The notes: generated by a model from the sequence alone, not told the origin. A stretch of 64,000 nucleotides of DNA from Parcubacteria group bacterium M6-OD1-1 (GCA_003056085.1 LSNK01000002.1:42485-106484); one strand, 5' to 3'; counted from the stretch's first letter, positions 1 to 64,000 are shown. Program-made: numbers and translations.

Positions 1-422
1 TTATGCTCTTGGGCTTCGTCCAAATTTTCTGCATTTTTCCAATAACCGCAAGTATAGACCAATCTTTCACCAAGCATTTTTTCGTAAAGATCATTTCCCG
101 CATCATAATGTTTTTCTCCTATGTTAAATGCCCTGCTTTTTCTGCCCACATTAGAAAGAACAGCCACAAAAAAAGGAAATATCAACTTCCAATTTTTTAT
201 TTTCTCTCCAAAATCAATTTTTAGAGCTCTTGCTATAACTTCATCCAAATTTTCAGAATCCCACCATCCATCCATATAAGCTTCACCCAAACCGAGTGTT
301 CCTTGACTCAAAATTCTCTTATAAAGATCCTCATTATTAACCTTAACATCATAGGGAGCATCTCCGTTTATTGTAATCCCGCTTCCCTCAAGTAAAGCCT
401 CTATTCTTTTTTTATAATTCAT
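1..422 (-). CDS. cfa: Cyclopropane-fatty-acyl-phospholipid synthase, N-terminal part (5' partial view: the gene continues beyond the window start). Start codon at 420-422 (minus); not in the ORF track because there is no in-window stop.
   Basis: Own translation of the minus strand gives MNYKKRIEALLEGSGITINGDAPYDVKVNNEDLYKRILSQGTLGLGEAYMDGWWDSENLDEV...GEKHYDAGNDLYEKMLGERLVYTCGYWKNAENLDEAQEH. It is colinear with the E. coli Cfa N-terminus (INGSAPADIRVKNPDFFKRVLQEGSLGLGESYMDGWW...[37 protein letters not shown]). Confidence 0.8.
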   Translation of the reverse strand, partial: MNYKKRIEALLEGSGITINGDAPYDVKVNNEDLYKRILSQGTLGLGEAYMDGWWDSENLDEVIARALKIDFGEKIKNWKLIFPFFVAVLSNVGRKSRAFNIGEKHYDAGNDLYEKMLGERLVYTCGYWKNAENLDEAQEH

Positions 423-606
423 CCTATCTTTAACAAATAAATAATAATTTCATTACATTTATATTTTATATTGTGGATAATTTTATGTCAAACAAAGCAA
501 AAAATTGTTATAATTTAAAGACAAGTTAATAATTAATAAGAATTTACTCTCACTTAATAAATTTTGTATTTTTTGAAAAATTATATGAGAATAAATCTTT
601 AAAAAT

Positions 607-888
607 ATGGAATGCAATGTAGGAAAAACCGAAAAAATTGTCAGATTAATTTTGGGACTCGTATTTGTGTGGCTTGGCTACGCAGGAAGCCCATGGTGGT
701 ATCTTGTTGCTATTATCTTGATATTGACGGCATCAATAGGTTTCTGCCCGCTAAGCAAGCTTTTAGGTATTAATACCTGTAAGCAAAAAGAAACAAAAGG
801 AGAGGATAAAACCTCTATTCCGGAAAAAACGGAACCTCAGGAAGAACAACAAACAGAGTCGGAACAGAAAACAGAAGAAAACAACTAA
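607..888 (+). CDS. Small two-TM membrane protein, DUF2892/YgaP-like (GxCP...TC motif), with an acidic Q/E-rich tail
   Basis: ORF track 93 aa; hydrophobic helices LILGLVFVWLGY and YLVAIILILTASIGFCPLSKLLGINTC. Confidence 0.5.
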   Translation: MECNVGKTEKIVRLILGLVFVWLGYAGSPWWYLVAIILILTASIGFCPLSKLLGINTCKQKETKGEDKTSIPEKTEPQEEQQTESEQKTEENN

Positions 889-898
889 GAACGAAAAA

Positions 899-936
899 AT
901 CCCTTTACTTAATATTAGATAAAGGGATTTTTTTAT
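899..936 (+). terminator. Rho-independent terminator (atcccttta...taaagggat followed by T8)
   Basis: 9-bp perfect stem plus T-run immediately after the 607..888 stop. Confidence 0.6.
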
Positions 937-1114
937 TTAAAAATAATCTTATAAGTATTAGGACTCTTCAAACTCCTGCTCTTTCCCGCACCAAGGACAA
1001 AACCAAATATTTCTTTCACTCGGCGGATCGCCTATCCCCCACCATTTATTACAAACATGGCATCTGAAATGATTAAAATGCTCTACGGATCTTTGTCCTT
1101 TCTTTTTTTTCTTA

Positions 1115-1711
1115 TTATTTTCCATAACTTATCTTATTAAATAACTCTTTTTCATTTTCTTTTAAAATTTCTATTATTTTATTAAAATATTCTTGCGCAT
1201 CTTTTGAAATTGAAACTTTATCTTTTTTGCTTTCAATAAGCATACTTAAAGTAATATCTTTTTCTTTCCATGTTCTTCCGCCATCCATATAAATATTCAA
1301 CACGGGCTGAATCTTATCTAACGCATAAATAAATTTGCTTTCTTTATCTTTTTTATTTTCGTATTCATCAATTAAATCATGTAATTCAGAAAACTCAGAA
1401 AATTCTTTTTTAAGACGTTCTGCCGCGTCTTTTTCTCTTTGCTCCTTGCTTGCTTTAAGTTCTTCATCTTCTGAATACACATAAGTGTCTCCAGCATAAA
1501 CCTCAACAAAGTCATGAATAAGAGCGTATTTTATAACCAAATCAATATCTAAGTCCAAATCTTTCAAACTAACAATATACCAAGCAAGCATAGCAAGCTG
1601 GTAACTATGCTCAATGTCATTTTCCATCCTGTTTTCGCCATTAACTAAAATCGTTCTTTTGACTTGTCCAAATTCATTTAATATTTTCTGAAATTTTAGA
1701 ATGTCTAACAT
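1115..1711 (-). CDS. HD-domain phosphohydrolase (YfbR-like 5'-deoxynucleotidase family)
   Basis: H...HD motif: HSYQLAMLAWY...LIHDFVEVYAGDT. Confidence 0.7.
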   Translation of the reverse strand: MLDILKFQKILNEFGQVKRTILVNGENRMENDIEHSYQLAMLAWYIVSLKDLDLDIDLVIKYALIHDFVEVYAGDTYVYSEDEELKASKEQREKDAAERLKKEFSEFSELHDLIDEYENKKDKESKFIYALDKIQPVLNIYMDGGRTWKEKDITLSMLIESKKDKVSISKDAQEYFNKIIEILKENEKELFNKISYGK

Positions 1712-1715
1712 AATT

Positions 1716-2198
1716 TTATTTTTTGTAATTTGAAAATAATTTCTCTAAAACCATATCAAACCCAGGCAATAAATCAAAATTTCCAATATCCTCCAAACTA
1801 ATCCATTTATAATCTTGTGCTTCCCAATCCATAACTATCTTATTTGTTTTTACTCCAACCAGTACGGGATGAACTATCCATGTTTTATTGTATTTTGGCG
1901 CATCTTGATGAAATATTTCTTTCATTTCAATAAATGTTATATCCTCTTTTTTTATACCTAATTCCTCTTCTATCTCATCTTCAACTTTTTGATTAAAGCT
2001 TCTATCATCATCTAAAAAACCTGAGATGCCATTCCAATGCTCTGGATAAAAATTTAACTCCTTGCTTCTTTGTACAATTAAAAATTTTTCTTCAAATTTA
2101 AGCACACAATTAATAACTGGCGCCCATTTTATATTAGTATAATCAACCTGTCCCGGTTTCAATTTAAATTTTGATTTTTTTATACCCTTATTTCCCAT
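1716..2198 (-). CDS. NUDIX hydrolase. The start is probably the internal Met (MGNKGIKK) rather than the track start at 2285, which would overlap secA by about 100 nt.
   Basis: Nudix-box-like GFLDDDRSFNQKVEDEIEEELGI. Confidence 0.6.
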   Translation of the reverse strand: MGNKGIKKSKFKLKPGQVDYTNIKWAPVINCVLKFEEKFLIVQRSKELNFYPEHWNGISGFLDDDRSFNQKVEDEIEEELGIKKEDITFIEMKEIFHQDAPKYNKTWIVHPVLVGVKTNKIVMDWEAQDYKWISLEDIGNFDLLPGFDMVLEKLFSNYKK

Positions 2199-4827
2199 GA
2201 CATTTTTTATATTTTTTTCCACTACCACAAGGACAAGGGTCGTTTCTCCCCACTTTTTCTTCTTTTTCTTTCTGTTCATTTTCATTTTCTCTTCCCATTA
2301 CGGCATTTTGCGGCATTGCCTGTTGCGCCTGTGCAACCGGACCGATTTTGTATATTGTATTTGCTATATTCCTGCCAACAGAATCCAAAAGACCTTCAAA
2401 CATCATATGAGCTTCATTTTTAAATTCTACAAGCGGATCTTTCTGTCCGTAAGCTCTCAGTCTTACCGAATCTTTCAAATAATCAACTTCTTCTAAATGA
2501 TCCATCCAAAGAGTATCTATGCTTCGCAGCATCACTACTCTTTCAGCTTGCCTCATTATATCTTCGGACATTTCTTTTTCTTTCCATGTATAAGCCCCCC
2601 TCGCAACATCTTTTAAATATTCTTTAATTTTTTCTCTTCTTTCCTCCGGAGAAACAGACTCTTTTGAAAGATCTATTATCTTCCTCCTTGAGTCGTTTGG
2701 CGTCGGCATTATTGTATTTATATCTTCTGATATTTCCTCCAGATTCCATCTTTCAGAATAATCTTCTTGAGTATGCGCAGTCACAATTTTATCAATTTCC
2801 TCATCAATAAAACCTAAAACTTTTTTCTTGGTGTCTTTTACTGTCAGCATATCTCTCCTTACAGAATAAACAGCTTCTCTTTGCCTGTTCATAACCTCGT
2901 CGTACTGCAAGACATGATTTCTTGAATCAAAATTAAATCCTTCAACCTTTTTCTGAGATGCTTCAATTGATCTTGTAATTATTGAATTTTTAATCGGCTG
3001 ATCCTCGGGTACTCCTAAAGTATCCATCATTGCTTTTATTTTATCCGCTCCGAAAATTCTCATTAAGTCGTCCTCCATAGAAATGAAAAACTGAGAAGAA
3101 CCGGGATCGCCTTGTCTTCCCGCTCTACCTCTCAACTGGTTGTCTATTCTTCTTGACTCATGCCTCTCTGTACCAAAAACAGCAAGCCCTCCAAGCTCTT
3201 TGACCTTCTTCGCTTCTTCTTCAACAAAAGGACTTCCGCCCAAAATAATATCAACACCACGACCGGCCATATTTGTTGCAACGGTAACTGCGCCCACTTT
3301 TCCGGCTTGAGCTATTATCTCTCCTTCCCTTTGATGATTTTTTGCATTTAAAACTTCGTGCGGTATTCCTTCTTTTTTTAAAAGCTCCGCAAGATATTCA
3401 TTTTTTTGAATTGATCCCGTACCTATCAAAACCGGCCTGCCGGATTCGTTTAATTTTCTTATTTCTTTAATTAACGCCTTAAACTTTCCTTTTTCAGTTT
3501 TGTAAACCAAATCATGGTGATCCTTTCTTATATTTTCTTTATTTGACGGAATCTGAATAACATCCATGCCAAAAACAGACCTAAACTCCTCCTCAGATGT
3601 ATATGCGGTTCCGGACATTCCGGAAAGCTTATCATAAAGCCTAAAATAATTTTGAAATGTAATAGAAGCCAATGTTCTTGACTCTCTTTGCACCATAACA
3701 CCTTCCTTTGCCTCAAGCGCTTGATGAAGCCCTTCGGAATATCTTCTTCCGGGCATTAGTCTTCCTGTAAATTCATCAACTATAATAATCTCCCCATCTT
3801 TCACCACATAATCTTTATCTTTTTTAAAAAGAGTTTGTGCCCTTAAAGCTTGCTCAAGATGATGAACATACCTCAAGCCTGACCCCCCGGATATTGTGGT
3901 GTCGTAAATATTATCAATTTTTAAAATACTTTCAATTTTATCAATCCCGGCTTCTGTTAAAGAAACGGCTCTCATTTTCTCATCTATATTGTAATGCTCA
4001 TTTTCTCTTAAGTTTGGAATAATACTTGCAAACTGGGCATAAAGATCAGTTGAATCTTCATGCGGAGCGGATATTATCAAAGGCGTTCTTGCCTCATCTA
4101 TTAAAATAGAGTCAACCTCATCAACTATTGCAAAATTATTTCCTCTGCCGACAACTTCCTCCAAAGACGGAGCCATATTGTCGCGCAAGTAGTCAAAACC
4201 AAGTTCGTTGTTAGTGCAAAAAGTTATATCAGCGGCATACGCTTCTTTTCTTGTACAGGTTTTTAAAAATTCATCTACAATTTTAAAACTTCCCTCTTCG
4301 TCATGTTTTTCATCAAGCTCTTTTGCATTTTCTGTTTCCGGATTCGTATAAAGATAAGACATCGCATGATTAACGCAACCAACAGAAAGCCCAAGAGCAT
4401 CATAAACCTGCCCCATCCAAACCGCATCTCTTTTTGCTAAATAATCATTAACCGTCACGATATGAACCCCCTTTTCAGAAAGCGCATTTAAATAAGCAGG
4501 CAAAGTAGCCACTAAAGTTTTTCCTTCTCCGGTTTTCATTTCGGCAATATTTCCGCGATGAAGCGTCATCCCACCCATAAGCTGAACATCATAATGCCTC
4601 AAACCCAGGGTCAACTGCGAAGCTTTTCTTACCAATGCAAAAACTTCCGGTAAAATATCGTCTAAAGTTTCACCCTTTTTTAATCTTTCTTTAAATTTTT
4701 CAGTTTCCTTTTTTAAATCTTCCACAGAAAAAGACTCAAACTTTGATTCAAGTTCATTTATCTTGTCTACCGTACCTTGTAATTTTTTTACATTTTTTTT
4801 ATTAAGACTTCCGAAAATTGAAAACAT
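2188..4827 (-). CDS. secA: Preprotein translocase ATPase SecA
   Basis: 879 aa; LMGGMTLHRGNIAEMKTGEGKTLVATLPAYLNAL, DEVDSILIDEARTPLIIS, C-terminal zinc finger CPCGSGKKYKKCHG. Confidence 0.97.
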   Translation of the reverse strand: MFSIFGSLNKKNVKKLQGTVDKINELESKFESFSVEDLKKETEKFKERLKKGETLDDILPEVFALVRKASQLTLGLRHYDVQLMGGMTLHRGNIAEMKTGEGKTLVATLPAYLNALSEKGVHIVTVNDYLAKRDAVWMGQVYDALGLSVGCVNHAMSYLYTNPETENAKELDEKHDEEGSFKIVDEFLKTCTRKEAYAADITFCTNNELGFDYLRDNMAPSLEEVVGRGNNFAIVDEVDSILIDEARTPLIISAPHEDSTDLYAQFASIIPNLRENEHYNIDEKMRAVSLTEAGIDKIESILKIDNIYDTTISGGSGLRYVHHLEQALRAQTLFKKDKDYVVKDGEIIIVDEFTGRLMPGRRYSEGLHQALEAKEGVMVQRESRTLASITFQNYFRLYDKLSGMSGTAYTSEEEFRSVFGMDVIQIPSNKENIRKDHHDLVYKTEKGKFKALIKEIRKLNESGRPVLIGTGSIQKNEYLAELLKKEGIPHEVLNAKNHQREGEIIAQAGKVGAVTVATNMAGRGVDIILGGSPFVEEEAKKVKELGGLAVFGTERHESRRIDNQLRGRAGRQGDPGSSQFFISMEDDLMRIFGADKIKAMMDTLGVPEDQPIKNSIITRSIEASQKKVEGFNFDSRNHVLQYDEVMNRQREAVYSVRRDMLTVKDTKKKVLGFIDEEIDKIVTAHTQEDYSERWNLEEISEDINTIMPTPNDSRRKIIDLSKESVSPEERREKIKEYLKDVARGAYTWKEKEMSEDIMRQAERVVMLRSIDTLWMDHLEEVDYLKDSVRLRAYGQKDPLVEFKNEAHMMFEGLLDSVGRNIANTIYKIGPVAQAQQAMPQNAVMGRENENEQKEKEEKVGRNDPCPCGSGKKYKKCHGK

Positions 4828-5008
4828 GCCAATATTATTTAAATTTATAAACGAAACTCAATACGCAGTGTTAAATTTAACTACAATATTGAGCACCCCT
4901 TACTTGGACCGCTAAAAAACAAATTATAAAATTCTAATAAATAATTTATTTTTTAAACTAAAGTTAATAGATAAGGTTTTTAATCCCGCTGAAATGAGAA
5001 CAAAACCC

Positions 5009-5416
5009 TTATTTTTCCTTACCAAACCAAGCCATAGGAGATATGGAAGTCAGTCTTTTTAAAAGCCTCGCTCCCTTTTTGCTTTGTGTTTGTTTTTTGC
5101 TCTTGCCTTCCGTTAATTGTCTTTCCATTATATCTTTTGCAGTATCCAACGCCACTCTTATATCTCTATCTTTTGCTTCTGATCTTAAAAGCTCTCCTTT
5201 TACTTTCATATTAATTTCAGCTCTTAAAACATCTCCGTGTTTGTGATGTTTTGTCGTTCTTGCTATTTCAACAAATGCTTCTACTGGTGCGGTCTCTCCT
5301 GTTTTAACATCCTCTGAAATATTAATAAATCTTTCCAAAGAGCCTATTTTCTCATTTATATATGTACTTATAGCCGGCGTAAGTTCTAAATTTGTAGATT
5401 TTATATCTATTTTCAT
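5009..5416 (-). CDS. hpf: Ribosome hibernation promoting factor / RaiA (long form with a basic tail)
   Basis: MKIDIKSTNLELTPAISTYINEKIGSLERF...VEIARTTKHHKHGDVLRAEINMKV matches the sigma-54 modulation / YfiA family. Confidence 0.85.
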   Translation of the reverse strand: MKIDIKSTNLELTPAISTYINEKIGSLERFINISEDVKTGETAPVEAFVEIARTTKHHKHGDVLRAEINMKVKGELLRSEAKDRDIRVALDTAKDIMERQLTEGKSKKQTQSKKGARLLKRLTSISPMAWFGKEK

Positions 5417-5522
5417 AAGAATATATTAATGATTATATTTTCATATTACTCCAAAAAAACTAATTTGTAAATTAAGAGCCTAAATGTTAAAATATTGACA
5501 GTAATAATTAATTTTTAAACTT

Positions 5523-5801
5523 ATGAACCTTGAAGCAATACCTAATAATAATGAGGAGTCTTCTGAAAGAGAAGACCTCAAAAGTGAGCACGAAGCAAAC
5601 TCTGCATTAAGTCATGGTCAAGAATTAATGACAGAAGTTCTTAAAGGAGCTTCTCCGGAGAAAATGGAAGACCCTCAGTTCAGACTTGCTGCAGAAAATA
5701 CATTGAGTGAGAAATTCAACGAGCTTGATCAATTGGGAAAAAGCGACGAAGAAATAAAAGTGGCTCTCGAAGACGAATTAAACAAATTATCTCAATTCTA
5801 A
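5523..5801 (+). CDS. Hypothetical acidic protein
   Basis: ORF only; followed by a terminator. Confidence 0.35.
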   Translation: MNLEAIPNNNEESSEREDLKSEHEANSALSHGQELMTEVLKGASPEKMEDPQFRLAAENTLSEKFNELDQLGKSDEEIKVALEDELNKLSQF

Positions 5802-5802
5802 A

Positions 5803-5843
5803 AAACAAAAAAACCGGTGAAATATTTTAGCCGGTTTTTTTGT
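5803..5843. terminator. Bidirectional rho-independent terminator (A-run, aaccgg...ccggtt, T-run)
   Basis: Hairpin flanked by an A7 tract and a T8 tract between convergent genes. Confidence 0.65.
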
Positions 5844-5856
5844 TTGTCTAAATTTT

Positions 5857-6429
5857 TTATTTAAATAATTCCGGATCTTCAATAACTTCAGCTTCTAAAA
5901 TCTCTTTTGTGTCTTTTTTTTCAGAATGCTTTTTTGAATAAAAAGCTCCTTTGTACTCTTTTGCTTTTGACAAGACATACAAACCCAAAACACGCGTTCC
6001 ATATCTTAAGATGATAAATGACATTATACTCAAAAGAAACTGCCATTCTCCTGTAATTAAGGTTAGAATTATCGCCACTATAGAAACCGCTTGAAGGAAA
6101 AATATTGCAAGAAAACCCCAACCTCCCCATAAATAAAATATTACTAATATGGAATACAAAAACAGAAACGCTACATAAAAGTAAGAAAGAAACATGAGCG
6201 AAATACCGGAAAAAATACGGGTTTTTTCAAAAAAAGATGCAGGCAGTAAAACAAATACTATTATAAAAGCTAAAACTGAGCTTACTGCATCCAAAAGCGG
6301 TAAAATTTTATCTGCGAGCGCAATCCCACCAAACAACAGTAAAAATGGAACCGCTAAAATCGCAACAAAAATAACAATAGAGGTATTGTTTAAAAAAAAG
6401 AATCTTTGAAATATTTGAAACTTACTCAT
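5857..6429 (-). CDS. Polytopic membrane protein, unknown function
   Basis: 190 aa, 4-5 hydrophobic helices. Confidence 0.5.
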   Translation of the reverse strand: MSKFQIFQRFFFLNNTSIVIFVAILAVPFLLLFGGIALADKILPLLDAVSSVLAFIIVFVLLPASFFEKTRIFSGISLMFLSYFYVAFLFLYSILVIFYLWGGWGFLAIFFLQAVSIVAIILTLITGEWQFLLSIMSFIILRYGTRVLGLYVLSKAKEYKGAFYSKKHSEKKDTKEILEAEVIEDPELFK

Positions 6430-6677
6430 TTATTTTTATATAAAACTCTCCACCAATACTTGCCTTGAAAAAAACCAAACAAAAGCCCTCCTCCTAAAGT
6501 AATGCCCGCCCATATCTTGTGAATAAAAAACCAATTATTTACTGAGAAGCCTAAACTGTATTTTTCAAAGTCACCAACGAGAAGATCTATGCCTGCTATT
6601 TCAATCACCGAGTGAATTAAAAAACCCAAAAGTAAGCCTAAAAAAGAAAATGATATTATATAAACTAATTTTTTCAT
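6426..6677 (-). CDS. Small membrane protein
   Basis: 83 aa, two TM helices, 4-nt overlap with the downstream gene. Confidence 0.4.
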   Translation of the reverse strand: MKKLVYIISFSFLGLLLGFLIHSVIEIAGIDLLVGDFEKYSLGFSVNNWFFIHKIWAGITLGGGLLFGFFQGKYWWRVLYKNK

Positions 6678-6710
6678 ATTTACCCAAAAATAAATAGCTT
6701 TAATTTAAAA

Positions 6711-7832
6711 TTATATATTTTTGTAATTAGTCAAAAATAAATTTATATCTTCTACATCTGCTCTTATATTTTCATTTTTTAATTCTTCAGGAGAAATATT
6801 TTTCATATCATCACAAACCCAAAGATAAGTTATATATTCATCAATAAATCCATCTTGAGACTGCCTCACGAGCTCCACAAGAGCTCTTGTTCTATGTTGA
6901 TCTATCTTGTAAGATCTTCTCTGTTCCAAAGCTTGCTGCACATCCGCCAAATGAATCACATCGGACAACTTTAAACTAATAGACAAAGATGTTGTAGAAA
7001 TAGGTATTTTCAATTGATCTGTTTTTTTATGTTTATAATTGTGATGTTGTCCTGCAAGTTTTGCTTCTACTGGTAATCCTGCATCATTTAAAATTCTCTT
7101 TGAGATCTCTTCATGCGCCTCCATTATTTGTTTTAAAGACATTTTAGAAGAAAAACCTTTTTCTTCAAGCGCTAAAATTTCTTTTTCTGACAAAACATTT
7201 TTCATAGGAACAAACCTCATAGCCCTTATATGTTTTTTTATTAAAGATGTTTTTAAATCATCTTCCTTAGGAAAACTTTCTTGAGGCATGTTTATTTCAT
7301 CAAAAAGAATTTGTTTTATATGATTGTCACTGTCTTTGCCATAAACTATCTGACACAAATTATTCATCCATTCAGAATCTGTCAAACTGTTATGCAAAAC
7401 AAAACTTGGTATTTCAACCTTACCAATATCATGAAAGAGACAAGCTCTATAAAAAACTTCCAGCTCCATACCCTCATTTTTTATGAGGTCAGCTATAACG
7501 ATTTGATCTCCGAGCATCTTTTCCACTTTTTCCTTGGCAATCAAGTATGTCTTAACGCAATGCTCAAATGTTCCTTTATCGTACAATTCCATAACAGCGA
7601 GCATTTTCCAATCATTTTCCGTCAAAAATTCAATAGAAACTACACCTTGAAGCCGCTCTATTTGTTCATAAAGTAAATCTTTTTCTTCAAGTTCTTCCAA
7701 TATAGCGTCATAATCGCCTTTTTGAGCTATATCACGAGCAATTTTTTCACGATGTAATTCTTCTTCGTCTTTGTCTTCCGAATTTTCATCATTAAAATCC
7801 TCATCTGGTAATTCCAAATTTTCAACTGACAT
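6711..7832 (-). CDS. HD-domain protein (metal-dependent phosphohydrolase) with an acidic N-terminus
   Basis: ACLFHDIGKVEIP HD signature, later AGQHHNYKH. Confidence 0.55.
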   Translation of the reverse strand: MSVENLELPDEDFNDENSEDKDEEELHREKIARDIAQKGDYDAILEELEEKDLLYEQIERLQGVVSIEFLTENDWKMLAVMELYDKGTFEHCVKTYLIAKEKVEKMLGDQIVIADLIKNEGMELEVFYRACLFHDIGKVEIPSFVLHNSLTDSEWMNNLCQIVYGKDSDNHIKQILFDEINMPQESFPKEDDLKTSLIKKHIRAMRFVPMKNVLSEKEILALEEKGFSSKMSLKQIMEAHEEISKRILNDAGLPVEAKLAGQHHNYKHKKTDQLKIPISTTSLSISLKLSDVIHLADVQQALEQRRSYKIDQHRTRALVELVRQSQDGFIDEYITYLWVCDDMKNISPEELKNENIRADVEDINLFLTNYKNI

Positions 7833-8136
7833 TATTTTATGAGTTACTATTTCACACTCTCAATGTACCCATATTATACCATAAAAAGACCATATAAGTA
7901 AAATAATGATATCCACTTTAAAAAAGAGCCGGCCCCAATCAGGACCAGCTCTTATAATTAATTAAAAATAAAGCCTTTTGGAACTATTGTAATTCCATCT
8001 TTTATTATTAAACCTCTTTCTTTAATTGTTTGTTGTTTTTATTCATGTTTAAATTATATTTTAAATATGAATATTGCAACTAATTCTTAAATTTATCATC
8101 TCTATACGTTCGTTTATTATGTTCATACAAGAAAAA

Positions 8137-8168
8137 AGGTCAACCCTGTTAGATTGACCTTTAAAACT
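8137..8168 (-). terminator. Terminator for the 8180..8395 gene (aaggtcaa...ttgacctt plus T-run on the minus strand)
   Basis: 8-bp stem, T6 on the minus strand. Confidence 0.5.
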
Positions 8169-8179
8169 ATTTGCAAATA

Positions 8180-8395
8180 CTATGCATATTTACCCCAATT
8201 AATCTCTCTAGTCTCACGAATTACAGCTTCAGGGGTTAACCTCGCGCGTAATTTTGGTATGATTTTGTTTGCCCAAATCTCAAACTGCTTTTCTTCTTCT
8301 TCCGTTCTTAGACAACAATAAAGGTAAACTGTTTGCAGAGGACGAGCTACTAATCTATTTGCAGCCTCTATATTTATCATTTCTATTCTTTCCAT
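8180..8395 (-). CDS. Hypothetical 71-aa protein, locally higher GC, flanked by an imperfect 20-nt direct repeat
   Basis: ORF with its own terminator; the direct repeat is catacaagaaaaaaRgtcaa at 8125-8144 and 8443-8462. Confidence 0.4.
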   Translation of the reverse strand: MERIEMINIEAANRLVARPLQTVYLYCCLRTEEEEKQFEIWANKIIPKLRARLTPEAVIRETREINWGKYA

Positions 8396-8673
8396 AGTAA
8401 ATCTCCAATTACTAACTACATATCTACGCTCACACTATTGCATACAAGAAAAAAAGTCAAGCTTTTAAATAAGATGAGATATCTAAGAGTCCAAACATAC
8501 TGAGCTACTCATAAATAATTACAAAAAAAACCGATTAAATCGTATGATTTGGTCGGTTGAATAATACTGTATATTAAAAACCAGATTTAAATATCCAATC
8601 TGCAATAAAGAGCATAATCATAAATAACGTAGTGAAATATGGATAACAATAAAAAAACATTCTTAATAAAACA

Positions 8674-9003
8674 CTATATACAACGGAAGTTTTGGCATAT
8701 AATTCTCCCGAGTAAAAAACCTGAATTAAAGCCGATATAAACTAAAATCCAAATACCAACAGTAACAACAAAAAACAAATAAACAGAAATCATAACTGGA
8801 AAATCTTTATTTTTTCTCTTTTGATTGATTTTATAAACCGAGTGACCTCTTAACACTCCAAGATCGGGTGATCTTTCGTACGTTTCCGGCTTTCCTATAA
8901 AAATATTGCAAACATCACAAAACAAAAGTTCGTTTTTTATTTTTAAAATATTATTGCAAATTTTACAAAAATATTTTTTATTTTGTTGTGATTTTTCCTC
9001 CAT
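8674..9003 (-). CDS. Zinc-ribbon (CxxC...CxxC) protein with a C-terminal TM anchor. The Met at MEEKSQ is preferred over the track's TTG start at 9069.
   Basis: FCKICNN...CDVCNIF plus hydrophobic VYLFFVVTVGIWILVYIGF. Confidence 0.5.
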   Translation of the reverse strand: MEEKSQQNKKYFCKICNNILKIKNELLFCDVCNIFIGKPETYERSPDLGVLRGHSVYKINQKRKNKDFPVMISVYLFFVVTVGIWILVYIGFNSGFLLGRIICQNFRCI

Positions 9004-9065
9004 AAGCTTTTTTTTTAAATTATACTCTATATTTTCTAAAAAATAAAAAACATTGATAAAAATTA

Positions 9066-10028
9066 TCAATGTTTTTTAGAAAGTTTATGAAATAAAGCTC
9101 TCACTTTTTCTATACTCTCAGGATCATATATTGAAACCGGCATAACATTGGGAGAAATTTTCTTTAAAATTTTTAATTTTTCTTCTATCTCCTTTGGTGT
9201 GAAAATATCATGTTTTGTTAAAAATATATATTCTTCCCTGCCGGCAAGCTCAGTGTCATAATCTTTCAGCTCATTTTTTATAATATTATAATCTTCAACT
9301 AAGTCTTCTGATTCCGAGGAAATAAAATGCACCAACGTCCTCGTTCTTTTTATATGTTTTAAAAACTTAATACCAAGCCCCTTGCCGGAAGATGCCCCCA
9401 AAATAAGACCGGGAATGTCAGCTAAAATGATTCCATCTAAAACCCCGAGATTCGGCTCAAGTGTTGTAAATTTATAATTTGCAACTTTTGCGCTTGCTTC
9501 CGTAAGTTCATTTAACATACTTGATTTTCCTGCATTTGGAAAACCAACAAAACCAATTTGCGCTATAAGTTGAAGTTCTAAAAATATTTTAAAATACTCC
9601 CCTTCTTTTCCTTCTTCAAATTCTTTTGGCGAAGTGTTTCTTGAGGACTTAAATTCAAAATTCCCCCTTCCGCCAATGCCGCCGGAAGCCATTTTTATAG
9701 TTTCTCCAACTTTTAAAATTTCTTGTTTTTCTTTTGTGTCCAAGTTAGCAACTATCGTGCCTATCGGAAGTTTTAATATTATGTCCTCTCCGTTTCTTCC
9801 ATGCATTTTTTTTGTCATGCCGTTTTGTCCTTTTTCCGCTTGAAAGCTTTTTTTAAATCTAAACTGATTTAAAGCTCCAAGATCAGAAACTCCAACAGCA
9901 AAAACAGAGCCGCCATCGCCGCCGTTACCGCCATCTATTCCCTCCTTGGACTTGCTTCCATCAAAGTGAGCGCGTCCGTCTCCTCCGCGTCCGCCTTTAA
10001 TTTCTATTGTTACCTCATCTACCAACAT
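9066..10028 (-). CDS. obg: GTPase Obg/CgtA
   Basis: Glycine-rich Obg fold (GGRGGDGRAHF...GGNGGDGGSV) plus G-domain GFVGFPNAGKSSMLNELT. Confidence 0.95.
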   Translation of the reverse strand: MLVDEVTIEIKGGRGGDGRAHFDGSKSKEGIDGGNGGDGGSVFAVGVSDLGALNQFRFKKSFQAEKGQNGMTKKMHGRNGEDIILKLPIGTIVANLDTKEKQEILKVGETIKMASGGIGGRGNFEFKSSRNTSPKEFEEGKEGEYFKIFLELQLIAQIGFVGFPNAGKSSMLNELTEASAKVANYKFTTLEPNLGVLDGIILADIPGLILGASSGKGLGIKFLKHIKRTRTLVHFISSESEDLVEDYNIIKNELKDYDTELAGREEYIFLTKHDIFTPKEIEEKLKILKKISPNVMPVSIYDPESIEKVRALFHKLSKKH

Positions 10029-10163
10029 AACATTTAGCTTAATAAAGCTTAAAAATTTAATTTCTTAGCTTAATCAGCTTATAATAAAACAATACAAATA
10101 ACAATACTGGAGCTATAAAAAAACAGCCCCTAAAGATGCGGGCTGTTTTCTTAAAAAACTATT

Positions 10164-10400
10164 TTATTTCTTTCTTTTTACAGTTTTTTTCTTAGCAACT
10201 CTTTTTTTAGGAGCTGCTTTTCTTTTTATAGTTTTTTTCTTAGCAGCTGCTTTTCTTTTTGGAGCAGCCTTCCTCTTTACTACTTTCTTTTTAGCAACTC
10301 TTTTTTTAGGAGCTGCTTTTTTCTTTACTACTTTTTTCTTAGCAACTGCTTTTCTTTTTGGAGCTGCTTTTTTTCTTGTTGTTTTTTTCTTTACTGGCAT
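10164..10400 (-). CDS. Histone H1/Hc1-like lysine/alanine-rich DNA-binding protein built from tandem KKRVAKKKVVKRKAAPK-type repeats
   Basis: 78 aa, about 45% Lys; the underlying DNA is a tandem repeat with a period of about 60 nt. Confidence 0.55.
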   Translation of the reverse strand: MPVKKKTTRKKAAPKRKAVAKKKVVKKKAAPKKRVAKKKVVKRKAAPKRKAAAKKKTIKRKAAPKKRVAKKKTVKRKK

Positions 10401-10670
10401 TTTTTTATCAAATTTATTTCGTAATAATCTCTTTTATTTTTTGCCTTAAGGCCAGTTCACTAAAAGTGAAAAAATTATACGTTATAAATCTAAAACATTA
10501 TTTTAAAAACATACGACCTTTGAAAAAATTATTAAACTAAAAACTTATAAAAAACTTTTTCCTAACTTAATTATACTATAAATTAAAAATAAAAATAACT
10601 GTGGACAACTAAAAATTATTAATTTGTAATATTTTTTACCAAAATTAAAATTTAACTTCAATATTTTACC

Positions 10671-10706
10671 CGTAGCATATGGTGACGGTCGTCACCATAT
10701 GCTACG
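10671..10706. repeat. Perfect 16-bp-stem palindrome cgtagcatatggtgac-ggtc-gtcaccatatgctacg
   Basis: Read directly; shares the apex tgacRgtcgtca with the neighbouring hairpin. Confidence 0.6.
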
Positions 10707-10763
10707 TTAAATTAAATTTTAATTAAAACAATGAAATAATTTTTCAATTAAAATTTTAACTCC

Positions 10764-10817
10764 TAAAAAAATAACAACATTTCTGACAGTCGTCAGAAAT
10801 GTTGTTATTTTTTTATT
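10764..10817. terminator. Bidirectional terminator for murB: 18-bp perfect stem aataacaacatttctgac-agtc-gtcagaaatgttgttatt flanked by A7 and T8
   Basis: Read directly. Confidence 0.65.
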
Positions 10818-10857
10818 TTATTTAATTTAAAGTAAAATAACTTGCTTAAAATAAATT

Positions 10858-11817
10858 CTAAAAACCAAGAAATCTTAATTCTTCCTCCAACTCCACACCA
10901 AACTTTTCTTTGACTATTTTTTTAATTTCAAAAATTAGTTTATGAATATCTTTTGCTTTTGCATTATTTTTATTTACAATAAAGTTTGCATGCCTTTCTG
11001 AAACTTTAGCCCCGCCAATTTCAAAGCCTTTAAGACCTGCTCTGTCTATTAAAAAGCCAGCAGGCACGACTCCCCTCCTGACAAAAATAGAAAACTCGGG
11101 AATTTCTTTCCAAATATCCAAAGGAACATCTTTTCTTTCTGAAAGATCAATATTTTTAAAAACACACCCTTCTGATTTTTCAGAAAGAGGTTGATGACTC
11201 CTTCTAAAAAGCATATTTTCCGCCATTTTATCCATAATAACAACCGGATCATCTTTTTTAAATTTAAGTTTTGCTCCCATTATTAAAAGTCCGTTTTTCT
11301 TAAACGAACTTCCTCTATACAAAAAACCGCAATCTTTTAATGCCACGTTTTTAAAAGTTAGAGTTATTGGATCCAAAACTTCTACAAAATCAACATTATC
11401 TGCTATTTGACCTCCGCAGGATCCGGCGTTTCCAAATATAGCTCCGCCTAAAGTTCCTGGAAGTCCGGCCGCCCATTCAAGTCCTGACAATCCATTTTTC
11501 TTTGCGCTATTTACCAAAGCTCCCATTGGAACTCCGGAGCCGGCAAAAACAGATTCCTCCTGACAATCAAAATCGATATTTTGAATTTTATTTTTTATTA
11601 TTAAACCGTTAAAACCTTTATCAGATGCCAAAATATTCGTTCCTCCGCCCAAAATATAATACTGCATGTTATTTTGGTTTGCAAAAAAAACAGCGTCTTT
11701 TAATTCTTCCTTTTTTTCAGCTTCAATAAAAATATTAGCATTTCCTCCAACGCCAAAAGCGCTATGTTCTGATAAAGGTATATTTTTATATATTTTTTTG
11801 AATTTATCCAATTTCAT
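10858..11817 (-). CDS. murB: UDP-N-acetylenolpyruvoylglucosamine reductase MurB
   Basis: FGVGGNANIF...YYILGGGTNILASD FAD-binding domain; C-terminal MurB fold. Confidence 0.9.
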   Translation of the reverse strand: MKLDKFKKIYKNIPLSEHSAFGVGGNANIFIEAEKKEELKDAVFFANQNNMQYYILGGGTNILASDKGFNGLIIKNKIQNIDFDCQEESVFAGSGVPMGALVNSAKKNGLSGLEWAAGLPGTLGGAIFGNAGSCGGQIADNVDFVEVLDPITLTFKNVALKDCGFLYRGSSFKKNGLLIMGAKLKFKKDDPVVIMDKMAENMLFRRSHQPLSEKSEGCVFKNIDLSERKDVPLDIWKEIPEFSIFVRRGVVPAGFLIDRAGLKGFEIGGAKVSERHANFIVNKNNAKAKDIHKLIFEIKKIVKEKFGVELEEELRFLGF

Positions 11818-11841
11818 AATTATTTATTTGCATTTTACAAT

Positions 11842-13545
11842 TTAAAGAAATATATCAAAACCTTCCTTATATAATTTTAATTCATTTCTTGAGATTTTAA
11901 AAACCGAATCAAAGGTTCTTCCGCCTTTTAAAAACTTTTCTGCAGTCATATTAAGCCAATGCTTCGTGCCGTCCGGGTTTATTTGATAAACTTTAAAATC
12001 TCCTTCCGCCAAAACAAGAGAACTCTCTTTATAAAAATCAAATTCTTCTCTGCTTAAAACAACGATAGACGACGCATCATAAAAATTTAATATTTTCTCA
12101 TTTTTTATATGTCTTAAATACCCACCCTTTACAACATAAACCTTAAAGTCCCAAGCCGGTCTCACAAGCGACCCGTCCGGCAGTAATTTACGCTGAATTT
12201 TTTGAGTAACTATATTAGTTTCTGAATTTTTACTTTTTGTTGTAATTTTAATAATGAAATTTCTTTTTGGTTCATCATCGGAAAAATCACTTAACTTTGT
12301 TTTTGAAGTTGGAATTAAAATAATATCTTTAATTTTACTTCCAAGACCCAAAAGCGCAAGAGACCCTTTATTGTTTTTTATATCCATATCACCGATTGAA
12401 ATATTTCCATTTTTTTCATTTAAAATATAAGTCATATCAAAAACTCCTTCATTTTTTCCTTCAAATTCAATATTTAAAAATTCTGTATTACCAAAATACT
12501 TTATCCATGACTGTTGCCAGTCTTTTAGGAGATAACTAAAACCTTTAGTGTCTCCATCAGACACCTGATAAGAAACTGCCGGCTCTATTTGAAAACTAAT
12601 ATTGGGATTTAAATATTTTGAATCCTTCAAAAAAATATTTTTTTGACTTAAATAATTTGTAATTTGCCATTTTTTGAAAACATCAGAAAAAGAAACAGTG
12701 TACCCGAGTTTTTTTAGAGCATCATTTATGCTTGCTATCCCAACACTGTCACTTTGAATCATTTCTTTAAATATATTATCTCCGTAATTATCGGCTAAAT
12801 ACTGCGAAAATACACTAACAACAGCATAATCTGCTGAATCGTTTTGCCATTCGGTTAAAGAATCCCACGGACTTTTTGAGAAATTCTTTACTCTAGATTC
12901 CAAAAAACTATTTTTATAAGGAGAATTATACCCTAAAAACTCCAAAGCATATTCACTTCTTAATTCATTTAACCAAATATCCTCTGCTATATTTTTTTGT
13001 ACTTCTTTATTATTAATACTTATGAGATGTTGAAATTCATGAGCAAAAAAACTATACACGTAATCTTTATTTATAAAATCAGAATTTAAATAAATAATCT
13101 CTTTTTCATTTGTCGCGTCCCTATTGACTTGAGTTTTCAAAAAAGCATCCGCAGTATTTACATAACCTCCATTGCCTTTTTTCAAATCAAAAAATAAAAT
13201 ATACACCTTCTCATCTCCGTCTATACCGGGACTTCTTATATTGCCGAATTTCTCTGTTAATATCGGATAAATTTTTTCATTATACTCTTTTGAAATCTTT
13301 TTTAAAGAATTTAAAACTTCGGAAGTTTCGTTTGAATTTAAAGAATTAAAATACTCATCATCAACAAAAAAATGAGCGCGCGGACCCTCAAACCTAAGCG
13401 TCGCTTTAAGCTCCGTTTTTCCATTTTCTGAAAATTCAGAATCAACAAAAAAACTCTGCACCTGACCTAAAGACGCGGCATTTGCCAAATTAAATTGAGC
13501 AAAAACAGCTAAAAATACAAATATTGGTAAAAGTTTGAAATTCAT
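11842..13545 (-). CDS. Secreted protein with a signal peptide and an HExxH motif (putative zinc metallopeptidase-like). The start is taken at MNFKLLPIFVFLAVFA.
   Basis: Signal peptide ...FAQFNLANA; FAHEFQHLI. Confidence 0.5.
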   Translation of the reverse strand: MNFKLLPIFVFLAVFAQFNLANAASLGQVQSFFVDSEFSENGKTELKATLRFEGPRAHFFVDDEYFNSLNSNETSEVLNSLKKISKEYNEKIYPILTEKFGNIRSPGIDGDEKVYILFFDLKKGNGGYVNTADAFLKTQVNRDATNEKEIIYLNSDFINKDYVYSFFAHEFQHLISINNKEVQKNIAEDIWLNELRSEYALEFLGYNSPYKNSFLESRVKNFSKSPWDSLTEWQNDSADYAVVSVFSQYLADNYGDNIFKEMIQSDSVGIASINDALKKLGYTVSFSDVFKKWQITNYLSQKNIFLKDSKYLNPNISFQIEPAVSYQVSDGDTKGFSYLLKDWQQSWIKYFGNTEFLNIEFEGKNEGVFDMTYILNEKNGNISIGDMDIKNNKGSLALLGLGSKIKDIILIPTSKTKLSDFSDDEPKRNFIIKITTKSKNSETNIVTQKIQRKLLPDGSLVRPAWDFKVYVVKGGYLRHIKNEKILNFYDASSIVVLSREEFDFYKESSLVLAEGDFKVYQINPDGTKHWLNMTAEKFLKGGRTFDSVFKISRNELKLYKEGFDIFL

Positions 13546-13712
13546 ATTTTTATTATACCATAAGAAAAAAGAAAAATTTGCCAAAAACAAAAAGCCAGCC
13601 GGAGGCAACTCTAAATTCCAAATGTAATAAAAGAGTTCAATCCAGCTGACTTACATACAAGTTTAACAAAAAAATAAAAAATATTTAAATAAAGATATCC
13701 ACAACCTAAATT

Positions 13713-15011
13713 TTAATATCTCAGCAATTTATGAGCCTCTTGCCATATGTCCCCCGCACCCATAAAAATCACGACAGAATCTTCATTTAAATATTTTTTG
13801 CAATGCTTTATTATATCTTCTTTGTTTTTTACATAAATTGATTTTTTGCCTATTCTGTCTGATATTTCTTTTATACTTACATTTTTATCTATAGATTCTC
13901 TTGCCGAAGAATAGACATCCATCAAAACAACTTCATCTGCCAAATCTAAAGCATTAGAAAAATTATCAGAAAACTTTTTTGTTCTTGAATAAGTATGCGG
14001 TTGAAAAACCGCTATTATTTTTTTACTAAAAAACATATTTCTTACTCCGAGTAAAGTTGCCTTTATTTCAGACGGGTGATGAGCGTAGTCATCCACTATT
14101 GTTGTTTTTTTATTTTTACCTAAAATCTCAAATCTTCTTGCTGTTCCTTTAAATTCTTCTATGTATTTTTTTGCATCATCTTTTGAAACATCCAATTCCA
14201 AAGCAGAAAGATAAGCGGCGTTTGCATTATACAAGTTGTGCTCCCCGGGAATCTTTATCTTAAGATCAACCAATTTATCTTTCCCGTAAAAAATAACCTT
14301 ACACTTTAAATTTTTTGTTATTTTTATAATTTCCTCGTAGTCTCTGTTAGCCACCAAAAAACCATTTTCTGAAATACTTTCTGCAAATTCTAAAAATACA
14401 TCTTCATACTCTTCTTTTGTTTTGTAACAATCAGGATGATCATAATCTATACTTGTTATAACAGCCGCCTTTGGCTTGTATCTTAAAAATGCTTTTTTAT
14501 ATTCATCCGCCTCAAGAACAAATATAGCATCGTTTTTTTTAATATCATTTATTTTGGCGCCGCTTCCCCATTCATTAACCTTAGAACCGACTATTGCATT
14601 CACATTTTTCCCCGCCCTATCCAAAATATAAGCCAGCATCGCCGTTGTTGTAGTTTTTCCGTGGCTTCCTGAAACCGCAACCCCAAATTTATTATTAAAA
14701 AACCAAGAAATAACTTCCGGGTATGTAAAAACAGGAATGCCTAAATCCTCCGCTTTTTTAATGTCAGTGTTGTTTTCCTTGTTGTAAGCCACCGACCTCA
14801 CAACAGCATCAACCGCAGAGAAATCATTCTCCGAAAAACCAAAAACAGAAATTCCAGCTTTTTTTAAAGCCGAATCTGTCATAAACTCTTCCGGCACATC
14901 AGAGCCTGAAACCTCACACCCGCTATCTTTTAAAAATTCTGCAAGCGCAGCAACCCCCACTCCCTTTATTCCTACAATATAGATTTTTTTGTATTTTTTA
15001 GAATCAAACAT
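13713..15011 (-). CDS. murC: UDP-N-acetylmuramate--L-alanine ligase MurC. The start is at MFDSKKYKKIYIVG, which avoids overlap with the upstream gene.
   Basis: IYIVGIKGVGVAALAEFL..., VAVSGSHGKTTTTAMLAYIL. Confidence 0.92.
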   Translation of the reverse strand: MFDSKKYKKIYIVGIKGVGVAALAEFLKDSGCEVSGSDVPEEFMTDSALKKAGISVFGFSENDFSAVDAVVRSVAYNKENNTDIKKAEDLGIPVFTYPEVISWFFNNKFGVAVSGSHGKTTTTAMLAYILDRAGKNVNAIVGSKVNEWGSGAKINDIKKNDAIFVLEADEYKKAFLRYKPKAAVITSIDYDHPDCYKTKEEYEDVFLEFAESISENGFLVANRDYEEIIKITKNLKCKVIFYGKDKLVDLKIKIPGEHNLYNANAAYLSALELDVSKDDAKKYIEEFKGTARRFEILGKNKKTTIVDDYAHHPSEIKATLLGVRNMFFSKKIIAVFQPHTYSRTKKFSDNFSNALDLADEVVLMDVYSSARESIDKNVSIKEISDRIGKKSIYVKNKEDIIKHCKKYLNEDSVVIFMGAGDIWQEAHKLLRY

Positions 15012-15012
15012 T

Positions 15013-16509
15013 TTATTTAAATTTTCTCCTAAGAAAAAAACCTCCCACAAAACCAATTATTATAAAAAATGAAAGAAAAAGTAAATTATCAAAAGCAAAA
15101 GAACTTACATTTGCGCTTAAATTTACACTACTTCTTTTATCCGGCAGCGACTCCTCCTCACCTAAAACCATAGCATAAGCGGGCTCTGCCAAAAAACTTT
15201 TCTGTCCGCCTACTTTTACAAAAGATGCCCAATTTTTTGATATTAAATTTTTGGAGACTCCTTTATTTAAATTCACCTTTGCAGGCTCAAGGCCAACATT
15301 GCTATCGTCAAAATAAGTAGTCACATTTTTGAACCCCGGCGTTTTATTTTTTGTTAAGACAAATTCTTTCTCATTTTTTCTTGAAGCGGAAAATTTATCA
15401 TCTGAAAAATCGTACTCCACCTTATCAATCGCCTGTCCGTTGGGATACAAAAAAGCCAATTCTCCTTTTTGTCTTATTATATCGCTTCCTAAAATATCTT
15501 CAGAAAAAACTAAATATGAAAATGAAGCTAAAAAAGTCCCATCCGGGATTATAAATGTATTTTCTCCATTGGTGAATTTCCAACCGGAAACATCAATAAA
15601 ATTTTCTGAATCATTATAAACTTCCAGCCAACCATTTTTGTTATTCTCCCCAGAAAAAAATTCCGAAATATACACTCCAACAGGATAAATAGTTACCTCT
15701 ATCTGACTTTGGCTCCTATAAGCTCCTTGTTGGACAAAAAGCGTAACTAAATATTTCCCCGGGAAATTATAACCATACAAAAAACTTTCTCCTTTTTTTA
15801 CATTCCCATTCCCCATATTCCAAGAAAAATCTAAATTATTTCCTTCTGACTTTGAACCGTCAAAAAATATATTCTGCCCCACTTGCGCCACAATATTTTC
15901 TCCGGCATCCGCTCTCACAAAAACAGAGCTTCCAGCCCCTGTTGCAACACTTTTTACATCAATAACTTCAAAATTATCTGTTTTTTGTATTTCTTCTTGT
16001 TGTAAATTTTCCTTAAGTACTGTATTTTTATTTTCAGCTCTTGGAGTTGAGGTTGCGCTAATCCACCCGCCCGAAACTCTCTGTGCCGTTTGTTTTGTCT
16101 CATTGTCCCCAAAAGCGGCTTCCCAGCTATTTGACCCGTCTACTCTATCAACTTCAACTCCGATTGAGTTTTTTAAAATCAATATTTCTCCCGAATTTGA
16201 AAGAGCGCCGGAATATATCTTGTCTGCCGCAACATTTGGCACTGTCTTGTCGTCCACTCTTTCAAGTAAAAAATATCCGTTTCCTTCTATGTTCCCCTCA
16301 AGCTCTATTTTTGGACTGCCGTCTTGCGCCTCCAAAACCCAACCGGAAACATCAACACTACTTGAGCTTGTATTTTTTAACTCTATCCATTCGTCATTTG
16401 CAGACACCTCTGTCCCCATCCATGCAATCTCGTTGATAAAAACTTGAGCGTTCACGCCAAATGGAATAATAAATATTGTAAAAAGTAAGATACTGTAAAT
16501 TATCTTCAT
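15013..16509 (-). CDS. Cell-surface protein with two lamin-tail domains (LTD) and a C-terminal TM anchor
   Basis: Signal peptide; VFINEIAWMGTEVSANDEWIELKNTSSSSVDVSGWVL and YISEFFSGENNKNGWLEVYNDSENFIDVSGWKF LTD signatures. Confidence 0.65.
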   Translation of the reverse strand: MKIIYSILLFTIFIIPFGVNAQVFINEIAWMGTEVSANDEWIELKNTSSSSVDVSGWVLEAQDGSPKIELEGNIEGNGYFLLERVDDKTVPNVAADKIYSGALSNSGEILILKNSIGVEVDRVDGSNSWEAAFGDNETKQTAQRVSGGWISATSTPRAENKNTVLKENLQQEEIQKTDNFEVIDVKSVATGAGSSVFVRADAGENIVAQVGQNIFFDGSKSEGNNLDFSWNMGNGNVKKGESFLYGYNFPGKYLVTLFVQQGAYRSQSQIEVTIYPVGVYISEFFSGENNKNGWLEVYNDSENFIDVSGWKFTNGENTFIIPDGTFLASFSYLVFSEDILGSDIIRQKGELAFLYPNGQAIDKVEYDFSDDKFSASRKNEKEFVLTKNKTPGFKNVTTYFDDSNVGLEPAKVNLNKGVSKNLISKNWASFVKVGGQKSFLAEPAYAMVLGEEESLPDKRSSVNLSANVSSFAFDNLLFLSFFIIIGFVGGFFLRRKFK

Positions 16510-16522
16510 AAAATTAAAAATT

Positions 16523-17098
16523 CTATTTTGAAAGTTTTTTCAAAATAGTCGGTATTTTTTTAAAATCTTCTTCTAATGTTTCTCTTAACCCTCCATTGTA
16601 AAGTGCGGCGGCAGGATGATAAAGCGGGAGAATATTAAAGGTTTTTTTTGTTTTTTTATTTACAATCTTCTTAGGCTTTCCATGAACATCAGAAATTTTA
16701 AAAGTATTAGGCAAAAAACGATACATAGAATGCCTGCCTAAAGTTGCCACCAAAAGAGGATTTATAAGCTCCAATTGTTTCCATAAATATAAATCTGAAC
16801 ATATATCAGCTTCATCATCCTGTGGATCTCTGTTGTTTGGCGGACGGCATTTTACGATATTTGTTATAAAAACATCTTCTCTTTTTAAACCTATAGACTC
16901 TATCATAGAGGTTAAAAATTTACCGGCGGCGCCGATAAATGGTTTGCCTTCCAAGTCTTCCGCTTTCCCGGGAGCTTCACCGATAAAAACAATTTTAGCC
17001 TTAAAATCTCCATCTCCAAAAACAGCATTGGTTCTTTCTTTGTAAAGCCTGCACTTTTGGCATTTTTTTATCTGTTTTTCCAAATCTTTTAAGTTCAT
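16523..17098 (-). CDS. Uracil-DNA glycosylase, family 4
   Basis: CQKCRLYKERTNAVFGDGDFKAKIVFIGEAPGKAEDLEGKPFIGAAGKFL. Confidence 0.85.
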   Translation of the reverse strand: MNLKDLEKQIKKCQKCRLYKERTNAVFGDGDFKAKIVFIGEAPGKAEDLEGKPFIGAAGKFLTSMIESIGLKREDVFITNIVKCRPPNNRDPQDDEADICSDLYLWKQLELINPLLVATLGRHSMYRFLPNTFKISDVHGKPKKIVNKKTKKTFNILPLYHPAAALYNGGLRETLEEDFKKIPTILKKLSK

Positions 17099-17164
17099 GC
17101 TTTAAAGAATAACAAAAAAAAGCAATCATAGCAAAACTCATACTTAAGCACTCAATACTTAAAT

Positions 17165-17196
17165 AAAATACAATTAAAAAAGCGGGTTCAATAGAA
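17165..17196 (-). terminator. Terminator (agcgggttctattgaacccgct plus T6 on the minus strand)
   Basis: Read directly. Confidence 0.6.
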
Positions 17197-17455
17197 CCCG
17201 CTATGAAGAATCTTTCTCGGCGTAGGAATAAATGGCGATAATCCATTATGCTCTAAGCATGGTTTTAATATGCTTCACTGGCCTTATTGACTCAGTGTGA
17301 TCAAGGGTGTCTATCCCCATCAACAGATTATCATTTATTTACATTCTTCGTGCCTACCCATTCACCTGATGTCGGAGTAGAATGGTCTCCGTTATTACTA
17401 TTATCGTAACATAAGAACCCTCCTTTTTGCATCCTGGCATTAACTAATCACTTAA
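17165..17455 (-). ncRNA. Candidate small RNA or leader of about 290 nt with its own promoter and terminator and no ORF longer than 28 codons. It contains a consensus SD (AAAGGAGGG) 7 nt upstream of a 3-codon mini-ORF (ATG TTA CGA TAA).
   Basis: -35 TTGACA/-10 TAACAT with a 17-nt spacer at 17489-17461 (minus); terminator at 17165-17196; GC above the local background. Confidence 0.3.
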
Positions 17456-17460
17456 GTAAA

Positions 17461-17489
17461 ATGTTAGCATATTTATCAAAATTTGTCAA
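17461..17489 (-). promoter_or_regulatory. Sigma-70-like promoter TTGACA-17nt-TAACAT
   Basis: Read on the minus strand. Confidence 0.4.
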
Positions 17490-17523
17490 TAGTTTTGACG
17501 AAAAATACAATCATCACAAAAAA

Positions 17524-17546
17524 AATCGCTCAAGTTGAGCGATTTC
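17524..17546 (-). terminator. Terminator for the 17548..17823 gene (atcgctcaagttgagcgat plus T8 on the minus strand)
   Basis: Read directly. Confidence 0.55.
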
Positions 17547-17547
17547 A

Positions 17548-17823
17548 CTAATAGCACATTTTATCTGTTGGAAGCAATTTATGCATAGAAAAAATTGTTT
17601 CAATTACACCAAGAAGGTAATATGCTTTTTTTATATCCCCATTTTCATATGACTCTTCTGCAAGAAATATTAAGAAGTGAGCATGCATAAGCGCAAATCC
17701 TCCATTGCAGAGAAAATTTATATCGCTTTTTGGCATTTCTTGAGAAACTATGCATGAGCTCTTAAAATAATCTTTGTATCTGTCTAATCGTGCTTCAAAA
17801 TCTTTATGGTCTGCAGTATTCAT
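17548..17823 (-). CDS. Hypothetical 91-aa protein (GC-richer islet)
   Basis: ORF with its own terminator. Confidence 0.4.
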   Translation of the reverse strand: MNTADHKDFEARLDRYKDYFKSSCIVSQEMPKSDINFLCNGGFALMHAHFLIFLAEESYENGDIKKAYYLLGVIETIFSMHKLLPTDKMCY

Positions 17824-17924
17824 AATATTTCTCCTTTTGCATTTTTGTAACGCGGATACTCTACTAACTCATAGTTAAATTTTTTCTTGTATTTGTCAAG
17901 CGTTTAAATAAATTTCAAAAAAAA

Positions 17925-17952
17925 GCGGCCGGGAAGCAAAGTCCCGGCCGCA
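17925..17952 (-). terminator. GC-rich terminator gcggccgggactttgcttcccggccgc plus T8 (minus)
   Basis: Read directly. Confidence 0.7.
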
Positions 17953-17959
17953 ACACTTT

Positions 17960-19780
17960 CTAACTGCGTAATTCTCCAAGCTGTTGAAGCTTAACGAGCT
18001 TCGCATAAAGTCCATTGTGAGCCACTAATCGCTTGTGGTCTCCCTCCTCAATTATACTACCTCTATCCACTACACATATTTTATCCGCCATTTCAATAGT
18101 AGACAATCTATGCGCAATAGCCACAATTGATATGGACATTTCTTGTCTTAACTTCCCTATCATTTCTTGAATCGCCTTTTCCGCCTCGCTATCCAAGCTT
18201 GAAGTTGCCTCATCCAAAATAAGCACTTTTGCGCCATTTAAAAGAGCGAGGTATGCACGGGCAATGCCGACGCGTTGTCGTTCTCCTCCTGAAAGCCTGA
18301 CTCCTCTTTCGCCAACCTGCGTATTTAGACCATCGGGAAATCTACCTGTTTTTTTAAGCACAGAAACAAGATGAGCTGCATTAACTGCTTTAAGTATCTG
18401 ATCTTCTGATGCATCTGGACAAGCATAAGCGATATTTTCTCGCAAACTTAAATCAAAAATATCTACATCTTGCTGAACAGTTGCAAAAAGTCCGCGATAC
18501 CAGTTGCGATCAAGAGTACGGATATCTCTTCCGTCCAATGTTATACTTCCATCAGAAACATCATATACTCTGGCAAGCAAACGAACAACCGTAGATTTTC
18601 CTTCTCCACTTTTTCCGATAATTGCTGTCATCTGTCCTTGTGAAATACCCATATCAAAACTCTCAAGAATAAGTCTGCTTTTTTTGCTATAATAAAAACT
18701 GACATTATTAAATATAAACTCGCCACGATATTCACTCAAAATACCTGTTTTCGCATCGAGATTATTGTTTTGTACATCAATATTTGCACTCAATAAATCT
18801 TTCATGCGATATACCTCTACGATATCTTGCATCATTTTAGAGTATATTCTCACAATATTCTGCAAAGACCCCATAGATATGCCACCCGTTGCTATAAGAT
18901 ACACAAGAGTTCCAATATTAACCTCACTAAGAGAAACAAACCAAATGCCGGTCAGAAGTGCCGTTGAAAAAGCACCGCGCAAAACAAACCCAACAAAAAA
19001 CATCTCTTTTTGCATAGACAAGTGAATGCCAAGGTCAATTTTTTCCATACTGCCTCTTACTTCCTCCATGCGCCTTTTTTCCGTTTCTTCTTGTATAAAC
19101 CCCTGGACTGTAGCTACATTGATTATAGACTGACACAAAAATCCATTAGACGTTTCATTTTTACTTGACCATTCATTCCAGCTTGGAACACGCTTATCAT
19201 ATATACGCTTCACCAAGACAGCCATAGGAATAAATGGAGCAAAAAATATCAATGCCAGCACAGGACTTAGTGTCAGCATAATTACAAAATTTATCAGAAG
19301 ATAAAATACATTCGGCAAAATACCATCTAAAATGTTGCCTAAAAGCTCAATCATCTTGTCGCAGCCTTTGTTTATTTTTGTTACTTTTTTACCTGTATTT
19401 TCTTTCTCATGATACCCTTGGTGTAAAGCAAGCATTTTTTGCTGCACAACAACAGGCCACCAATTTTCAAGCCGTATAATACTTTTGAAAAAAATCGGAT
19501 TCTTAAAAAAATGATTCAAAATAAGTGCAAAAACAGGAGCAAGCGTCGCCATGACAAGTAAGAGTATGAATTGTTTATCATACCCATGCTTAATTACATT
19601 TGGCAATGCATTAACCACAAGATTAAGTGTATAAGGAATCATAAGAAAGACCACCTCAACACACAATATAACGAACACAAGCTTAATAATTCTTCCTTTC
19701 TCATCTCCAAGTAAATCCCATAAAATAGACAAACCTTTGATAAAAAATGAGCTGCTCCTATCTTCTTTTTTATTCTCCAT
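17960..19780 (-). CDS. ABC exporter, fused permease-ATPase (MsbA/type-1 exporter family); atypically GC-rich
   Basis: 6-TM domain plus GKSGEGKST Walker A, LSGGERQRVGIARA signature, ILDEATSSLD. Confidence 0.9.
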   Translation of the reverse strand: MENKKEDRSSSFFIKGLSILWDLLGDEKGRIIKLVFVILCVEVVFLMIPYTLNLVVNALPNVIKHGYDKQFILLLVMATLAPVFALILNHFFKNPIFFKSIIRLENWWPVVVQQKMLALHQGYHEKENTGKKVTKINKGCDKMIELLGNILDGILPNVFYLLINFVIMLTLSPVLALIFFAPFIPMAVLVKRIYDKRVPSWNEWSSKNETSNGFLCQSIINVATVQGFIQEETEKRRMEEVRGSMEKIDLGIHLSMQKEMFFVGFVLRGAFSTALLTGIWFVSLSEVNIGTLVYLIATGGISMGSLQNIVRIYSKMMQDIVEVYRMKDLLSANIDVQNNNLDAKTGILSEYRGEFIFNNVSFYYSKKSRLILESFDMGISQGQMTAIIGKSGEGKSTVVRLLARVYDVSDGSITLDGRDIRTLDRNWYRGLFATVQQDVDIFDLSLRENIAYACPDASEDQILKAVNAAHLVSVLKKTGRFPDGLNTQVGERGVRLSGGERQRVGIARAYLALLNGAKVLILDEATSSLDSEAEKAIQEMIGKLRQEMSISIVAIAHRLSTIEMADKICVVDRGSIIEEGDHKRLVAHNGLYAKLVKLQQLGELRS

Positions 19781-20335
19781 TTTATTCTACCTCTCAGTGG
19801 TTTTATGCAAAATTACGCAATATATATTTACCCGAGACAATTTCAGGTAAAATTTAAAAAGAACAACGCCTCGAAGAGCGAGACGTTGTTTAAATCTTTT
19901 ATTTATACTATGCAAAATTAGTTTTATCTATAAAATTTATTTTTAAAAATAAATAACTGTAAAAAATTTAAAATACTTCCCGCCCTGAAATTTTGAGCTG
20001 TCATATATGAAATTGTTGATGATAACATCATTCTTGGCATAAAAATGCGTACTAAAACAGAAGACGCAAAAAATACACCAAGACTAAAAGCACTAGAAAG
20101 CGCTCTCATCCAATTCATATTCATTTTTACATTATTTATTTCCATTATTTTAAATTTATATTCATTCAATACAATCTTCATTGCGTTAAATACTAATATA
20201 TCTTATATAACACAAAGAAAAAAATATGTCAAATTAAAACATACTAAAATTCCCTAATAATAACTTAGTCAAATATTTAATTTACTTTTGATCAAACTTT
20301 TGATATAAATACATCAAAGGCATTAACCTAAAATT

Positions 20336-20908
20336 ATGTTAAATTACAACGAACTAAAACCGGGCATATTTATAACCTTCAAAGACAATCCTTATGAAAT
20401 TTTAGAATATGATTTTTTAAGAATGCAGCAGAGAAAACCGGTTGCTCAAGTAAAAATGCGAAACTTGATTACAAAAAATACTCAAGCACACACTTTTCAC
20501 CAAGGAGACAAAATAGAAGAAGCTGATATTTCTCATGAAAATATTAAATTCTTATACTCCAATAAAGATGAGTTTTGGTTTTGCAAGGAAAATGACCCCA
20601 AAGAAAGATTTAATTTTACAAAAGACCAATTGGGACAAAAAACTAATTTTTTAAAAGAAAATACACTCGTTGATGCCTTAATTTTCAACGATAAAATTAT
20701 TGACATAAAACTCCCTATAAAAATAGACCTTAAAATAGTTGAAGCACCTCCGGGAATTCGCGGAGATACAGCTCAAGGCGGAACAAAACAAGCCACGCTT
20801 GAAACAGGGGCCTCGGTTAATGTGCCATTATTTATAAACCAAGATGACATAGTAAGAGTCAACACAGAAACCGGACAATACATGGAAAGAGTCCAAAAAT
20901 CAAAATAA
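20336..20908 (+). CDS. efp: Elongation factor P
   Basis: KPGKxxA-like ...RKPVAQVKMRNL..., GIRGDTAQGGTKQATLETGA matches the EF-P GDTAGTGGKPATLSTGA. Confidence 0.95.
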   Translation: MLNYNELKPGIFITFKDNPYEILEYDFLRMQQRKPVAQVKMRNLITKNTQAHTFHQGDKIEEADISHENIKFLYSNKDEFWFCKENDPKERFNFTKDQLGQKTNFLKENTLVDALIFNDKIIDIKLPIKIDLKIVEAPPGIRGDTAQGGTKQATLETGASVNVPLFINQDDIVRVNTETGQYMERVQKSK

Positions 20909-20982
20909 AAAATATCAACTACACACCATTTTATATTAAGAAATGATAATTGATATCAAAAATATTCAAATTTTTCAGGAAA

Positions 20983-21010
20983 CAAAAAATCGCCTTTAGG
21001 CGATTTTTTG
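20983..21010. terminator. Bidirectional terminator (aaatcgcc-ttta-ggcgattt, A-run and T-run)
   Basis: Read directly. Confidence 0.65.
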
Positions 21011-21019
21011 TTTTAAACT

Positions 21020-21193
21020 TTACCTTCCTTCTTCCTCCTCTACGTCCACCTCATCAAAAGCTCCCCAATGTTCACCGTCAATACAATTACACTCTTCTAA
21101 AGTATGTCCCTCCAAAGAACATCCTTCTGTTTGGCAGACCCCCGGAGTATCTGAAACTCCTTTGCATCCGCCTGTACAAATATAATGCGGCAT
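21020..21193 (-). CDS. 57-aa cysteine-rich small protein (MPHYICTGGCKGVSDTPGVCQTEGCSLEGHTLEECNCIDGEHWGAFDEVDVEEEEGR); below the ORF-track length cutoff
   Basis: Own translation; 8 Cys in the N-terminal 37 aa, acidic tail, GC-richer than the surroundings, last gene before the terminator. Confidence 0.45.
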   Translation of the reverse strand: MPHYICTGGCKGVSDTPGVCQTEGCSLEGHTLEECNCIDGEHWGAFDEVDVEEEEGR

Positions 21194-21233
21194 ATTTTTA
21201 AAAATTAATTATTATTAATTTTATACTAATAAA

Positions 21234-21824
21234 TTAATTTAATTTTTTATATGTCATCTTTTTCAAATCTTTCCACCAATCTGTAAATTCAGTATCTTTC
21301 ATTATTTTTATAATTTTTTTTGCAGATTCCGTCTCAAGCGCCTTCTCTACATTATTTATCCAATCCTGAGACGATTTATAACCCATGTCTAAATACTCTT
21401 TTGCTTGAAACGCCACTTCAAGCCAATCAGCATCTTTTGCCACGACTCCCTCCTTGGTATTTCTATTTTCATATTCCAAAAAATATTCTGTCCATTTTTT
21501 CTCTATTTCTTCTCCTAACCCTTGAATTTGTTCTGAAAATGCGGTTTTTTCACCTTCTTTTTGCGAAAAATAACGAGCAGACACCTTATGCTGGTCTCCC
21601 ACTCTCGCTTCTCCATTATCATGAATTATCATCATAGATGCAACTTTTTCAGGGTTTGCATCTCCTTCCATAACCGCCAAGATGTACCCTATTTGCGCGG
21701 CTCGCAAAGAATGCTCTGCAACAGTATCAGGATTTTTCACTCCGGCGAGTAAAAACCCTGTATGCCTTTGACGCTTAAGCTGACTTAATTCAAATATAAA
21801 ATTAACTATTTTTTTTGTATTCAT
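21234..21824 (-). CDS. HD-domain phosphohydrolase (YfbR-like)
   Basis: HSLRAAQIGYILA...IIHDNGEARVGD. Confidence 0.7.
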   Translation of the reverse strand: MNTKKIVNFIFELSQLKRQRHTGFLLAGVKNPDTVAEHSLRAAQIGYILAVMEGDANPEKVASMMIIHDNGEARVGDQHKVSARYFSQKEGEKTAFSEQIQGLGEEIEKKWTEYFLEYENRNTKEGVVAKDADWLEVAFQAKEYLDMGYKSSQDWINNVEKALETESAKKIIKIMKDTEFTDWWKDLKKMTYKKLN

Positions 21825-21840
21825 ATTTTATATGATAAAT

Positions 21841-23577
21841 TTAAAACTTAACAGTTTGCCCCGGTTTTAAAACCCCTGATTTTTTATCTTCCTCCTTTTT
21901 ATCACTTATTTTCTTTCCTGAAAAAGTTCTGGCACCCATCTTAAAAGCTTCTGCAAGAGATACTTCTTTGTCACCCGTACTTATAACTTTAAGATCCCCT
22001 TTTTGTATTTTATGAGCGGGCGCTGTTGCTTCTGAAGCCTCTTTTTTTATTTCTTTAGCCTCTTCTTCTTTCATATCTTCTGTTTTTTTATTTTCTGAAA
22101 TATCAGTTTGAGGTTTATTTTCCTTTTGAATTTTAGGTTTTTTAGCTTCTTCTTTTGCTTGTTCTTTTTGAACCTCAGCATAACAATCTTTGCAAAAAAC
22201 ATCTCTTTTTGGGTCCGGCTCAAAAGGCACTTGCGTTATCTTCTTGCACCTTGAACATGTAGCATCATAAAGTTTAACATTTGGTTTTTCTTCCGCCCCT
22301 ACCGGACTGCTCCATTCTGATATCTCTTTTTCCACATCTTCCCTTTTTGTGCTGTATTTTTTTCTTGATAACTCTATTATCTCTTTGGCGAAACTTTCTT
22401 CGTTTGGAATTGCCGGAGGCAAGGTGTCCGCAGAAAACGCGCTTGAAGAAACGCCGTCTATCATCAGTTTTAAATAGATTTTATAATTTGGCAAGTTTAC
22501 AAGGCTCTGCAGGTCAACCTGCGGAGCAAATTCTTTTTCAAAAAATTCAGCATCCTCAGCTCCGATTCTAAATAAAACCAAAGTCCCGACATTCCCCATA
22601 ATAGCCTCTTTAACTCCTGTATCGCCCAACTGATCCAAATACTGATGTGTTAATATTAAATTCAAACGATATTTTCTTGCCTCAGACAAAATATCAGCAA
22701 AAGATTCCGTTGAAAAGTTTTGAAACTCGTCTATGTACACAAAAAAGTCTTCTCTTTCTTCTTCGTTTGCTATATCAACTCTGGACATAGCGGCAAGTTG
22801 AATTTTGGTAATTATCATAGCACCTAAAAGCTTTGCCGTATCTTCTCCTATTCTTCCTTTTGAAAGATTTACTATAAGGATTTTCTTTTTGTCCATTATT
22901 TCTCTTATATTTATAGACGATTTTTTTTGTCCTACAATATTTCTTATCAAAGGATTAGTCAAAAACTGCCCGACTTTATTTTGTATTGGAGCTACCGCCT
23001 CAACTTCAAATTTTTGAGAATACTTTGAATACTCATCCAACCAAAAAGCCTTTATAACCGGGTCTGTCACCTTATCTATAACACTTTTTCTGTACTCTTT
23101 GTCAGAAAACATTCTCATAATACCCAAAAGAGTGCTGTCCGGGTCTTCAAGCAATGCCAAAATAGTATTTCTTAAAACATATTCAAGTCTTGGACCCCAA
23201 GAGTCCGCCCAAAGCTTCTTAAAAATTCCTATAAGACCGGATGCCACAAGGTGCCGTTCACTCATACCGACGCTTTCTGCGATATTAAATGCCATCGGAT
23301 TATCAATGTCAGCGGGGTTAAAATACACGATATCATTTTTTCTGTGCTCCGGAACATAATCCAAAATAGACTCAGCAAATTCACCATGAGGATCTATAAC
23401 AGCAACTCCATGTCCTGCTCTTATGTCTGCCACCATCATATTTTTCAGCAAAGTTGATTTACCTGCTCCGGTTTTCCCAATCGTATACATATGACGCCTT
23501 CGGTCATCTGTTTTGATGCCAAAAACTTGTTCTTTGTTTCTGAAATTTGTTTTTGCAAATGGTACTACGTCTTCCAT
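21841..23577 (-). CDS. HerA/FtsK/TraD-superfamily P-loop ATPase (DUF87-like) with a C-terminal CxxC...CxxC zinc ribbon and a K/E-rich tail
   Basis: Walker A IGKTGAGKSTLL, Walker B FFVYIDEFQNF, ARKYRLNLILTHQ arginine-finger region; CSRCKK...CKDC. Confidence 0.7.
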   Translation of the reverse strand: MEDVVPFAKTNFRNKEQVFGIKTDDRRRHMYTIGKTGAGKSTLLKNMMVADIRAGHGVAVIDPHGEFAESILDYVPEHRKNDIVYFNPADIDNPMAFNIAESVGMSERHLVASGLIGIFKKLWADSWGPRLEYVLRNTILALLEDPDSTLLGIMRMFSDKEYRKSVIDKVTDPVIKAFWLDEYSKYSQKFEVEAVAPIQNKVGQFLTNPLIRNIVGQKKSSINIREIMDKKKILIVNLSKGRIGEDTAKLLGAMIITKIQLAAMSRVDIANEEEREDFFVYIDEFQNFSTESFADILSEARKYRLNLILTHQYLDQLGDTGVKEAIMGNVGTLVLFRIGAEDAEFFEKEFAPQVDLQSLVNLPNYKIYLKLMIDGVSSSAFSADTLPPAIPNEESFAKEIIELSRKKYSTKREDVEKEISEWSSPVGAEEKPNVKLYDATCSRCKKITQVPFEPDPKRDVFCKDCYAEVQKEQAKEEAKKPKIQKENKPQTDISENKKTEDMKEEEAKEIKKEASEATAPAHKIQKGDLKVISTGDKEVSLAEAFKMGARTFSGKKISDKKEEDKKSGVLKPGQTVKF

Positions 23578-23613
23578 AAATTTAACTTATTATTTTAAAT
23601 TACAAACACCACC

Positions 23614-24867
23614 TTAAACAATCGGCAAATCTGAAGGCGGTTGTACTTTTTTAGTTTGAATTTTTGGTAAAGAAGGAGCCTCAACTATAACAGAAGGAAT
23701 GTGATAAACCGTTGCCAATTCTTCAACATTTAAAATTATACCTTTACTGGAAAATAATTTTCTTCTCGCATTCCTATAAAGTTTTCTTTTTCTTAAATAA
23801 TTTCTGGTTTTAGCGAAAAAATAATCAACATTTGGAGACACTTTAAAACTTGGCATAAAACCATTTAAATTAGCTGAAGAAAATTGATTAAATGTCCCTA
23901 AAATTGCCGGAATATTTGCTCTTGAAAACACGCCTCTCCTTCCAATATACAATATTCTTATATTTGTATGAAACCCATGCTTGGAAATACTCTCTTCTAA
24001 TATTTTTACAAGCTCTATTTCACCAGGAGAAAGTTTTTTATCTTTTTCTTGACCTTCTTCCTGCTTTTTTTTGTCCTCCGGGACTCTGCCAAAAAGATAC
24101 CAAACCATATCATAAAAAAACATAAATACCTCTTCAACTACATTGTCGGCGGGCTTTTTTTTATTTTTCCCTAAAATCCTATCTATAAGATCTCTGCCTT
24201 TTTTCTGCCACGCATCTCCAGCCGGCCTTACCATATAATGAACCCATATCTGCTCTCCTTCACCTATTTGAGCCAAAGCCTCCATCAAAGAAGACATTGG
24301 GTCTATAAATTGAGCCTTCGCCTCAATACTCAATTGAATATCTTCTTTAAAATTTTTGTATGTTTTTATGGGGTATGCATCTTCTTTTGTAAAAACAAGT
24401 TCCGTCCCCCACATATCATAATCCTCATTTGGGATATCCGCCGGTAAGTTAAATGTATAATCATCCACCTCTACAAAATTAGCGTCCGAATAATAAGCCA
24501 AAAATTGAGATGTTATTAAACTTTTAAATTGACTTGGAGTTCTTATAAAAAGATGGATGCTGCCATTTATGCTTGCAACTTCAAAAGAAATTTCCGGCTG
24601 ATGCTTGCCATGGATATATTTTTCTATTATAGTCGATCTTGACCTTATAGAATAAATACCCGTGAAAATATGCTCCATAACCTTCGGTGTTTTTTCCACA
24701 ACCTGAGGAATTTTTATCTCAAGAACCAACCACTTGAGGTTAAGACTATACTTTAATCTAACATAATCCATCCATAAGTTTTTCCACACCAAAAAAAGAA
24801 GGATAGGCAGCACCACCCATCCCCAACTAAACAAAAGATCAATAAAATCTGAGAAACCTACTTCCAT
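23614..24867 (-). CDS. Membrane-anchored protein (N-terminal TM, large soluble domain) cotranscribed with the HerA-like ATPase
   Basis: WGWVVLPILLFLVW TM; 36-nt gap to the ATPase gene. Confidence 0.5.
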   Translation of the reverse strand: MEVGFSDFIDLLFSWGWVVLPILLFLVWKNLWMDYVRLKYSLNLKWLVLEIKIPQVVEKTPKVMEHIFTGIYSIRSRSTIIEKYIHGKHQPEISFEVASINGSIHLFIRTPSQFKSLITSQFLAYYSDANFVEVDDYTFNLPADIPNEDYDMWGTELVFTKEDAYPIKTYKNFKEDIQLSIEAKAQFIDPMSSLMEALAQIGEGEQIWVHYMVRPAGDAWQKKGRDLIDRILGKNKKKPADNVVEEVFMFFYDMVWYLFGRVPEDKKKQEEGQEKDKKLSPGEIELVKILEESISKHGFHTNIRILYIGRRGVFSRANIPAILGTFNQFSSANLNGFMPSFKVSPNVDYFFAKTRNYLRKRKLYRNARRKLFSSKGIILNVEELATVYHIPSVIVEAPSLPKIQTKKVQPPSDLPIV

Positions 24868-24936
24868 AAGTTATTAGAACCCTTTTAGACAATATTTTTC
24901 TTGCGATAGGAAGAGCTACATCACACAGCGGGTTTA

Positions 24937-25995
24937 CTATGCTTTATAAATATATCTTCCATCTTCTATTTTCTCAAAAATATCATTATTTTGCAAGTTT
25001 AACATCACCGTATTTTCTTTTACATCTCTTTCTTTTAAAACGGCGTTTAATATCTCTTGCTTTTTCATAGGTTTTTTGCTGTCTTTTAAAACTCTTTTTA
25101 AAACATCCGAGACAGTTCCTGACTTGTATCCCCACTCCGACAAAGCATATGTACCCCTGCCAACTAAGATAAATTTTTTGTCTTTTATAAGTTCATTATG
25201 CACTGTTTGAGGATGCGCCTTTTTCTTATCATTAAATTTTTCATTTATCTTATCAACCACAAATCTGAAATGCATCGGTTTTTTGTGTTTTTTCAACACC
25301 AAATAAGCCTTATCACGAACCCCCTTGGTTGATATTTCAGACCAATGCTTAATACCGTAGTCCTCATAAACATTTGAAGAAATGTTTTTTGACATAACAA
25401 GATATGACTCTAAAGTTTTTTGAGTAGCTCCGTCAGAAACAATTTGAGAAAGCCAATCCAATAGTTCTTTTTTTGTTATAGTATTTTTATGAGCTTCAAT
25501 CTTTTTTATTAAAGACTCTAAAGATTTCTTTGTTATCTGAACTACTGATTTTTTTGTTGACCAAACACCATGAAAATCAGGATTCTCCGGAGTTTTTATA
25601 AATTTATTTCCAATATTCAATAGAAAATACATCAAAGCCTCAGCGTCCTTTTTCGCCGCTTTTTTTGAAAAAAACATATCAAGATCAGAATTTAAAAAAT
25701 GATGCTCAACCCTCAAGCCTCCGTGTTCTTCTATATGACTTACCAAGGCGTCAAAAAAAGAATCTAAATTTTTTATTTCTTTAGATTTTAAAAACGCTGC
25801 TTTGGCATCGTTTTCTATTTGCCTAACTCTTTCTCTTGTAATATTGTAACCGCGTCCTATTTCCTCAAGAGTTTTTCTTTTTCCATCGGAAAGACCGAAT
25901 CTTTTTGTTAAAATATCCCTTTGTTTTTTAGATAAAGATAATAAAATATTTTCTGTTATTTTTTTGACATCAATTTTTCCTGTTTTGTTGCTCAT
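24937..25995 (-). CDS. Sigma-70 region-4 HTH domain protein with a C-terminal HARE-HTH (RpoE-delta-like) domain
   Basis: TLEEIGRGYNITRERVRQIENDA (sigma r4); C-terminal PMHFRFVVDKINEKF...FILVGRGTYALSEWGY (HARE-HTH pattern). Confidence 0.55.
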   Translation of the reverse strand: MSNKTGKIDVKKITENILLSLSKKQRDILTKRFGLSDGKRKTLEEIGRGYNITRERVRQIENDAKAAFLKSKEIKNLDSFFDALVSHIEEHGGLRVEHHFLNSDLDMFFSKKAAKKDAEALMYFLLNIGNKFIKTPENPDFHGVWSTKKSVVQITKKSLESLIKKIEAHKNTITKKELLDWLSQIVSDGATQKTLESYLVMSKNISSNVYEDYGIKHWSEISTKGVRDKAYLVLKKHKKPMHFRFVVDKINEKFNDKKKAHPQTVHNELIKDKKFILVGRGTYALSEWGYKSGTVSDVLKRVLKDSKKPMKKQEILNAVLKERDVKENTVMLNLQNNDIFEKIEDGRYIYKA

Positions 25996-26097
25996 ACTTT
26001 TGTCTCTTTTTATTTTTATAAATAAGGTAGCTTTTACTTTAGCACAAAGACTAATATTAGTCAAGAGAAATTATGAAGTTAAGCTAAATCTCAAAAC

Positions 26098-27012
26098 TTA
26101 GTTATCTTTTTTTAATTTTTTTTCCATAGTAACCAAAAGATTGCTTCCTATAAAGATAGACGAGTACGTTCCTGCTGTTACGCCTATAGCAAGCGCCAAA
26201 GCAAAATATTTAATAGATTCTCCTCCAAACATAAAAATAGCAACCAGCACTAAAATAACCGTCAAAGATGTATTTAAAGACCTGACAAAAGTCTGATTTA
26301 TAGAAATATTCACAGTATCCTCAAAGTCTTTTCCAATATGCCTCATTAAATTTTCTCTTACTCTGTCAAATACTACAATGGTATCATTAACAGAATAACC
26401 CAAAACAGTCAAAATAGCCGCTATAAAGGCGCTTGATATTTCAATATCATAAAAATTCCCTAAAAAAGCAAAAACTCCGACAGGAATAATAACATCATGA
26501 AACAAAGCAACTAAAGTGGCAAAGCCGTATCTCCAAGAAGCTAAAGGATACGAAACTCTTCTAAAAGCAAACGCCACAAACAACACAACCGCAACTAAAA
26601 CAAATATTATTGCGTTAACGGCCTTCTTTGAAAGCTCTGCACTTACAGACGGACCTACAGATTCATAGCTTTTTTGTAAAAATCCATTTCCTTCACTCTT
26701 TTTTTGCGCCGCCTCGTTTAAAGTTACTAAAATCTCCTGGTGAACTTTCTCGCTAATCTCCTTTGTTCTTATAAAGACACCTTTGTCTCCTGAAGACTGT
26801 ATTGTAATATCACCAAGTTTATATTTTGCTAAAGCATTGGAAATGTCTTCTTTTGAAAGTTGTTCCGTTTTAAATTCACCCAAAAGTAAAGACCCGCCTT
26901 TAAAATCCACTCCAAGATTCAATCCCCAAAGAAGTAAAGACAAAATAGAAAGAGCAACTAAAACTCCTGAGATAGAATAATATATTTTTCTGTATTTTGT
27001 TATTTGTACCAT
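26098..27012 (-). CDS. secF: Protein-export membrane protein SecF
   Basis: SecF topology and motifs; overlaps secD by 13 nt. Confidence 0.9.
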   Translation of the reverse strand: MVQITKYRKIYYSISGVLVALSILSLLLWGLNLGVDFKGGSLLLGEFKTEQLSKEDISNALAKYKLGDITIQSSGDKGVFIRTKEISEKVHQEILVTLNEAAQKKSEGNGFLQKSYESVGPSVSAELSKKAVNAIIFVLVAVVLFVAFAFRRVSYPLASWRYGFATLVALFHDVIIPVGVFAFLGNFYDIEISSAFIAAILTVLGYSVNDTIVVFDRVRENLMRHIGKDFEDTVNISINQTFVRSLNTSLTVILVLVAIFMFGGESIKYFALALAIGVTAGTYSSIFIGSNLLVTMEKKLKKDN

Positions 27013-28445
27013 AAAAATTTTCCTCTTTCTAATTTTAATCCTGAAAATATCTTAAGCATCATTCTTGTAATAAAGACAGCTGAAAACATTGAAACTACAA
27101 CTCCTAAAAACAAAGTCAAAGCAAAACCTTTTATTACACTTGTTGTGAAAAGATACAAAATAACGCAGGTGATTAAGGTTGAAGTATTTGAGTCGCGTAT
27201 AGAAGGCCATGCTCTCTTAAAACTATCATCTATAACAAGACTGAACGACTTCCCTGTCTTAAATTCTTCTTTCATTCTGGCAAAAATCAAAATATTGGCA
27301 TCAATAGCCATCCCCATGGACAAAATAAACCCTGCGATACCGGCAAGCGTCAGAGTAACCGGCAGAAGTTTAAAAATCGCCAAAAGTAGAACAGCATACA
27401 TCAAAAGTGAGAAAACAGCTATAATTCCGGGAATTCTATACCACAAAATCATAAATATACCTATGAGTAAAAACGCCCAAATACCAGCTGTTAAACTTTT
27501 ACTTAGGTCTTCTTTACCTAAAGAAGCCTCCACTGTCTGCTGAGAAACAAGCTTCATAGGAACGGGCAAAGCTCCGGATTTCAACCTTCCAACAAGCTGT
27601 TTTGCCTCCTCTACTGAAAAATCTCCGGTAATAACGGCCCTTCCTCCGGAAATAGCCTCATTAACAACAGGATTGGAAATAGGAACTCCGTCAAGATAAA
27701 TAGCCACAGTTTTACCGACATTTTCCGATGTAAGCGACTCAAAAAGACCAGCTCCCTCTTCGTTAAAATATAAATTTACAACTGGAACATAGGTGTTTTG
27801 ATCAAAAGTCAACTCTGAATTTTCTAAAAATTTACCATTTAGAGGCGTGGAAACATAATAAGGATCCTCAGTAAGCCTCTCTCCGGCTTCTTGCGCTTTT
27901 AATATCTTATCTTTTTCCTCTTTTGGTCTTTCCGTTTTAAATTCCAAATAAGGGGTATCCCCTATCATTTTTATTGCAGCAGATACATCTTTTATACCCG
28001 CAAGCTCAACTATAATTCTATATTCTCCCGCAACTTGAGATGTTTGAACCACAGGCTCTGCCACACCAAATAAATTTACTCTTCTCTCTATAACATCACG
28101 CATCCCGTTAAGAGCATCTTTCTGCTCTTCTTTCGGAACATTTGACATATCCGCAACATAAACAAGATGAGTTCCTCCCTGTAAGTCCAAACCAAGACTA
28201 AAAGGAATATTTTTAAAATTTGGTATGCTTACCTCATATTTTTGATTTAAATAAGACGCCGACTTATTCCAATACGAAGGAAAATCCAAAGCGAAAGCAA
28301 AAAACGAAGCGATAATAACAACGAGTAATATATATCCTGCTTTCTGTCTTTCTCCTTTTGGCATAAATAAAAAACCGAAGATCAATCCAAGGCCTTTCCA
28401 AAAATATTCAAATGGTTTTAATAATAATTTATACAATTTATTCAT
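27000..28445 (-). CDS. secD: Protein-export membrane protein SecD
   Basis: SecD periplasmic domain plus 6-TM C-terminus (LTLAGIAGFILSMGMAIDANILIFAR). Confidence 0.9.
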   Translation of the reverse strand: MNKLYKLLLKPFEYFWKGLGLIFGFLFMPKGERQKAGYILLVVIIASFFAFALDFPSYWNKSASYLNQKYEVSIPNFKNIPFSLGLDLQGGTHLVYVADMSNVPKEEQKDALNGMRDVIERRVNLFGVAEPVVQTSQVAGEYRIIVELAGIKDVSAAIKMIGDTPYLEFKTERPKEEKDKILKAQEAGERLTEDPYYVSTPLNGKFLENSELTFDQNTYVPVVNLYFNEEGAGLFESLTSENVGKTVAIYLDGVPISNPVVNEAISGGRAVITGDFSVEEAKQLVGRLKSGALPVPMKLVSQQTVEASLGKEDLSKSLTAGIWAFLLIGIFMILWYRIPGIIAVFSLLMYAVLLLAIFKLLPVTLTLAGIAGFILSMGMAIDANILIFARMKEEFKTGKSFSLVIDDSFKRAWPSIRDSNTSTLITCVILYLFTTSVIKGFALTLFLGVVVSMFSAVFITRMMLKIFSGLKLERGKFLWYK

Positions 28446-28527
28446 AAAAACTGTTCTTTTTTCATTTAGAGCGATATACGATGGTTAATAGTCTACAACA
28501 AAACACCCAAATTAGTCAACTGCTCCG

Positions 28528-28554
28528 TAACGTTCGAGGTTGAACCTCGAACGT
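28528..28554. repeat. REP-A copy 1 (aacgttcgaggttGaacctcgaacgtt)
   Basis: Palindrome family gttcgaggtt[S]aacctcgaac. Confidence 0.8.
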
Positions 28555-28566
28555 TAATCTCGAACA

Positions 28567-28607
28567 TAAAAAAGAAAGGAGGTGATATATCATCACCTCC
28601 TTTTTAA
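28567..28607. terminator. Bidirectional terminator aaaggaggtgat-atatc-atcacctccttt
   Basis: 12-bp stem flanked by A/T runs. Confidence 0.6.
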
Positions 28608-28610
28608 AAA

Positions 28611-29550
28611 TTACTCTTTTTTGCCGTGTAATTCAAAAATAACATCATTGAGCCTGCTAAGATTGTCCTGGCATTTTTCAATTCGTTTTTTGATTTCCAA
28701 AACATCTTCAGGATTTATTCTTGAAACAATATCTTTTAAAGAACTCTCCGGCATCATATTTACAGCATTTACTTCCTTATTTATTCTTTCAACAAAAGAA
28801 ACAAATTTCTGAATATTACTGCTTATCCTTTTTCTTCTTTTGATAACCATATGACTATCAGGAAGCCCTTCAACCACATTATTTACAAAACTCTGCCTTT
28901 CCTTCCCGCTTTTTAATGTCAGCATTTTTTCGTATATGCTTTTTTGATGTTCACAAGACACTTTTGCAAGAATTAAAGCCGTAGTAAATCTAAGCCTCTT
29001 GTCGTCCGAAACATTAGGATGCATTAGACTTTGGAGTTCCGGAGATAATCTTTGCAAAGAAAGATATTGAGAAACCCAAGAACCAGACTTGCCAAGACCT
29101 ATTGCAATTTCAGAAATAGACCTGTTGGCTACCACTTCTTTTTTTAAAGCATTTGATATCTCCATATTCGTATGGGGGTTTTTTGTGAAAATTCAAAATA
29201 AGAGAAGCTGAAAAAAGATCATCAACGCTCTTTATATCCATATCTATATAGATTTTGACACGCCTTACATCGGCATGCACACAACCTCTCCATCTGCTTT
29301 CACCATCAATTATGACATATTTTACGCCGGGAATACCGCAAACCTCCACAACAGAAACGGGGTCTTTCAATCCCTTGGTTATTATACTTTCTGAAAGTGA
29401 AATAATCTCCTCCTCACAAAACCAGTCTCTCGGCTGTCCTTTGTAAGGAGCTATTTCTTCAATATTTGCCATTGTAGGCAATATATGACAATCGGGATTT
29501 TGTATAACAATGTTTTCATCCTTCAAATCCACCGCTTCAGAAACATTCAT
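28611..29550 (-). pseudogene. parB-like gene split by a frameshift. An N-terminal ParB/Srx nuclease-like domain (29110..29550) is followed, after a frame change at a T7/A7 homopolymer (29139-29145), by the HTH part (28611..29165).
   Basis: GQPRD...YVIIDGESRWRGC ParB N-domain; ISEIAIGLGKSGSWVSQYLSL HTH; the two ORFs overlap 56 nt in different frames across the A7 tract. Confidence 0.6.
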
Positions 29551-29683
29551 AGATAGTTTCCTCCTTTATTGTTAAAGTTCTTTTTTTAAAAAAATCAATC
29601 CAAAAAATTTGACATTTTTTTATTCATATTACATACTCAATTTATTAGCACATTAAAAACCAAAAAACAAGGAGATTGCCGTT

Positions 29684-30409
29684 ATGAACCGCCTATCAGA
29701 TGAAGAAAAATTGGTTAAAAAACATAGATTATTGGTAAAAAATATAGCCTATAAAATATCATTAAAACTGCCAAAAAGCATTGCTCTTGATGATCTTATT
29801 CAAGATGGCATGATCGGACTTTTAGACGCTGCTAAAAAATATGACTCTTCTCTTGGGTCATCATTTGAAACTTACGCCAGCATACGCATTCGCGGAAACA
29901 TACTTGATGGATTGCGCAACAGCAATATTCTTCCAAGAGGAATCATTCATCTTTCTCAAAAAATAAAAAAAGCAGAAGAAAAAGTTCAAAACAAAAAACT
30001 AAGACCCATCACAAATAGTGAAGTAGCAAAAGAAATGGATATTCCAATAAAGGAATTTCATAAAATACTAAATGACATTCAACAAGGCAACATGATATCA
30101 ACTGAAAATTCACGATTTACCAATGACTCAAAAGGAAGATCAGTTCTTGACTGGTATGAAGACAACAACTTCAATCCGGAAGTAATTTTAGAAATAGAAG
30201 AATTCGTTGACTCATTAAGCGCATTCGTAAAGTCATTACCGGAAAGAAAACAGGCTATTTTCACATTGTCTGAAATAGAAGGTTTAAGCGAAAGAGAAAT
30301 AGGAGTACTGTTTGGTATATCAGAATCAAGAGTAAGTCAAATCTTAGCTAAAGTACGAAACGAATGGAAAGCGGAACAATTTGCAGCAAACTTAAAACTG
30401 ATTGTTTGA
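29684..30409 (+). CDS. Sigma-70 family sigma factor (FliA/sigma-28-like group 3) with a strong SD (AAGGAG) 10 nt upstream
   Basis: Region 2 FETYASIRIRGNILDGLR; region 4 LSEREIGVLFGISESRVSQILAKV. Confidence 0.85.
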   Translation: MNRLSDEEKLVKKHRLLVKNIAYKISLKLPKSIALDDLIQDGMIGLLDAAKKYDSSLGSSFETYASIRIRGNILDGLRNSNILPRGIIHLSQKIKKAEEKVQNKKLRPITNSEVAKEMDIPIKEFHKILNDIQQGNMISTENSRFTNDSKGRSVLDWYEDNNFNPEVILEIEEFVDSLSAFVKSLPERKQAIFTLSEIEGLSEREIGVLFGISESRVSQILAKVRNEWKAEQFAANLKLIV

Positions 30410-30420
30410 TAAACAAATCC

Positions 30421-30458
30421 AAAGCCCCTCGTTGCCTTAAGGCAACGAGGGGCTTTTT
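30421..30458 (+). terminator. Terminator: 16-bp perfect stem aaagcccctcgttgcc-ttaa-ggcaacgaggggcttt plus T5
   Basis: Read directly. Confidence 0.75.
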
Positions 30459-30475
30459 CATTCTCCCATAGATTC

Positions 30476-30498
30476 TCCCATAGGTGTCACCTATGGGA
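30476..30498. repeat. REP-B copy 1 (tcccataggtgTcacctatggga), preceded by a partial duplication ctcccatag
   Basis: Palindrome family cccataggtg[W]cacctatggg. Confidence 0.8.
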
Positions 30499-30534
30499 AT
30501 TCCTTGTTCGAGGTTCAACCTCGAACAAGGAATT
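30498..30534. repeat. REP-A copy 2 (37-nt palindrome aattccttgttcgaggttCaacctcgaacaaggaatt), directly abutting REP-B1
   Basis: Read directly. Confidence 0.8.
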
Positions 30535-30535
30535 T

Positions 30536-32161
30536 TTATTTTTTCAAAAGAAGTCTCGCAACTCTCAGCTCATCAAAAGAAAAATCACGACCAAGTATGT
30601 CACGAACAGGCACAAGCTTTGTGTCTTTTGTTTTTAAAAAAGCATTTTTTATCTCCTTTAGTCTGCTTTTTTTAAACTCCGCCTCCAAATATTTTAAATC
30701 CAACTCCTCCCCACCTGCTAAAATCTTTTCCAAATACCCCACAACTGTCCTCTCTTTTATACCTCTTTTTTCTGCAATTTCAGAAATAGAAAGTTTTTTT
30801 TCAACAAGCAGTTTAGTTTTTTTTAGCGTGGAAACATTTTCTTTTTCAGTTTTTTCAACCTTGCCCAAAAATTTATTCAGTTTATCTTTTTTTTCTTCAT
30901 CATCTAACTTCTTAAGCTCGCTTAAAGCTTTCTCTGACGCCTCTTTCAGCTCTTTGTCTAAAAAAAGCGCTTCTTCATTAACTTTAAGAGCCATATTATT
31001 AAGTCCCAAAAGCTTAAGCCCGGAAAGTGAAGAAACGCGCGATAAAGCGACATAGCCCATCCCTTCTACAAATGATCTTGAAAGATCTATTTCAGCGGCG
31101 TCCAAAGTCATCCCTTGGCTTTTGTGTATGGTTATCGCCCAAGCTAAACGCAAAGGTATTTGCCTTACCTGCGCTCGAACTTTCCCATCTTCCTCAACGC
31201 TCCACTCCGCCGGCTCCGCCAATATATTTTTTCCGCTGAAAGTTTTTACCAAAGGCAATCCGGAATCGGAAAATCCAATAACCTCACCAAGCGTTCCATT
31301 GGCATATCCGGTATCAAAATTATTTTTCGTAAACATTACAAAAGCCCCCCTCTTCAAGATAAGTCTTTCAGGCGAAAGACAGCTGTTTTTTAAGCTTTCC
31401 GAAAGCTTTTTATTTCCGGAAAGCTGCATTTGGTAGGACTTTGCCGTCTCAGATATCTTCCTAAGTTCTTTCTCATTAACTCTATCCACATCAAAATTAT
31501 GCGTATGAAGTTTTGTCGCAACAGAACTTTCAACAACTCCATCAAACCTTTTTTGTAAAATATCAAGAGTATTTTTCCTAATTTCTCCGGAGCGAATATC
31601 CTCAAGTACTCCCAGAAGCTCATCTTTATTTTGACGATGCTGTTCACTTAAATAACAAACCTTCAAGTCCATACCGCTCCAAACCTTGGATTTGTTTATA
31701 AAATCCGCTTTTTTACTGCCTTGGCTGATGGGAGGCAGCTGAAAAAAGTCCCCGCAAAGCACAACCTGTAAACCGCCAAACGCAAGATTATTTTCAAAAA
31801 AAGCCTTTAAAACCTCATCCACCAAATCCAATCTAAAAGAGTGAAGCATAGAAACCTCATCAATTATCAAAACTTTAGTTTTTTTAAAACGCCGCGCAAC
31901 TTGCGGTTTTTTAAGCACCTTAAAAACCTCCTCGGGAGAAAGAAAATCACGGATACCAAGCCCGGACCAGGAGTGAATAGTCATCCCGTTCATATGAGTT
32001 GCGGCAACTCCGGTTGAGGCGGTAACTCCAACCCCGACTTTATTTTCTTTTAAAAATTTAATGTATTTATTCAACACAAAAGTCTTCCCGCTCCCGGCAG
32101 AACCCGTCAAAAAAACATTATGCCCCATTTTCAAAATTTCAAGTGTTTCTTTTTGCGTCAT
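30536..32161 (-). CDS. PIF1/RecD-family DNA helicase with a C-terminal HTH domain. The start is taken at MTQKETLEIL; the track start lies inside the REP-adjacent C-run.
   Basis: VFLTGSAGSGKTFVL, VTASTGVAATHMNGMTIHSW, LIIDEVSML, ...ITIHKSQGMT. Confidence 0.8.
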   Translation of the reverse strand: MTQKETLEILKMGHNVFLTGSAGSGKTFVLNKYIKFLKENKVGVGVTASTGVAATHMNGMTIHSWSGLGIRDFLSPEEVFKVLKKPQVARRFKKTKVLIIDEVSMLHSFRLDLVDEVLKAFFENNLAFGGLQVVLCGDFFQLPPISQGSKKADFINKSKVWSGMDLKVCYLSEQHRQNKDELLGVLEDIRSGEIRKNTLDILQKRFDGVVESSVATKLHTHNFDVDRVNEKELRKISETAKSYQMQLSGNKKLSESLKNSCLSPERLILKRGAFVMFTKNNFDTGYANGTLGEVIGFSDSGLPLVKTFSGKNILAEPAEWSVEEDGKVRAQVRQIPLRLAWAITIHKSQGMTLDAAEIDLSRSFVEGMGYVALSRVSSLSGLKLLGLNNMALKVNEEALFLDKELKEASEKALSELKKLDDEEKKDKLNKFLGKVEKTEKENVSTLKKTKLLVEKKLSISEIAEKRGIKERTVVGYLEKILAGGEELDLKYLEAEFKKSRLKEIKNAFLKTKDTKLVPVRDILGRDFSFDELRVARLLLKK

Positions 32162-32180
32162 AATTTTATTTCCAACCCCC

Positions 32181-32211
32181 CCCATGTTCGAGGTTCAACC
32201 TCGAACATGGG
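32181..32211. repeat. REP-A copy 3 (cccatgttcgaggttCaacctcgaacatggg)
   Basis: Read directly. Confidence 0.8.
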
Positions 32212-32225
32212 AAAATTGAATTAAA

Positions 32226-35200
32226 TTAGAATTTTTGAGCGGACCACAAAATAAAAGATATATTCCCTGCAATTTCCGCACCTTTGCCGTCTAAATTTAA
32301 AGCGTTATTAAATGGACCTGACTCTTCTCCCCACCAATTGTTTTTTGCACTTATAGGTAAAGATCCTCCACCTCTTACCGTGTATTTACTGATTATGCTT
32401 GGATAAATATTTGAATTAGAAATTGTAATCTTAGACTCTCCTTGAGTATAAAGACTTTCATTTGAAATATTTTTAAATTCTGAATTTAATATAACAACCT
32501 CTCCATCATCTAAGGCAACTATACCTCCTGTATTTTCTTCAAAAACAGTATTAGACATCTCTATACTTCCCCCTCTTGCGAAAATAACTGCCGACTGAAA
32601 AGACCCTTGTAAAGAAAAATTACCTCCATAAGAAAATACAACATTATCAAAAACTGCTATCTTGCTTTTTTCTGTGATGTTTAAAGCCCCCCAAAGTCCG
32701 GCTCGATAACCATTTTCCTCCGTATTTGGAGTTGATAAAGCTGTAAAATATATTTTATTTTCTTTTGTTCCTACAGCTTCTATTTCGCCATTAATTACAA
32801 ATACAGCATTTTGCATCATACTCAAGGTTACCCCGGAAGCTATTGTTAGTTTAGCATTCTCGCCAACACTTAACCAATCAATAACATAGGGAATATCTTT
32901 TTCAAATACAAAATCATCATCAATATTTGCTAAAATTCTTACTCTGCTTTTTTCATCAAAATCATTATCTAAAATAGTCAATCTGCTTCCAATATTCCCT
33001 CTTATAAAAATATTATCCTTATCTCCCTCAAAATTATTTTTTTCTATCTTGAACTCAGAAGTTGTTGCAGTTTTTAAATAAATATCAATAATATTTCCGG
33101 AAAAATTATTTTCTGAAATAACAGAAGATGACTTTTGATCGCCTGCATATATACCATATCCATTGAATTCTCTATTGGAATAAACATTTGGTTCTGTATT
33201 TTTAATTTCACAACCGGATATTTCAGGATAAGAATTTTCTTCTATATTTATTCCGAACGCTTTACTTTCTTCAATTCTACAATTTAAAATTTTAGGACTT
33301 GAATTTTTAATATACAAAGAACCTTTATAATCATCTGAAGAATACCTATTTGAAGCTCCCCCATATCTTATAATAACATTTTCCAAAACAGAATTAGATG
33401 CTTCTTCTCCAAATATTTTAATATTTCTCCACATACCTGACTTTGTTTCTACATCCTGTTTGTCGCTATTATATCCATCCACCTCATCATCTGATATATA
33501 TGTAAAAATAATTTTTTCTTCTTTTGTTCCTTTAGCGCTTAAAGTTCCGTATACAATGATTGGAGTTACTAAAGAATCTTGATAATTCCTATTCCGAGAG
33601 GACTTAATAACGACCCCGGGATCAATTTCAAGCTCTCCGCCTTTTTGAATCGTTATGCTTGACTCCACAATGTACGACATATCATTTTTTGAAAAAATTG
33701 CTTTTGTGCTTGAAGCTATCGCGCCAGCTATATATATCCCGTCTTCTTTATTTTCATCTTTATTATTTTTTATCTTAATATTAAAAGAATTTGAATATAT
33801 GTCTATATTTCTTTCGTTTCCGGAAAAAATATTATTTTTTATTATCAATGGAGTACTTGATGCTGATTTAGAAACTATACCTTTGTTATTATTTTCAAAA
33901 ATACTATCCAAAATTTCTGCTGTTGAACTTGCATCTTTTATATAAATTCCATATCCGTTTTGCGCTTTGTTGTTTATGTAGCTTGCATCAGTATTCTTTA
34001 TAGAACAATTTGCTATTTTGGGGTTCGAACCATCTTTTATATAAATTCCATATCTACTCGAATTATCAATAACACAATTTTCTATTTTTGGACTTGAGCT
34101 GAATACACTTAAAGCGCCCTCGGACACAAAACTCATCTGAAATCTTTTTGCCGCTCCTCCATATTTTATTTGAATATTTTTCAAAACTGACTCCTCTCCT
34201 GTATTTTCGAAAACTATCCCTCTCCAATCTCCAAAAACAGGCTCTCTATTTTCCAATTGGTCAGAATTAACTCCGTCTGCTTCATCATCAAAAAATGAAG
34301 TAAATATTATATCTTCATTTTCCACTCCTTTAGCATCTAAAATTCCATTTACCAATAAAAAAGACTCTGTATTTTGATTTGACTTTACACCTCCAAACTT
34401 AACTGTCACTCCCGGCTCTATGATTAAAGTTACACCTTTTTGAATAGCAATTCCATAATTTATATAATAAGGACTCGCTTCTTTTGACCAAAAAGTATCT
34501 TTTTCTATATTTTTACCTATATGTGTATAAAGCCCTGAAACGCTATTCTTTCTTCCTGGAGTCCCCAAAATTTCATTTTCTGAAGCATCTTTTGCAAAAA
34601 CATCACCAGAAAAATCAAGCCAGTTTAAAGCATCGTCACCTTCTGAATAAACACTGACACGCTCCATTGTTCTTTTTTCTGAATTATCACCGGCATGCCA
34701 CTTATTTGTAAAATCAATTAAATCTCCTTTATTATCTCTTAAAAATAAATCCGATCCCAACCCAATATTATTCATAGCTCCGGTATAAAGTTGATTTTCT
34801 TTAATGTCAGTCGTTGTGCTTGCTGTTCTTTCAAGTAGATAATATCCTTTCGGCTCTATCACACCGGTAAGTTCAATAGAAAAATTTTTTGAATTTTTAA
34901 GAGTCCAACCGGAAAGATTTATTTCATAGTCCATTTTATTGTAAAGCTCTATCCACTCATCACTTGAGTCTGCACTTGTCCCCATCCATGCAATTTCATT
35001 TATAACCACCGGGACTTTATAAGACAAAAACTGCATTAAAGCCCAATTTGATTCTATCTTATTTTCTATATTTTTTGCCTTTACCCGAAAAATATATTTT
35101 ACATCATCTCCTGTTGTTAAAAACTCAACTGTCGTTGAGCTTGTTTGATCCTCTATATCCTGCCAATCCTCTTGAAAATTTGTTTTATATTGCAAATCAT

Positions 35201-37028
35201 AAACTATACTTTCTGTACTTGAGGCATTCTCAAATTCCGCTCCAAAACTTAAGACCACTTTCTTTTTACTAACATCATAACTGCTTAATATTAAAAATGG
35301 ATCTCCTAAAACTAAAATCTTTTTAGTCGAAGATGCTATTTTATCAAGTACATCTTCAGTAGAGGATGCTATTTCTCCTGCGAGAACACTCTCCGTTGAC
35401 GATGCTATTTCGTTAATTATATTTTTGGTTGACGACGCTGTATCTTCAGCTAAAACATCACCCATTGGATCTTCTTTTTGTTTTTCAACTTCAATAACCA
35501 AACCGGCAGAGGCGCTGGCCGAACCACCGGAAAAAACAGGTACCACATTAACACCACCCAAAAAATTAGCTGGCACCTCCACAATATCATATTCACTCTC
35601 CACCACTTCATCCTTAGTCACCACTTCAACCTCATCATTCTCCACTAAAACACTTTCATCCCCCACTTTAACATCGTCTTCCACCACTTTAGTCTGAGTA
35701 GTTTCTTGGGTTAATGGTAACGCTTCGGGAACAAGAACATCAAAATCAACTTTCGGAGCGCTCTGTTTGGCGTCTTTTGCACTCTCAACCACTACATCTA
35801 TAATCTTCTCATTAATAATTTTAGAATCTTCTTTTTGATTTTTATTAACTTCTAATAAAACATTATTTTTTACATTATTTTGAGTGTTGTTTGGAAAAAT
35901 AGAAATAAAACTCGCAGATAATTTACTATTCATGTTACTCGCGAAACTTTTAACACCATCAAAAATATCAATAGCTTCATCTTTAATATTTTCAACAACT
36001 TTTACAATTAAACTTTTATTTTTATTATATAAAGCAAATGTTTGTTTTTCTTTTTTAACCTCTTTAAAAAATAACTCAATCACACCGGCACCGTGTAAAA
36101 CAGCTTGCTTGGAAAGAAGATTCCAATAATCATTTAAAATTAAATCATCGTAATCTTTCAAAGAATATAAATCTTCAAAATCAAGTATCGCAAAATTAAA
36201 TTCTCTTTTAATTTTAACAAGTAAGTAGTTGTCTTTATAAAGAAATCTATAACTTTTTCCATCACTTAACAAAATTTCTTTTTCATTTTTGTTTATAACT
36301 GGCTCAATAAATATATCATTATTTATTGTATTCCTACTAAAAAAGTTATTATTTGAATAATTAGCAATACTATCAAAATATTCATCCAAAGAATTTAGTT
36401 TTATCTCTTCTTGACCTTCCAACTTACTTGCAATATCTATAGTTGATAAACTAAATTTTTTAGCCCAATTTTCATAAATACTTCTTTGATGAAAAACAGA
36501 ATCTAAAATTGGAGGATGAGCATCATTTCTTGTATGCGCAGGAACGGACGCATCTTCAATTAAGTGTAAAATATGTCCTAAAGATTTCATTGCCCTTTGT
36601 CTATCTCCATAAACATACTCATAAATAGCTCTGTCCCAGGAAAAATCAGAACCAAAACTAAAATAATCACGCAACAAATTGAAAAGACCTGCCTGACTTT
36701 TTGATAATGAAGCCTGCTTTTCCGTGCTTTGTGCCCAGATTTTTGAGGTAACACCACCTTTCATGGCTTTATTATTAATTGGATCATAAAAATGATTTAA
36801 AGCTCTTGTCCCTGGACTATCTTCATCTACGCTCCCCTGCATAATATTAATCTCGTCATTCTTACTAATTTTTTCAGGATATTTACTTTTATAAAATTTT
36901 ACCATCTCTTGAGTTAGCCCTCTATGTGTAGTTTCCGGACTGTAAGCATACAAAAAAACAGGAATAGTAAAAAATATTATTCCCACAAAAACATATTTTA
37001 TTACATTTATAAGCTTTCTATTTTCCAT
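32226..37028 (-). CDS. Giant (1600 aa) secreted/surface protein: zinc-dependent phospholipase-C/P1-nuclease-like domain, a Ser/Thr-rich linker with ASSTE repeats, a lamin-tail domain, and multiple right-handed parallel beta-helix (PbH1) repeats
   Basis: N-terminal TM/signal; HLIEDASVPAHTRNDAHP; VINEIAWMGTSADSSDEWIELYNKMDYEINLSGWTL; repeated NCxIxNS..YGIYI.D/ISGCEIKNT motifs. Confidence 0.75.
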   Translation of the reverse strand: MENRKLINVIKYVFVGIIFFTIPVFLYAYSPETTHRGLTQEMVKFYKSKYPEKISKNDEINIMQGSVDEDSPGTRALNHFYDPINNKAMKGGVTSKIWAQSTEKQASLSKSQAGLFNLLRDYFSFGSDFSWDRAIYEYVYGDRQRAMKSLGHILHLIEDASVPAHTRNDAHPPILDSVFHQRSIYENWAKKFSLSTIDIASKLEGQEEIKLNSLDEYFDSIANYSNNNFFSRNTINNDIFIEPVINKNEKEILLSDGKSYRFLYKDNYLLVKIKREFNFAILDFEDLYSLKDYDDLILNDYWNLLSKQAVLHGAGVIELFFKEVKKEKQTFALYNKNKSLIVKVVENIKDEAIDIFDGVKSFASNMNSKLSASFISIFPNNTQNNVKNNVLLEVNKNQKEDSKIINEKIIDVVVESAKDAKQSAPKVDFDVLVPEALPLTQETTQTKVVEDDVKVGDESVLVENDEVEVVTKDEVVESEYDIVEVPANFLGGVNVVPVFSGGSASASAGLVIEVEKQKEDPMGDVLAEDTASSTKNIINEIASSTESVLAGEIASSTEDVLDKIASSTKKILVLGDPFLILSSYDVSKKKVVLSFGAEFENASSTESIVYDLQYKTNFQEDWQDIEDQTSSTTVEFLTTGDDVKYIFRVKAKNIENKIESNWALMQFLSYKVPVVINEIAWMGTSADSSDEWIELYNKMDYEINLSGWTLKNSKNFSIELTGVIEPKGYYLLERTASTTTDIKENQLYTGAMNNIGLGSDLFLRDNKGDLIDFTNKWHAGDNSEKRTMERVSVYSEGDDALNWLDFSGDVFAKDASENEILGTPGRKNSVSGLYTHIGKNIEKDTFWSKEASPYYINYGIAIQKGVTLIIEPGVTVKFGGVKSNQNTESFLLVNGILDAKGVENEDIIFTSFFDDEADGVNSDQLENREPVFGDWRGIVFENTGEESVLKNIQIKYGGAAKRFQMSFVSEGALSVFSSSPKIENCVIDNSSRYGIYIKDGSNPKIANCSIKNTDASYINNKAQNGYGIYIKDASSTAEILDSIFENNNKGIVSKSASSTPLIIKNNIFSGNERNIDIYSNSFNIKIKNNKDENKEDGIYIAGAIASSTKAIFSKNDMSYIVESSITIQKGGELEIDPGVVIKSSRNRNYQDSLVTPIIVYGTLSAKGTKEEKIIFTYISDDEVDGYNSDKQDVETKSGMWRNIKIFGEEASNSVLENVIIRYGGASNRYSSDDYKGSLYIKNSSPKILNCRIEESKAFGINIEENSYPEISGCEIKNTEPNVYSNREFNGYGIYAGDQKSSSVISENNFSGNIIDIYLKTATTSEFKIEKNNFEGDKDNIFIRGNIGSRLTILDNDFDEKSRVRILANIDDDFVFEKDIPYVIDWLSVGENAKLTIASGVTLSMMQNAVFVINGEIEAVGTKENKIYFTALSTPNTEENGYRAGLWGALNITEKSKIAVFDNVVFSYGGNFSLQGSFQSAVIFARGGSIEMSNTVFEENTGGIVALDDGEVVILNSEFKNISNESLYTQGESKITISNSNIYPSIISKYTVRGGGSLPISAKNNWWGEESGPFNNALNLDGKGAEIAGNISFILWSAQKF

Positions 37029-37603
37029 ACTTTATTATTTTTTAAAAATATAATTGTATTACTAATTTTTTCTCCAGCAGGTATTGTAAATATAACATTA
37101 CCATCCTCATCCATTAATGGCTTTGTTTTTTCTACTATGTATTCTAAAATATAAACCATATAATCATCTGAATTTAAGGAAGAATTGGATTTTATTAATA
37201 CAGATTTTTCTAACTGATTAATCTTTACTTGCAACTCATTATTCTCTTTCCCAACCTTAAATTGCTCAGCCATTTGCTGCTGCTTCTCCACAATAAAATA
37301 TTTAGCCGCCAATTCTGTGTTCCCAGCTTTTAAAGCATTAATAAAAAGCTGTAAAGTCTCTTTCGGAGTACTTCCACCATATGTATCTTTCTCATACTCT
37401 TTTTTTAATCCTTCATAATATTCTAAATATTCTTTTTGAGAAGAAAATCCAATATTTTCTGAAGGTATAAATTCTTCTTTTGTTATACTTTCTAAAAAAA
37501 CAAATATCAATCCTCCAACTATTAATAACAATACAAAAACTATTGATATTATTTTGATCTTTAAATTTTTAATAATTTTCTTTTTCTGTATATTCTCTTT
37601 CAT
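37007..37603 (-). CDS. Membrane-anchored hypothetical protein (198 aa)
   Basis: N-terminal TM; overlaps the giant gene start by 22 nt. Confidence 0.45.
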   Translation of the reverse strand: MKENIQKKKIIKNLKIKIISIVFVLLLIVGGLIFVFLESITKEEFIPSENIGFSSQKEYLEYYEGLKKEYEKDTYGGSTPKETLQLFINALKAGNTELAAKYFIVEKQQQMAEQFKVGKENNELQVKINQLEKSVLIKSNSSLNSDDYMVYILEYIVEKTKPLMDEDGNVIFTIPAGEKISNTIIFLKNNKVWKIESL

Positions 37604-37704
37604 GTCCTTTAAAATTAATATTTAATATTTATTTAAAATTAGTTATATTATTTAAAATTAATATCAATCCCAAAACATCATTACTCCCATCTATATTCGA
37701 TGTC

Positions 37705-37731
37705 TATGTTCGAGGTTCAACCTCGAACATA
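37705..37731. repeat. REP-A copy 4, immediately downstream of the RAYT-1 stop
   Basis: tatgttcgaggttCaacctcgaacata. Confidence 0.8.
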
Positions 37732-37752
37732 TAAAAGATATTTGATTTTTCT

Positions 37753-38448
37753 TTATTCCAATATTAAATCTTTTAAAAATTTCTCATTATTTTTCCCTAT
37801 CCAATTTCTTATAAATTCCATCATTTCCTCATTATTTTTCCAATAATTAGGAAAAGTTTCCTTGTTAATTATTTTATCTGAAAAATCATCTTTTAAATAA
37901 TTTTTATAACTTGACCATTTATATCCCTCTATAAACTTAATTGCATCATCAATATTTAAAATTCCATTTTCCTTCCATTTTGACTCCACCAAATCCAGTG
38001 GATTTATATGAATATATACAAATAAATGCCTCAAATACTCATCCTTGCTAATATGAACAGCTTTAAATCTTCCCTCAAACAAAGATCCCGTTCTTTTATT
38101 TTTTTTATTAAAATACATAGTGTATCCAGTGCCAAGCTTTCTCATGAACTCAGTGATTCCTCCCTCTTTATTTTCCCTAATCAATAAATGAAAATGATTT
38201 GGCATAAAGCAATACAAAACAACATCAACTAATTTTTCTTGATCCCCTCCCATCCCAAGGTCTTCATGTTCGAGGTTCAACCTCGAACATGAAGACCTTG
38301 TAAGTTTTGAAGGCTTATTAGAATTAAACTCTCTAAGTCCTAATTTAAATCTTTCATAAAATTTCGGACCTAAAAAAATATTGCGCTTGTCAACACCTCT
38401 ATTATATATATGATAGTATTCTCCTTGTTCAAATTTATGTTTTCTCAT
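37753..38448 (-). CDS. REP-associated tyrosine transposase (RAYT, IS200/IS605 TnpA Y1 family), paralogue 1; carries an in-frame REP-A copy inside the ORF
   Basis: YHIYNRGVDKR, HuH motif MPNHFHLLI, catalytic-Y region GSLFEGRFKAVHISKDEYLRHLFVYIHINP; colinear with E. coli TnpA_REP (HMHCIW...QPRFWEHAIRNTKDYRHHVDYIYINPVKHG). Confidence 0.8.
   Translation of the reverse strand: MRKHKFEQGEYYHIYNRGVDKRNIFLGPKFYERFKLGLREFNSNKPSKLTRSSCSRLNLEHEDLGMGGDQEKLVDVVLYCFMPNHFHLLIRENKEGGITEFMRKLGTGYTMYFNKKNKRTGSLFEGRFKAVHISKDEYLRHLFVYIHINPLDLVESKWKENGILNIDDAIKFIEGYKWSSYKNYLKDDFSDKIINKETFPNYWKNNEEMMEFIRNWIGKNNEKFLKDLILE
38257..38301. repeat. REP-A copy 5: 45-nt perfect palindrome caaggtcttcatgttcgaggttCaacctcgaacatgaagaccttg located inside the RAYT-1 coding sequence (codes ...RLNLEHEDLG...)
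   Basis: Read directly. Confidence 0.8.
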
Positions 38449-38490
38449 AATATTTTATTATCATTATTCCCCTCCTATGCTCTACCCTTT

Positions 38491-38515
38491 ATGTTCGAGG
38501 TTGAACCTCGAACAT
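38491..38515. repeat. REP-A copy 6, immediately upstream of the RAYT-1 start
   Basis: atgttcgaggttGaacctcgaacat. Confidence 0.8.
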
Positions 38516-38526
38516 GGGAGATTTTT

Positions 38527-40614
38527 CTATTTAATTTTTCCTTCTTTTATGTCTTTAATAAATTGAGTAGCACGAGCTCTTTCCTTCGGGAAAAGCTCTA
38601 TTATTTTTTTAGTGGTTTTTATGGCTCTTTCTTCCTCGCCCATTTTTGCAAAAGCGACAGCCACGTCTATATATTGCTTCGTTGAGAGCTTTCTTGTATT
38701 TAAAATATTATTATAAACATCTATGGATTTTTGTTTTTGACCAAGTTTTGCATAATTAAACGCGAGCGTCATTTCAAATTTAAGACTACCCGTAAGTTCT
38801 GCCGCTTTTTTTAAGTTTCTAAGCGCTTCTTCATTTTCTCCCAAAAGAGCCTTTATTCTATACCTTTGAAGATACAAAGTTGGTTTTTGCGGAGCAAATT
38901 CCAAAGATTTTTCCAAAACTTTGTCGGCTTCCAAAAGAAGATCTCTGTTTTCTCTATCCACCGCTGCCATACTTGAAAGAAATAGATAATATCTAAAATT
39001 ATCCGGCTCTTCTTTTGCTGTTTTTCTTAACTCTTCTTCAGTTTTATCAAAAAATCTCCTTTTTTGTTCTTCCGGCATATTTTTTATTTTTGTGATTTTC
39101 TGAGCGTATTCAACCATCCTTGAACGCATTTCAGGCTTTCCCATAAGAGCTGTTTCTAAAGATTTCTCAAAATATCCCAAAGCTTCATCTGACCTTGAGG
39201 GATGCAGCTGTAACGCCTGGATGCCAAAATAAGAAGACTGAGCGGGTTTGACATTGAAGCCATAGATCAAAAAACCCAAAATAACAATAAGCAAAACAGC
39301 CGGTTGTATCGGAATATTTGCTTTTTTGTCTGCAATTTCCTCTTTTTCTGATGTTAAAAATACAAAAAATGCGAGTAAAAAGAAAAATGATAAATAAGTA
39401 ACCAAACTGTCAAAAACAAATATATTTTGGAAAAAATAAGCAAAAAGCAAAGCCATAAAAAGATAACTCACAAAGAAATTATCTTCATTTTTCCTCCTGT
39501 ACTGCAAAAGCAAATAGATAGCCGCGGCAAATATAGCCAAGTAACTTAAAAGACCCACAAAGCCGGCTGAAGACAAAGTGTCAAAAATTATATTATGCGC
39601 ATGATCAAACCAACTCTCTGCCGGATAAAGTCTTGGGTCATAGTATTTGTCAAAAATCAAATTGTAATTTTCCATTCCCCAACCCAAAACAGGATGCTCT
39701 TTAACCCCTTCCCAGCTTACACCGGCTGACAAAATTCTTGTTTTTGTGGTTGAATCTGTTAAAGATATGGAAGTTAATCTTTTTATAGGCTCCAAAAACG
39801 CATTTGCATTAAACAAAGCCAATATCAAAACCAAAAATAACCCCTTCAATATCCAATTAAATATTTTATTTTTTGCAGGATTAAGCCATTCTTTCAAATT
39901 TGATTTGTTTTTAAAGAAAAATGCTCCGCCCAAGAACAAAAATGACGCTAAAACGCCCAAAATAGCCCCTCTTGTTGAACTTAAATACAAAGCCAACAAA
40001 CTCACAAATAAAGAAACTCCATAAAAATATTTGAACTTATTTTTATCCGAAAACAGCAAAAACATCGCGAAAAAAGCATTAAACATCATATAAGCCGAGA
40101 AAAATGCGGCGTTTCCTATTGTGGCGTCTATTCTATTGGTCCCGGAGTTATATAAAAAAGAAAATCCTATTTTTTGTCCAAGCCCATACAAACCGACGAT
40201 AAAACCTGCCGCCAAAAAAGACCTGAAAAGAAAAATCCAATCTCTTTTTTTTAAAAATATAGATTTTGCAATCAAAAAAAGCGCCACAAAATGCGCTAAA
40301 TTAAAAATCCCCAGCATCCTTTCAAATGTTCCAAAAAAACTTCTAAAAATATTTTCTCCAAAAATTGCAGCTATAGTAAAAACGCCAAGAAAAACCAAAA
40401 CACTCTTTGTCAGCACATCAAACTTAGGAAGATAAGATTTATTTGAAATCGCTAAAATAATATATAAAAACAGCGCCACCTCTATCAAAACCTGAAAAAC
40501 CAATGTTTTAGGAACTATAAATGGAAAATAAAACTGATCCAAAACAATAAGAGGAGTGAAAAAAGACGTCGCAATAATCCATTTTATTATATTTACGATG
40601 GTTGATTCTTTCAT
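38527..40614 (-). CDS. O-antigen ligase-like (Wzy_C) polytopic membrane protein fused to C-terminal TPR repeats, paralogue 1
   Basis: LSSTRGAILGVLASFLF motif in a roughly 12-TM domain; C-terminal TPR-like helical repeats; about 50% identical to the neighbouring gene. Confidence 0.7.
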   Translation of the reverse strand: MKESTIVNIIKWIIATSFFTPLIVLDQFYFPFIVPKTLVFQVLIEVALFLYIILAISNKSYLPKFDVLTKSVLVFLGVFTIAAIFGENIFRSFFGTFERMLGIFNLAHFVALFLIAKSIFLKKRDWIFLFRSFLAAGFIVGLYGLGQKIGFSFLYNSGTNRIDATIGNAAFFSAYMMFNAFFAMFLLFSDKNKFKYFYGVSLFVSLLALYLSSTRGAILGVLASFLFLGGAFFFKNKSNLKEWLNPAKNKIFNWILKGLFLVLILALFNANAFLEPIKRLTSISLTDSTTKTRILSAGVSWEGVKEHPVLGWGMENYNLIFDKYYDPRLYPAESWFDHAHNIIFDTLSSAGFVGLLSYLAIFAAAIYLLLQYRRKNEDNFFVSYLFMALLFAYFFQNIFVFDSLVTYLSFFFLLAFFVFLTSEKEEIADKKANIPIQPAVLLIVILGFLIYGFNVKPAQSSYFGIQALQLHPSRSDEALGYFEKSLETALMGKPEMRSRMVEYAQKITKIKNMPEEQKRRFFDKTEEELRKTAKEEPDNFRYYLFLSSMAAVDRENRDLLLEADKVLEKSLEFAPQKPTLYLQRYRIKALLGENEEALRNLKKAAELTGSLKFEMTLAFNYAKLGQKQKSIDVYNNILNTRKLSTKQYIDVAVAFAKMGEEERAIKTTKKIIELFPKERARATQFIKDIKEGKIK

Positions 40615-40645
40615 TTTTTATTTTAGAGTTTATGCGTTCAATGGT

Positions 40646-40676
40646 TACCTCCCATAGGTGTCACCTATGGGAGGTA
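40646..40676. repeat. REP-B copy 2 (tacctcccataggtgTcacctatgggaggta) between the two Wzy-TPR paralogues
   Basis: Read directly. Confidence 0.8.
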
Positions 40677-40691
40677 AAGGAAAATTTTATT

Positions 40692-42809
40692 TTATTCTAT
40701 TTTGAAATTTCCGTTCAAAAACCTGCCTTTCTCAATCTCCTTTATAAACAATGGTCCGTCAGACTTAAAATCAGGGTTATTTTCCATTATTTTCTTTATT
40801 ATTGTTATTGCTTTATCATTCTCCCCCATACTTGCCAATTCAACCGCAATAGTAATTTGTTTTTTTAAATCTATACCGCCTCTTTCAAAAATCTTTTCTA
40901 AAAGCTCAATTGACGCCTTAGTATCTCCTATTTTTCTGTAACTTGACGCCAAAACAATACTTATATCAGGATCATAATACAAATCCATAGCTTGTTTTAA
41001 TTCACTAAGCGCCTCTTCATTTTTTCCTAAAAGAGCCTTCACCCGATATTTTTGAAGGTGTAGTGTTGGTTTGTTTTTAGCGAGTGGAGTAATCTTATCT
41101 AAAGCTGCGTCTATTTCTTTTAGAAGCTCCTTGTTCTCTCCGTCTATAAATGCCGCATTAGTAAAGTATGAATAATACCTAAAATTTTTCGGCTCTTCGG
41201 AAATCGCCTCTCTTGCCCTCTCTATAGTTTTTTTTGCAAATCTTGTTTTTGCGTCACCTGATATATTCTCATTACGCGAAAGATTTATAGCGTAATCCAT
41301 CATTCTTGAGCTTATTTCAGGCTTCCCCTGTAATGCAAAATCAAATGCCTTTTTAAAATTCTTAAGAGCATCATCAGAATAATTAGGAGATGTAATTATA
41401 GCATTAGTTATGTAGTGAGCAGCCATAGCCGGCTTAATATTAAAAAAATAAACAACAGCTATAAGCGTAATCAGTAAAACCCCAAAAGAGGCGGGGTTGA
41501 TGCCGGACTTATTACCGGTATACGTGCTTTTTTCTCCTGTTGATAAAAATCCAACAAATGCCAATAAAATAAAAAATGGCAAATACGTAGCAAGCGCATC
41601 AAATACAAAAAGATTTTGAAGAAAATAAGCCAATATTAATGCCATAAAGATACGACTGACAATAAAGTTTTCTTCTTCTAATTTTCCATAACAAAAAAGC
41701 AAATAAATAACAACTCCCAAAAGAAATAAATAACTTAAAAGCCCAAATGCTCCGGCAGAAATTAAATTATCAAATATTATATTATGCGCATGATCAAACC
41801 ATTCTTCTGCAGGATATAGTCCCGGATCATAATATTTATCAAAAACCAAGTTGTAGTTTTCAGGCCCCCACCCCAACAAAGGACGCTCCAAAAAACCATT
41901 CCAACTCACTCCTGCCGCCAAGATTCTTGTTTTTGTCGTTGTGTCATTAAGCGATATAGAACCTATTCTTTTTAAAGGATCTAAAAGAATATCTTTATTA
42001 ACAAAAAATAAAATAATAATTATTGCAAAAAATCCAAAAATCCAAGCCAATCCTTTATTACTCTTAATGTTTGAAAATTTTATATTCTTCCTATTATGCA
42101 AAAGCCAAGCACCGGCTAAAAATAAAAATGCGAAAAAAGCCCCTAAAATAGCTCCTCTGGTTTCACTTAAATAAATACCTAAAATACCAATAATAAATGA
42201 AAATTTATAAAAATAATTAAAAAATTTACTTCCTCTGTCAATAAACATTAAAGCCATTGCGAAAAAGGTGTTAAATATCATATAAGCGGCAAAAAAAGCG
42301 GCGTTTCCTATAGTTGAGTCTATTCTGTTTGTCCCTTCATTATACAAGGAAGAAATACCAAGCTTTTGTCCAAATCCATAAAGCCCTACAATAACACCAG
42401 CAAATAAAAATACTCTGAAAAGCTTTATCCAGTCTTTTTTATTTGTAAATACAGCTCTGAGTATAAAAAATAAAACAACAAAATGCGCTAAATTAAAAAC
42501 CCCGAGCATCCTTTCAAATGTTCCAAAAAAACTTCTAAAAACATTCTCTCCAAAAATCCCTGCTATTAAATAAACCCCGAAAAAAAGCAAAACTGATTTT
42601 GCCAAAATATCCATTTTTGGTAAATATGATTTGTTGGATATCACTAATAAAATATAAAAAAACAAAGCCACTTCTATCAAAACTTGAAAAAAGATAGCTT
42701 TTGGAACTATAAATGGAAAAAAGAAATAATTAACTATAAGAATTGGAGCAAAAAATGAGGCAAATATTAATCCTTTTATTATTTTTAAATTTAAGACTTC
42801 TCCTATCAT
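40692..42809 (-). CDS. O-antigen ligase-like (Wzy_C) membrane protein with C-terminal TPR repeats, paralogue 2
   Basis: LSETRGAILGAFFAFLF; same architecture as 38527..40614. Confidence 0.7.
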   Translation of the reverse strand: MIGEVLNLKIIKGLIFASFFAPILIVNYFFFPFIVPKAIFFQVLIEVALFFYILLVISNKSYLPKMDILAKSVLLFFGVYLIAGIFGENVFRSFFGTFERMLGVFNLAHFVVLFFILRAVFTNKKDWIKLFRVFLFAGVIVGLYGFGQKLGISSLYNEGTNRIDSTIGNAAFFAAYMIFNTFFAMALMFIDRGSKFFNYFYKFSFIIGILGIYLSETRGAILGAFFAFLFLAGAWLLHNRKNIKFSNIKSNKGLAWIFGFFAIIIILFFVNKDILLDPLKRIGSISLNDTTTKTRILAAGVSWNGFLERPLLGWGPENYNLVFDKYYDPGLYPAEEWFDHAHNIIFDNLISAGAFGLLSYLFLLGVVIYLLFCYGKLEEENFIVSRIFMALILAYFLQNLFVFDALATYLPFFILLAFVGFLSTGEKSTYTGNKSGINPASFGVLLITLIAVVYFFNIKPAMAAHYITNAIITSPNYSDDALKNFKKAFDFALQGKPEISSRMMDYAINLSRNENISGDAKTRFAKKTIERAREAISEEPKNFRYYSYFTNAAFIDGENKELLKEIDAALDKITPLAKNKPTLHLQKYRVKALLGKNEEALSELKQAMDLYYDPDISIVLASSYRKIGDTKASIELLEKIFERGGIDLKKQITIAVELASMGENDKAITIIKKIMENNPDFKSDGPLFIKEIEKGRFLNGNFKIE

Positions 42810-42908
42810 TTTATTTTAAAATTAAGTTAAACAATCCAACAAAGTTAGGTTGGATGAAAAAAATTTCTATTTATTAGTTAATTATACATCAAATATTTAG
42901 AATATCAA

Positions 42909-43613
42909 TTAATCTATCCCATAGGTGACACCTATGGGATCTTTGGAATAATTAATCCAAAAGTTTACAAAGTCATCAAATTCATTCTTATTATTGAAAT
43001 AATCAGGAAAAACCTCTTTATTTATAATCTTGCCTTCTGTCCTGTGTTTGTCTGTATAATCAGGATAGCTGGACCAAGAATATTCGTCTAAATATTTTCT
43101 TATTTGGCTTTGGTTAGAAGAATTTTTTAACTTATTTTTCCAATCAATATCCATTATTTTAACCGGATTAAGATGTATATAAGCAAATAAATATTTAAGA
43201 TACTCATCATTGTCCACATGAGATGACTTAAACGCTCCTTCAAAAAGACTTCCGACTCTCTTGTTCTTTTTATTAAAATACATTGAATAAGCAGTGAGTA
43301 TTTTTTTCATAAATAAACTTATTCCACCATCAATTTTCTCTTTAATAAGCAAATGAAAATGATTTGACATAAGACAATACGCGCCTACATCAACAATCGT
43401 ATCACCTCTATTAAATTTAAAAACATCAGAGACAGCAAATCCATTCATAAATAAATCTCTTATCGTTATGTTTTTTGTGGTATTACAAAGATACAATAAA
43501 CAAATAAACCTAAAATGATCTTTAGGCTCCATAAAAATAATTCGCTTATCTACTCCCCTGTTGTAAATATGATAATACTCACCTGGAGCAAATGATACTT
43601 TTCTGTTTCCCAT
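42909..43613 (-). CDS. REP-associated tyrosine transposase (RAYT), paralogue 2; the 3' end of the ORF is formed by a REP-B copy
   Basis: YHIYNRGVDKR, HuH motif MSNHFHLLI, GSLFEGAFKSSHVDNDEYLKYLFAYIHLNPVK. Confidence 0.8.
   Translation of the reverse strand: MGNRKVSFAPGEYYHIYNRGVDKRIIFMEPKDHFRFICLLYLCNTTKNITIRDLFMNGFAVSDVFKFNRGDTIVDVGAYCLMSNHFHLLIKEKIDGGISLFMKKILTAYSMYFNKKNKRVGSLFEGAFKSSHVDNDEYLKYLFAYIHLNPVKIMDIDWKNKLKNSSNQSQIRKYLDEYSWSSYPDYTDKHRTEGKIINKEVFPDYFNNKNEFDDFVNFWINYSKDPIGVTYGID
42916..42940. repeat. REP-B copy 3 (atcccataggtgAcacctatgggat), overlapping the RAYT-2 C-terminal codons (DPIGVTYGI)
   Basis: Read directly. Confidence 0.8.
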
Positions 43614-43643
43614 AGCCTAAATTATACCATAATTCTCAATTCT

Positions 43644-43664
43644 ACATAGGTGACACCTATGGGA
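43644..43664. repeat. REP-B copy 4 (degenerate: acataggtgAcacctatggga) just upstream of the RAYT-2 start
   Basis: Read directly. Confidence 0.65.
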
Positions 43665-43690
43665 TGATGTTTGTGTTGTGTGTACACACA

Positions 43691-43729
43691 CAAAAACCCC
43701 GATCTTATAAAAAGAATCGGGGTTTTTGC
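43691..43729. terminator. Terminator aaaccccgat...atcggggttt flanked by A/T runs (3' of the large surface-protein gene)
   Basis: Read directly. Confidence 0.6.
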
Positions 43730-43800
43730 TTGCCTATTTTAAAGGCTTAGTCCCTACCTAACTTATAACTTAAAGTTAGGAAAGTACAAGACGGTTAGAC

Positions 43801-46800
43801 TTAGTCAAGTGAGTAAGAATCCGTTGGAATTCCTACAACCTTGTAATCGTTAAACCAGTCTGTAGTAGTTAGACTATGACTTGATGCAGATTTATCAGAC
43901 CAAATAAATGATCCTCCAGCACCTGCCAAACCTGACGTATATGCTGCTGCATTACTATGTGATGTACTTCTGTTTGAAATTGAAGTTTGTACATACGCAC
44001 TTGAGTCGATAGTACCACCGACAGTTGCCTTCAAGCTATAGGTCTTTGAGCCACCTGCTCCAATTTCCTGAGCACTTGTAGGAACTACCCTAATTGTACT
44101 TGTTGCATACTGTATTGTTGCTGTATCCGTAGGAACTAAAGTTGTTCCTTCGTAAAGCGCAATACTACTCAATGTAAGAGCGGTAGAAGTACTGTAGTTA
44201 AACAATATTTCTTTCCATGCGACAGTACCATTTGTGTCTGCAGATACTATGAACTTACCGATTGTCTGTGTTCCAGAACCAACCTGTAGTCCTGTTGAGA
44301 CATCTGCAGTAACCGTAGGAACTGTTTTAACAACATATTGAGCATTTCCTGAAACTGCAGGATATGCTGTTGTTGATGAACCAGTTCCATCTGATACTTT
44401 ATAACTGTTTAATGTAACTTTTACATTTAAATCAGTTGTTGCTGCTCCTACACCAACATCCGCCAATTGAAGATATACATCAACAACCTTGTCTTGATTT
44501 GCAGGAACTGAGAAACCAATTCCAGTTGATGTTGTTGCGTAGAAACCGTTAAACGGTTGCGTAGCAAGCGTTTTTCCAGAAGTATCCTTGAAGATTACAT
44601 TTTGAATTACATTTTGCGAACCTGATGCGACAGATGCTCCAAGTTGATCGATTGTGTAGTTTTGATTTGTTGAAGTAAATTTGAATGCTCCAACTTTAAC
44701 AGTATTATTTGCAACGTTAAGCGCAATAGCAGGCTTTGAAGCGTCCGCTGCAACAGCGAATGTTCCTGTTCCTATTGTCATTGTTTGTCCTACTGTTGCT
44801 CCAGCTGTTACAGATTGCCCTGAACTAACAGTTGTTCCGGCAAATGTTAAGCTTGGAATTACACTTTCTCCAGAAGTTATATCAGAAGAAAGATCGGCAT
44901 ATACTGCAACATTTATAGTTGTATTTGCAGAAAGCGTCTTACTTATAGACCATGACTGTGAATTTGCGCCTGATGCTTTTACAGAAGTTGTGTCTGGTCC
45001 GTACACAACATACAAATTAGTTATGTCTGTTGAAGTAGCGGAGAAACCTGTACCATTGTTATTCAATGTAAGAGTAATGGTATTAAGTGTTACATCTTCT
45101 GTGTCATCGGCTGTTAGTCTAAATTCACCAATCTTGTAAGCTGTCTGAGGAACAACTACTGTCTGTCCTGCATATGCTGTGTACTTAGCAAGACTCATTG
45201 AGCCTGAAACAACGGTTACAGTATTTGCAGTTGCTGCTGCAGAGCTTATATATCCAAGGGAAGATACTTGCTGAACATTTGAAGATCCTACCACAAGTGA
45301 AACCTGAAGAGTTTCATTTGCAACAAGACCATTTATTCCATCATCATCAAAGACGTCAGCCCTCACCTCAAGAGTTACAGGAGAACCAGGATTAACTATA
45401 AGAGATGAACCAAATGAATATTTAGTTCCAGCTGCAGCACCTTCTAAAGAAGCTGTGCTTCCAACCTGAACTCCATTTGCAAATAATGCTCCATTTCTAA
45501 GTGTCATTGTTGTACTTGCTGAACCATCATTTGTAACAGTTGCATACAAGTTTTCAATCTTCATAGATTCTCCAGCTGCTTTAAGTTCAAATTTAGCTAA
45601 AGTAACACCTGTTGCATTAAGAGTAACATCACCTGAAGGTGAGTCTGATGTTTTTGTTATTGTAAGAGTTCCTGAAGAAATACTCTGTGTCCCAGATGAA
45701 CGAGCACTGAATGTTGTGCTATTTGCCTGCGCAAGAATATTTGCTCCGTAGTCTTTGTCTACAACATCAACATCGGCTGTTTGTCTAAGTGAGAACAAGA
45801 AATTTCTACTTGAACCTCCTACGACATCACCAACCATTTTTATGGTTCTATTTCCTGTTTTAAGTTCAATAGGACTTGTTGATAAATCAAATGTCACATA
45901 TCCGTTAGCATCTAACTGTGCTACTGTATTTCCAACTTTTACTCCGTCAACAAAAAGCTCAAAATTAGCAAGGTCAGCAGTTTGTACAGACCCTATCATT
46001 CTAAGTCTGAATGATTTTAACATTGCGCTTCTTGTTCCGATAGCTACAGTATTTTTCCACATTATAAAATCATCTTGTGGTTGAAGACTTGTATTTGTTG
46101 CTGGTGTTGTTGTTGTGTTGAAACTAACTGAAGCAAGCGTAGCTGTTGCTACTGTATGCAAGTTTCCTGAAACTGGAAATGTTCCTGAAATTGCAGCGTC
46201 AGATGCAACGCCAGCAAGTGCTACTCCAACTGTCTGTCCTGATGTTCCTGTTGCGATGTCTGATTTAACAGTGATTGTTACACTTGAATTTGCAGGTACT
46301 GTTAAGATTCCTGCGCTATTTACAAAAGTAATAACACCTGAAGAAACAGTTGCGGAATCAGTTAATCTACTTATTCCATCAAACAAATAAACATTACTTA
46401 ATGTTGTATCTGCTGATACACCTATTCTATTAAGTGTTACTTTTGTAACTTTAGCATCTGTTGCTGTAGAATTTGTTAAAGTAAAGTGCGCAAGATCAGC
46501 TATTGACTGCCCTGCAATAAGAGTTCCTGAAGCTGGATTGTCGGATGCTAATGATACTGAAACCTCTGCGACAACTGGAGGTGTTGGAGTTGTTGTTACT
46601 ACTCCATAAACAGATCCTGTTGCGTAATAGTTAACTTCTCTTTCATTAACTGTAAAGATTTGGTCCCAGCTGTAACCTCTTGAATTGAAAGCTTCTACGC
46701 TCGCAATGTGATGTTTAACAGCTGATGATCCTTGTTCCTCAAGAGAGTAAACTCTTGGGTCAACGTCTGCCTTATAAAGGTCAGATGTTTCGTACGCGTC

Positions 46801-47109
46801 AACTGTTGACTGAGGAACGATTTTGATGTCACTCCAATTTAAGTGACCGTACATATTAAATACTTCCGGGTTGAAGATATGTCTCTTCCATCCCGCATAA
46901 GAACCGTGAGCTTTATCATTTATAATGTAAACCTCAGGTGCGTCAGCAGTCTTTATAAGACTACCCTCCGACAAATCTGAAGCTGCGTTTGCTGATATTA
47001 CAGGCATAAGCGCTGCAAGACCGGACAAAACAACTGTTGTTGCCAAAGTTAAAGCTATCGCAAGAAATTGCTTGAATTTCTCGTTAGCTCCACTTGATAA
47101 TGAATTCAT
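43801..47109 (-). CDS. Large (1102 aa) secreted Thr/Ser/Val/Ala/Gly-rich surface protein (adhesin or S-layer-like beta-rich repeats) with an N-terminal signal peptide; GC-richer than the neighbours
   Basis: Signal peptide ...VISANA; long low-complexity T/S/V/G-rich repeats; SD AAGGA 9 nt upstream of the ATG. Confidence 0.7.
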   Translation of the reverse strand: MNSLSSGANEKFKQFLAIALTLATTVVLSGLAALMPVISANAASDLSEGSLIKTADAPEVYIINDKAHGSYAGWKRHIFNPEVFNMYGHLNWSDIKIVPQSTVDAYETSDLYKADVDPRVYSLEEQGSSAVKHHIASVEAFNSRGYSWDQIFTVNEREVNYYATGSVYGVVTTTPTPPVVAEVSVSLASDNPASGTLIAGQSIADLAHFTLTNSTATDAKVTKVTLNRIGVSADTTLSNVYLFDGISRLTDSATVSSGVITFVNSAGILTVPANSSVTITVKSDIATGTSGQTVGVALAGVASDAAISGTFPVSGNLHTVATATLASVSFNTTTTPATNTSLQPQDDFIMWKNTVAIGTRSAMLKSFRLRMIGSVQTADLANFELFVDGVKVGNTVAQLDANGYVTFDLSTSPIELKTGNRTIKMVGDVVGGSSRNFLFSLRQTADVDVVDKDYGANILAQANSTTFSARSSGTQSISSGTLTITKTSDSPSGDVTLNATGVTLAKFELKAAGESMKIENLYATVTNDGSASTTMTLRNGALFANGVQVGSTASLEGAAAGTKYSFGSSLIVNPGSPVTLEVRADVFDDDGINGLVANETLQVSLVVGSSNVQQVSSLGYISSAAATANTVTVVSGSMSLAKYTAYAGQTVVVPQTAYKIGEFRLTADDTEDVTLNTITLTLNNNGTGFSATSTDITNLYVVYGPDTTSVKASGANSQSWSISKTLSANTTINVAVYADLSSDITSGESVIPSLTFAGTTVSSGQSVTAGATVGQTMTIGTGTFAVAADASKPAIALNVANNTVKVGAFKFTSTNQNYTIDQLGASVASGSQNVIQNVIFKDTSGKTLATQPFNGFYATTSTGIGFSVPANQDKVVDVYLQLADVGVGAATTDLNVKVTLNSYKVSDGTGSSTTAYPAVSGNAQYVVKTVPTVTADVSTGLQVGSGTQTIGKFIVSADTNGTVAWKEILFNYSTSTALTLSSIALYEGTTLVPTDTATIQYATSTIRVVPTSAQEIGAGGSKTYSLKATVGGTIDSSAYVQTSISNRSTSHSNAAAYTSGLAGAGGSFIWSDKSASSHSLTTTDWFNDYKVVGIPTDSYSLD

Positions 47110-48144
47110 ATTAATTTTCCTTAAATCGCAAACCTATCTGCCTTGCGGTAGATAAATTTACTTGAATTTAAGATTACTAAGCAATACTAAATAATTAAAA
47201 TATTCTCTCAATACAAACATGAATATAGAATCGAGTTGCCCCTTTCAAAAAAGAGGATCGACCTAACTCCGTTATTCACACGATTAGACTTAAAGTTTTT
47301 AGTTAGCCTCGCTAAGCCAATAAGGAAATTAAAGAAATTAATACTATTTCCTTATTAAAAATAGTATTTCCCTTTAAAAACTACTACCTGATACAGAAAC
47401 TTCAGCAATTTTAGTAAGGAGTTGTTATTAAGTTTTCAATGTTCTTTCTGAAACTACCTTATGAAACCTAACCGCCACTTTTTGAACCACTTTTTATTCA
47501 GTTCAAAAACTAACGACTAAAGATCTAAATTAACTTAAAAATAAGGATATCGACAAAACACTATAAAATTTCTTATAAGACATTCTAACACTTTTTTTAA
47601 AGTATATCAATAGCTTAAATGGTTTTACGCGACACAACAACCAAGCTATTTAAAATAATTATATCAAAAAAAAGCGTTACAATCAACATAATATTTAAAA
47701 AATCAAATTGTAAAAAATAAATTAATTTAAGATACTAAAATATCAAATAAAATCCCTATAAACAAAAGGCTTTTTAAAAGATTACTTAACACGCTTCAAA
47801 ATAAACTTTTAATTCCTTTACACTTTGTGGATAACTTTATTTAAAAAAATAATTTAATAAATTTTAATATAAAAAATAAAATAAAAGTTATTCACAGTAC
47901 ATATATTAACTTTAAACTAAATTTAAAATAAAAAAATAAAGAGCTTAAAATAGATAATTAATTTTATAATTTGAATTTTTATTTTGTTTTTTAAAATACA
48001 AAAACTTCAAAAAAATCAACGAATGGCAACTGAAATATTAAGGTGAAAATACCGAAGTTAAAACTTAAAAATTAAGGCTGAATATTTTTTAAAATAACGG
48101 ATTTATCTGCATCTTTTAATCGGCAAACATCAATTTATAGGAAA

Positions 48145-48215
48145 TTTCCTTATTATTTCCCTATCAATATTTAATTTCCTTATTATTTCCCTATTATTTC
48201 CTTATTATTTTTTAA
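48145..48215. repeat. Short tandem direct repeats of atttccttattatttccctat (2.5 units)
   Basis: Read directly; related TTCCTTATT/AATAAGGAA motifs recur at 47320-47356, 49085-49230 and 51474-51536. Confidence 0.6.
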
Positions 48216-48253
48216 TTTTTCCTAAAAGTTCAACACAGAAAGAATTTAAATTA

Positions 48254-48961
48254 TCATTGAGGCAAATAATAAAAACTTCCTTGCCCTTTTCCGTTTGATC
48301 TTAGAACCACCCCCATATTACATAAACCTTTAAGATCATTTCTTATCGTTCTGTCCGTATAATTTGGGAAAAGCTTCTTTACATCTTTTAGTCTTATTTT
48401 TTCATTTTTTCCTTCTTTGAAAAAATTAATTATCACTTCTTGTCTTTCGTTTATCTTGGTATTTGGTTTTGAATTTTCAAATTTAAAAGTTTTTGGATAG
48501 TTGTTCTTGTTTGTATTTGCACTGCTCTTTTCCTGATGAGGACTGTCGTGGCTTTTTTTTATTTTATCAATCTTAGTCTTTACATCTTTTTCTATAACCT
48601 CCCTCTTGCTTTCGTCGCCTATTTGACTTATTTGGCTTATTTCTAACTTTGATGATATATAAAATTTTATTTTTTTATATTCATTTTTTAAAATTAAAAA
48701 GTTTATTTCTCTTATGTTGCTTGTTTTTTGAGCTAAAGAAAGCAAAGCAATCAACGAGTCAATTGATTTGGTCATACTTTCGTCATAATTATTTTCTGAA
48801 ATATATGCAGTATATTTTGTCAGTATGTCACTTGAGAGATCTTTTATTTTATTTTTCAATAAATTACTCTCCAAAGAAACATCAACAACTTTCCAAACGG
48901 CATGCGTCAGATCTAATGCTTTTTGCCATTTTGAGTTTTCCTCAAAATCAAAGTTATACAT
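48254..48961 (-). CDS. Hypothetical protein with a C-terminal winged-helix HTH (DeoR-like ...DRTIRNDLKGLCNMGVVLRSNGKG)
   Basis: ORF; HTH-like C-terminus. Confidence 0.45.
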   Translation of the reverse strand: MYNFDFEENSKWQKALDLTHAVWKVVDVSLESNLLKNKIKDLSSDILTKYTAYISENNYDESMTKSIDSLIALLSLAQKTSNIREINFLILKNEYKKIKFYISSKLEISQISQIGDESKREVIEKDVKTKIDKIKKSHDSPHQEKSSANTNKNNYPKTFKFENSKPNTKINERQEVIINFFKEGKNEKIRLKDVKKLFPNYTDRTIRNDLKGLCNMGVVLRSNGKGQGSFYYLPQ

Positions 48962-49159
48962 TTTCTGATTTATAATTAATTTGAATTACTAAATGAAAAA
49001 TATTTCAATTATAATAAATTTAAATTAATTACTTTTAAATTAGAGATTAATTTTTAGGGAAATTATATATATTTAGATTTTCCCTATTCAATAAACAAAT
49101 CAAAAACTATTTCCTAATTCTTAAAGTATTGGGAAGTATAGATTATTTATAAGGAAAAA

Positions 49160-49197
49160 TCAATACCCCTCACTTGCGTGCAAGTGAGGGGTATTGA
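49160..49197 (-). terminator. Terminator: 17-bp perfect stem tcaatacccctcacttg-cgtg-caagtgaggggtattga plus T5 on the minus strand
   Basis: Read directly. Confidence 0.6.
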
Positions 49198-49268
49198 TAA
49201 GGAAATTTAATTAGGAAATGAAGTATTTTATCTTTATTTCTTTGAATCTTCTATTTTTTATTTAAAAT

Positions 49269-49994
49269 TTAATAAATAAACTCTTGAATGACATCGGAAG
49301 AAACTGCAAAGACATAACCTTCTGAATTAGCGAAGTTTATTCCCAAGACATTACCGCTTACATCTAAAAGAGGCGTTCCTGATGCCAAGTTAAGATCTTC
49401 TTTGATTGAAGTTTCTATTATGGAGTTGTCTATACTTTTTAAAATTCCCGCATTTACAAAATTAATATTTCCCTTTGACCCATTTTTATTTCCTATTAAA
49501 ATTACCTTATTTCCTAATGATATTTCCGTTATATTTTTAAAGGAAACGACAGGAAAATTTGAAGCATCTGTTTTTAATAAAACCAAACCGCGGTCATCTA
49601 ATTTTTTATAAATTTTAGCGGAAAAAATTTCCCCTTTACGCTGAATGGTTATTTCATCTCCGGGATTTGCCACAACTTCCCTTCTCGTTAAGACAAGTCC
49701 GTCTGAACTAACGATAAAGCCCGTTCCTTCAGATAAAAACTTTTTATTTTTAAAAGTTTTTATAAGCACTAAAGATTCTATGTTTTTTTGAATAATGCTA
49801 TTTAGAATCTCTGACTCTTCTATTTTTATTTCTTCGGTTTTATTTACAATAACTGTTTTGTCCCCTATGCCAAAATCTACTCCGGAAAAAATACTTAAAT
49901 TGGAAATTTTGGGCAATAAAATATTGGAGAATACAACCCCTCCAAAACCGCCTAAAATAAAGATTAAAATTAAATTCAATATATTTTTTTTCAT
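49269..49994 (-). CDS. Membrane-anchored trypsin-like (S1/HtrA-like) protease-domain protein, possibly catalytically degenerate
   Basis: N-terminal TM; SGTPLLDVSGNVLGINFA resembles GNSGGPL...GINTA, but Ser is replaced by Thr. Confidence 0.4.
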   Translation of the reverse strand: MKKNILNLILIFILGGFGGVVFSNILLPKISNLSIFSGVDFGIGDKTVIVNKTEEIKIEESEILNSIIQKNIESLVLIKTFKNKKFLSEGTGFIVSSDGLVLTRREVVANPGDEITIQRKGEIFSAKIYKKLDDRGLVLLKTDASNFPVVSFKNITEISLGNKVILIGNKNGSKGNINFVNAGILKSIDNSIIETSIKEDLNLASGTPLLDVSGNVLGINFANSEGYVFAVSSDVIQEFIY

Positions 49995-50062
49995 AAGATT
50001 TAAAATACAATACTTGTCTTTGAGTTGTAAAGTTAAATATTTAATTTTTCAGTTTAAAACTA

Positions 50063-50767
50063 CTACATTAATAATAGTTTAACTGTAATAAATATTGCAG
50101 TTAAAATCAACAGTAAAAAGGAGAGAACAAAATACATAGACTTTTTAGTTAAGCTTCCTGAGAAGTATCTTATGGTTATATCCCAAATTGTATAATAGAC
50201 AAGAAAAACTATAAACCCTGCAGTTATAAAATTGAAAGGAAGCTTTGAAACCAACCAATAAAATTCCAGCATTACTATTCCTAAAATAATAGAGAAATAA
50301 AAAAGTCTGAGTTTTAAGGAAAATGTTAATTTGAGTACAGCTGAGGATGAGGAAAAAAATAAGGAAAAAGATAATAAAAAAACGAGAGGAAGAATAAGCC
50401 AATAAGGAATTCCGTATAAGGCATGGAAAGTAAATAAAATGGATACGGCTAATATAAATTGGGCAAATGAAATTATTATTAAATGGGATTTTTTAACTTT
50501 TGGATTAAATAAAAGATAAAAGGCCAATGAGGAGATCAATGCGATGAAGTGTTCCGCCTGTTCGCCTCCAACTAAATAAATCAACGGAAATTGAATTATC
50601 GGGATTAAAGAAACTATAGTAACTATAGATGCTTTTTTTATAAAATACCAAGAAACTATTAATGCAAATAAAAAAGTTGGGGCAAAAAACCATAAAAAAT
50701 AACCATCTTTTAAAATAAAGATTTCTGATAAAATAAAAAATATTAAAGCAAGAACTATATTTCGCAT
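50063..50767 (-). CDS. Polytopic membrane protein, unknown function
   Basis: 234 aa, about 7 TM helices. Confidence 0.45.
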   Translation of the reverse strand: MRNIVLALIFFILSEIFILKDGYFLWFFAPTFLFALIVSWYFIKKASIVTIVSLIPIIQFPLIYLVGGEQAEHFIALISSLAFYLLFNPKVKKSHLIIISFAQFILAVSILFTFHALYGIPYWLILPLVFLLSFSLFFSSSSAVLKLTFSLKLRLFYFSIILGIVMLEFYWLVSKLPFNFITAGFIVFLVYYTIWDITIRYFSGSLTKKSMYFVLSFLLLILTAIFITVKLLLM

Positions 50768-50850
50768 TGTTTTATAAATTACTTGGAGCCTGTAAGATGT
50801 GTCTTTTTATAGAATAATTTAAATTGCAAAATTTTATAATTTAAAACTCA

Positions 50851-52020
50851 TTATCTTCTTAAATTTTCTACCGTCTTTTTTAAGATATCCACTGTTTTTT
50901 TAATGTCGTCTTCCGTTGTGCTTCTTCCTAAGGTTATCCTTATACTTGATTTTTTTTCCTCTTCCGGAAGACCTAAAGCGGAAAGCACATGAGACGTTTT
51001 TAAAGCTTTGGAATAGCAGGCGGCACCGGCAGATACTGCAATACCTAAAATATCTAAAGCAACTACAAGATCCTCTCTATCCACACCTAAAAAAGAAACA
51101 TTCAAGTTGTGGTGAATTCTTTTTTTCATACTTCCGTTTATCTTTGAATTTTCAATACTTTTTAAAATTTCTTCTGCAAGCTTATCTCTTAAAAAAGAAA
51201 TTTTTTCTATATTTTTTCTTTCTTTTTCTATAATCTCCAAAGCAGCGCCAACGCCTACTATGGCCGGTATATTTTCGGTTCCCGATCTCACGCCCGCTTC
51301 TTGCTTACTGCCTAAAATTAAAGGTTCTATCTCTGCTCCTTTTTTAACAAATAAAATACCGACACCTTTCGGTCCATAAACTTTATGCCCCGAAATAGTG
51401 AGCATATCTACGCCGAGTTCTTTTGTATCGCAATTTAAAAAGTTTGCAGACTGAGCGGCATCTGTGTGAAATAAAATTTCCTTATTATTTTCCTTATTAA
51501 ATTTCCTTATTAATAAGGAAATTTCCTTAATATTTTGAATAGTCCCTATTTCATTGTTTGCATACATAACAGAAACTAAAGCCGTTTCCTCTTTTAAGAG
51601 ATTTTTTAATTCCTCAAGAAGAACAAAGCCTTCTTTTGATACGGGAATAAAATCAGAAGTAATATAGCCCATCTTTGTATAATATTTTATAGGCTCTAAA
51701 ATAGATTCGTGTTCTATGGAAGATGTAATAATATGAGGAATTGCATTTTTATTTTGCTTTCTTATTTTTCTCATAACACCGACAATAGCAAGGTTGTTTG
51801 CTTCGGTGGCTGAGCCTGTAAAAAAAACTTCTTCTTGGTTGCAACTTAAAAATTTAGAGGCTTTTGTGCGAGCTTCATCTATTGCGGACTGCGCCTCCTG
51901 ACCAAAAAAATGAAGCGAGGAAGCATTGCCGTACTTTTCTGAAAAATACGGCATCATCTTTCTTAAAACTTCTTTAGCTGTCGGTGTAGATGCTGAATTG
52001 TCTAAATAAATTCTTTCCAT
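50851..52020 (-). CDS. iscS: Cysteine desulfurase (class V aminotransferase, IscS/NifS-like)
   Basis: SGHKVYGPKGVGILFVKKG (PLP-Lys), ...SAGAACYS active-site Cys loop. Confidence 0.9.
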   Translation of the reverse strand: MERIYLDNSASTPTAKEVLRKMMPYFSEKYGNASSLHFFGQEAQSAIDEARTKASKFLSCNQEEVFFTGSATEANNLAIVGVMRKIRKQNKNAIPHIITSSIEHESILEPIKYYTKMGYITSDFIPVSKEGFVLLEELKNLLKEETALVSVMYANNEIGTIQNIKEISLLIRKFNKENNKEILFHTDAAQSANFLNCDTKELGVDMLTISGHKVYGPKGVGILFVKKGAEIEPLILGSKQEAGVRSGTENIPAIVGVGAALEIIEKERKNIEKISFLRDKLAEEILKSIENSKINGSMKKRIHHNLNVSFLGVDREDLVVALDILGIAVSAGAACYSKALKTSHVLSALGLPEEEKKSSIRITLGRSTTEDDIKKTVDILKKTVENLRR

Positions 52021-52045
52021 AATAAGATAACTTCTAATGCTTAAA

Positions 52046-52720
52046 TTAGAATAATGAGTAATTTCTGTTTTGTGTATCTTCTTGAGAAATTATAGTTTCT
52101 TTTTCCGGTTCGTTACTTGATTTGTCTGATAAATTATTTTCATTGATTATTGTTTTGCGATTAAAGTCATAATCATAATCCTCCCAATAAACAGGGAAAG
52201 ACAACTTCTCATCACTTCCCTTTTCGTTGTAAAAAAGTTTTTCATATTTTCTGCCGTAATCAAAAAGATCTCTTGTTATTCTAACATCATCTTGGCAATA
52301 ACTTTTTAATTCGTTCATCCTTCCTTCTCTAAAATATTTTATGGCATCAAGTCCGTGCCCACTCTTTTTTACTCCTAATGTTGTCGTTGCTATCGCGTTA
52401 AGCGAAAGCCTATGCCCTAAAACATTAGCAGCGTCTTCCATGATGTCACAGGAAGGTACTTTTTTTAGATCAACCTCTTTAAGATACGGCTGAAGCACCG
52501 CGTAGTCAAAATATTTTGTATTGAATCCAATAACCAAAGCGGAGTCTTTTATCATCTTTTCCAACTCTCCCATATCTTTTTCTTCTATCATAAAAAACTT
52601 ATCTTTTTTATAAGAATATACTCCGGCAACCGAAATTTTTAAAAGATGAGGGTATGCCCTACCCCCAACATCATCAAACGAGTTTTGTGTTTCTAAGTCT
52701 ATAACTAAATAATCTTTCAT
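52046..52720 (-). CDS. DEDD-family 3'-5' exonuclease (RNase H-like fold)
   Basis: VIDLETQN (Exo I DxE), later ...YCQDDVRITRDLF (Exo III-like). Confidence 0.6.
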   Translation of the reverse strand: MKDYLVIDLETQNSFDDVGGRAYPHLLKISVAGVYSYKKDKFFMIEEKDMGELEKMIKDSALVIGFNTKYFDYAVLQPYLKEVDLKKVPSCDIMEDAANVLGHRLSLNAIATTTLGVKKSGHGLDAIKYFREGRMNELKSYCQDDVRITRDLFDYGRKYEKLFYNEKGSDEKLSFPVYWEDYDYDFNRKTIINENNLSDKSSNEPEKETIISQEDTQNRNYSLF

Positions 52721-52730
52721 AAAAAAAATT

Positions 52731-52800
52731 AAGAATTAGGAGTTAAGAATCAAGTACGCCACTATATGTTTTACTTCTCAATTCTTAACTCCTAATTCTT
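52731..52800. repeat. 20-bp perfect inverted repeat aagaattaggagttaagaat ... attcttaactcctaattctt (30-nt spacer) followed by T8 on the minus strand. A terminator-like structure between xseB and the exonuclease gene start.
   Basis: Read directly. Confidence 0.7.
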
Positions 52801-52804
52801 CGTA

Positions 52805-53032
52805 TTACTTATGCTTCTTTTTTATCTCAATAATCTTATTTTCAATCTTTTCTATATATTTTTTACACCCTTCTGCTATTGCAATTCCTTTTTCAAACTT
52901 TTCCAATCCGTCTTCCAAAGACAACTTGCCGGATTCAAATTCTTCCGCTATGTCTTCCAGCTCTTTGTATGATTTTGCAAAATTAAAATTCTTTTCTTTG
53001 GAAGATTTTTTGCTGTTTTTGTTTGTTTTCAT
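52805..53032 (-). CDS. xseB: Exodeoxyribonuclease VII small subunit
   Basis: 75 aa; FEKSYKELEDIAEEFESGKLSLEDGLEKFEKGIAIAEGCKKYIEKIENKI, typical XseB coiled-coil. Confidence 0.75.
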   Translation of the reverse strand: MKTNKNSKKSSKEKNFNFAKSYKELEDIAEEFESGKLSLEDGLEKFEKGIAIAEGCKKYIEKIENKIIEIKKKHK

Positions 53033-53235
53033 AATTTTGTATTTTAAATATTTTCTTTATAACTTTATAATCTACAAATTAATTGTAGTATTTTCTATGA
53101 CATTTATCAACTTTTCAATATTTTATGCAATCTCCAAATAACAATGTTAAACTTTAATATTTTTAAATTACATTTAGATAAATAGATAACTGCCAGATCT
53201 AATTGCTTTGTTGTAAAATTCTAATTTGCCGATGA

Positions 53236-53278
53236 ATTTAACACGATAAAAAGACGACCTCTTTTTATCGTGTTAAAT
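53236..53278. repeat. 18-bp perfect hairpin atttaacacgataaaaag-acgacct-ctttttatcgtgttaaat downstream of the lipase-like gene
   Basis: Read directly; no clean U-run. Confidence 0.5.
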
Positions 53279-53415
53279 CTCCAAAGGCTGCACTTTTAAG
53301 AAATTCTCTTTTAAAAAACTGTTTTTTATTTTGATATTTCTTGCTTTGGTTTATTGATTTGCTTCTTGTTATCACCCTTTTTTATATCTAAAATCAAAAA
53401 CTGTCCAATGACACA

Positions 53416-56268
53416 TCAGAGCAGTTTTAGTTTAGTTTTTGTTTTTTGTATTTTATAAATGGTATTTCTATTTTTTTCTCCATCTTGAGACTTTGTGTAT
53501 TTTAAAATTTTATCAAAGCTTATTGATATTTCAGGAGGTGTTGTATCATAAGTTGTTTCTCCGCTTGGTGATGCCGGAATGCTTTTATCTATAACTCCAT
53601 CATTATTAAAGTCAATCTTAAGTTTTGAGTCCTTTAGATTAAGGTTTGGCGTTATGTTTAAAGTTGCTATTGTTGAGCTTGATGTTGGAATGGCTGAGAA
53701 TGTTGTTGATGCTGTTATTGTGTCACCCTCCAGTCTTTCTATGTCTAAGGAGAAGCTTCCTTGTGAGTAGCCTTCTAATTTTAGATACTGAGCTATATTG
53801 GCATCTGCTATTATGTATTTTGTATCACCTATTTCACGATATCTTGTTCCTGGGATATTTTCTTCAACTTTTCCCGTTGTTTTTGAGATGCCTGTGCGGT
53901 TTCCTTGGTTGTCGTAGAGATTAAGAGTTAGGGGAGAATGAAGTTCGTACTTAATGACTGATTTTGAATTTGATGGTTTTATTATTGAAATATAATCTAA
54001 AACTGAACTGATATTTATTATTTTATTTTTAATTAATTGTCTTAATGGATTAATTTCTAAAATATCTCTATGATTTCTAGGGAAATGAACTCCTTTTGGA
54101 GGATTGAATTTATCTAAATCCACCCACCATCTCTCAACGCCAGCAATATTTTTGTTGCTTAAATAATGAGCGCTATCAGAAACCACTGTTCCGTCTCCGT
54201 TTATTGTTTGGACATCTTTAAGTTTCTTTTTTTGTCCATACTCATCACAAACATAAATTTCTTTAAAAAATCTGACTTCTATATGATAGCTTTTACAATA
54301 AATTTCTGATTCATACTTTAGTCCCGCTGTTGTATATTCTCCCCAACCTGCTATTTCTATCACTTTTGTTTTTTTGTTTGGTATCCATAAATCAAGTTTA
54401 TCATGAAACAAATCGGCAGATGAAAGAAGTGTGTCGTTTGCTTTTTCCGGACTATTTAAATCGCTGTAACTTGGCTTTGTTCTACCCTCTACTCCTAAAA
54501 GATAGCCTGTAAGCTTACTGTTGTCATTCACGTAATTTCCATAATTTGAAACCTCATTTGAATAAAGTCCTGAATTATCAAACCATGCTATTGGTATGTT
54601 TTGTGATATGTTTGTAGTGAAATACTCAGATGACGGCAAAAGATTATAAGCTGTTGGCATATTTTGACTTAGGTATCTTGTTTGTTTTTCGTCGGAAATA
54701 AAACCGGTAAATCCTATGTTGGTTCCATGAAGCAGTGTCGCCACAGCCTCGGGAGTGCCGACTTGCGGTGAAGCGACAAGTATAAGCTTATCTATAAGAT
54801 TTCCTTTCCCCTTAAGCTCTAATCTTCTTGTCAGCTCTTTTGCAATAAGTCCTCCATTTGAATGCCCCACTATTATCACTTTTCCGTTTGCTGAAGAGCT
54901 TGCCATACGCATAAGTTCACTTATTATGTATGGAGTTTCACCTGCTGAAAGATTATTTAAATAACTTATATATCCATCTATATTTTTCTTTCCTTTTGTT
55001 AAAATATCATTTACTGAAAGTCTCCAATCATAGGCGATAACAGAATAATCATTTATAATATTTTCTGTATTTTTCCAAAGATTAAGATTATTTAAAAAAG
55101 AATTATATATGTATGAAACTCCAAAAGCTTTATCAAGTACATCTTTTGTAACAATATTATTTATACTTTTACCATTTGGATCTAAATAAAGCCTCTCATT
55201 ATCGCAGTCTGTAAATGGCAGCCAACGTTTAAAATAACTGTTGCCAAAATCATAAACACAGCCTTTTGTGCTAACTTCATAAAGACGACTTCCTGCAACC
55301 CCCGGCAAAAACATCACATTTGAATACCCTGCTTCAAAACCAAGCTCTCCGGTTTCTGGAAGTCTTATCGTTGTTATTCCGTCTGATGCTTCAAAGTGAT
55401 ATTGATATTTCCCTTTTTGTTTTGTACTTTGATATATGTATTGTTCTTTGTTTGTATAGTTGTTGTCATAAAGCCGAGGAGTTGTTGTTGCGTTTAAGTC
55501 TTTTATCATCGGATAAGTTGAGGTTGATGTTCCGTCGCCTATTATTACATTTATGCTTTGTGGAGCTGTGTTGTTTTGACTTTCATAAACTGCTTTAAAT
55601 GTAAAAATTGTTGAGCTTGCTGTTCCTTTATTTGGTTCTATTCCTTGGCTTGTTTGGTCGTTTTGATAGCCTTGTTCTTGTGAATATGCGAAGGTTGGGA
55701 GTGTTTGATTTGTTAGAACTTCAAAGCTTATCATCCCCCAGTTTGTCGGTGGTTGAATGAATGAATTTAAAGTACCGCCGTTTAAAAACCAGTCTTGTAT
55801 GTTTTGTTGTGTCGGGAAAAGACAAAAATCCCCCAAAAAACCGCAGTCTGCTGAGATCTCGTATACGACAACAAAATATTTCCCGTTTTGCGGGAACGAG
55901 CTTAGAGCACTTGCTGTTCCTGAGTTATCTGTTTTTACAGACAAAACAAGCTGTGAGTTATTTAACTCTCCTTTGTATATCTCTGCATAAACTTCTCCTT
56001 GTATATTTTGAGGATATGTAAAATATGCAGACTTTAAAATATTTAGAGGAATGTTGTTTTGGCTTCCTTCTATTATTTGGACATTGTCAAAAGAAAAAGA
56101 AATACTCCAGTTTGGAGCTGGAGTAAGACCTGGTATTATAACTTGAGCATTTGCCGAATTTGAGAGAATTAAAAAACTAAAGAAAAATGATGCAAAGAGA
56201 ATCGCAAAACATGACTTAAACTGCAGTTTTTTGAAGTTTATATTTTTAATATTTTTACTTACTCTCAT
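53416..56268 (-). CDS. Large (950 aa) secreted alpha/beta-hydrolase (lipase/esterase, GHSNGG nucleophile elbow) with extensive extra domains
   Basis: Signal peptide; VIIVGHSNGGLIAKELTRRL. Confidence 0.65.
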   Translation of the reverse strand: MRVSKNIKNINFKKLQFKSCFAILFASFFFSFLILSNSANAQVIIPGLTPAPNWSISFSFDNVQIIEGSQNNIPLNILKSAYFTYPQNIQGEVYAEIYKGELNNSQLVLSVKTDNSGTASALSSFPQNGKYFVVVYEISADCGFLGDFCLFPTQQNIQDWFLNGGTLNSFIQPPTNWGMISFEVLTNQTLPTFAYSQEQGYQNDQTSQGIEPNKGTASSTIFTFKAVYESQNNTAPQSINVIIGDGTSTSTYPMIKDLNATTTPRLYDNNYTNKEQYIYQSTKQKGKYQYHFEASDGITTIRLPETGELGFEAGYSNVMFLPGVAGSRLYEVSTKGCVYDFGNSYFKRWLPFTDCDNERLYLDPNGKSINNIVTKDVLDKAFGVSYIYNSFLNNLNLWKNTENIINDYSVIAYDWRLSVNDILTKGKKNIDGYISYLNNLSAGETPYIISELMRMASSSANGKVIIVGHSNGGLIAKELTRRLELKGKGNLIDKLILVASPQVGTPEAVATLLHGTNIGFTGFISDEKQTRYLSQNMPTAYNLLPSSEYFTTNISQNIPIAWFDNSGLYSNEVSNYGNYVNDNSKLTGYLLGVEGRTKPSYSDLNSPEKANDTLLSSADLFHDKLDLWIPNKKTKVIEIAGWGEYTTAGLKYESEIYCKSYHIEVRFFKEIYVCDEYGQKKKLKDVQTINGDGTVVSDSAHYLSNKNIAGVERWWVDLDKFNPPKGVHFPRNHRDILEINPLRQLIKNKIINISSVLDYISIIKPSNSKSVIKYELHSPLTLNLYDNQGNRTGISKTTGKVEENIPGTRYREIGDTKYIIADANIAQYLKLEGYSQGSFSLDIERLEGDTITASTTFSAIPTSSSTIATLNITPNLNLKDSKLKIDFNNDGVIDKSIPASPSGETTYDTTPPEISISFDKILKYTKSQDGEKNRNTIYKIQKTKTKLKLL

Positions 56269-56280
56269 TGCTTAATCTTT

Positions 56281-57522
56281 TTAATTTTTGATATCAACTA
56301 CTTTTGATGTAAATTTTCCATCGTATAAATTAACACTTACCAAGTCTTTCTTCTTTATATTTTTTATACTTTTAACAACTTTGCCTTTGACTTTAACTAT
56401 ACTATAACCTCTTTTTAAAATCCCGTTTGGGCTTAAGCTGCACAAAAGTCTTGTAATGTCATTTATTTTTGATTTTTGTATTATAAGTCTTTCCTCAAAG
56501 ATTTTCAAATTATATTTTAAAATCCTGTCTATATTTTCTTTATGAGAATTTATTTTCTCTTCAAAGAACTTAAACCCTGAAAGCAGACGCGCATAAGTAT
56601 TTTTAAAATCATTTATTTTGCTTGATAAAAATCTTTCCAATTCAAAAACAAAACCGTTTATCGTTGCTTTCTTTTCGTTTATTAAATTTTCCATTAAAGA
56701 ATTTATTTTATATATTCTCCCATCTATGTGAGTTAAAATATCTTTTCTTTGCGGGGACACGAGTTCAGCTGCATTTGAAGGAGTTGAGGCTCGTAAATCT
56801 GCGACATAATCCGCCAAAGAGACATCTTGCTCATGACCAACCCCGCAAACCACAGGGACCAAGGAACCAAAAACGGCGTAAGCAACTTCCCGAGAATTAA
56901 AAGATTTTAAATCTTCCAAAGAACCTCCTCCTCTTGTTAAAACTATCAAGTCCAACCCTTCTTTTTCCTTATTAAAATATTTAAATGCCTCAACAATTTC
57001 CGTAATAGAATTTTCCCCTTGAACGGAAACATCATAAAGATAAAGCTTCATTCCTCCAAATCTTTCCGAAAGCACTTTTTTAAAGTCCTTGTATGCTGCC
57101 GATTCTTTTGAGGCAATTATTCCTATTTTATTGGGAAATTTAGGAATTTCCCTTTTACGCGATAAGGAAAAAAGTCCTTCCCTTTTAAGCTCCTCTCGTA
57201 AAAGCTCAAAAGCTCTTTTCAAAGCCCCTTCCCCGGAAGCTTCAGCCCATGCAACATTTAAGCTAAACCTGCCTGACTTTGCATGTATTTTCGGTGTCCC
57301 GTAGAGTCTCACTTGCATGCCGTCTTCCAATGGTGTTTTTAGTTGAAATACGGTGGAAAAACAATCCAATACGGAATCTTCATCTTTTATTTTAAAAAAT
57401 ATCCACTTCCCTTGGCTGACTTTATACTCAGAAATTTCCCCTTCCAAAACAGCAGAATAATTGGAAAGTCCTTCATTTAAAATTTCAATATATTGTGTTG
57501 GAGTAAAAACTTTAAATTGCAT
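56281..57522 (-). CDS. xseA: Exodeoxyribonuclease VII large subunit
   Basis: N-terminal OB fold; VLTRGGGSLEDLKSFNSREVAYAV...PVVCGVGHEQD. Confidence 0.9.
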   Translation of the reverse strand: MQFKVFTPTQYIEILNEGLSNYSAVLEGEISEYKVSQGKWIFFKIKDEDSVLDCFSTVFQLKTPLEDGMQVRLYGTPKIHAKSGRFSLNVAWAEASGEGALKRAFELLREELKREGLFSLSRKREIPKFPNKIGIIASKESAAYKDFKKVLSERFGGMKLYLYDVSVQGENSITEIVEAFKYFNKEKEGLDLIVLTRGGGSLEDLKSFNSREVAYAVFGSLVPVVCGVGHEQDVSLADYVADLRASTPSNAAELVSPQRKDILTHIDGRIYKINSLMENLINEKKATINGFVFELERFLSSKINDFKNTYARLLSGFKFFEEKINSHKENIDRILKYNLKIFEERLIIQKSKINDITRLLCSLSPNGILKRGYSIVKVKGKVVKSIKNIKKKDLVSVNLYDGKFTSKVVDIKN

Positions 57523-57532
57523 TTTGTTTATT

Positions 57533-59326
57533 TTAATTAAGCCCTATATGTAAGTTGTACAACTCATGATAAACGCCCTTTTTTATCTTCATTAATTCGT
57601 TATGACTACCCTCTTCTACTATTCTGCCTTCTTTAAAAACCAAAATTCTATTTGCTTTGCGAACCGTACTTAGACGATGCGCCACTATAAACGTTGTTCT
57701 ACCTTGCATTAATTTTTCAAGAGACTCAGTAATAAATTTTTCTGACTTAGAATCCAAAGCGCTTGTAGGTTCATCCAGTATAAGTATTTTCGGATTTCTT
57801 AAAATTGCCCTTGCTATAGCTATTCTCTGTTTTTGACCAACTGAAAGCTTAACCCCCATATACCCGACCTCTTGATTATATTTTTTTGTAAACTTTTCAA
57901 TAAATACATCAGCGTACGCTTCTTTTGCTGCTTGTTTTATTTCAATAGTTGTGGCTTTAAGATTTCCATACTTTATATTAACTTTTATAGAATCGTTAAA
58001 AAGATCTATCTCTTGCGAAACAACAGCAATATTTTTTCTCAAAAATTTTAAATTTATTTTTCTAATATCTACATCATCTATAAATACATTTCCTTTTTGA
58101 GCAAAATAGTAAGCAGAAATTAATTCTATTAAAGTACTCTTACCTACACCTGATTCTCCAACTAAAGCAATGGTTTCACCTGCAGAAATTTTAAAATTTA
58201 TATTTTTTAAAATATCTCCATCTTTTTTATTATAATGAAAATTAACATTTCTAAACTCAATATCACCTTTTATCTCTTTCATCATTACGGCATTTTCTGG
58301 TTTATACTTCTCGTGACTTATCTGTAATATATTATCTACAGCTTCTAAATCTAATAATCCATTTTGTACAGATTGCCAGTTTTTCCCCAAGATTACAAAT
58401 GGACCGAATATCATAGCGGAGTAACCATTTAAAGTTATGAGTTCTCCTATTGTTATCTCTCCTTTTTGTATTAAAAAGACAGATACTGTAAAAACCAATA
58501 TCTGCGTTACTAATATAACGACTCTTTGATAAAAATCTATATCTGCTCGAAGGTCATTAACTTTATTCCAAGTCTTCCCAGCAATGTTTACAAATTCATT
58601 ATATATTTTTTTAATTTCCCCACCTTCTGTGGTGAATTTTTTTACAGCATCTATATTATCAATGCTCTCATATGATGTATTATGCGCCTTATCCCATGCC
58701 TTATTTCCATCCCTTATTAACGAATCCAAAGAGGTAGACAGTCTGCTTAAAATAAACACATACAAGCCGACAGCGACAATAAAAATAAAACCAACTTCAA
58801 CGCTTATAAAAAAAGAAATGGAAAATCCAATAAATATACTTAAAAACTGTGGTATTAATGGCAATATTGTATTGTCTACTATGCTATCTAAAGAACTTGC
58901 ACCTCTATTTATCTTTTCATGCATCTCGCCAATTTTTTTACCAGAATGAAAACTCATCGGTAATCTTAGAAGATGAGATTTAATCTTTACTAAATACATT
59001 GTATACAAAACCATTGCCAGTTGCTGGCTTTTTTTAGAATTTATCCAATCAACGAAACTAGCTACCATCTGAACAAATCCAAATAAAACCAATAAGACAG
59101 CCCAGAGGGGTGCTTGTAAGGTGATGCCGGGGAGAACAATATATTGTCCGTTTAAAATAGCATCAAAAAAACTACCGACTATGTATGGTATAGTACCATT
59201 AGCAAGAGCGGACACTACACCTAAAAATGAAAGAAATAATATCTCCTTCCTGTATTTAAGAATAGATCCCATGAGTATCTTAAATCCTTTTTTCTTTATT
59301 TTTTTTATACTTGTTTTATTAGGCAT
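57533..59326 (-). CDS. ABC exporter, fused permease-ATPase (typical AT-rich composition)
   Basis: GESGVGKSTL, LSVGQKQRIAIARAIL, ILDEPTSALD. Confidence 0.9.
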   Translation of the reverse strand: MPNKTSIKKIKKKGFKILMGSILKYRKEILFLSFLGVVSALANGTIPYIVGSFFDAILNGQYIVLPGITLQAPLWAVLLVLFGFVQMVASFVDWINSKKSQQLAMVLYTMYLVKIKSHLLRLPMSFHSGKKIGEMHEKINRGASSLDSIVDNTILPLIPQFLSIFIGFSISFFISVEVGFIFIVAVGLYVFILSRLSTSLDSLIRDGNKAWDKAHNTSYESIDNIDAVKKFTTEGGEIKKIYNEFVNIAGKTWNKVNDLRADIDFYQRVVILVTQILVFTVSVFLIQKGEITIGELITLNGYSAMIFGPFVILGKNWQSVQNGLLDLEAVDNILQISHEKYKPENAVMMKEIKGDIEFRNVNFHYNKKDGDILKNINFKISAGETIALVGESGVGKSTLIELISAYYFAQKGNVFIDDVDIRKINLKFLRKNIAVVSQEIDLFNDSIKVNIKYGNLKATTIEIKQAAKEAYADVFIEKFTKKYNQEVGYMGVKLSVGQKQRIAIARAILRNPKILILDEPTSALDSKSEKFITESLEKLMQGRTTFIVAHRLSTVRKANRILVFKEGRIVEEGSHNELMKIKKGVYHELYNLHIGLN

Positions 59327-59377
59327 TTCAAATATTTAAATATCTTATTCATTTTATTCTAACATATAAAAAAGAAA

Positions 59378-59413
59378 TAAAGCCCAAAAAATACAATTGT
59401 ATTTTTTGGGCTT
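59378..59413 (-). terminator. Terminator: 18-bp perfect palindrome aaagcccaaaaaatacaa/ttgtattttttgggcttt
   Basis: Read directly. Confidence 0.6.
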
Positions 59414-59418
59414 TGGGT

Positions 59419-59625
59419 TTATGCTTGCACATCCATTATGGAAAGCGCAACGTCATTTATAGAGGAGCTATTTGTGCAGATTGGTTCAACCCCAATTTTT
59501 TTCTTTACTTCCTCCTTTACTCTTTCGGCGCCGTAGATAATCTTTTCACAAGACGCAAACGGCTCTCTGTTGAAAACATCATAAAAAGCACCATGCACAA
59601 CTGCTAAAGCTTCATCAAAGTTCAT
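59419..59625 (-). CDS. Small hypothetical protein (68 aa), weakly DUF1858-like
   Basis: ORF with a terminator; MNFDEALAVVHGAFYDVFNREPFASC... Confidence 0.35.
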   Translation of the reverse strand: MNFDEALAVVHGAFYDVFNREPFASCEKIIYGAERVKEEVKKKIGVEPICTNSSSINDVALSIMDVQA

Positions 59626-59695
59626 AACGAACCTCCTAAATTGTTTTAAAAAAAACTACTGAGTAAATAAAACATATTTTTCTAAAAACACAAAT

Positions 59696-60898
59696 TTAAA
59701 TATTTTTATATTTCTCCAAAAATTCTTTTTTGTATTTTAAAAAACTGTCTTGTTCTATTGAGTCTCTAATATTTTTCATTAGTTCCATCATAAAATAAAG
59801 ATTATGTATTGAAGAAAGCCTGTGTCCGAGCATCTCCCCCGCTCTGTGCAAGTGATGCAAATATGCCTTTGAATAATTTTTACAGGCATAACACCCACAC
59901 CCATCAACAATTGGTTCAAATTTTTCTCTGTTTATTATTTTTTTGATATCATATTTCCCGTTTTTAGTAAAAATCACTCCGTGTCTTGCAAGACGTGTCG
60001 GTAAAACACAGTCAAAAAGATCTACTCCTCTTTGGACTCCCTCAAAAATATCTTCCACCTCGCCTATACCAAGCATATGTCTTGGTTTTTCTTGAGGCAA
60101 TATTTTGTTTACAAGCTCCACCACCTCTTTCATATCGTCTTTGTCAAAAGAACCCCCGATGCCAAAACCTTCAAATGGAAGCGAAGCAATGTATCTTGCG
60201 CTTTCTTCCCGCAAGTCTTTGTATCTTCCTCCTTGAACTATTCCGAAAAGAGCTTGGTCTTCTCTTGTCCTTGTGTCAAGACATCTTTTTGCCCACCTAT
60301 GAGTTCTGTTTAACGCTTTTCTCATATATTCTTTTTGCGCAAGCGGTGAGGTGCATTCGTCAAATACAAATATCATATCTGCTCCTAATTTTTCTTGTAT
60401 AGCTATTGAGCTTTCCGGAGTAAACCTATGCTCTGTTCCGTCAAGATGAGACTTGAAAGTTACTCCGTCGTCGTCTATCTTTGCAAGAGCCGAGTGTTCA
60501 GAAATATGCTCGCTGTTTCCCTCAAGCTCCGCTTCCGTTGGCGACTCCTTTGCTATTTTACTTACCCCTTTTTTATATGCAAAACCTAAAGAAAAAACCT
60601 GAAAACCACCTGAATCCGTCATAGTTGGACCTTGCCAATTCATAAAACTTCCCAATCCTCCCGCTTTTGCAACAACATCTTCCCCCGGCTGTAAGTAAAG
60701 GTGATAAGTATTTCCTAAAACAACTTGCGCCCCCAAACTAGCAACATCTTCCGGGCTGAGCGCTTTTACAGCGGCAAGCGTACCCACAGTCACAAAAGCC
60801 GGAGTTTTTATTTCTCCATGAGGCGTGCTCAAAACACCTGTTCTTCCTAAAGAACCCGGGATTTGTTTTTTTATCTTTAGATGAATAGATTCGTTCAT
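59696..60898 (-). CDS. tgt: Queuine tRNA-ribosyltransferase (tRNA-guanine transglycosylase)
   Basis: TPHGEIKTPAFVTVGTLAAVK..., VLGNTYHLYLQPG, C-terminal zinc site CGCYACKNYSKAYLHHL. Confidence 0.93.
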   Translation of the reverse strand: MNESIHLKIKKQIPGSLGRTGVLSTPHGEIKTPAFVTVGTLAAVKALSPEDVASLGAQVVLGNTYHLYLQPGEDVVAKAGGLGSFMNWQGPTMTDSGGFQVFSLGFAYKKGVSKIAKESPTEAELEGNSEHISEHSALAKIDDDGVTFKSHLDGTEHRFTPESSIAIQEKLGADMIFVFDECTSPLAQKEYMRKALNRTHRWAKRCLDTRTREDQALFGIVQGGRYKDLREESARYIASLPFEGFGIGGSFDKDDMKEVVELVNKILPQEKPRHMLGIGEVEDIFEGVQRGVDLFDCVLPTRLARHGVIFTKNGKYDIKKIINREKFEPIVDGCGCYACKNYSKAYLHHLHRAGEMLGHRLSSIHNLYFMMELMKNIRDSIEQDSFLKYKKEFLEKYKNI

Positions 60899-60901
60899 AC
60901 C

Positions 60902-61174
60902 TTATTTTATATCTATCTTTAAATCCAATACATCTGAGACTTTTACTAAAAAAGAGAGTGTTGGGTTATATGTGCCTGACTCAAATCTGGATATAGCTGA
61001 TTGTTTTGTTCCTATTGATAAAGCAAGATCTTTTTGTGTTAGACCTTTTTCTATTCTCTTTTCTATTATTTTTTTAATTAAAGAAAATTCAAAATCAAGC
61101 TTTTTATATTCACGTTCAACTTCTTTATTCTTTAGTAATTTTGTTTTAATTGTTTTATAATCTTTCATATTCAA
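60902..61174 (-). CDS. XRE-family HTH antitoxin (HigA-like)
   Basis: LTQKDLALSIGTKQSAISRFESG HTH; sits immediately downstream of the toxin gene. Confidence 0.7.
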   Translation of the reverse strand: MNMKDYKTIKTKLLKNKEVEREYKKLDFEFSLIKKIIEKRIEKGLTQKDLALSIGTKQSAISRFESGTYNPTLSFLVKVSDVLDLKIDIK

Positions 61175-61200
61175 AATATAACATATATGTTATATAAAAG

Positions 61201-61509
61201 TCAACGAATTTGTCTTAATTTTTGCAAGGCAAAATTTAAATCCTTTTTTGGTATTTTCATGGATTTTTTTACAAAACCGTGTATCAACACAGCTTTAGAT
61301 TTATGAAAAGTATATAATATTCTAATTTTCTGCACACCATGTATTCGCAACTCAAATAAATTTTCTGCAATCTTTTTACTATGAGGCATACTTAGCTTAT
61401 AACCAAAAGCTTCTAATAAATCTATTGTACGCAGTATTTTAGCAACAGATGAATTGTCTTGGAATTCCAAAAATTTTTCAAGAGAATCATCAAAAAATTT
61501 TATTTCCAT
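61201..61509 (-). CDS. RelE/ParE-superfamily toxin (HigB / phage Gp49-like)
   Basis: ...ENLFELRIHGVQKIRILYTFHKSKAVLIHGFVKKSMKIPKKDL pattern of Gp49/HigB toxins; toxin-first operon. Confidence 0.7.
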   Translation of the reverse strand: MEIKFFDDSLEKFLEFQDNSSVAKILRTIDLLEAFGYKLSMPHSKKIAENLFELRIHGVQKIRILYTFHKSKAVLIHGFVKKSMKIPKKDLNFALQKLRQIR

Positions 61510-61512
61510 ATT

Positions 61513-62349
61513 TTATTTAACCAAATCCTTTCTTAACTTTTTAATAACCTTAAAGTCTTTTTCTCTGTCTCCCGGAGTTTCTAAAACAAAATTTATATTT
61601 TGCAATCTTTTGTCTGAAAATATAGCTTTAAAGCCCTCCATCCCTATATAACCCTCTCCTATATGCTCATGCCTGTCTTTTTTCTCGTTTATATCAACTT
61701 TAGAATCGTTTAGGTGACAAAGCTTTAAATTCTTAAATCCGACAATTTTGTCAAAGTCATCAAAAACTTTTGTTACGGCTTCTTTTGTTCTCAGGTCATA
61801 CCCCGATGCAAACATATGCGCCGTGTCTAAACAAATTCCAATTTTGTAATCTTTAAGCTCACTCAAAAAGTAAGCAAGTTCTTCAAACTTGGAGCCGACT
61901 ATCTCCCCGGCTCCTGCGGATATTTCAAGCAAAAGCTCTGTTTCGTATTCTTTGTCTAAGATTTTTTTTAAAGCATCTGCGACCATTAAAGGCCCCTCAA
62001 GCTCGGTATCTACATCTTTATATGAACCAAGATGCGTCATGGCGTATTTTACACCAAGCTTACTTCCGCGCTCAAGCTCTTGTTTTATTATTTCTATAGA
62101 ACCATATCTTATTCTGTTATTTACCGAAGCCAAGTTTATTATATATGGAGTATGAATATACGCTTCCTTCTGCTCAAATTTTTCCATATTCTTTTTAAAC
62201 AAGTCTGCGATTTCGTCTGTTATGTCGGGCGCCTTCCACATTTGAGGAGATCTTGAAAACATTTGAAAAACCTCACAACCTTCCTGCTGCGCTCTCTCCG
62301 GAGCTTTGTCCACTCCGCCCGCTGATGATACATGTGCACCTAATAACAT
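61513..62349 (-). CDS. nfo: Endonuclease IV (AP endonuclease, TIM barrel)
   Basis: MLLGAHVSSAGGV...; ...HLNDSK... ; 278 aa. Confidence 0.92.
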   Translation of the reverse strand: MLLGAHVSSAGGVDKAPERAQQEGCEVFQMFSRSPQMWKAPDITDEIADLFKKNMEKFEQKEAYIHTPYIINLASVNNRIRYGSIEIIKQELERGSKLGVKYAMTHLGSYKDVDTELEGPLMVADALKKILDKEYETELLLEISAGAGEIVGSKFEELAYFLSELKDYKIGICLDTAHMFASGYDLRTKEAVTKVFDDFDKIVGFKNLKLCHLNDSKVDINEKKDRHEHIGEGYIGMEGFKAIFSDKRLQNINFVLETPGDREKDFKVIKKLRKDLVK

Positions 62350-62370
62350 TTTTATGGTTTATTAGATAAA

Positions 62371-63042
62371 TTATTTATAAATATTTTTTAACCAGTTTAT
62401 TATATAATCTTGAAACTCCGGATGAGTCTTGAAAAGATTTGTTCCATGTTCTGCATCTTCAAATATTTTTATTTCTTTTTTAACCGATGCTTCTTCAAAT
62501 AACTTTCGGATTGTCTTTCTTGAATAGTCGTCTTTATCTCCTCCCGAACAAAGAAGCACCGACTGACCATCGGTAAGATCTTTTATCTTATCTTCTGAAG
62601 TAACACCCCTATAGTCAAGCCCCGGCGACATTAATATGGAAGTTTTAATATTACTGTTTTCCGACTGATATTGCAACGCCAAATTTGCTCCGATAGATGC
62701 TCCCACTAAAGAAATATTTTCCTTTAAAATTTCTTTGTTTTCAAAAAACTTAACCGCAGCCTCAACGTCATAAATTTTATCTTGTTGTTCTTTGTCTGTA
62801 AAATTTTGGTAGTCTATTGTTTCTCCGTCTTTTAAGACAGATTCTCCGTGCCCGCGAAAATCAATCGCAAGCGACTGAAACCCCGCCTCGGCTAATTTTT
62901 TTTGAAAATCATACCAAGATTCTTTTTCAGCAGGCATCATATGAAGCAAAACGACTGCAGGAGCTTTTTTGTTTTCGGTTTGAAAATAACAAGCTGAAAG
63001 CTTCACGTCATCTTTTGTTGTAATTGTTATATTTTCTTCCAT
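62371..63042 (-). CDS. Alpha/beta-hydrolase (dienelactone-hydrolase-like)
   Basis: ...ISLVGASIGAN (GxSxG-like nucleophile), ...DAEHG. Confidence 0.55.
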   Translation of the reverse strand: MEENITITTKDDVKLSACYFQTENKKAPAVVLLHMMPAEKESWYDFQKKLAEAGFQSLAIDFRGHGESVLKDGETIDYQNFTDKEQQDKIYDVEAAVKFFENKEILKENISLVGASIGANLALQYQSENSNIKTSILMSPGLDYRGVTSEDKIKDLTDGQSVLLCSGGDKDDYSRKTIRKLFEEASVKKEIKIFEDAEHGTNLFKTHPEFQDYIINWLKNIYK

Positions 63043-63084
63043 ATAACTTATTTTGAATATTTAACTATCTTTAAATTTTTTTAA

Positions 63085-64000
63085 TCATTCAACCGTAACG
63101 CTTTTTGCTAAATTTCTTGGTTTATCTATATCTTTTTTTAAATATCTTGCGACAAAATAAGCAAAAAACTGCATTGGGATAACCGATAAAATAGGTGAGA
63201 GCATTTCGGAGGACTTTGGAATAAACACAACATCATCGGCAATTTTTGATATTTTTTTATCACCGGAGGTTGCGATACATATAACTTTTCCTCCTCTTGC
63301 CTTTACTTCTTCAATAGTCGCCAGCATCTTGTTGTACGAAGAACCTTTTGTAGCTATACAAAAAACGGGAAAATCTTTATCCACCAAAGCAATCGGTCCA
63401 TGCTTTAACTCGCCTCCGGCATACCCTTCGGCATGAATATAAGAAATCTCTTTTAACTTCAAAGCTCCTTCAAGAGCAATCGGAAAATTATATTTCTTGC
63501 CTAAATATATAAAATTTTTGTATTTAAAATATTTTTTAGCTATATTTTCTATATTTTTCTGATTTGAAAGAATTTGTCCGATTTTACCATGCAAATTTTT
63601 TATTTCTAAAATCAATTCTTTCCCCTCAGAAAGGCTCATCGTCTTTTGTCTTGCAAAAAACAAAGTTAAAAGAGCAAGTACGGTTGCTTGGGAAATAAAT
63701 GCTTTTGTTGAGGCAACGCTTATTTCCGGACCCGCCCTATTGTAGATTCCGGCATCTGTTTCTCTTGAAATAGTTGAACCAACAACATTAACTATCCCTA
63801 AAGTTAAGATTTTTTTCGCCTTAACTTCTTTTAAAGCTCCGATGGTGTCTGCGGTTTCTCCGGACTGGGAAATAGCAATCAAAAGAGTGCTTTTGTCTAT
63901 GGAGGCCTTCCTGTCTTTAAACTCTGAAGCAATTTCAACAGTCGTTGGGATTTGAGCGAAATCTTCAAGCCAATATTTAGCTAAAAGCCCTGCATAATAA
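63085..64000 (-). CDS. glmS: Glutamine--fructose-6-phosphate aminotransferase, C-terminal SIS domains (3' part of the gene; the 5' part lies beyond the window end)
   Basis: IAISQSGETADT, C-terminal ...PRNLAKSVTVE. Confidence 0.9.
   Translation of the reverse strand, partial: YYAGLLAKYWLEDFAQIPTTVEIASEFKDRKASIDKSTLLIAISQSGETADTIGALKEVKAKKILTLGIVNVVGSTISRETDAGIYNRAGPEISVASTKAFISQATVLALLTLFFARQKTMSLSEGKELILEIKNLHGKIGQILSNQKNIENIAKKYFKYKNFIYLGKKYNFPIALEGALKLKEISYIHAEGYAGGELKHGPIALVDKDFPVFCIATKGSSYNKMLATIEEVKARGGKVICIATSGDKKISKIADDVVFIPKSSEMLSPILSVIPMQFFAYFVARYLKKDIDKPRNLAKSVTVE

Follow-up and report, generated by a model that had tools for sequence, protein, structure and literature searches.

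What is the block of about 3.2 kb that separates efp from the udg-LTD-murC operon in the Parcubacteria group bacterium M6-OD1-1, and what is the small minus-strand unit that it carries beside UDG? A sequence-only reading of the stretch analysed here (64,000 nt; GCA_003056085.1 LSNK01000002.1:42485-106484; hereafter the window) had described a GC-rich islet, suggested to be horizontally acquired, with an ABC exporter, a 91-aa protein and a noncoding unit that has its own promoter and terminator. The block (17099-20335) comprises an 85-aa ORF, the exporter (ABC1), the 91-aa gene and the unit, arranged as four minus-strand units, each with a terminator of its own.

We found by tblastn that two Azambacteria-like relatives (L006 and L007) are colinear with the window, with the gene order 417aa-578aa-efp-UDG-LTD-MurC-588aa and amino acid identities of 55-76%. 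The 85-aa ORF, ABC1 and the 91-aa gene have no tblastn match in either of these loci, the unit is likewise missing between efp and UDG in both, and in L007 the gap between these two genes is 124 nt. Because the flanks are colinear and the block is absent from the relatives, we regard it as a real insertion; judged by this synteny, it is specific to the lineage of this Azambacteria-like Patescibacterium. Terminator-like sites are enriched at positions 16000-21000 (nine found, against 2.7 ± 1.5 expected), and the four best of them directly follow the 85-aa ORF, ABC1, the 91-aa ORF and the unit.

Composition does not mark the insertion as foreign. The GC content of ABC1 is 37.4% (92nd percentile of 1821-nt windows, about 1.5 s.d. 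over the mean) and that of the 2.7-kb span from ABC1 to the unit is 36.2% (91st percentile of equal-sized windows), compared with 32.8% for the whole window; the 91-aa gene, at 31.9%, is below the mean. Genes in the window range from 24% to 39% GC, at least seven others reach 37-39%, and ABC1 ranks fifth among 23 long genes in codon bias. Thus both GC content and codon usage are within the limits seen in host genes, the islet is not borne out, and the horizontal acquisition that had been deduced from it is not supported.

ABC1 (17960-19780, minus strand; 606 aa) was correctly recognized as an ABC exporter, and so was a second exporter at 57533-59326 (minus strand), which is 27% identical to it. 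Like other type I half-transporters (ABCB/MsbA/Sav1866-like), ABC1 combines a six-helix transmembrane domain and a nucleotide-binding domain in one polypeptide, with PF00664 (ABC_membrane) at residues 33-297 (1.1e-17) followed by PF00005 (ABC_tran) at residues 373-527 (3e-26), and in translation the motifs are intact (Walker A GKSGEGKST, signature LSGGERQ, Walker B LILDEAT and H-loop AHRLST). Its best NCBIfam match is TIGR02203 MsbA, at 315 bits against a cutoff of 602 bits, and it scores under every curated equivalog cutoff (MsbA, CydCD, HlyB and others), so its substrate cannot be named. A bacteriocin or peptide exporter had been suggested as nearest neighbour. A role in peptide cleavage and export is rejected: Pfam finds no C39 peptidase domain in ABC1, whose transmembrane domain begins at residue 33, and TIGR01193 aligns only from model position 151; in this, as in its sub-cutoff scores, ABC1 differs from bacteriocin exporters and from the named MsbA-type equivalogs. 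Most of the homologues listed are unnamed, and down to 35% identity all those with an organism name are from Patescibacteria; the best is 63% identical and the others at most 52%. ABC1 resembles a Patescibacteria-wide exporter subfamily at 45-63% identity and, as far as its sequence indicates, is an ordinary, generic MsbA-like type I exporter. The GC-rich terminator noticed in the block is present and belongs to ABC1 (GCGGCCGGGACTTTGCTTCCCGGCCGC, 17951-17925 on the minus strand; 10-bp stem with nine GC pairs, then T8).

Upstream of ABC1, at the start of the block, the 85-aa ORF (19924-20181, minus strand) is hydrophobic in its middle part and could be assigned to no family by Pfam, NCBIfam, PADLOC or PHROG; a variant that is 96% identical (P0131) is present in a second strain. 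It is followed by an intrinsic terminator (19862-19890, minus strand; 12-bp stem, then a T-run). By inspection, the DNA upstream of the exporter in L089, the locus whose ABC protein is 63% identical to ABC1, resembles the 3' end of the 85-aa ORF together with its terminator and carries a near-identical hairpin.

The 91-aa ORF (17548-17823, minus strand), also correctly placed by the sequence-only reading, encodes a protein that is predicted by AF2 to form three helices (pLDDT 75) and has no significant match in the PDB by Foldseek. A word-indexed search with this protein matched only itself; an exhaustive HMMER search recovered four other clusters (P0122-P0125), all of 91-92 aa and 39-53% identical, and on this sequence evidence the protein is a member of a very small, Patescibacteria-restricted family. 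In the relatives the family gene is placed after an AddA-like helicase. The promoter and leader of the family are conserved (TTGACAAATACAAGAAAAAATTTAACTATGAG...AAAAGGAGA; 17828-17903, minus strand), as an nhmmer profile built from the relatives' 5' regions only matches 17903-17828 with E = 4.8e-8. The terminator of the 91-aa gene (17522-17546, minus strand) begins 1 nt past the stop codon and is directly upstream of the promoter of the unit; a 73-nt copy of 17497-17565 in L100 abuts an insertion sequence (IS), marking the end of the 91-aa module. If the unit were the 3' UTR of the 91-aa gene, similar DNA would be expected to follow that gene in relatives. Their genes terminate right after the stop codon, with nothing like the unit downstream. 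The unit thus stands as an independent one, as had been proposed, with one terminator at 17546-17522 ending the 91-aa gene and a second closing the unit itself.

The unit (17181-17489, minus strand, from promoter to terminator) carries the signals that had been attributed to it. Its promoter, TTGACA-17-TAACAT at 17489-17461, has 10 of 12 matches and a TG extension (TTGACA-17-TGcTAACAT), and its intrinsic terminator (17175-17202, minus strand; AGCGGGTTC-TATT-GAACCCGCT, then T6) forms a hairpin at 17202-17181 with a 9-bp stem that includes six GC pairs. The predicted transcribed body of about 250 nt between them (17203-17453) is uniformly 38-40% GC; on its two sides, the promoter has 19% and the spacer 22%. 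A Shine-Dalgarno sequence (SD; AAAGGAGGG, 17426-17418) is followed, after a 5-nt spacer, by the 3-codon ORF ATG TTA CGA TAA (17412-17401; 17401-17426 in all), both as first described, and three further in-frame stops, TAG TAA TAA, occupy 17400-17392. The statement that no ORF exceeds 28 codons was inaccurate, as there is a 33-codon ATG ORF on the minus strand (MQKGGFLCYDNSNNGDHSTPTSGEWVGTKNVNK; 17432-17331) and, among the other frames around the unit, a 40-codon TTG ORF on the plus strand. An 81-codon ORF (17246-17001), which continues past the terminator and into UDG, is spurious. Stops are frequent in each of the six frames of the body, and one long ORF therefore does not explain its GC content.

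Searches of the fetched loci, the window, and phage, plasmid, viral and metagenome sequences yielded no homologue of the unit, which is represented by just two alleles from one species. The second allele keeps the promoter, the SD core, the mini-ORF and the terminator, which is the same in both; its -10 box, TAATAT, is nearer to consensus, and its SD is altered to AAAGGAGAA while the 3-codon ORF is kept. The body has 0-1 SNP in 237 nt, a low count that is not significant against a locally mosaic background divergence of 0-2.8%. A 5' patch (17418-17463) that extends from the -10 box across the leader into the 3' edge of the SD differs by seven SNPs and a 4-nt indel; with eight events it is the densest 46-nt cluster of differences in 16 kb, the next two windows having seven and six.

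Could these signals be chance matches in a spacer left behind by the insertion or by IS activity? Promoter-like sites at 16000-21000 are not enriched over shuffles (25 found, against 18.7 ± 4.2 expected by chance), so a promoter match is by itself weak evidence. Counting both strands, the window has only 10 AAGGAGG heptamers, and nine of these 10 sites are not ahead of a real gene start; the 73-nt copy next to the IS in L100 stops 8 nt before the -35 box and shows the junction to be recombinogenic. However, the body at 38-40% GC is bounded exactly by promoter and terminator, whereas spacers here are at 19-27% and the intergenic mean is 27%; a strong terminator has no purpose unless transcription enters it, and the signals persist in both alleles. 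The GC-richest intergenic 250-nt window of the 64 kb falls within the unit (40.8%), and each of the next two holds a small protein ORF. We consider it quite improbable that there is no functional unit here, and on these sequence features the unit is probably the young gene of a small RNA or of a tiny protein, with a candidate function only.

The gene-like composition also suits a non-functional relic: a small protein gene of about 85 codons would have come in with the insertion and then lost its frame through frameshifts or rearrangement, while its promoter, start region and terminator survived. Coding-like GC extends along the whole body, three colinear stop-free segments in three frames (33, about 30 and 28 codons) tile the unit, and the last ends ...GFY-TGA in the terminator loop, just as other genes here stop beside their terminators. 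A frameshift-tolerant path through codon usage scores above shuffles (P = 0.036-0.062), but its score is 7.7, compared with about 30 for real genes, it does not differ significantly from antisense controls (P = 0.07-0.12), and the three frame switches needed are as many as shuffles need. The SD-led frame has nine internal stops in 74 codons, which by our estimate is about the random expectation. In relatives, tandem paralogues of the 91-aa gene occupy exactly the position of the unit, and the SD-led ATG lies 136 nt past the 91-aa stop codon, compared with 132 nt in L097; a decayed tandem paralogue is nevertheless rejected on similarity, as frameshift-tolerant alignment to the family profile gives P = 0.06-0.075, the 5'-region profile that detects the real gene at E = 4.8e-8 does not match the unit even at E ≤ 100, and local DNA alignments to the family genes are at shuffle level. 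Heavy decay is also hard to reconcile with an intact promoter, SD and terminator in both alleles. A decayed gene, one of the options raised from sequence, is thus somewhat unlikely, yet it is a close rival of the reading that we prefer.

Alternatively, the unit may be the mRNA of a real small protein, of 33 aa in the window allele (17331-17432) or of 37 aa in the second allele, where the ORF opens at an upstream ATG (17440); in addition, an ORF of about 24 aa at 17320-17246 might be translated. The 37-codon version was read by inspection from the allele alignment and matches P0132, and the peptide cluster of the ORF contains the same allele only. Codon log-likelihood ratios of +0.30 to +0.32 bits per codon place the ORF at the 96-97th percentile of 116 short ATG ORFs and match bona fide small genes here (+0.34 for 57 aa and +0.32 for 68 aa); the P of about 0.03-0.04 that this represents for one short ORF is, however, weak, as several frames were inspected. 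Despite the 4-nt indel, the 28 C-terminal residues are open and identical in both alleles, the upstream ATG coming into frame, and a gene caller predicted the ORF in L100. Its leader is AT-rich and has no SD, as is usual in this genome, where 39 of 49 genes lack an SD-like motif and only about 10 have one. Against this, no homologue was found, tblastn of the unit's peptides against all fetched loci giving only chance-level matches; the stop codon is 128 nt from the terminator (1-33 nt for other genes here), and these 3' 128 nt are as GC-rich as the ORF itself; and the consensus SD lies inside the ORF, where it would direct ribosomes to the 3-codon ORF, which is in another frame. A separate 28-aa frame begins at the first AUG of the window allele; in translations of the allele alignment it is missing from the other allele, and hence the N-terminus is not conserved. 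We therefore judge a small protein as the main product to be unlikely, although the gene-like codon usage keeps it a serious alternative.

The position of the unit, immediately 5' of UDG and in the same orientation, with an SD-led mini-ORF and a terminator at its end, recalls leader-peptide and ribosome-dependent attenuators (erm and cat leaders, bmrB-bmrCD), in which a very short ORF precedes RNA with an intrinsic terminator; as such a cis leader it would govern read-through into udg-LTD-murC. Pairing between the SD region and the 3' arm of the terminator is possible in the window allele (-14.6 kcal/mol; P = 0.005-0.012), but the second allele has lost it without a compensating change. The unit further differs from those systems in that its ORF has only three codons, there is no conserved antiterminator, and the ABC exporter is upstream rather than downstream. 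Moreover, UDG appears to have a promoter of its own: TGnTATTCT, like TGTTATAAT of L007, is found just before its ATG, and the promoter-proximal region (TGCTATGAT ... TGTTATTCTTTAAAGC-ATG; 17099-17136, minus strand), which is outside the unit, aligns with L007 (TGTTATAATTAAAGG-ATG) and L006. The relatives carry UDG without such a leader, the gap in L007 being the 124 nt given above, and in the window the strong terminator is 82 nt from the UDG ATG across a spacer of 22% GC. We know of no DNA glycosylase and cell-wall operon that is a target of leader-peptide control. With pairing confined to one allele and a downstream gene that keeps its own promoter-like sequence, as in relatives, a leader is highly unlikely, and of the options originally listed (small RNA, attenuator, decayed gene) the attenuator alone is disfavoured.

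Our tentative preference, which may well prove wrong, is for a self-contained small transcript whose main product is RNA, either a small RNA or a dual-function RNA. No described RNA family accounts for it: Rfam 15 has no match at gathering threshold in the whole window, and at E up to 10 on 17050-17600 the scores are 9-23 bits, against cutoffs of 40-100 bits; a search of the window for tRNA and tmRNA found none. Compared with shuffles, folding with the terminator gives a z-score of -2.33, the 3' domain alone one of -1.88, and the RNA without the terminator one of -0.79, so that, terminator apart, the fold is no more stable than that of shuffled sequence. The predicted 5' fold is not the same in the two near-identical alleles that represent the unit. 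Among 49 translation start regions no antisense target stands out. A dual-function RNA such as SR1/SR1P or RNAIII/hld would be alike in being a short transcript with a small 5' ORF and a long noncoding 3' part; the unit differs in that no target, homologue or significant structure was found, and in that the N-terminus of its ORF varies by allele.

A further parallel is with the 5' stabilizers of Bacillus (the STAB-SD of cryIIIA; hbs mRNA), in which an SD with its initiating ribosome protects the RNA. The unit is alike in having a consensus SD some 30 nt into the predicted RNA with no real gene following, where a ribosome could shield the RNA; in Bacillus it is a downstream protein-coding mRNA that is protected, whereas the unit, known from sequence alone, has no long ORF. 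A published study (PMC5737220) describes initiating ribosomes at a strong SD as blocking 5' exonuclease decay in B. subtilis. In the reading that we prefer, the near-consensus extended -10 promoter would initiate transcription of the unit near 17453, and the 17202-17181 hairpin would end it, for an RNA of about 270 nt; ribosomes would bind near the 5' end of this RNA, at one of the few consensus SDs of the genome, and translate only Met-Leu-Arg before four stops, or else the overlapping 33/37-codon ORF. By analogy with Bacillus, such loading might protect or regulate the 3' domain of about 200 nt, and the RNA would act as a riboregulator or dual-function RNA on a putative target. We infer transcription, ribosome loading and function from the signals, placement, gene-like composition and persistence in two alleles that are observed for the unit. 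A more specific version, to which we give little credence, is that of a young dual-function riboregulator confined to the strain cluster of one species, in which the rare SD and the 3-codon ORF would be a 'landing pad' that loads ribosomes to stabilize or gate the 270-nt RNA, the fast-diverging first 40 nt serving as a variable recognition or regulatory region.

The practical value of these results is mostly negative, in that the locus is neither a GC island nor a known RNA family. The unit is a small, well-delimited orphan candidate for those who hold transcriptomes of the community. To our knowledge, which here does not extend to a systematic search, almost no such regulators have been described for Patescibacteria. 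If transcribed and functional, the unit would give this uncultured and little-studied group a candidate riboregulator or small protein that arose very recently, and its 3-codon ORF, if the reading is true, would be translated in a genome where most genes do without SD-led initiation.

The minus strand carries 45 of the 49 ORFs of at least 85 aa in the window, and cumulative GC skew is monotonic across the whole of it. On this strand an 85-aa ORF (20181-19924), with its own terminator at 19890-19862, is followed by the 606-aa ABC exporter ABC1 (19780-17960), whose GC-rich terminator (17951-17925) is the one quoted in the sequence-only reading, and by a 91-aa ORF (17823-17548) with a terminator at 17546-17522. 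Next comes a stretch which we refer to as the unit, and which has the near-consensus promoter and terminator described for it in that reading: TTGACA-17-TAACAT with a TG extension (17489-17461), a body of about 250 nt that lacks any long ORF, and a strong terminator followed by T6 (17202-17181). An 82-nt AT-rich spacer separates the unit terminator from the uracil-DNA glycosylase gene UDG (17098-16523).

The closest relatives of UDG are found in Candidatus Azambacteria or Patescibacteria MAGs, at 75-76% identity. In two of the relatives' loci, L006 and L007, the gene order 417aa-578aa-efp-UDG-LTD-MurC-588aa is colinear with the window (46-76% amino acid identity), and the 85-aa ORF, ABC1 and the 91-aa gene have no match in either; the gap between efp and UDG is 124 nt in L007 versus 3.2 kb in the window. 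Because the flanks are colinear, the block is missing and the gap differs to this extent, the block from the 85-aa ORF to the unit is, on the evidence of gene order rather than GC content, a lineage-specific insertion, real but unremarkable. An incidental point lies in the same direction: a Shine-Dalgarno (SD)-like motif of any kind precedes only about 10 of 49 genes in the window, and ABC1, the 91-aa gene and the unit are three consecutive units that each have one. The other genes (about 39 of 49) have no such motif upstream and plain AT-rich leaders before the start; in L007, UDG looks nearly leaderless, with TATAAT 6 nt ahead of the ATG. An intergenic palindrome at 28576-28610 sets a consensus SD against its own complement (AAAAAGGAGGTGATGATATATCACCTCCTTTCT). 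A second lineage-specific insertion flanks efp on its opposite side, at 21020-21824(-), and consists of a 57-aa Cys-rich ORF (MPHYICTGGCKGVSDTPGVCQTEGC...) and a YfbR-like gene with an HD domain; neither is present in L006 or L007, and the 57-aa ORF has no family match.

The exporter and the 91-aa ORF had been read as a GC-rich islet, and calculation does not bear this out. Window GC is 32.8%; ABC1 has 37.4% (92nd percentile of equal-sized windows), the whole 2.7-kb span 36.2% (91st percentile) and the 91-aa gene 31.9%, which is under the window mean. A GC content of 37-39% is also found in at least seven further genes of the window, and in codon bias against all other genes ABC1 ranks fifth of 23 long genes. 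Composition therefore does not set the block apart, and a compositional island is not supported. The second ABC exporter at 57533-59326(-), cited in favour of horizontal acquisition, is present and is 27% identical to ABC1. A better candidate for a compositional island than the ABC1 block is a 1102-aa ORF at 42909-47109(-), which deviates in codon usage more than any other gene of the window (B = 0.37), has 39% GC, GC skew near zero and no Pfam match, and adjoins a gene for a 234-aa IS200-like Y1 transposase.

Among the matches listed, down to 35% identity, all named homologues of ABC1 are from Patescibacteria; the best is 63% identical and the others at most 52%. ABC1 has ABC_membrane and ABC_tran domains with intact motifs and no C39 peptidase domain, and it scores under every curated NCBIfam cutoff. 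On its sequence, ABC1 is an ordinary MsbA-like type I exporter with a substrate that cannot be named. Distant homologues (about 51% identical) likewise have a small hydrophobic ORF of 49-51 aa upstream (L086:4820-4969, L087:4727-4882 and L088:2231-2386). We considered the 85-aa ORF (19924-20181) as a relative of these ORFs and rejected this, the similarity not being significant (E = 0.34); the analogy is positional only.

A word-indexed search with the 91-aa protein returned only the self-match, and an exhaustive HMMER search recovered four clusters of 91-92 aa at 39-53% identity. Genomic context is consistent across these loci: an AddA-like UvrD/PDDEXK helicase is followed by one or two tandem 91-aa genes, a variable gene, an opposite-strand 121-aa gene and a HhH-GPD glycosylase. 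Promoter and leader are conserved as well, since a profile built from the relatives only matches 17903-17828 in the window (E = 4.8e-8). The AF2 prediction is of three helices (pLDDT 75), a generic three-helix bundle with no significant Foldseek match in the PDB. The protein has no match in Pfam, NCBIfam, PADLOC or PHROG, and defence-system and phage libraries gave none for the small proteins of the region. The family is rare and orphan-like, and its member in the window has been relocated beside a different DNA glycosylase gene. In L090-L098 the family always lies between the AddA-like UvrD/PDDEXK helicase-nuclease and the HhH-GPD DNA glycosylase, frequently in two copies in tandem; its neighbour in the window is a family-4 uracil-DNA glycosylase, and the recurring link with DNA-repair genes may be meaningful.

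The unit lies between two terminators, with a high-scoring extended -10 promoter in the gap; terminator-like sites are enriched in comparison with shuffles, and the strong ones come after genes. Over the whole predicted transcript GC is 38-40%, as against 19% for the promoter and 22% for the spacer before UDG, and the GC-richest intergenic 250-nt window of the 64 kb lies inside the unit (intergenic mean 27%). Each of the next two GC-richest intergenic windows holds a small protein ORF, of 57 aa (21020-21193) and of 68 aa (SD-led, about 59624-59419). The latter is an unlisted gene (MNFDEALAVVHGAFYDVF...; 59419-59624, minus strand) directly upstream of the second exporter, with an SD (TAGGAGGTTCGTT-ATG), its own terminator and a codon log-likelihood ratio (LLR; coding against non-coding frames) of +0.32; its SD-to-ATG stretch nearly equals that of the unit (GGAGGGTTCTT-ATG). 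Imperfect direct repeats bracket the unit (17109-17136/17501-17532 and 17150-17169/17443-17462, about 80% over 20 nt), and were dismissed as being, by estimate, at chance level for AT-rich DNA.

A second allele of the unit occurs in other assemblies, at 98.1% identity to the window over an aligned 2.2 kb (L099) and 98.7% over an aligned 16 kb (L100). It keeps the promoter (-10 TAACAT to TAATAT), the SD core (GGAGGG to GGAGAA), the 3-codon ORF with its four stops, and the terminator. The unit body differs by 0-1 SNP in 237 nt. The stretch 17418-17463 has seven SNPs and a 4-nt insertion; it is the densest 46-nt cluster of differences in 16 kb but barely, with eight events against seven and six elsewhere, and we do not regard this 5' patch as outstanding. 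As divergence between the strains is mosaic (0-2.8% per gene), the low SNP count in the body is no significant sign of constraint, and we set it aside as evidence of selection. Between window 9928-26072 and L100, the 319-aa gene shows 0% divergence and the 588-aa gene 0.2%, as against 2.7-2.8% for LTD, UDG and the 578-aa gene; the mosaic suggests frequent recombination within the population. L100 (GCA_003056185.1, LSNV01000043.1) has at 1-1105 an IS of about 1 kb, at the equivalent of 26072/26073, with a 306-aa rve transposase and inverted ends of roughly TAATGT..ACACACATATGGCGGTTTT. On its other side the IS adjoins 73 nt that copy 17497-17565, the last five codons and terminator of the 91-aa gene, with the breakpoint 8 nt upstream of the -35 box of the unit; the junction may reflect a rearrangement or, alternatively, an assembly that ran through a repeated IS.

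Rfam assigned the unit to no known RNA: there were no family matches in the whole 64 kb at gathering thresholds, and only noise of 9-23 bits on the unit at E up to 10. ARAGORN found no tRNA or tmRNA. With UDG, ABC1, the 91-aa family and the 85-aa ORF as anchors, a set of loci was fetched, and both nhmmer and blastn found homologues of the unit among them in the same species only; the window has no second copy, and neither blastn against phage and plasmid collections nor exact-pattern scans of viral contigs gave a match. A metagenome scan with a 25-mer from the SD and 3-codon ORF gave none, and one with a terminator 22-mer recovered only the strain variant L099. The fold of the unit has z = -2.33 with the terminator and -0.79 without it (3' domain alone, -1.88; opposite strand, -0.10). 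As a putative sRNA, the unit did not surpass shuffles in RNAduplex complementarity to 49 start regions.

All six frames across the unit are stop-rich. The SD reported before a 3-codon start-stop ORF is indeed there (AAAGGAGGG, 17426-17418), with ATG TTA CGA TAA 5 nt on and then in-frame TAG TAA TAA. The statement that no ORF exceeds 28 codons was slightly off, as a 33-codon ATG ORF lies at 17432-17331(-); an 81-codon ORF that opens in the unit and reads across the terminator into UDG is spurious. The 4-nt indel of the second allele abolishes the 28-codon ORF that opens at the first AUG; this AUG is now in phase with the end of the 33-codon ORF, and the result is an ORF of 37 codons with the same 28 C-terminal residues. 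A genuine 33/37-aa protein is the reading we rank third. A gene caller calls the 37-codon ORF in L100, and with an LLR per codon of +0.30 to +0.32 bits the 33/37-codon ORF stands at the 96-97th percentile among 116 short ATG ORFs, on a level with real small genes in the window. Against a protein, 128 nt separate the stop codon from the terminator, versus 1-33 nt in other genes, these 128 nt are equally GC-rich, and the consensus SD is inside the ORF and aimed at the out-of-frame 3-codon ORF. When the products of all short ORFs were compared with every fetched locus by tblastn, the matches did not rise above chance level.

The close rival to the reading as a functional RNA takes the unit for the remains of a small gene, no longer functional. 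For a relic or larger broken gene the frameshift-tolerant codon-usage path is marginal (P = 0.04-0.12), takes as many frame switches as in shuffles and scores far below real genes. Tandem copies in relatives (intact second copies in L095, L097 and L094) and matching spacing had prompted the idea that the unit is a decayed duplicate of the 91-aa gene, and this failed every test. The family HMM found nothing significant in six-frame translations of the unit, peptide shuffles gave P = 0.12 and 0.03 (overall rated non-significant), DNA local alignments with family genes were at shuffle level, frameshift-tolerant alignment of the family profile was non-significant (P = 0.06-0.075), and the profile of the family 5' region did not match.

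An attenuator controlling UDG is unlikely. The SD region of the window allele can pair with the 3' arm of the terminator (-14.6 kcal/mol, P about 0.005-0.012), but the second allele has lost this pairing and shows no change that compensates for it. Moreover, UDG keeps promoter-like sequence directly upstream of its ATG (TGTTATTCTTTAAAGC-ATG), as L007 does at the equivalent place (TGTTATAATTAAAGG-ATG), and the relatives lack the leader.

With its observed signals, arrangement, composition and persistence in two alleles, the unit probably encodes an RNA of about 270 nt that is transcribed independently. In the role that we propose, for which we infer transcription, translation and function, ribosomes would load at the 5' end of this RNA, on the 3-codon ORF or the overlapping 33/37-codon ORF, and the RNA would be a riboregulator or have a dual function. 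STAB-SD is a 5' stabiliser of the SD type in Bacillus. Stabilisation of 5' ends by SD sequences and initiating ribosomes in Bacillus is described in PMC5737220, and the ribosome-loading element of the unit plausibly works alike. Nothing in the region is categorically new, the exporter being ordinary, the insertion unremarkable and the compositional island unsupported; the unit itself is a candidate small gene, apparently confined to the strain cluster of one species.

Follow-up and report, generated by a model that had tools for sequence, protein, structure and literature searches.

T4CPs (VirD4/TrwB/TraD) are DNA-dependent hexameric motors that are usually encoded beside a relaxase gene (PMC12857230). 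Their homologues were counted in 2,918 of 3,035 Patescibacteria genomes, with only 148 of 5,713 homologues lying near virB4, and the authors of this census, in which the orphan homologues were reported in 2025, raised exaptation as a possibility (PMC12102498). Also abundant beside virB4 in Patescibacteria is TrsD, a stand-alone protein of pGO1-type Gram-positive T4SSs that is remotely related to the VirB4 N-terminus (PMC12102498). FtsK/SpoIIIE proteins belong to the same ATPase superfamily and have a motor that is tethered to the membrane and associated with a DNA-binding winged helix, and the DptH/DndH C-domain and PADLOC mad8 are soluble T4CP-like ATPases of DNA-modification defence, found in patchy, defence-linked systems with methylation or phosphorothioation partners.

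We analysed a window of 64,000 nucleotides from Parcubacteria group bacterium M6-OD1-1 (LSNK01000002.1:42485-106484), in which a sequence-only reading had noted an operon behind secDF that mapped onto no named system. This holds in part. The ATPase encoded there appears to belong to the family already counted among the orphan T4CP homologues (PMC12102498) and its membrane partner has a Pfam number, DUF8128; in the literature we found no description of the DUF8128 partner, of the gene trio or of the split architecture. With a little better than even confidence, we interpret the locus as containing a three-gene core module of Patescibacteria with a two-chain motor of T4CP/VirB4 type, for which we propose membrane-tethered DNA translocation.

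Genes 1 to 3 are conserved together

Five minus-strand ORFs separated by gaps of 16-69 nt, their domain calls and a terminator had been described; all proved real when recomputed, the ORFs being found at the coordinates given before (Table 1). Gene 1 lies 102 nt behind secF, and the gaps that follow along the five genes are of 69, 36, 16 and 40 nt. The terminal hairpin (-18.8 kcal/mol, z = -6.0, no shuffle folding equally well) is flanked by an A-run on one side and a T-run on the other, as read from the sequence. GC content is uniform over the window.

Table 1. Features of the locus, in window coordinates.
Feature	Position	Strand	Basis or remark
secD-secF	26098..28445	-	frequent neighbour upstream of the trio
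Gene 1, sigma-70 region-4 HTH + HARE-HTH protein, 352 aa	24937..25995	-	Pfam, NCBIfam, neighbourhood
Sigma-70 region 4 HTH of gene 1	25804..25944	-	residues 18-64 (352-aa form); Pfam 41-87 in 375-aa numbering
HARE-HTH winged helix of gene 1	25132..25314	-	residues 228-288; Pfam 251-311 in 375-aa numbering
Gene 2, DUF8128 protein, 417 aa	23614..24867	-	N-terminal membrane helix and cytoplasmic domain predicted to be VirB4-N-terminal-domain-like
Predicted transmembrane anchor of DUF8128	24784..24846	-	about residues 8-28
C-terminal motif EELATxYHxP of DUF8128	23695..23727	-	near-invariant; orthologue alignment
Gene 3, soluble T4CP/VirB4-type P-loop ATPase, 578 aa	21841..23577	-	C-terminal zinc ribbon and K/E-rich tail
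Walker A G34-K-T-G-A-G-K-S41	23455..23478	-	sequence reading
Walker B FFVYIDE, residues 278-284	22726..22746	-	D283, E284 invariant in alignment
CxxC-x17-CxxC treble-clef zinc ribbon, residues 436-468	22174..22272	-	Pfam, NCBIfam
K/E-rich disordered tail of the ATPase	21844..22173	-	pLDDT < 50 at 483-539 and 552-567
HD_3/YfbR-like phosphohydrolase, 196 aa	21234..21824	-	Pfam HD_3 3e-23
Metal-binding-type mini-protein, 57 aa	21020..21193	-	homologous clusters and orthologue alignment
Intrinsic-terminator-type hairpin, bidirectional	20983..21010	.	separates the mini-protein gene from convergent efp

Conservation as a unit holds for three of the five genes only. Across 80 species-level loci from Patescibacteria, the sigma-r4/HARE-HTH gene comes first, the gene for the DUF8128 membrane protein second and the TrwB/VirB4-type ATPase gene third. 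The ATPase gene adjoins the DUF8128 gene in 72 of 76 loci, and the sigma-r4/HARE-HTH gene is co-conserved, preceding DUF8128 on its strand in 70 of 74. Order and strand are kept although DUF8128 identity is only 31-52%, and the adjacency of gene 1 and the ATPase extends to Saccharimonadia. The flanking contexts vary on both sides: upstream of gene 1 stands, depending on the locus, secF, an SMC-like ATPase, a ComFC-like gene or an alpha/beta hydrolase. Of the 53 loci with enough flank, 33 have SecF upstream in the same orientation, and neighbour clustering found SecD/F in 44 of 80; other protein-export genes recur (SecA in 8 loci, PrsA-like in 8, HtrA in 7), DNA-uptake genes being rarer (ComEC 6, DHH 7). 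Outside the SecDF lineages the trio stays intact without Sec genes.

The genomic setting of the trio is one of core housekeeping genes, and the neighbourhood secDF ... efp/UDG/LTD/murC is common to the window and its closest relative (68% identical). Neither defence, considered earlier, nor a mobile element agrees with this context: no integrase, relaxase or T4SS gene was found near the trio in the window and about 100 Patescibacteria loci, ATPases of different orders share 55-70% identity, and DUF8128 is present in more than 588 species and essentially absent from viral contigs. Matches to VirB4, TrsD, TcpC and relaxase-like proteins, as well as VirB3, VirB6 and VirB8 homologues, were likewise absent from the window and these loci in searches with Firmicutes queries, whose sensitivity is limited. 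The closest ATPase relatives outside Patescibacteria, on plasmids, in an integrase-flanked island and on phage-like contigs, would suit a trio left behind by a conjugative or mobilisable element that had integrated; against the shared chromosomal neighbourhood, the uniform GC and the breadth of DUF8128, we give this origin very little credence.

The HD hydrolase and mini-protein genes do not belong to the module

The last two genes are lineage-specific local passengers and not part of the module. Neither adjoins the trio in any of the 80 loci, and the closest relative lacks both, efp there directly following the ATPase gene, so the claim of a conserved operon fails for them. The HD hydrolase is probably co-transcribed with the trio in this lineage. 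It had been called nuclease-like; it exceeds the thresholds of the HD_3 (82.8 vs 22.5) and YfbR-like (43.7 vs 25.9) models, though not that of the NF003009 equivalog (41 vs 122), and appears YfbR/5'-nucleotidase-like, with no feature marking a nuclease, and a second HD_3 paralogue is encoded at 1115-1711. The mini-protein, predicted as a gene from the sequence, is indeed one (20 homologous clusters, 50-100% identity). Six cysteines were counted in it, not the eight announced, together with two invariant histidines: H3, C6, C10, C20, C25, C35, C37 and H42 are invariant and make eight candidate metal ligands. In Nomurabacteria it is encoded beside UDG and TauE.

A five-gene system for DNA processing, competence or defence, in which the HD protein would be the nuclease and the Cys-rich protein would also take part, would account for the tight spacing of all five genes ahead of one terminator, and the ATPase does match the PADLOC mad8 (1e-20) and HerA models and resembles DptH. 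However, this arrangement is that of one lineage, PADLOC gave no match for DUF8128, the HD protein or the mini-protein, and no methylation or phosphorothioation partner is present here. Moreover, gene 3 belongs to a core family that is found almost universally and evolves slowly, quite unlike defence genes. We find such a five-gene system scarcely credible.

The ATPase is related to T4CPs and VirB4

Profile searches placed gene 3 as T4CP/VirB4-like. TrwB_AAD_bind (PF10412) matched residues 23-338 with an E-value of 6e-13 (48.9 bits vs a gathering score of 20.5). DUF87 (PF01935) matched as well (2e-8; 35.3 vs 23.2) but is not discriminating, because it also matches VirB4 and T4CP proteins. As to HerA itself, its N-terminal HAS barrel is absent from the ATPase model, and neither NurA nor a Sir2/DUF4297 partner was among the neighbours. 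The curated T4CP models TIGR03743, TIGR03754 and TIGR02759 gave 19-30 bits vs 366-647, over the P-loop stretch only, and the VirB4 model TIGR00929 gave 16.8 vs 643. In structure comparison the VirB4 C-terminal domain scored 28.3 and TrwB 26.6, with FtsK as the 16th match. Like T4CPs such as R388 TrwB (PDB 1e9r), gene 3 has intact Walker A and B motifs (G34, K35, T36, G37, G39 and K40 are invariant in the orthologue alignment) and, in its model, an all-alpha insert in the NBD (helical block 108-230).

Several features set it apart from T4CPs. These carry an N-terminal TM domain in the chain, whereas a hydrophobic 19-mer occurs in only 1 of 65 ATPase orthologues and Walker A begins at residue 34; the ATPase thus lacks an anchor of its own, and the separate DUF8128 protein would supply it in trans. 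In Patescibacteria the gene is chromosomal, core and unlinked to relaxase or T4SS genes. Gene 3 also bears a zinc ribbon (zf_Tbcl_2 1.3e-12, TIGR04272 8e-13), a domain that binds zinc in small proteins of Methanosarcina (PMC12704099). The strict CxxC-x17-CxxC pattern is found in 38 of 65 orthologues and about 10 more show CxxC..CxxH variants by eye; missing from at least a quarter of orthologues, the ribbon is therefore accessory. The tail behind it is 38% K+E and finishes with LKPGQTVKF, an ending of LKPGQxIKF type that recurs in several orthologues.

A membrane-tethered FtsK-HerA motor with a winged-helix neighbour is analogous to the N-domain, motor and gamma of FtsK and could be imagined as a housekeeping FtsK/SpoIIIE substitute in chromosome segregation at division. 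This is highly improbable: FtsK_SpoIIIE (PF01580) stayed below threshold (15.1 bits vs 24, P-loop only), the 4TM N-domain, alpha and gamma domains of FtsK were not detected in the ATPase, and Southlakia epibionticum has a canonical FtsK (4TM, alpha, motor, gamma) that is essential and core, whereas its homologue of the ATPase is non-essential.

DUF8128 is a membrane partner that can be fused to the ATPase

The Pfam family DUF8128 (PF26449) is precomputed on all 120 of the homologues listed (down to 30% identity, E <= 3e-61). The model shows a long N-terminal helix (residues 5-43), and a 19-aa window with a Kyte-Doolittle value of at least 1.6 is present in 59 of 79 orthologues, at a median position of 21. 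By the positive-inside rule, the basic stretch that follows the anchor would put the remainder of the protein in the cytoplasm. This domain is predicted to resemble the VirB4 N-terminal domain at the level of the fold only: Foldseek TM-scores are low (0.31-0.38), and the DUF8128 profile gave no hhalign match with TrsD, TrsE or ConE-like VirB4. Canonical T4CPs lack such a fold. In VirB4 (R388 TrwK, 7o42; Thermoanaerobacter C-terminal domain, 4ag5), to which both halves of the pair would be similar in fold, a single chain holds what is divided between two polypeptides in Paceibacteria, DUF8128 and the ATPase, the N-terminal likeness being undetectable in sequence. TrsD offers a precedent for a VirB4-N-terminal-like protein encoded apart from the ATPase; however, TrsD adjoins virB4 whereas DUF8128 adjoins an orphan T4CP-like ATPase, and the pGO1 protein was among those that hhalign did not match.

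In a Peribacillus plasmid DUF8128 and the ATPase are fused in one chain. Residues 53-314 of the fusion correspond to the DUF8128 profile (hhalign probability 98.7%, E 2e-16) and residues 344-745 to the ATPase profile (99.9%, E 1e-32), a domain order collinear with the Patescibacteria gene order. The C-terminal motif of DUF8128, in which E383, A385, H389 and P391 are invariant, aligns with residues ~285-300 of the fusion, just ahead of the point where it runs on into the ATPase, whose profile match starts at 344. Together with the adjacency in Patescibacteria, this makes the 417-aa protein a true partner of the ATPase, as had been suggested. Pontibacillus has a split but decayed copy. Around the Peribacillus fusion are encoded Replic_Relax, TcpC, TcpE, a VirB6-like protein, a cell-wall hydrolase and, in an ORF of its own, a ConE/VirB4-like protein. 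The fusion has the place of a coupling protein, next to the relaxase-like gene of a Tcp-type conjugation locus. The earlier term "conjugation-like" therefore describes the ancestry correctly, and this T4CP-type association with a relaxase is seen only for the fused homologue, not for the Patescibacteria trio. The plasmid also has a canonical VirB4, so the DUF8128-ATPase family is not itself a T4SS VirB4 but a paralogue that occupies the coupling-protein position. From profiles and structure models, genes 2 and 3 thus appear to be a two-chain member of the T4CP/VirB4 branch of the FtsK-HerA ATPases.

Gene 1 combines two RNA polymerase-binding types of domain

Gene 1 encodes 352 aa from its ATG; with a start at the TTG at 26064 the product would have 375 aa, and the shorter form is favoured because the closest orthologue has 352 aa. 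Pfam recognised Sigma70_r4 (2e-12) and HARE-HTH (2e-13). Conservation along the protein is highest in the r4.2 HTH and in the HARE-HTH, with the region 4 motif RFGL..TLE.IG..Y.ITRERVRQIE kept in orthologues and column identity reaching 0.86 in the HARE-HTH (69 orthologues). The region-4.2 HTH is a near-match to the RpoD consensus, and the HARE-HTH passes the cut-off of the N-domain model of the RNA polymerase delta subunit (RpoE of Firmicutes; TIGR04567, 45 vs 42). In sigma and delta, both types of domain serve to bind RNAP. Delta, however, has about 170 aa, two domains and a long acidic C-terminal tail, whereas the 352-aa gene 1 product has extra winged-helix domains and, behind the HARE-HTH, another conserved helical segment and no acidic tail. 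Sigma region 2 was not found in gene 1 with Pfam or NCBIfam; a true sigma factor (r2 + r3 + r4) is encoded elsewhere in the window, at 29684-30409.

In published Tn-seq data of the saccharibacterium S. epibionticum the gene 1 homologue SEML1_0294 (r4 + HARE-HTH) is essential (PMC10633639 Tables S1, S2). Despite the "RpoS" annotation in that species, gene 1, having no sigma region 2, is not a sigma factor. The adjacent SEML1_0293 (921 aa, ATPase domain ~361-795), from its length and domain coordinates probably a DUF8128-ATPase fusion, is non-essential, with normalised reads going from 5817 to 1372, and both genes are flagged as core and Patescibacteria-enriched (PMC10633639). Because one is essential and the other is not, gene 1 and the ATPase need not work together. 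Gene 1 could then be an essential general transcription factor that shares only a promoter region with the T4CP-like pair. These opposite calls, the RNAP-binding character of its domains and the occurrence of similar sigma-r4/wHTH proteins in an MZA/BREX-like defence locus without an ATPase of the gene 3 type all speak for two unrelated functions. On the other hand, gene 1 keeps its place although the genes upstream of it vary, and persistence at 31-40% protein identity usually means coupling. We consider unrelated functions rather unlikely, while taking the possibility seriously.

Proposed function of the trio

Our best guess for the trio remains membrane-tethered DNA translocation. DUF8128, with its single membrane helix and VirB4-N-terminal-like cytoplasmic domain, would tether a hexameric ring of the soluble ATPase, a RecA-like motor with an all-alpha insert and in many lineages a zinc ribbon and charged tail, to the inner face of the membrane. 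Driven by ATP, the ring would thread a DNA or nucleoprotein substrate there; it might pass this substrate on, either to the T4SS that Patescibacteria encode separately or to uptake through ComEC, or it might act alone. Gene 1 would encode a protein that binds DNA or RNA polymerase, is essential in its own right and may also target or regulate the motor, and the HD hydrolase and mini-protein would travel on the shared transcript. In Patescibacteria the module would have passed from conjugation to a chromosomal function that cells in laboratory co-culture can do without.

The recurring neighbours of the trio count against a DNA motor, being protein-export genes more often than DNA-uptake genes. 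VirB4 handles pilin, T4CPs also recruit proteins and some handle effectors, and to our knowledge VirB4-type ATPases are not established as DNA pumps. The DUF8128-ATPase pair could be a protein-handling motor, a substrate receptor or dislocase for pilins or secreted proteins that cooperates with Sec. This is improbable in our view: the fused homologue has a relaxase-like gene next to it in a conjugation locus with a VirB4 of its own, many orthologues carry the zinc ribbon and charged tail, gene 1 is built of DNA/RNAP-binding domains, and the trio persists in lineages where Sec genes are not its neighbours.

Returning to DNA translocation, a bolder and clearly speculative version is that the trio is a phylum-wide, T4SS-independent machine found in Patescibacteria alone, in which the essential gene 1 product links DNA or RNA polymerase to a membrane-anchored, two-piece motor of coupling-protein type moving DNA across the membrane or along it. 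If so, the motor could pull scavenged DNA in behind ComEC or export DNA to the host. A conjugation motor would then have been domesticated into core physiology, which would explain the "orphan" T4CP found in nearly every Patescibacteria genome.

Gene content of the locus

The window has a GC content of about 33%, carries nearly all of its genes on the minus strand and includes the housekeeping genes secA, obg, murB, murC, UDG, efp and secDF; the top protein matches are to Patescibacteria/Parcubacteria metagenome bins. The five ORFs that the sequence-only reading had described behind secDF are present as stated, with gaps of 102, 69, 36, 16 and 40 nt in order from secF through gene 1 to gene 5. 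HMM searches bore out its domain calls for genes 1, 3 and 4: gene 1 combines Sigma70_r4 with HARE-HTH, gene 3 carries TrwB_AAD_bind, DUF87 and TraG-D_C together with a CxxC-x17-CxxC zinc ribbon, and gene 4 is HD_3/YfbR-like. The eight cysteines ascribed to the 57-aa mini-protein turned out to be six cysteines and two invariant histidines; it is still a genuine conserved small protein, for which 20 homologous clusters were found. A promoter scan returned 37 sites for 36.1 expected, which supports no inference. We also noted 0 tRNA genes and 0 Rfam family matches in the 64 kb (1-64000), and a GC skew that is strongly negative over roughly the first 44 kb (between -0.15 and -0.34) and weaker at 44-56 kb. 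No phmmer match was found between the two HD_3 paralogues of the window, which are too diverged.

Coordinates of features in the window and in compared loci
Feature	Sequence	Position	Strand	Remark
Gene 1, sigma-r4/HARE-HTH	window	24937-25995	minus	
Gene 2, DUF8128	window	23614-24867	minus	417 aa
Gene 3, ATPase	window	21841-23577	minus	578 aa
Gene 4, HD_3	window	21234-21824	minus	
Gene 5, mini-protein	window	21020-21193	minus	57 aa
Hairpin	window	20983-21010		-18.8 kcal/mol, z = -6.0
Second HD_3/YfbR-like paralogue	window	1115-1711	minus	1e-32
ABC exporter	window	17960-19780		
85-aa ORF	window	19924-20181		called as gene in compared locus L098 too
Strong hairpin	window	28575-28603		parts ParB_N/KorB-HTH ORFs from secD
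ParB_N ORF	window	28611-29165	minus	
KorB-HTH ORF	window	29110-29550	minus	
Stretch of about 9 kb	window	29684-38448		
Y1_Tnp (IS200-like) paralogues	window	37753-38448, 42909-43613		flank Wzy_C pair
Tandem paralogous Wzy_C plus TPR membrane proteins	window	38527-40614, 40692-42809		
Island with P4-type integrase	L094	1-7531		IMG/VR UViG from isolate genome 637000192, GC 0.59
Phage-like locus	L087	4956-7010		IMG/VR, GC 0.42
'RpoD' locus	L106	26-6403		Abditibacteriota plasmid AP024153.1

A conserved trio in Patescibacteria

Patescibacteria account for much of bacterial diversity and have tiny genomes; to our knowledge, no function is known for most of the core genes enriched in the phylum. All homologues of the 417-aa protein carry Pfam PF26449 (DUF8128), and a profile search yielded 4,151 representative clusters. 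We sampled its neighbourhood in one genome per species, keeping the best 80 of at least 588 matches, and placed seven local proteins in these 80 loci by tblastn. Within this sample, the ATPase lies directly downstream on the same strand in 72 of the 76 loci with room, and the sigma-r4/HARE-HTH gene directly upstream in 70 of 74; secF is found farther upstream in 33 of 53. The five genes had been read as a conserved-looking operon: the trio of gene 1, DUF8128 and the ATPase is indeed co-conserved, but neither HD nor mini-protein was placed next to DUF8128 by tblastn in any of the 80 loci. Unsupervised clustering of the flanking ORFs agreed, the only recurring families being DUF8128 (79 of the 80 loci), the ATPase (72), gene 1 (69) and SecD/F (44), followed at 14 loci or fewer by efp, MnmA, AlaRS, SecA, a PrsA-like PPIase, HtrA, DHH, PGK and ComEC. 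The closest relative (68% identity) has the order secD-secF-gene 1-DUF8128-ATPase, and because its ATPase directly precedes a convergent efp, the HD and mini-protein genes are insertions in the lineage of the window. In Nomurabacteria, the mini-protein adjoins UDG and TauE. The trio stays intact despite differing surroundings, following an SMC-like ATPase in Moraniibacteriota and a ComFC-like gene on another contig. The module sits in a housekeeping context, often behind secDF, which is one of four points that this analysis adds.

Other differences from L003, the locus of this closest relative, were seen nearby. Beyond efp, the window has extra genes (17960-20181), an ABC exporter and an 85-aa ORF, which on the far side of efp mirror the HD/mini-protein insertion on the near side. 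The gene order in L003 is Wzy_C, Wzy_C, NUDIX, secD; the window has instead, between the Wzy_C genes and secD, about 9 kb that may be an inserted island, with a Y1_Tnp (IS200/RayT-like) gene, a 1600-aa LTD/beta-helix surface protein, a Pif1 helicase with HTH_40, a complete group-3-type sigma factor (plus strand) and a ParB-like pair. The two ORFs of this pair overlap by 56 nt in different frames; they represent one ParB-like gene with a frameshift or else two genes.

Fold of DUF8128 and conservation of the ATPase

The structure model of DUF8128 (pLDDT 85, pTM 0.80) shows a long N-terminal helix followed by alpha/beta domains. A VirB4 chain limited to the C-terminal domain, TrwB and HerA are in the fold library yet missing from its match list, so that the match of the predicted fold must be to the VirB4 N-terminal domain. 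In an independent Foldseek search, eleven TrwK chains took the top ranks. We dropped a tie at the sequence level, all profile comparisons being negative: the DUF8128 profile found nothing at E <= 10 among PDB sequences, and hhalign was negative with pGO1 TrsD, pGO1 TrsE and a ConE-like VirB4. The relation suggested by the model is thus at the fold level only.

The ATPase is unusually conserved, with identities of 55-70% across Azam-, Portnoy-, Terry-, Pace- and Nomurabacteria, more than 8,000 matches, and invariant Walker A and Walker B motifs in the alignment. It has no membrane segment. What is new here is that DUF8128, with its VirB4-N-terminal-domain-like fold, is the membrane partner of this orphan ATPase, a partner that we call obligate (72/76 loci). 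DUF8128 was not mentioned in the literature searched.

Fused and split forms on Firmicutes plasmids

Searching plasmids with DUF8128 by tblastn gave matches inside 'DUF87' ATPase genes of Bacillaceae. The Peribacillus plasmid NZ_CP068052.1 encodes an 870-aa protein with two aligned blocks: residues 53-314 match the DUF8128 profile (probability 98.7%, E 2e-16) and residues 344-745 the ATPase profile (99.9%, E 1e-32), in the same order as the genes of the window. This protein is surrounded by a PriCT primase, a Replic_Relax protein, TcpC, TcpE, a VirB6-like CD3337/EF1877 membrane protein and a lytic transglycosylase/C40 peptidase, and a ConE/VirB4-like ORF without annotation (about 860 aa, Walker A at residue 493) lies across the coordinate origin of the record (end of stretch L104 and start of L102). 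Because its neighbours are conjugation genes and a separate ConE/VirB4-like ORF, the fused form holds the place of the coupling protein in a Gram-positive conjugation locus that encodes a VirB4 besides. On a Pontibacillus megaplasmid the two parts are split, and the ATPase is decayed. The ConE/VirB4-like ORF is missing from the distributed gene table of NZ_CP068052.1, which is typed 'non-mobilizable' despite a near-complete Tcp-like conjugation locus.

Genes of type IV coupling proteins (T4CPs) usually adjoin the relaxase gene, and two families, VirD4 and TcpA, are recognized, each with a membrane domain at the N-terminus (2025 T4SS review, PMC12857230). The scheme as described there does not include the single-chain/split type. 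The second new point is that the two Patescibacteria proteins are a split version of a coupling protein that Firmicutes plasmids encode as one chain beside relaxase genes.

ATPase relatives on mobile elements

Stand-alone ATPase cores (39-58% identity), lacking the ribbon and DUF8128, occur on an integrase island and phage-like contigs. A phage or mobile origin was rejected, as viral contigs hold eight such relatives without DUF8128 or gene 1; scans of viral contigs for DUF8128 gave one marginal fragment, and the relatives in annotated phages are all below 30% identity. The context of an ATPase relative on a Sulfitobacter plasmid is transposon-ridden and hence uninformative. Specific results contradict the idea of a mobile-element remnant as well as that of the five-gene system first proposed.

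The L094 island encodes a 411-aa ribbon-less homologue (39% identity) and, after it, a multi-pass membrane protein of 1165 aa that matches nothing in Pfam at E <= 0.001; in the compared locus L093, a second, weaker ATPase match (22% identity) lies downstream of the first. This type may be a different two-ATPase system. In L087, a 432-aa core 58% identical to the Patescibacteria protein precedes a PLD-family (Nuc-like) protein, with neither DUF8128 nor gene 1.

Gene 1 and the Southlakia epibionticum homologues

In the Saccharibacteria relative S. epibionticum, SEML1_0294 and SEML1_0293 (CP124550) are adjacent on one strand, each marked as core and as enriched in Patescibacteria (Wang et al. 2023, PMC10633639, Tables S1, S2). 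SEML1_0294 (349 aa; Sigma70_r4 27-72, HARE-HTH 225-283) is annotated 'RpoS' and essential at all time points; SEML1_0293 (921 aa; TrwB_AAD_bind 402-719, P-loop domain 361-795) was called non-essential, though its normalised reads drop about 4-fold, from 5817 to 1372 (PMC10633639). From length and domain coordinates, its N-terminal extension of about 360 aa is most simply read as a fused DUF8128. The main text of that study says nothing on either protein, and Meheust 2019 likewise does not discuss these families. Our third new point is that a sigma-r4/HARE-HTH gene accompanies the pair and that its homologue in Saccharibacteria is essential, though mis-annotated as RpoS. Gene 1 may also act on its own, as an essential transcription factor. 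Separately, a 568-aa 'RpoD' of L106 can be aligned with gene 1 along 91% of its length at 23% identity and has Sigma70_r4 as its only Pfam domain. It is the first gene of a locus that also holds an Eco57I/MmeI-type methyltransferase, DUF4007 and a small AAA protein, so that here a gene-1-type sigma-r4 protein stands in an MZA/BREX-like defence context.

VirD4-type T4CP homologues were found in 2,918 of 3,035 Patescibacteria genomes (about 96%), only 148 of 5,713 being near virB4; the function of these 'orphan' T4CPs was left unassigned, and exaptation 'cannot be ruled out' (Quinonero-Coronel et al. 2025, PMC12102498). Because S. epibionticum has, besides the non-essential SEML1_0293, a second T4CP-like protein that is essential (SEML1_0142, 1019 aa, 'TraM recognition domain'; PMC10633639 Table S1), the orphan T4CP problem concerns two distinct paralogues of opposite essentiality.

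Proposed function of the module

We propose that DUF8128 would tether a hexameric ATPase ring under the membrane, the two chains reproducing the arrangement of the VirB4 N-terminal and C-terminal domains. The motor would thread DNA or nucleoprotein, while the zinc ribbon, the charged tail and gene 1 may add substrate or partner binding. DNA is the favoured substrate because of the relaxase-adjacent ancestry, because most structural relatives (TrwB, DptH, HerA, FtsK) have DNA-related roles and because gene 1 has DNA/RNAP-binding domains. A protein-handling role of the pair is the main rival, since SecDF, SecA, PrsA and HtrA occur in the neighbourhood. The DNA-translocation module of the sequence-only reading keeps its conjugation-type ATPase, with a membrane protein that is truly its partner and a DNA-binding protein alongside, but loses HD and the Cys mini-protein (0/80). 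Its defence option was rejected, PADLOC matches (mad8, HerA) being limited to the ATPase; the bioRxiv MADS paper gives no mechanistic detail on mad8. Replacement of FtsK, with the ATPase as a housekeeping FtsK/SpoIIIE, was set aside because S. epibionticum keeps a canonical essential FtsK (PMC10633639).

Synteny, folds, fusion, conserved anchor, catalytic motifs and housekeeping context are shown by this analysis, and essentiality by the published calls. The module, partly anticipated by the 2025 orphan T4CP report (PMC12102498), is a split coupling-protein type bearing a VirB4-N-terminal domain, which Patescibacteria have domesticated and carry near-universally on the chromosome. These findings correct the annotation of three widespread families and give testable targets, SEML1_0293 and SEML1_0294, in the genetically tractable S. 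epibionticum.

Follow-up and report, generated by a model that had tools for sequence, protein, structure and literature searches.

Sigma factors of the FliA/WhiG type (sigma-28, group 3) also have non-flagellar uses, as in the case of the Chlamydia sigma-28. Among the ParB-related proteins that do not act in segregation is Noc, a relative of KorB, and KorB itself recognizes O_B, a 13-bp palindrome with a central G/C. KorB of the IncP plasmid RK2 is a ParB-CTPase transcriptional repressor (PDB 8qa8/8qa9; PMC11790492), and VirB of Shigella is a related non-segregation ParB protein (PMC10770331). REP/RAYT systems are described for E. coli TnpA_REP and for the Pseudomonas REPINs (PMC3116915, PMC5581495, PMC3733652), and in classic REPs one end is tagged with the tetranucleotide GTAG or CGTC (PMC3733652). 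Relatives of these systems lie close together in the stretch of DNA analysed here (64 kb, called hereafter the window, with coordinates counted from its first letter), which belongs to the chromosome of a Candidatus Azambacteria-like bacterium (Parcubacteria/CPR) with a very small genome.

Synteny was compared with one close genome, the Ca. Azambacteria MAG JALTWS010000011.1 (L007), the closest available for comparison, which is a different species or genus (SecD 77% identical). The two sequences are collinear from 13.7 to 42.8 kb, with the sole exception of a 10 kb block at ~28.5–38.5 kb (28446–38535). In L007 this site holds ~1.4 kb with two small unrelated genes, one for a NUDIX protein and one for a protein of 215 aa; upstream of secD these come first, followed by the ortholog of window gene 38527–40614. 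Other genes adjoin secD in this relative, a point on which the initial annotation had asked for a comparison. Since the gene order is otherwise shared, the block is lineage-specific; its presence or absence between conserved flanks is seen in this one comparator. It had been thought to end at 37.7 kb. Compared with L007 it runs on to ~38.53 kb. One RAYT gene had been missed 53 nt past the former end, and a second one at 42909–43613.

Two palindromic repeat families intersperse the block, as had been recognized from the outset. REP-A has six exact cores, GTTCGAGGTT[C/G]AACCTCGAAC, each 21 bp long and perfectly palindromic about one central C/G, and REP-B, CCCATAGGTG[A/T]CACCTATGGG, has four copies; none of either family is expected in shuffled sequence. 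The REP-A copies differ in the length of their perfect arms. Copy 1 (28528–28556) has 14-nt arms and centre G; copy 2 (30498–30534) has 18-nt arms and centre C, and lies 1 nt from the pif1 stop codon; copy 3 (32181–32211; 15-nt arms, centre C) separates pif1 from a giant surface-protein gene. Copies 4 (37705–37731; 13-nt arms, centre C) and 6 (38491–38515; 12-nt arms, centre G) are the downstream and upstream flanks of the first RAYT gene, and copy 5 (38256–38300) is a 45-nt perfect palindrome forming 15 codons in frame within a hypervariable loop of that gene. As for REP-B, one copy (30476–30498; 11-nt arms) abuts REP-A copy 2, another (40645–40677; 16-nt arms) lies between two O-antigen-ligase-like/TPR paralogs, a third (42916–42940) is at the 3′ end of the second RAYT gene, and a fourth, degenerate one with 8-nt perfect arms (43645–43661) is upstream of it. 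In this census of the 64-kb window, part of a contig at least 207 kb long, all six REP-A copies fell within 10 kb around the first RAYT gene and none in the other 54 kb. The REP hairpins fold at −10 to −25 kcal/mol, with z values of −5 to −12.

Both RAYT genes are on the minus strand. RAYT-1 (37753–38448) encodes a Y1/HUH transposase-like protein with the HUH motif H85-F-H87 and Tyr145 within YIHxNP; no variation at H85, H87 or Y145 is seen across 13 homologs. RAYT-2 (42909–43613) is its paralog (47% identity). Scores against Y1_Tnp (PF01797, cut-off 23) are 32.7 bits for RAYT-1 and 35.3 bits for RAYT-2, and RAYT-1 matches NCBIfam REP_Tyr_transpos with E 2.7e-10 and 40 bits, below the cut-off of 80. 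RAYT-1 is flanked on both sides by REP-A (37708 and 38493, in inverted orientation) and RAYT-2 by REP-B (42918 and 43643), the latter repeat supplying the last ~8 codons and the stop of RAYT-2. The remaining copies are intergenic, except the one inside RAYT-1. The palindromes are true REP elements, accounted for by two resident RAYT genes. As in E. coli and Pseudomonas, Y1/HUH genes are bracketed by their own short palindromes, which otherwise sit in intergenic gaps, and as in Pseudomonas two RAYT paralogs each have a distinct cognate REP family. Several features differ from the known systems. The elements here occur in a CPR bacterium whose genome is very small, and the REPs are perfectly palindromic around a single base, with arms extended to a different length in each copy. 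In one case a REP is embedded in frame in its own RAYT, in another it makes up the 3′ end of a RAYT gene, and RAYT-1, of ~230 aa, falls under the NCBIfam REP_Tyr_transpos cut-off. The classic tag is also missing: neither GTAG/CGTC nor its complement was found in or beside any REP copy, and the copies are single palindromes, with no obvious REPIN doublets.

The suggestion that the REPs mark recombination junctions fits the data in one respect. Both synteny breakpoints abut REP-A: on the left, similarity to L007 in the secD promoter ends ~8 nt before copy 1, and on the right, 11 nt separate copy 6 from the stop codon of the syntenic gene 38527–40614. These two copies have the same orientation and are the only terminal repeats of the block. 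On the other hand, the REPs are explained by the two RAYTs, and not as the ends of an element.

The first gene of the block, parB, was inspected for the frameshift proposed initially. It is split on the minus strand into an N-terminal piece (29110–29550), with a ParB_N domain (PF02195, E 7.7e-11) and a 22-aa out-of-frame tail, and a C-terminal piece (28611–29165), with a KorB/HTH_ParB helix-turn-helix (PF08535 KorB, 23.9 bits, exceeding the family cut-off) and a helical C-terminal region. The two frames overlap at 29110–29165, and a terminator-like hairpin (13 bp) with a T-run follows (28575–28603, minus strand). Deleting one base of the G5 run at 29174–29178 (C5 on the coding strand) yields a 312-aa ORF, which confirms the frameshift. 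The repaired product scores 65.4 bits against TIGR00180, above the cut-off of 58.45, and is colinear with the intact homologs P0121 (310 aa, 58% identity) and P0123 (316 aa, 55%). Both continue uninterrupted across the site (...NFHKK[P/L]HTHMEISNAL...), which implies C4/CCN at this position and one extra base here; they join in a single polypeptide the N-domain and HTH that are in different frames in the window. From the 1-nt insertion in the C-run, parB is therefore most likely a recent pseudogene, although +1 slippage on CCC-C might still supply small amounts of its product.

A homopolymer error in sequencing or consensus could also produce such a shift, which lies in an A6C5 tract, and a mis-join in assembly could produce the order of the REP-flanked segments, each of which is bounded by identical 21–27-nt cores; moreover, the k=31 Logan contig of SRR14803397 (L001) ends in the sigma terminator hairpin, ~25 nt before the first REP copy. 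However, the same C5 is present in three assemblies of different accessions, including L001 and the WGS contig VAPL010540591.1 (L024, 1123/1123 identical), and these two contigs independently span secD-parB-sigma. The REP cores, only 21–27 nt long, are also shorter than the final assembly k-mers. Artefact, of either kind or both, is very unlikely.

Compared with KorB, VirB and Noc, the window ParB shares the ParB_N fold and the QPR, GExRWR and N-F-x-[KR] boxes. Residues Q39 P40 R41, G83 E84 R86 W87 R88 and N120 F121 are invariant in alignment A1, in which the first Arg of box II and the Glu of box III are variable or absent; the position that we take to be equivalent to the catalytic Glu of box III is accordingly not conserved. 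A profile search of the PDB gave Noc, ParB and KorB as best matches (Noc 7ng0, E 3e-29; KorB 8qa8, E 1.7e-20), and for the AF2 model of P0121 (pLDDT 85) the best match was KorB 8qa9 (TMt 0.76, E 4e-11). Further likeness to KorB is found in the KorB-type HTH, in the lack of an adjacent ParA, and in the position of the gene at a divergently read promoter region, where an autoregulator would be expected. Unlike KorB, to which it is only ~23–30% identical, the window ParB occurs in a chromosomal context in CPR-like organisms, has no KorA, IncC or TrbA partner but a sigma factor gene, has no operator that could be found, and is frameshifted. No Soj-like ORF was detected in the window or in the homologous ParB loci (L021–L023), and the adjacent ParA/Soj and clustered parS palindromes of a ParABS system were not seen. 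Judged from these matches, the protein is a KorB/Noc-like orphan without ParA, with a predicted CTP-binding N-domain.

The resemblance to KorB raises another view of REP-A, namely that its copies are parS- or operator-like loading sites, comparable to O_B of KorB, from which a KorB-like ParB spreads over the 10-kb block, and not, or not solely, RAYT substrates. The perfect 21-bp palindrome with its single central C/G, the clustering of six copies within 10 kb around parB with none elsewhere in the 64 kb, and the nearness of the ParB fold to KorB all fit this view. Yet three contigs with a ParB homolog (L021, L022, L159) contain no REP-A-like or other repeated palindromes, REP-A brackets RAYT-1 just as REP-B does RAYT-2, 5 kb from any parB, one copy is inside a RAYT ORF, and parB is frameshifted here. 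Such a role for REP-A is highly improbable, and we retain the assignment of these repeats to the RAYT genes.

A 133-bp control region (29551–29683), holding a promoter-like TTGACA-17-CATACT (29609–29637), separates parB from a divergent gene for a FliA/WhiG-type (group 3, sigma-28-like) sigma factor of 241 aa (29684–30409, plus strand). The initial description of this gene holds: it is on the plus strand, where only two of the 40 ORFs of at least 150 aa are found, has a Shine-Dalgarno sequence (AAGGAG, within the control region, 9 nt upstream of the ATG), and has its own terminator (30421–30456, plus strand; 16-bp stem, TTAA loop, T-run). The gene looks intact. Its product contains Sigma70 r2, r3 and r4 without r1.1, like FliA/WhiG proteins, is ~40% identical to gammaproteobacterial FliA, and has FliA as its best solved relative in the PDB (E 1e-36). 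It scores 189.2 bits against TIGR02479 FliA_WhiG, 0.4 bit under the NCBIfam cut-off of 189.6, and 187 against PRK06986 (cut-off 201). It further differs from FliA/WhiG in its surroundings, since the 64-kb window showed no genes for flagella, chemotaxis or FlgM. Neither TAAA-N15-GCCGATAA promoters on flagellar or late genes nor a FlgM-type anti-sigma, the hallmarks of a sigma-28 system, were found in the window. A search for GCCGATA on both strands of the 64 kb gave three occurrences, versus ~3 expected by chance, and hence no FliA-type promoters above chance, and none upstream of the block genes.

The three nearest ParB homologs (58, 55 and 34% identity; in L022, L021 and L159) are each divergent beside a sigma-70 r2/r3/r4 gene, and L021 and L022 have a further neighbour gene in common. 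Only parB-sigma, a rare pair, is a conserved linked unit of the block. In at least one of these three metagenomic contigs the pair is chromosomal, because L021 ends in an UppP fragment next to it. No operator or palindrome common to the window and L021/L022 was found. Unlike FliA/WhiG, this sigma family evolves fast: identity is ~40% where the N-domains of the partner ParBs are 75–78% identical, the sigmas of the four pair-bearing contigs have diverged to ~26–42%, and among 5.8 billion proteins no homolog of the window sigma exceeds 43% identity.

The next gene (30536–32164, minus strand) encodes a PIF1-family SF1B helicase (PIF1, E 1.3e-39) with the C-terminal HTH that had been noted at first sight (HTH_40, E 9.6e-17). 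The mechanical ORF extends to 32185, into a REP flank; the start is probably the ATG at 32164, because homologs are ~541 aa long. Like the Patescibacteria proteins annotated as 'AAA family ATPase / helix-turn-helix domain-containing protein', it has PIF1, 2B and HTH_40 domains over ~541 aa and is 55–78% identical to thousands of them. More than 8000 homologs were found, whose identities step down (78, 76, 73, 62, 60 ... %) as they do for core genes. It differs from them only in location: in three relatives with 75–78% identity the context is GH1-EamA-GH10 ... pif1-PGA_cap-dCTP deaminase, the gene lying between GH10/UPF0114-type genes and PGA_cap-dCTP deaminase. By these comparisons the helicase gene is nothing unusual, a Parcubacteria core gene passed on by vertical descent, which relatives carry elsewhere. 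Beyond it are the genes for a 1600-aa surface protein (32226–37028, minus strand) with a Lamin-tail domain and right-handed beta-helix/NosD repeats, and for a DUF4878 membrane-anchored protein (37007–37603, minus strand), which overlaps the start of the giant gene, as in an operon.

The block had been interpreted as a mobile-element gene set made of ParB, helicase and sigma. In this interpretation it, or at least parB-sigma(-helicase), would be a decayed integrated plasmid, phage or integrative element, with ParB serving maintenance or regulation, the sigma factor driving element genes and the REPs marking junctions. It is in keeping with the absence of the block from the nearest genome, the breakpoints at same-orientation REP-A copies, the decay of parB and the isolation of the sigma factor among known proteins; a synteny drawn from a single close genome also leaves room for an ancient integration whose mobility genes were later lost. 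Distant ParB relatives (31–36% identity) occur in 49 IMG/VR viral contigs, others in ~1700 plasmid records (~30% similarity to plasmid KorB/ParB), and one, P0125 (33% identity), adjoins a phage-type gene. Mobile-element ancestry of the parB-sigma cassette is possible, because of these viral relatives and of the similarity to plasmid KorB/ParB. However, none of the viral-contig relatives has a neighbouring sigma gene, the L021 pair is in a chromosomal context, and the helicase does not belong to the set, which leaves only parB and sigma linked. Within the window, the search for integrase and att sites gave no support: no integrase or recombinase was detected among the ORFs scanned at ~18–52 kb (the Pfam scan covered those other than 40692–42809 and 43801–47109), nor any relaxase, replication or structural genes, and no att site, tRNA or Rfam match was found. 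Neither did base composition, with a GC of 0.337 and GC3 of 0.281 for parB and 0.333 and 0.248 for sigma, both within 1 sd of the window mean (GC 0.332±0.033, GC3 0.269±0.034). As the two RAYT genes also account for the REPs, an integrated element of this kind is unlikely.

The 28.5–38.5 kb segment is rather likely to be a lineage-specific composite variable segment, as opposed to what is left of a single plasmid, phage or integrative element. Its pieces, taken singly, are ordinary. Four independent ones would have come together: the parB-sigma cassette, the PIF1-HTH_40 helicase, relocated into the block, the LTD/beta-helix surface protein with its DUF4878 partner, and RAYT-1. Because no gap of the block lacks a REP-A copy and both synteny breakpoints have one, the likeliest route is REP-associated insertion/deletion or short-homology recombination. 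Each REP family, bracketing its own Y1/HUH RAYT, may have spread into neighbouring intergenic gaps in the form of stable single-strand hairpins. If KorB and VirB are a guide, the ParB-like protein would load at an operator within or beside the 133-bp control region that the two genes share, and tune its own transcription and that of sigma, which would redirect RNA polymerase to a small putative regulon.

A bolder reading, to which we give little credence, has two independent parts. In the first, ParB–sigma would be a previously undescribed regulatory module of CPR-like bacteria, kept in four unrelated contigs in spite of the divergence of its sigma. A CTP-gated DNA clamp may directly control, or physically partner, a dedicated alternative sigma, with ParB perhaps working as an anti-sigma or co-activator loaded on DNA, possibly at REP-like palindromes. 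In the second, the REPs would grow copy-specific perfect stems. Such growth, if this is true, would suggest that they insert into hairpins already present or that their target is duplicated in inverted orientation, which is not described for RAYT/REP systems.

Comparison by tblastn with the closest available genome, a Ca. Azambacteria MAG (L007, JALTWS010000011.1), revealed that the window is collinear with it over 13.7–42.8 kb, except for positions 28446–38535. The two SecD proteins are 77% identical, and the genes in common include secD (27000–28445, the left neighbour of the block), secF, the genes for a HARE-HTH protein, a DUF8128 protein, a TrwB-like ATPase and EF-P, and, beyond the block, an O-antigen-ligase-like/TPR gene. 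In place of 28446–38535, L007 holds about 1.4 kb with a NUDIX gene and a 215-aa gene, both unmatched in the window. The secD promoter (TTGACT-N17/18-TA[G/A]ACT) aligns between the two genomes, and the similarity ends about 8 nt before the first copy of the palindromic repeat REP-A; on the right side, 11 nt separate the sixth copy from the syntenic gene's stop codon. Such breaks in collinearity indicate that the block is lineage-specific, with REP-A copies abutting both breakpoints. The centre of the repeat is G in both boundary copies and C in the four internal ones. The initial annotation had asked whether secD is followed by different genes elsewhere, which is the case in this one comparator genome, and had supposed that the REPs may mark recombination junctions, where they do indeed lie.

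The GC content of the window is about 32%; of the 40 ORFs that reach 150 aa, 38 are on the minus strand. From secD rightwards, the block contains a KorB/HTH_ParB ORF (28611–29165) that overlaps a ParB_N ORF (29110–29550), a sigma-70 r2/r3/r4 gene on the plus strand (29684–30409), a PIF1+HTH_40 helicase gene (30536–32185), the gene of a 1600-aa Lamin-tail/beta-helix protein (32226–37028), that of a DUF4878 protein (37007–37603), and an IS200-like Y1_Tnp ORF (RAYT-1, 37753–38448); the gene at 38527–40614 bounds it on the right. All genes described earlier for the block are thus present, but RAYT-1 begins just beyond the end that had been assigned to it.

Six exact REP-A cores (28528–28556, 30498–30534, 32181–32211, 37705–37731, 38256–38300 and 38491–38515) and four copies of a second palindromic family, REP-B, were counted, with zero expected by chance, so that the earlier description of a block bounded and interspersed by these repeats holds. 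REP-A is confined to 10 kb around RAYT-1, the other 54 kb of the window having no copy, and every intergenic gap of the block carries one. The REP-B copies are at 30.5, 40.6, 42.9 and 43.6 kb (30476–30498, 40645–40677, 42916–42940 and 43645–43661). Both families were absent from all of the approximately 160 other loci fetched.

RAYT-1 scored 32.7 bits against Y1_Tnp (cut-off 23), and matched the NCBIfam model of REP-associated tyrosine transposases with an E-value of 2.7e-10, though its score fell short of the cut-off of that model. The homologs all keep its HUH motif (H85/H87) and YIHxNP tyrosine, and the family has 17,924 cluster representatives at E<1e-3. A phmmer search against PDB sequences gave no significant match; RAYT-1 is identified by its Pfam and NCBIfam matches and its conserved motifs. 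RAYT-1 is bracketed by oppositely oriented REP-A copies at 37708 and 38493. By tblastn, RAYT-1 matched a paralog of 47% identity, RAYT-2 (42909–43613), which has REP-B on both sides, at 42918 and 43643. Paralogs that each have a different cognate flanking palindrome are the signature of REP/RAYT systems (PMC3116915, PMC5581495), and the window resembles these, with two RAYT genes each flanked by its own palindrome family. The repeats appear to come from the resident RAYT genes. They differ from classic REPs (PMC3733652), however, in having no GTAG/CGTC tag. With two cognate pairs within 6 kb, and in a genome tiny enough to catalogue every copy, this is a clean, small REP/RAYT system.

Single-strand folding of eight copies (six REP-A, two REP-B) gave hairpins of 11–21 bp, with energies of −10 to −25 kcal/mol and z-scores of −5 to −12. 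All copies are perfect palindromes, with arms (12–22 nt for REP-A, 8–16 nt for REP-B) that outgrow the common core by copy-specific complementary bases. These extensions may have arisen by insertion into hairpins that already existed, by inverted duplication of the target, or by 'palindrome correction' through template switching. The REP-A copy at 38256–38300, a 45-nt perfect palindrome, lies in frame (15 codons) within a hypervariable loop of RAYT-1, and leaves all catalytic motifs intact; the equivalent loop of RAYT-2 has no REP. The 3' end of RAYT-2, ~8 codons with the stop, consists of the REP-B copy at 42916–42940.

The combination of ParB, helicase and sigma factor had been taken initially as the gene set of a plasmid, phage or integrative element. 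The helicase does not bear this out. More than 8000 homologs of it were found below E 1e-30, the named ones coming from Campbellbacteria, Pacebacteria and other Patescibacteria, and its ladder of identities (78, 78, 76, 75, 73, 62, 60 ... %) resembles that of a core gene. Three relatives (75–78% identity) keep it in a single neighbourhood, GH1-EamA-GH10 ... pif1-PGA_cap-dCTP deaminase-HtrA-MscS, and a 62% identical relative has it in yet another one. As none of the neighbours found in those relatives is present in the window, the helicase gene is a vertically inherited one, relocated to the block. At another locus, L025, pif1 lies beside a ParB homolog; this adjacency was judged coincidental, given the ordinary chromosomal nature of that locus and the status of pif1 as a core gene.

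Only parB and the sigma gene are linked. At E<1e-5, seven ParB relatives alone were found among 5.8 billion proteins, and the three nearest, on metagenomic contigs L022 (JGI 3300003543), L021 (JGI 3300009513) and L159 (JGI 3300000571; 44% GC, ParB only 34% identical), are each divergent from a sigma-70 r2/r3/r4 gene. The ParB N-domain of the window is 75–78% identical to those of L021 and L022. Remoter relatives (31–36%) were located in IMG/VR viral contigs and in phage-like surroundings; no sigma gene adjoins any of them. L021 and L022 have in common a 534-aa membrane-protein neighbour, and a UppP fragment lies at the end of L021, which points to a chromosomal setting. Judged by this gene order, the parB–sigma pair is the real linked unit of the block. 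No ParA/Soj was found in the window or in the parB–sigma loci. A literature search returned nothing directly relevant on a ParB–sigma pair or on RAYTs in CPR.

The sigma factor has no relative above 43% identity, and its best named matches are gammaproteobacterial FliA. It scored 189.2 bits against TIGR02479 (cut-off 189.6), with FliA as the best solved relative. The partner sigmas are all FliA-like yet strongly divergent; they are 26–42% identical to that of the window, no nearer than proteobacterial FliA. In agreement with the initial annotation, the plus-strand sigma gene has a Shine-Dalgarno sequence (AAGGAG, 9 nt before ATG) and a terminator with a 16-bp stem (30421–30456); a promoter-like TTGACA-17-CATACT is at 29609–29637. 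Among solved structures, the ParB family profile matched those of Noc, ParB and KorB. The AlphaFold model of an intact homolog, P0121 (pLDDT 85), found chain 8qa9_B of the KorB–KorA complex as best match (E 4e-11, target TM 0.76), and has a helical C-terminal region after the HTH, ending in a 30-residue helix.

Several further features of these loci were recorded. The 534-aa membrane protein recurs beside the ParB family (L021 556–2160; L022 1–201, 91% identity; L025 5–1144, 29%), and a SpoU methylase recurs near it (L159 1873–2388; L023 5682–6122). L021 has the sigma gene twice (2162–2981 and 4137–4942), once on either side of parB, and the upstream motif (TTTATTTTTTAAAGTACTGTTTTT, 24/24 identical) and the terminator are duplicated with it. 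Phage and plasmid collections were also searched with ParB, and gave only ~30% partial matches to KorB/ParB genes.

The frameshift reported initially in parB is real at the sequence level. It maps to a C5 run (G5 on the plus strand) at 29174–29178, and with one base removed the two ORFs become a single reading frame for a 312-aa protein, which aligns end to end with the intact homologs P0121 (310 aa, 58%) and P0123 (316 aa, 55%). The junction peptide reads NFHKK[P/L]HTHMEISNAL in the homologs versus NFHKK-P-HTNMEISNAL in the window. C5 is also present in the Logan assembly of SRR14803397 and in the WGS contig VAPL010540591.1, the latter identical to the window over 1123/1123 positions. At the equivalent site the DNA is AAA AAA CCT CAT in L022 and AAA AAG CTT CAT in L021, so that the shift is not a conserved programmed site, rather a 1-nt insertion specific to the lineage of the window. 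Both halves being otherwise intact, the lesion appears recent. The ancestral ParB peptide would presumably be restored exactly if tRNA-Pro slipped by +1 on CCC-C.

Most plausibly, by analogy with ParB-fold regulators, the orphan ParB-like protein would bind at or close to the control region between the two genes, regulating its own expression and that of the sigma gene; the sigma factor would in turn steer RNA polymerase to a regulon of its own. KorB represses promoters as a CTP-gated sliding clamp (PMC11790492), and VirB is a CTP-dependent activator of the ParB type (PMC10770331). If confirmed, a conserved orphan ParB-CTPase/sigma-28 pair would add a sigma-factor partner to these transcription switches, and bear on the poorly understood regulation of ultra-small bacteria. 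The control regions of L021 and L022 have long motifs in common, including GTCAA[T/G]TGAC and TTTTTAAAGTACT, which the window matches only weakly. Sigma-28 promoters (TAAA-N14-16-[GC]CCGATA[AT]), or the −10 element alone, matched at chance level, and none was upstream of block genes. With parB disrupted, and the Shine-Dalgarno sequence, promoter-like site and terminator of the sigma gene retained, the cassette may be deregulated or decaying in this genome. REP-A was considered as the ParB binding site and rejected, L021, L022 and L159 having neither REP-A nor another repeated palindrome.

The integrase, att sites and GC anomalies expected of a mobile element were not found within the window scans: the ORFs scanned from 18 to 52 kb include no integrase or recombinase, searches for tRNA/att and Rfam families across the full 64 kb were negative, and PADLOC models detected no defence system, only generic sigma-domain and RecD-like similarity. 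GC, GC3 and codon usage of parB and sigma did not depart beyond strand bias. EF-P (20336–20908), the only other long plus-strand ORF, has a raised codon-usage distance as the sigma gene does, which argues for strand bias and not foreign origin. Of the proposed element, what stands is that the block is accessory relative to the nearest genome, with REPs at its junctions. Within the scope of one comparator genome and a REP census of 64 kb, the preferred reading is a patchwork seeded by REPs, rather than a decayed plasmid or phage. Its unrelated parts would be a rare conserved orphan ParB-CTPase/sigma-28 cassette with a frameshifted parB, a core helicase that was relocated, the surface-protein operon and a RAYT gene. 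In CPR genomes, adjacent ParB, helicase and sigma genes need not mean a mobile element. The conserved ParB–sigma pairing and the odd perfect-palindrome REPs merit specialist attention.

Other observations concern the surroundings of the block. Two tandem paralogs (38527–40614 and 40692–42809, minus strand) combine an O-antigen-ligase-like membrane domain with TPR repeats, and are 72–76% identical in DNA across 300-nt stretches; in L007, three or four genes of this kind follow one another. In the gap equivalent to the 10-kb block, L007 (9147–9185) has its own, unrelated CCCTAGGG-type palindromic repeats. Directly downstream of secF, a Sigma70_r4 + HARE-HTH fusion protein is encoded at 24937–26064 (minus strand), a position conserved in L007 and in two other loci, L002 and L003. 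The genes of the TrwB/VirD4-like ATPase, which has a treble-clef zinc finger, and of the DUF8128 protein after it (21841–24867, minus strand) are syntenic in L007 (66–71% identity), and therefore look like a conserved CPR pair, not a conjugation remnant. Farther left, a 78-aa Lys/Ala-rich, histone-H1-like ORF (10164–10400, minus strand) is made of tandem coding repeats (direct-repeat family D1), and a 46-nt inverted repeat at 10742–10837 (78% complementary, 4-nt gap) would form a long AT-rich intergenic hairpin.
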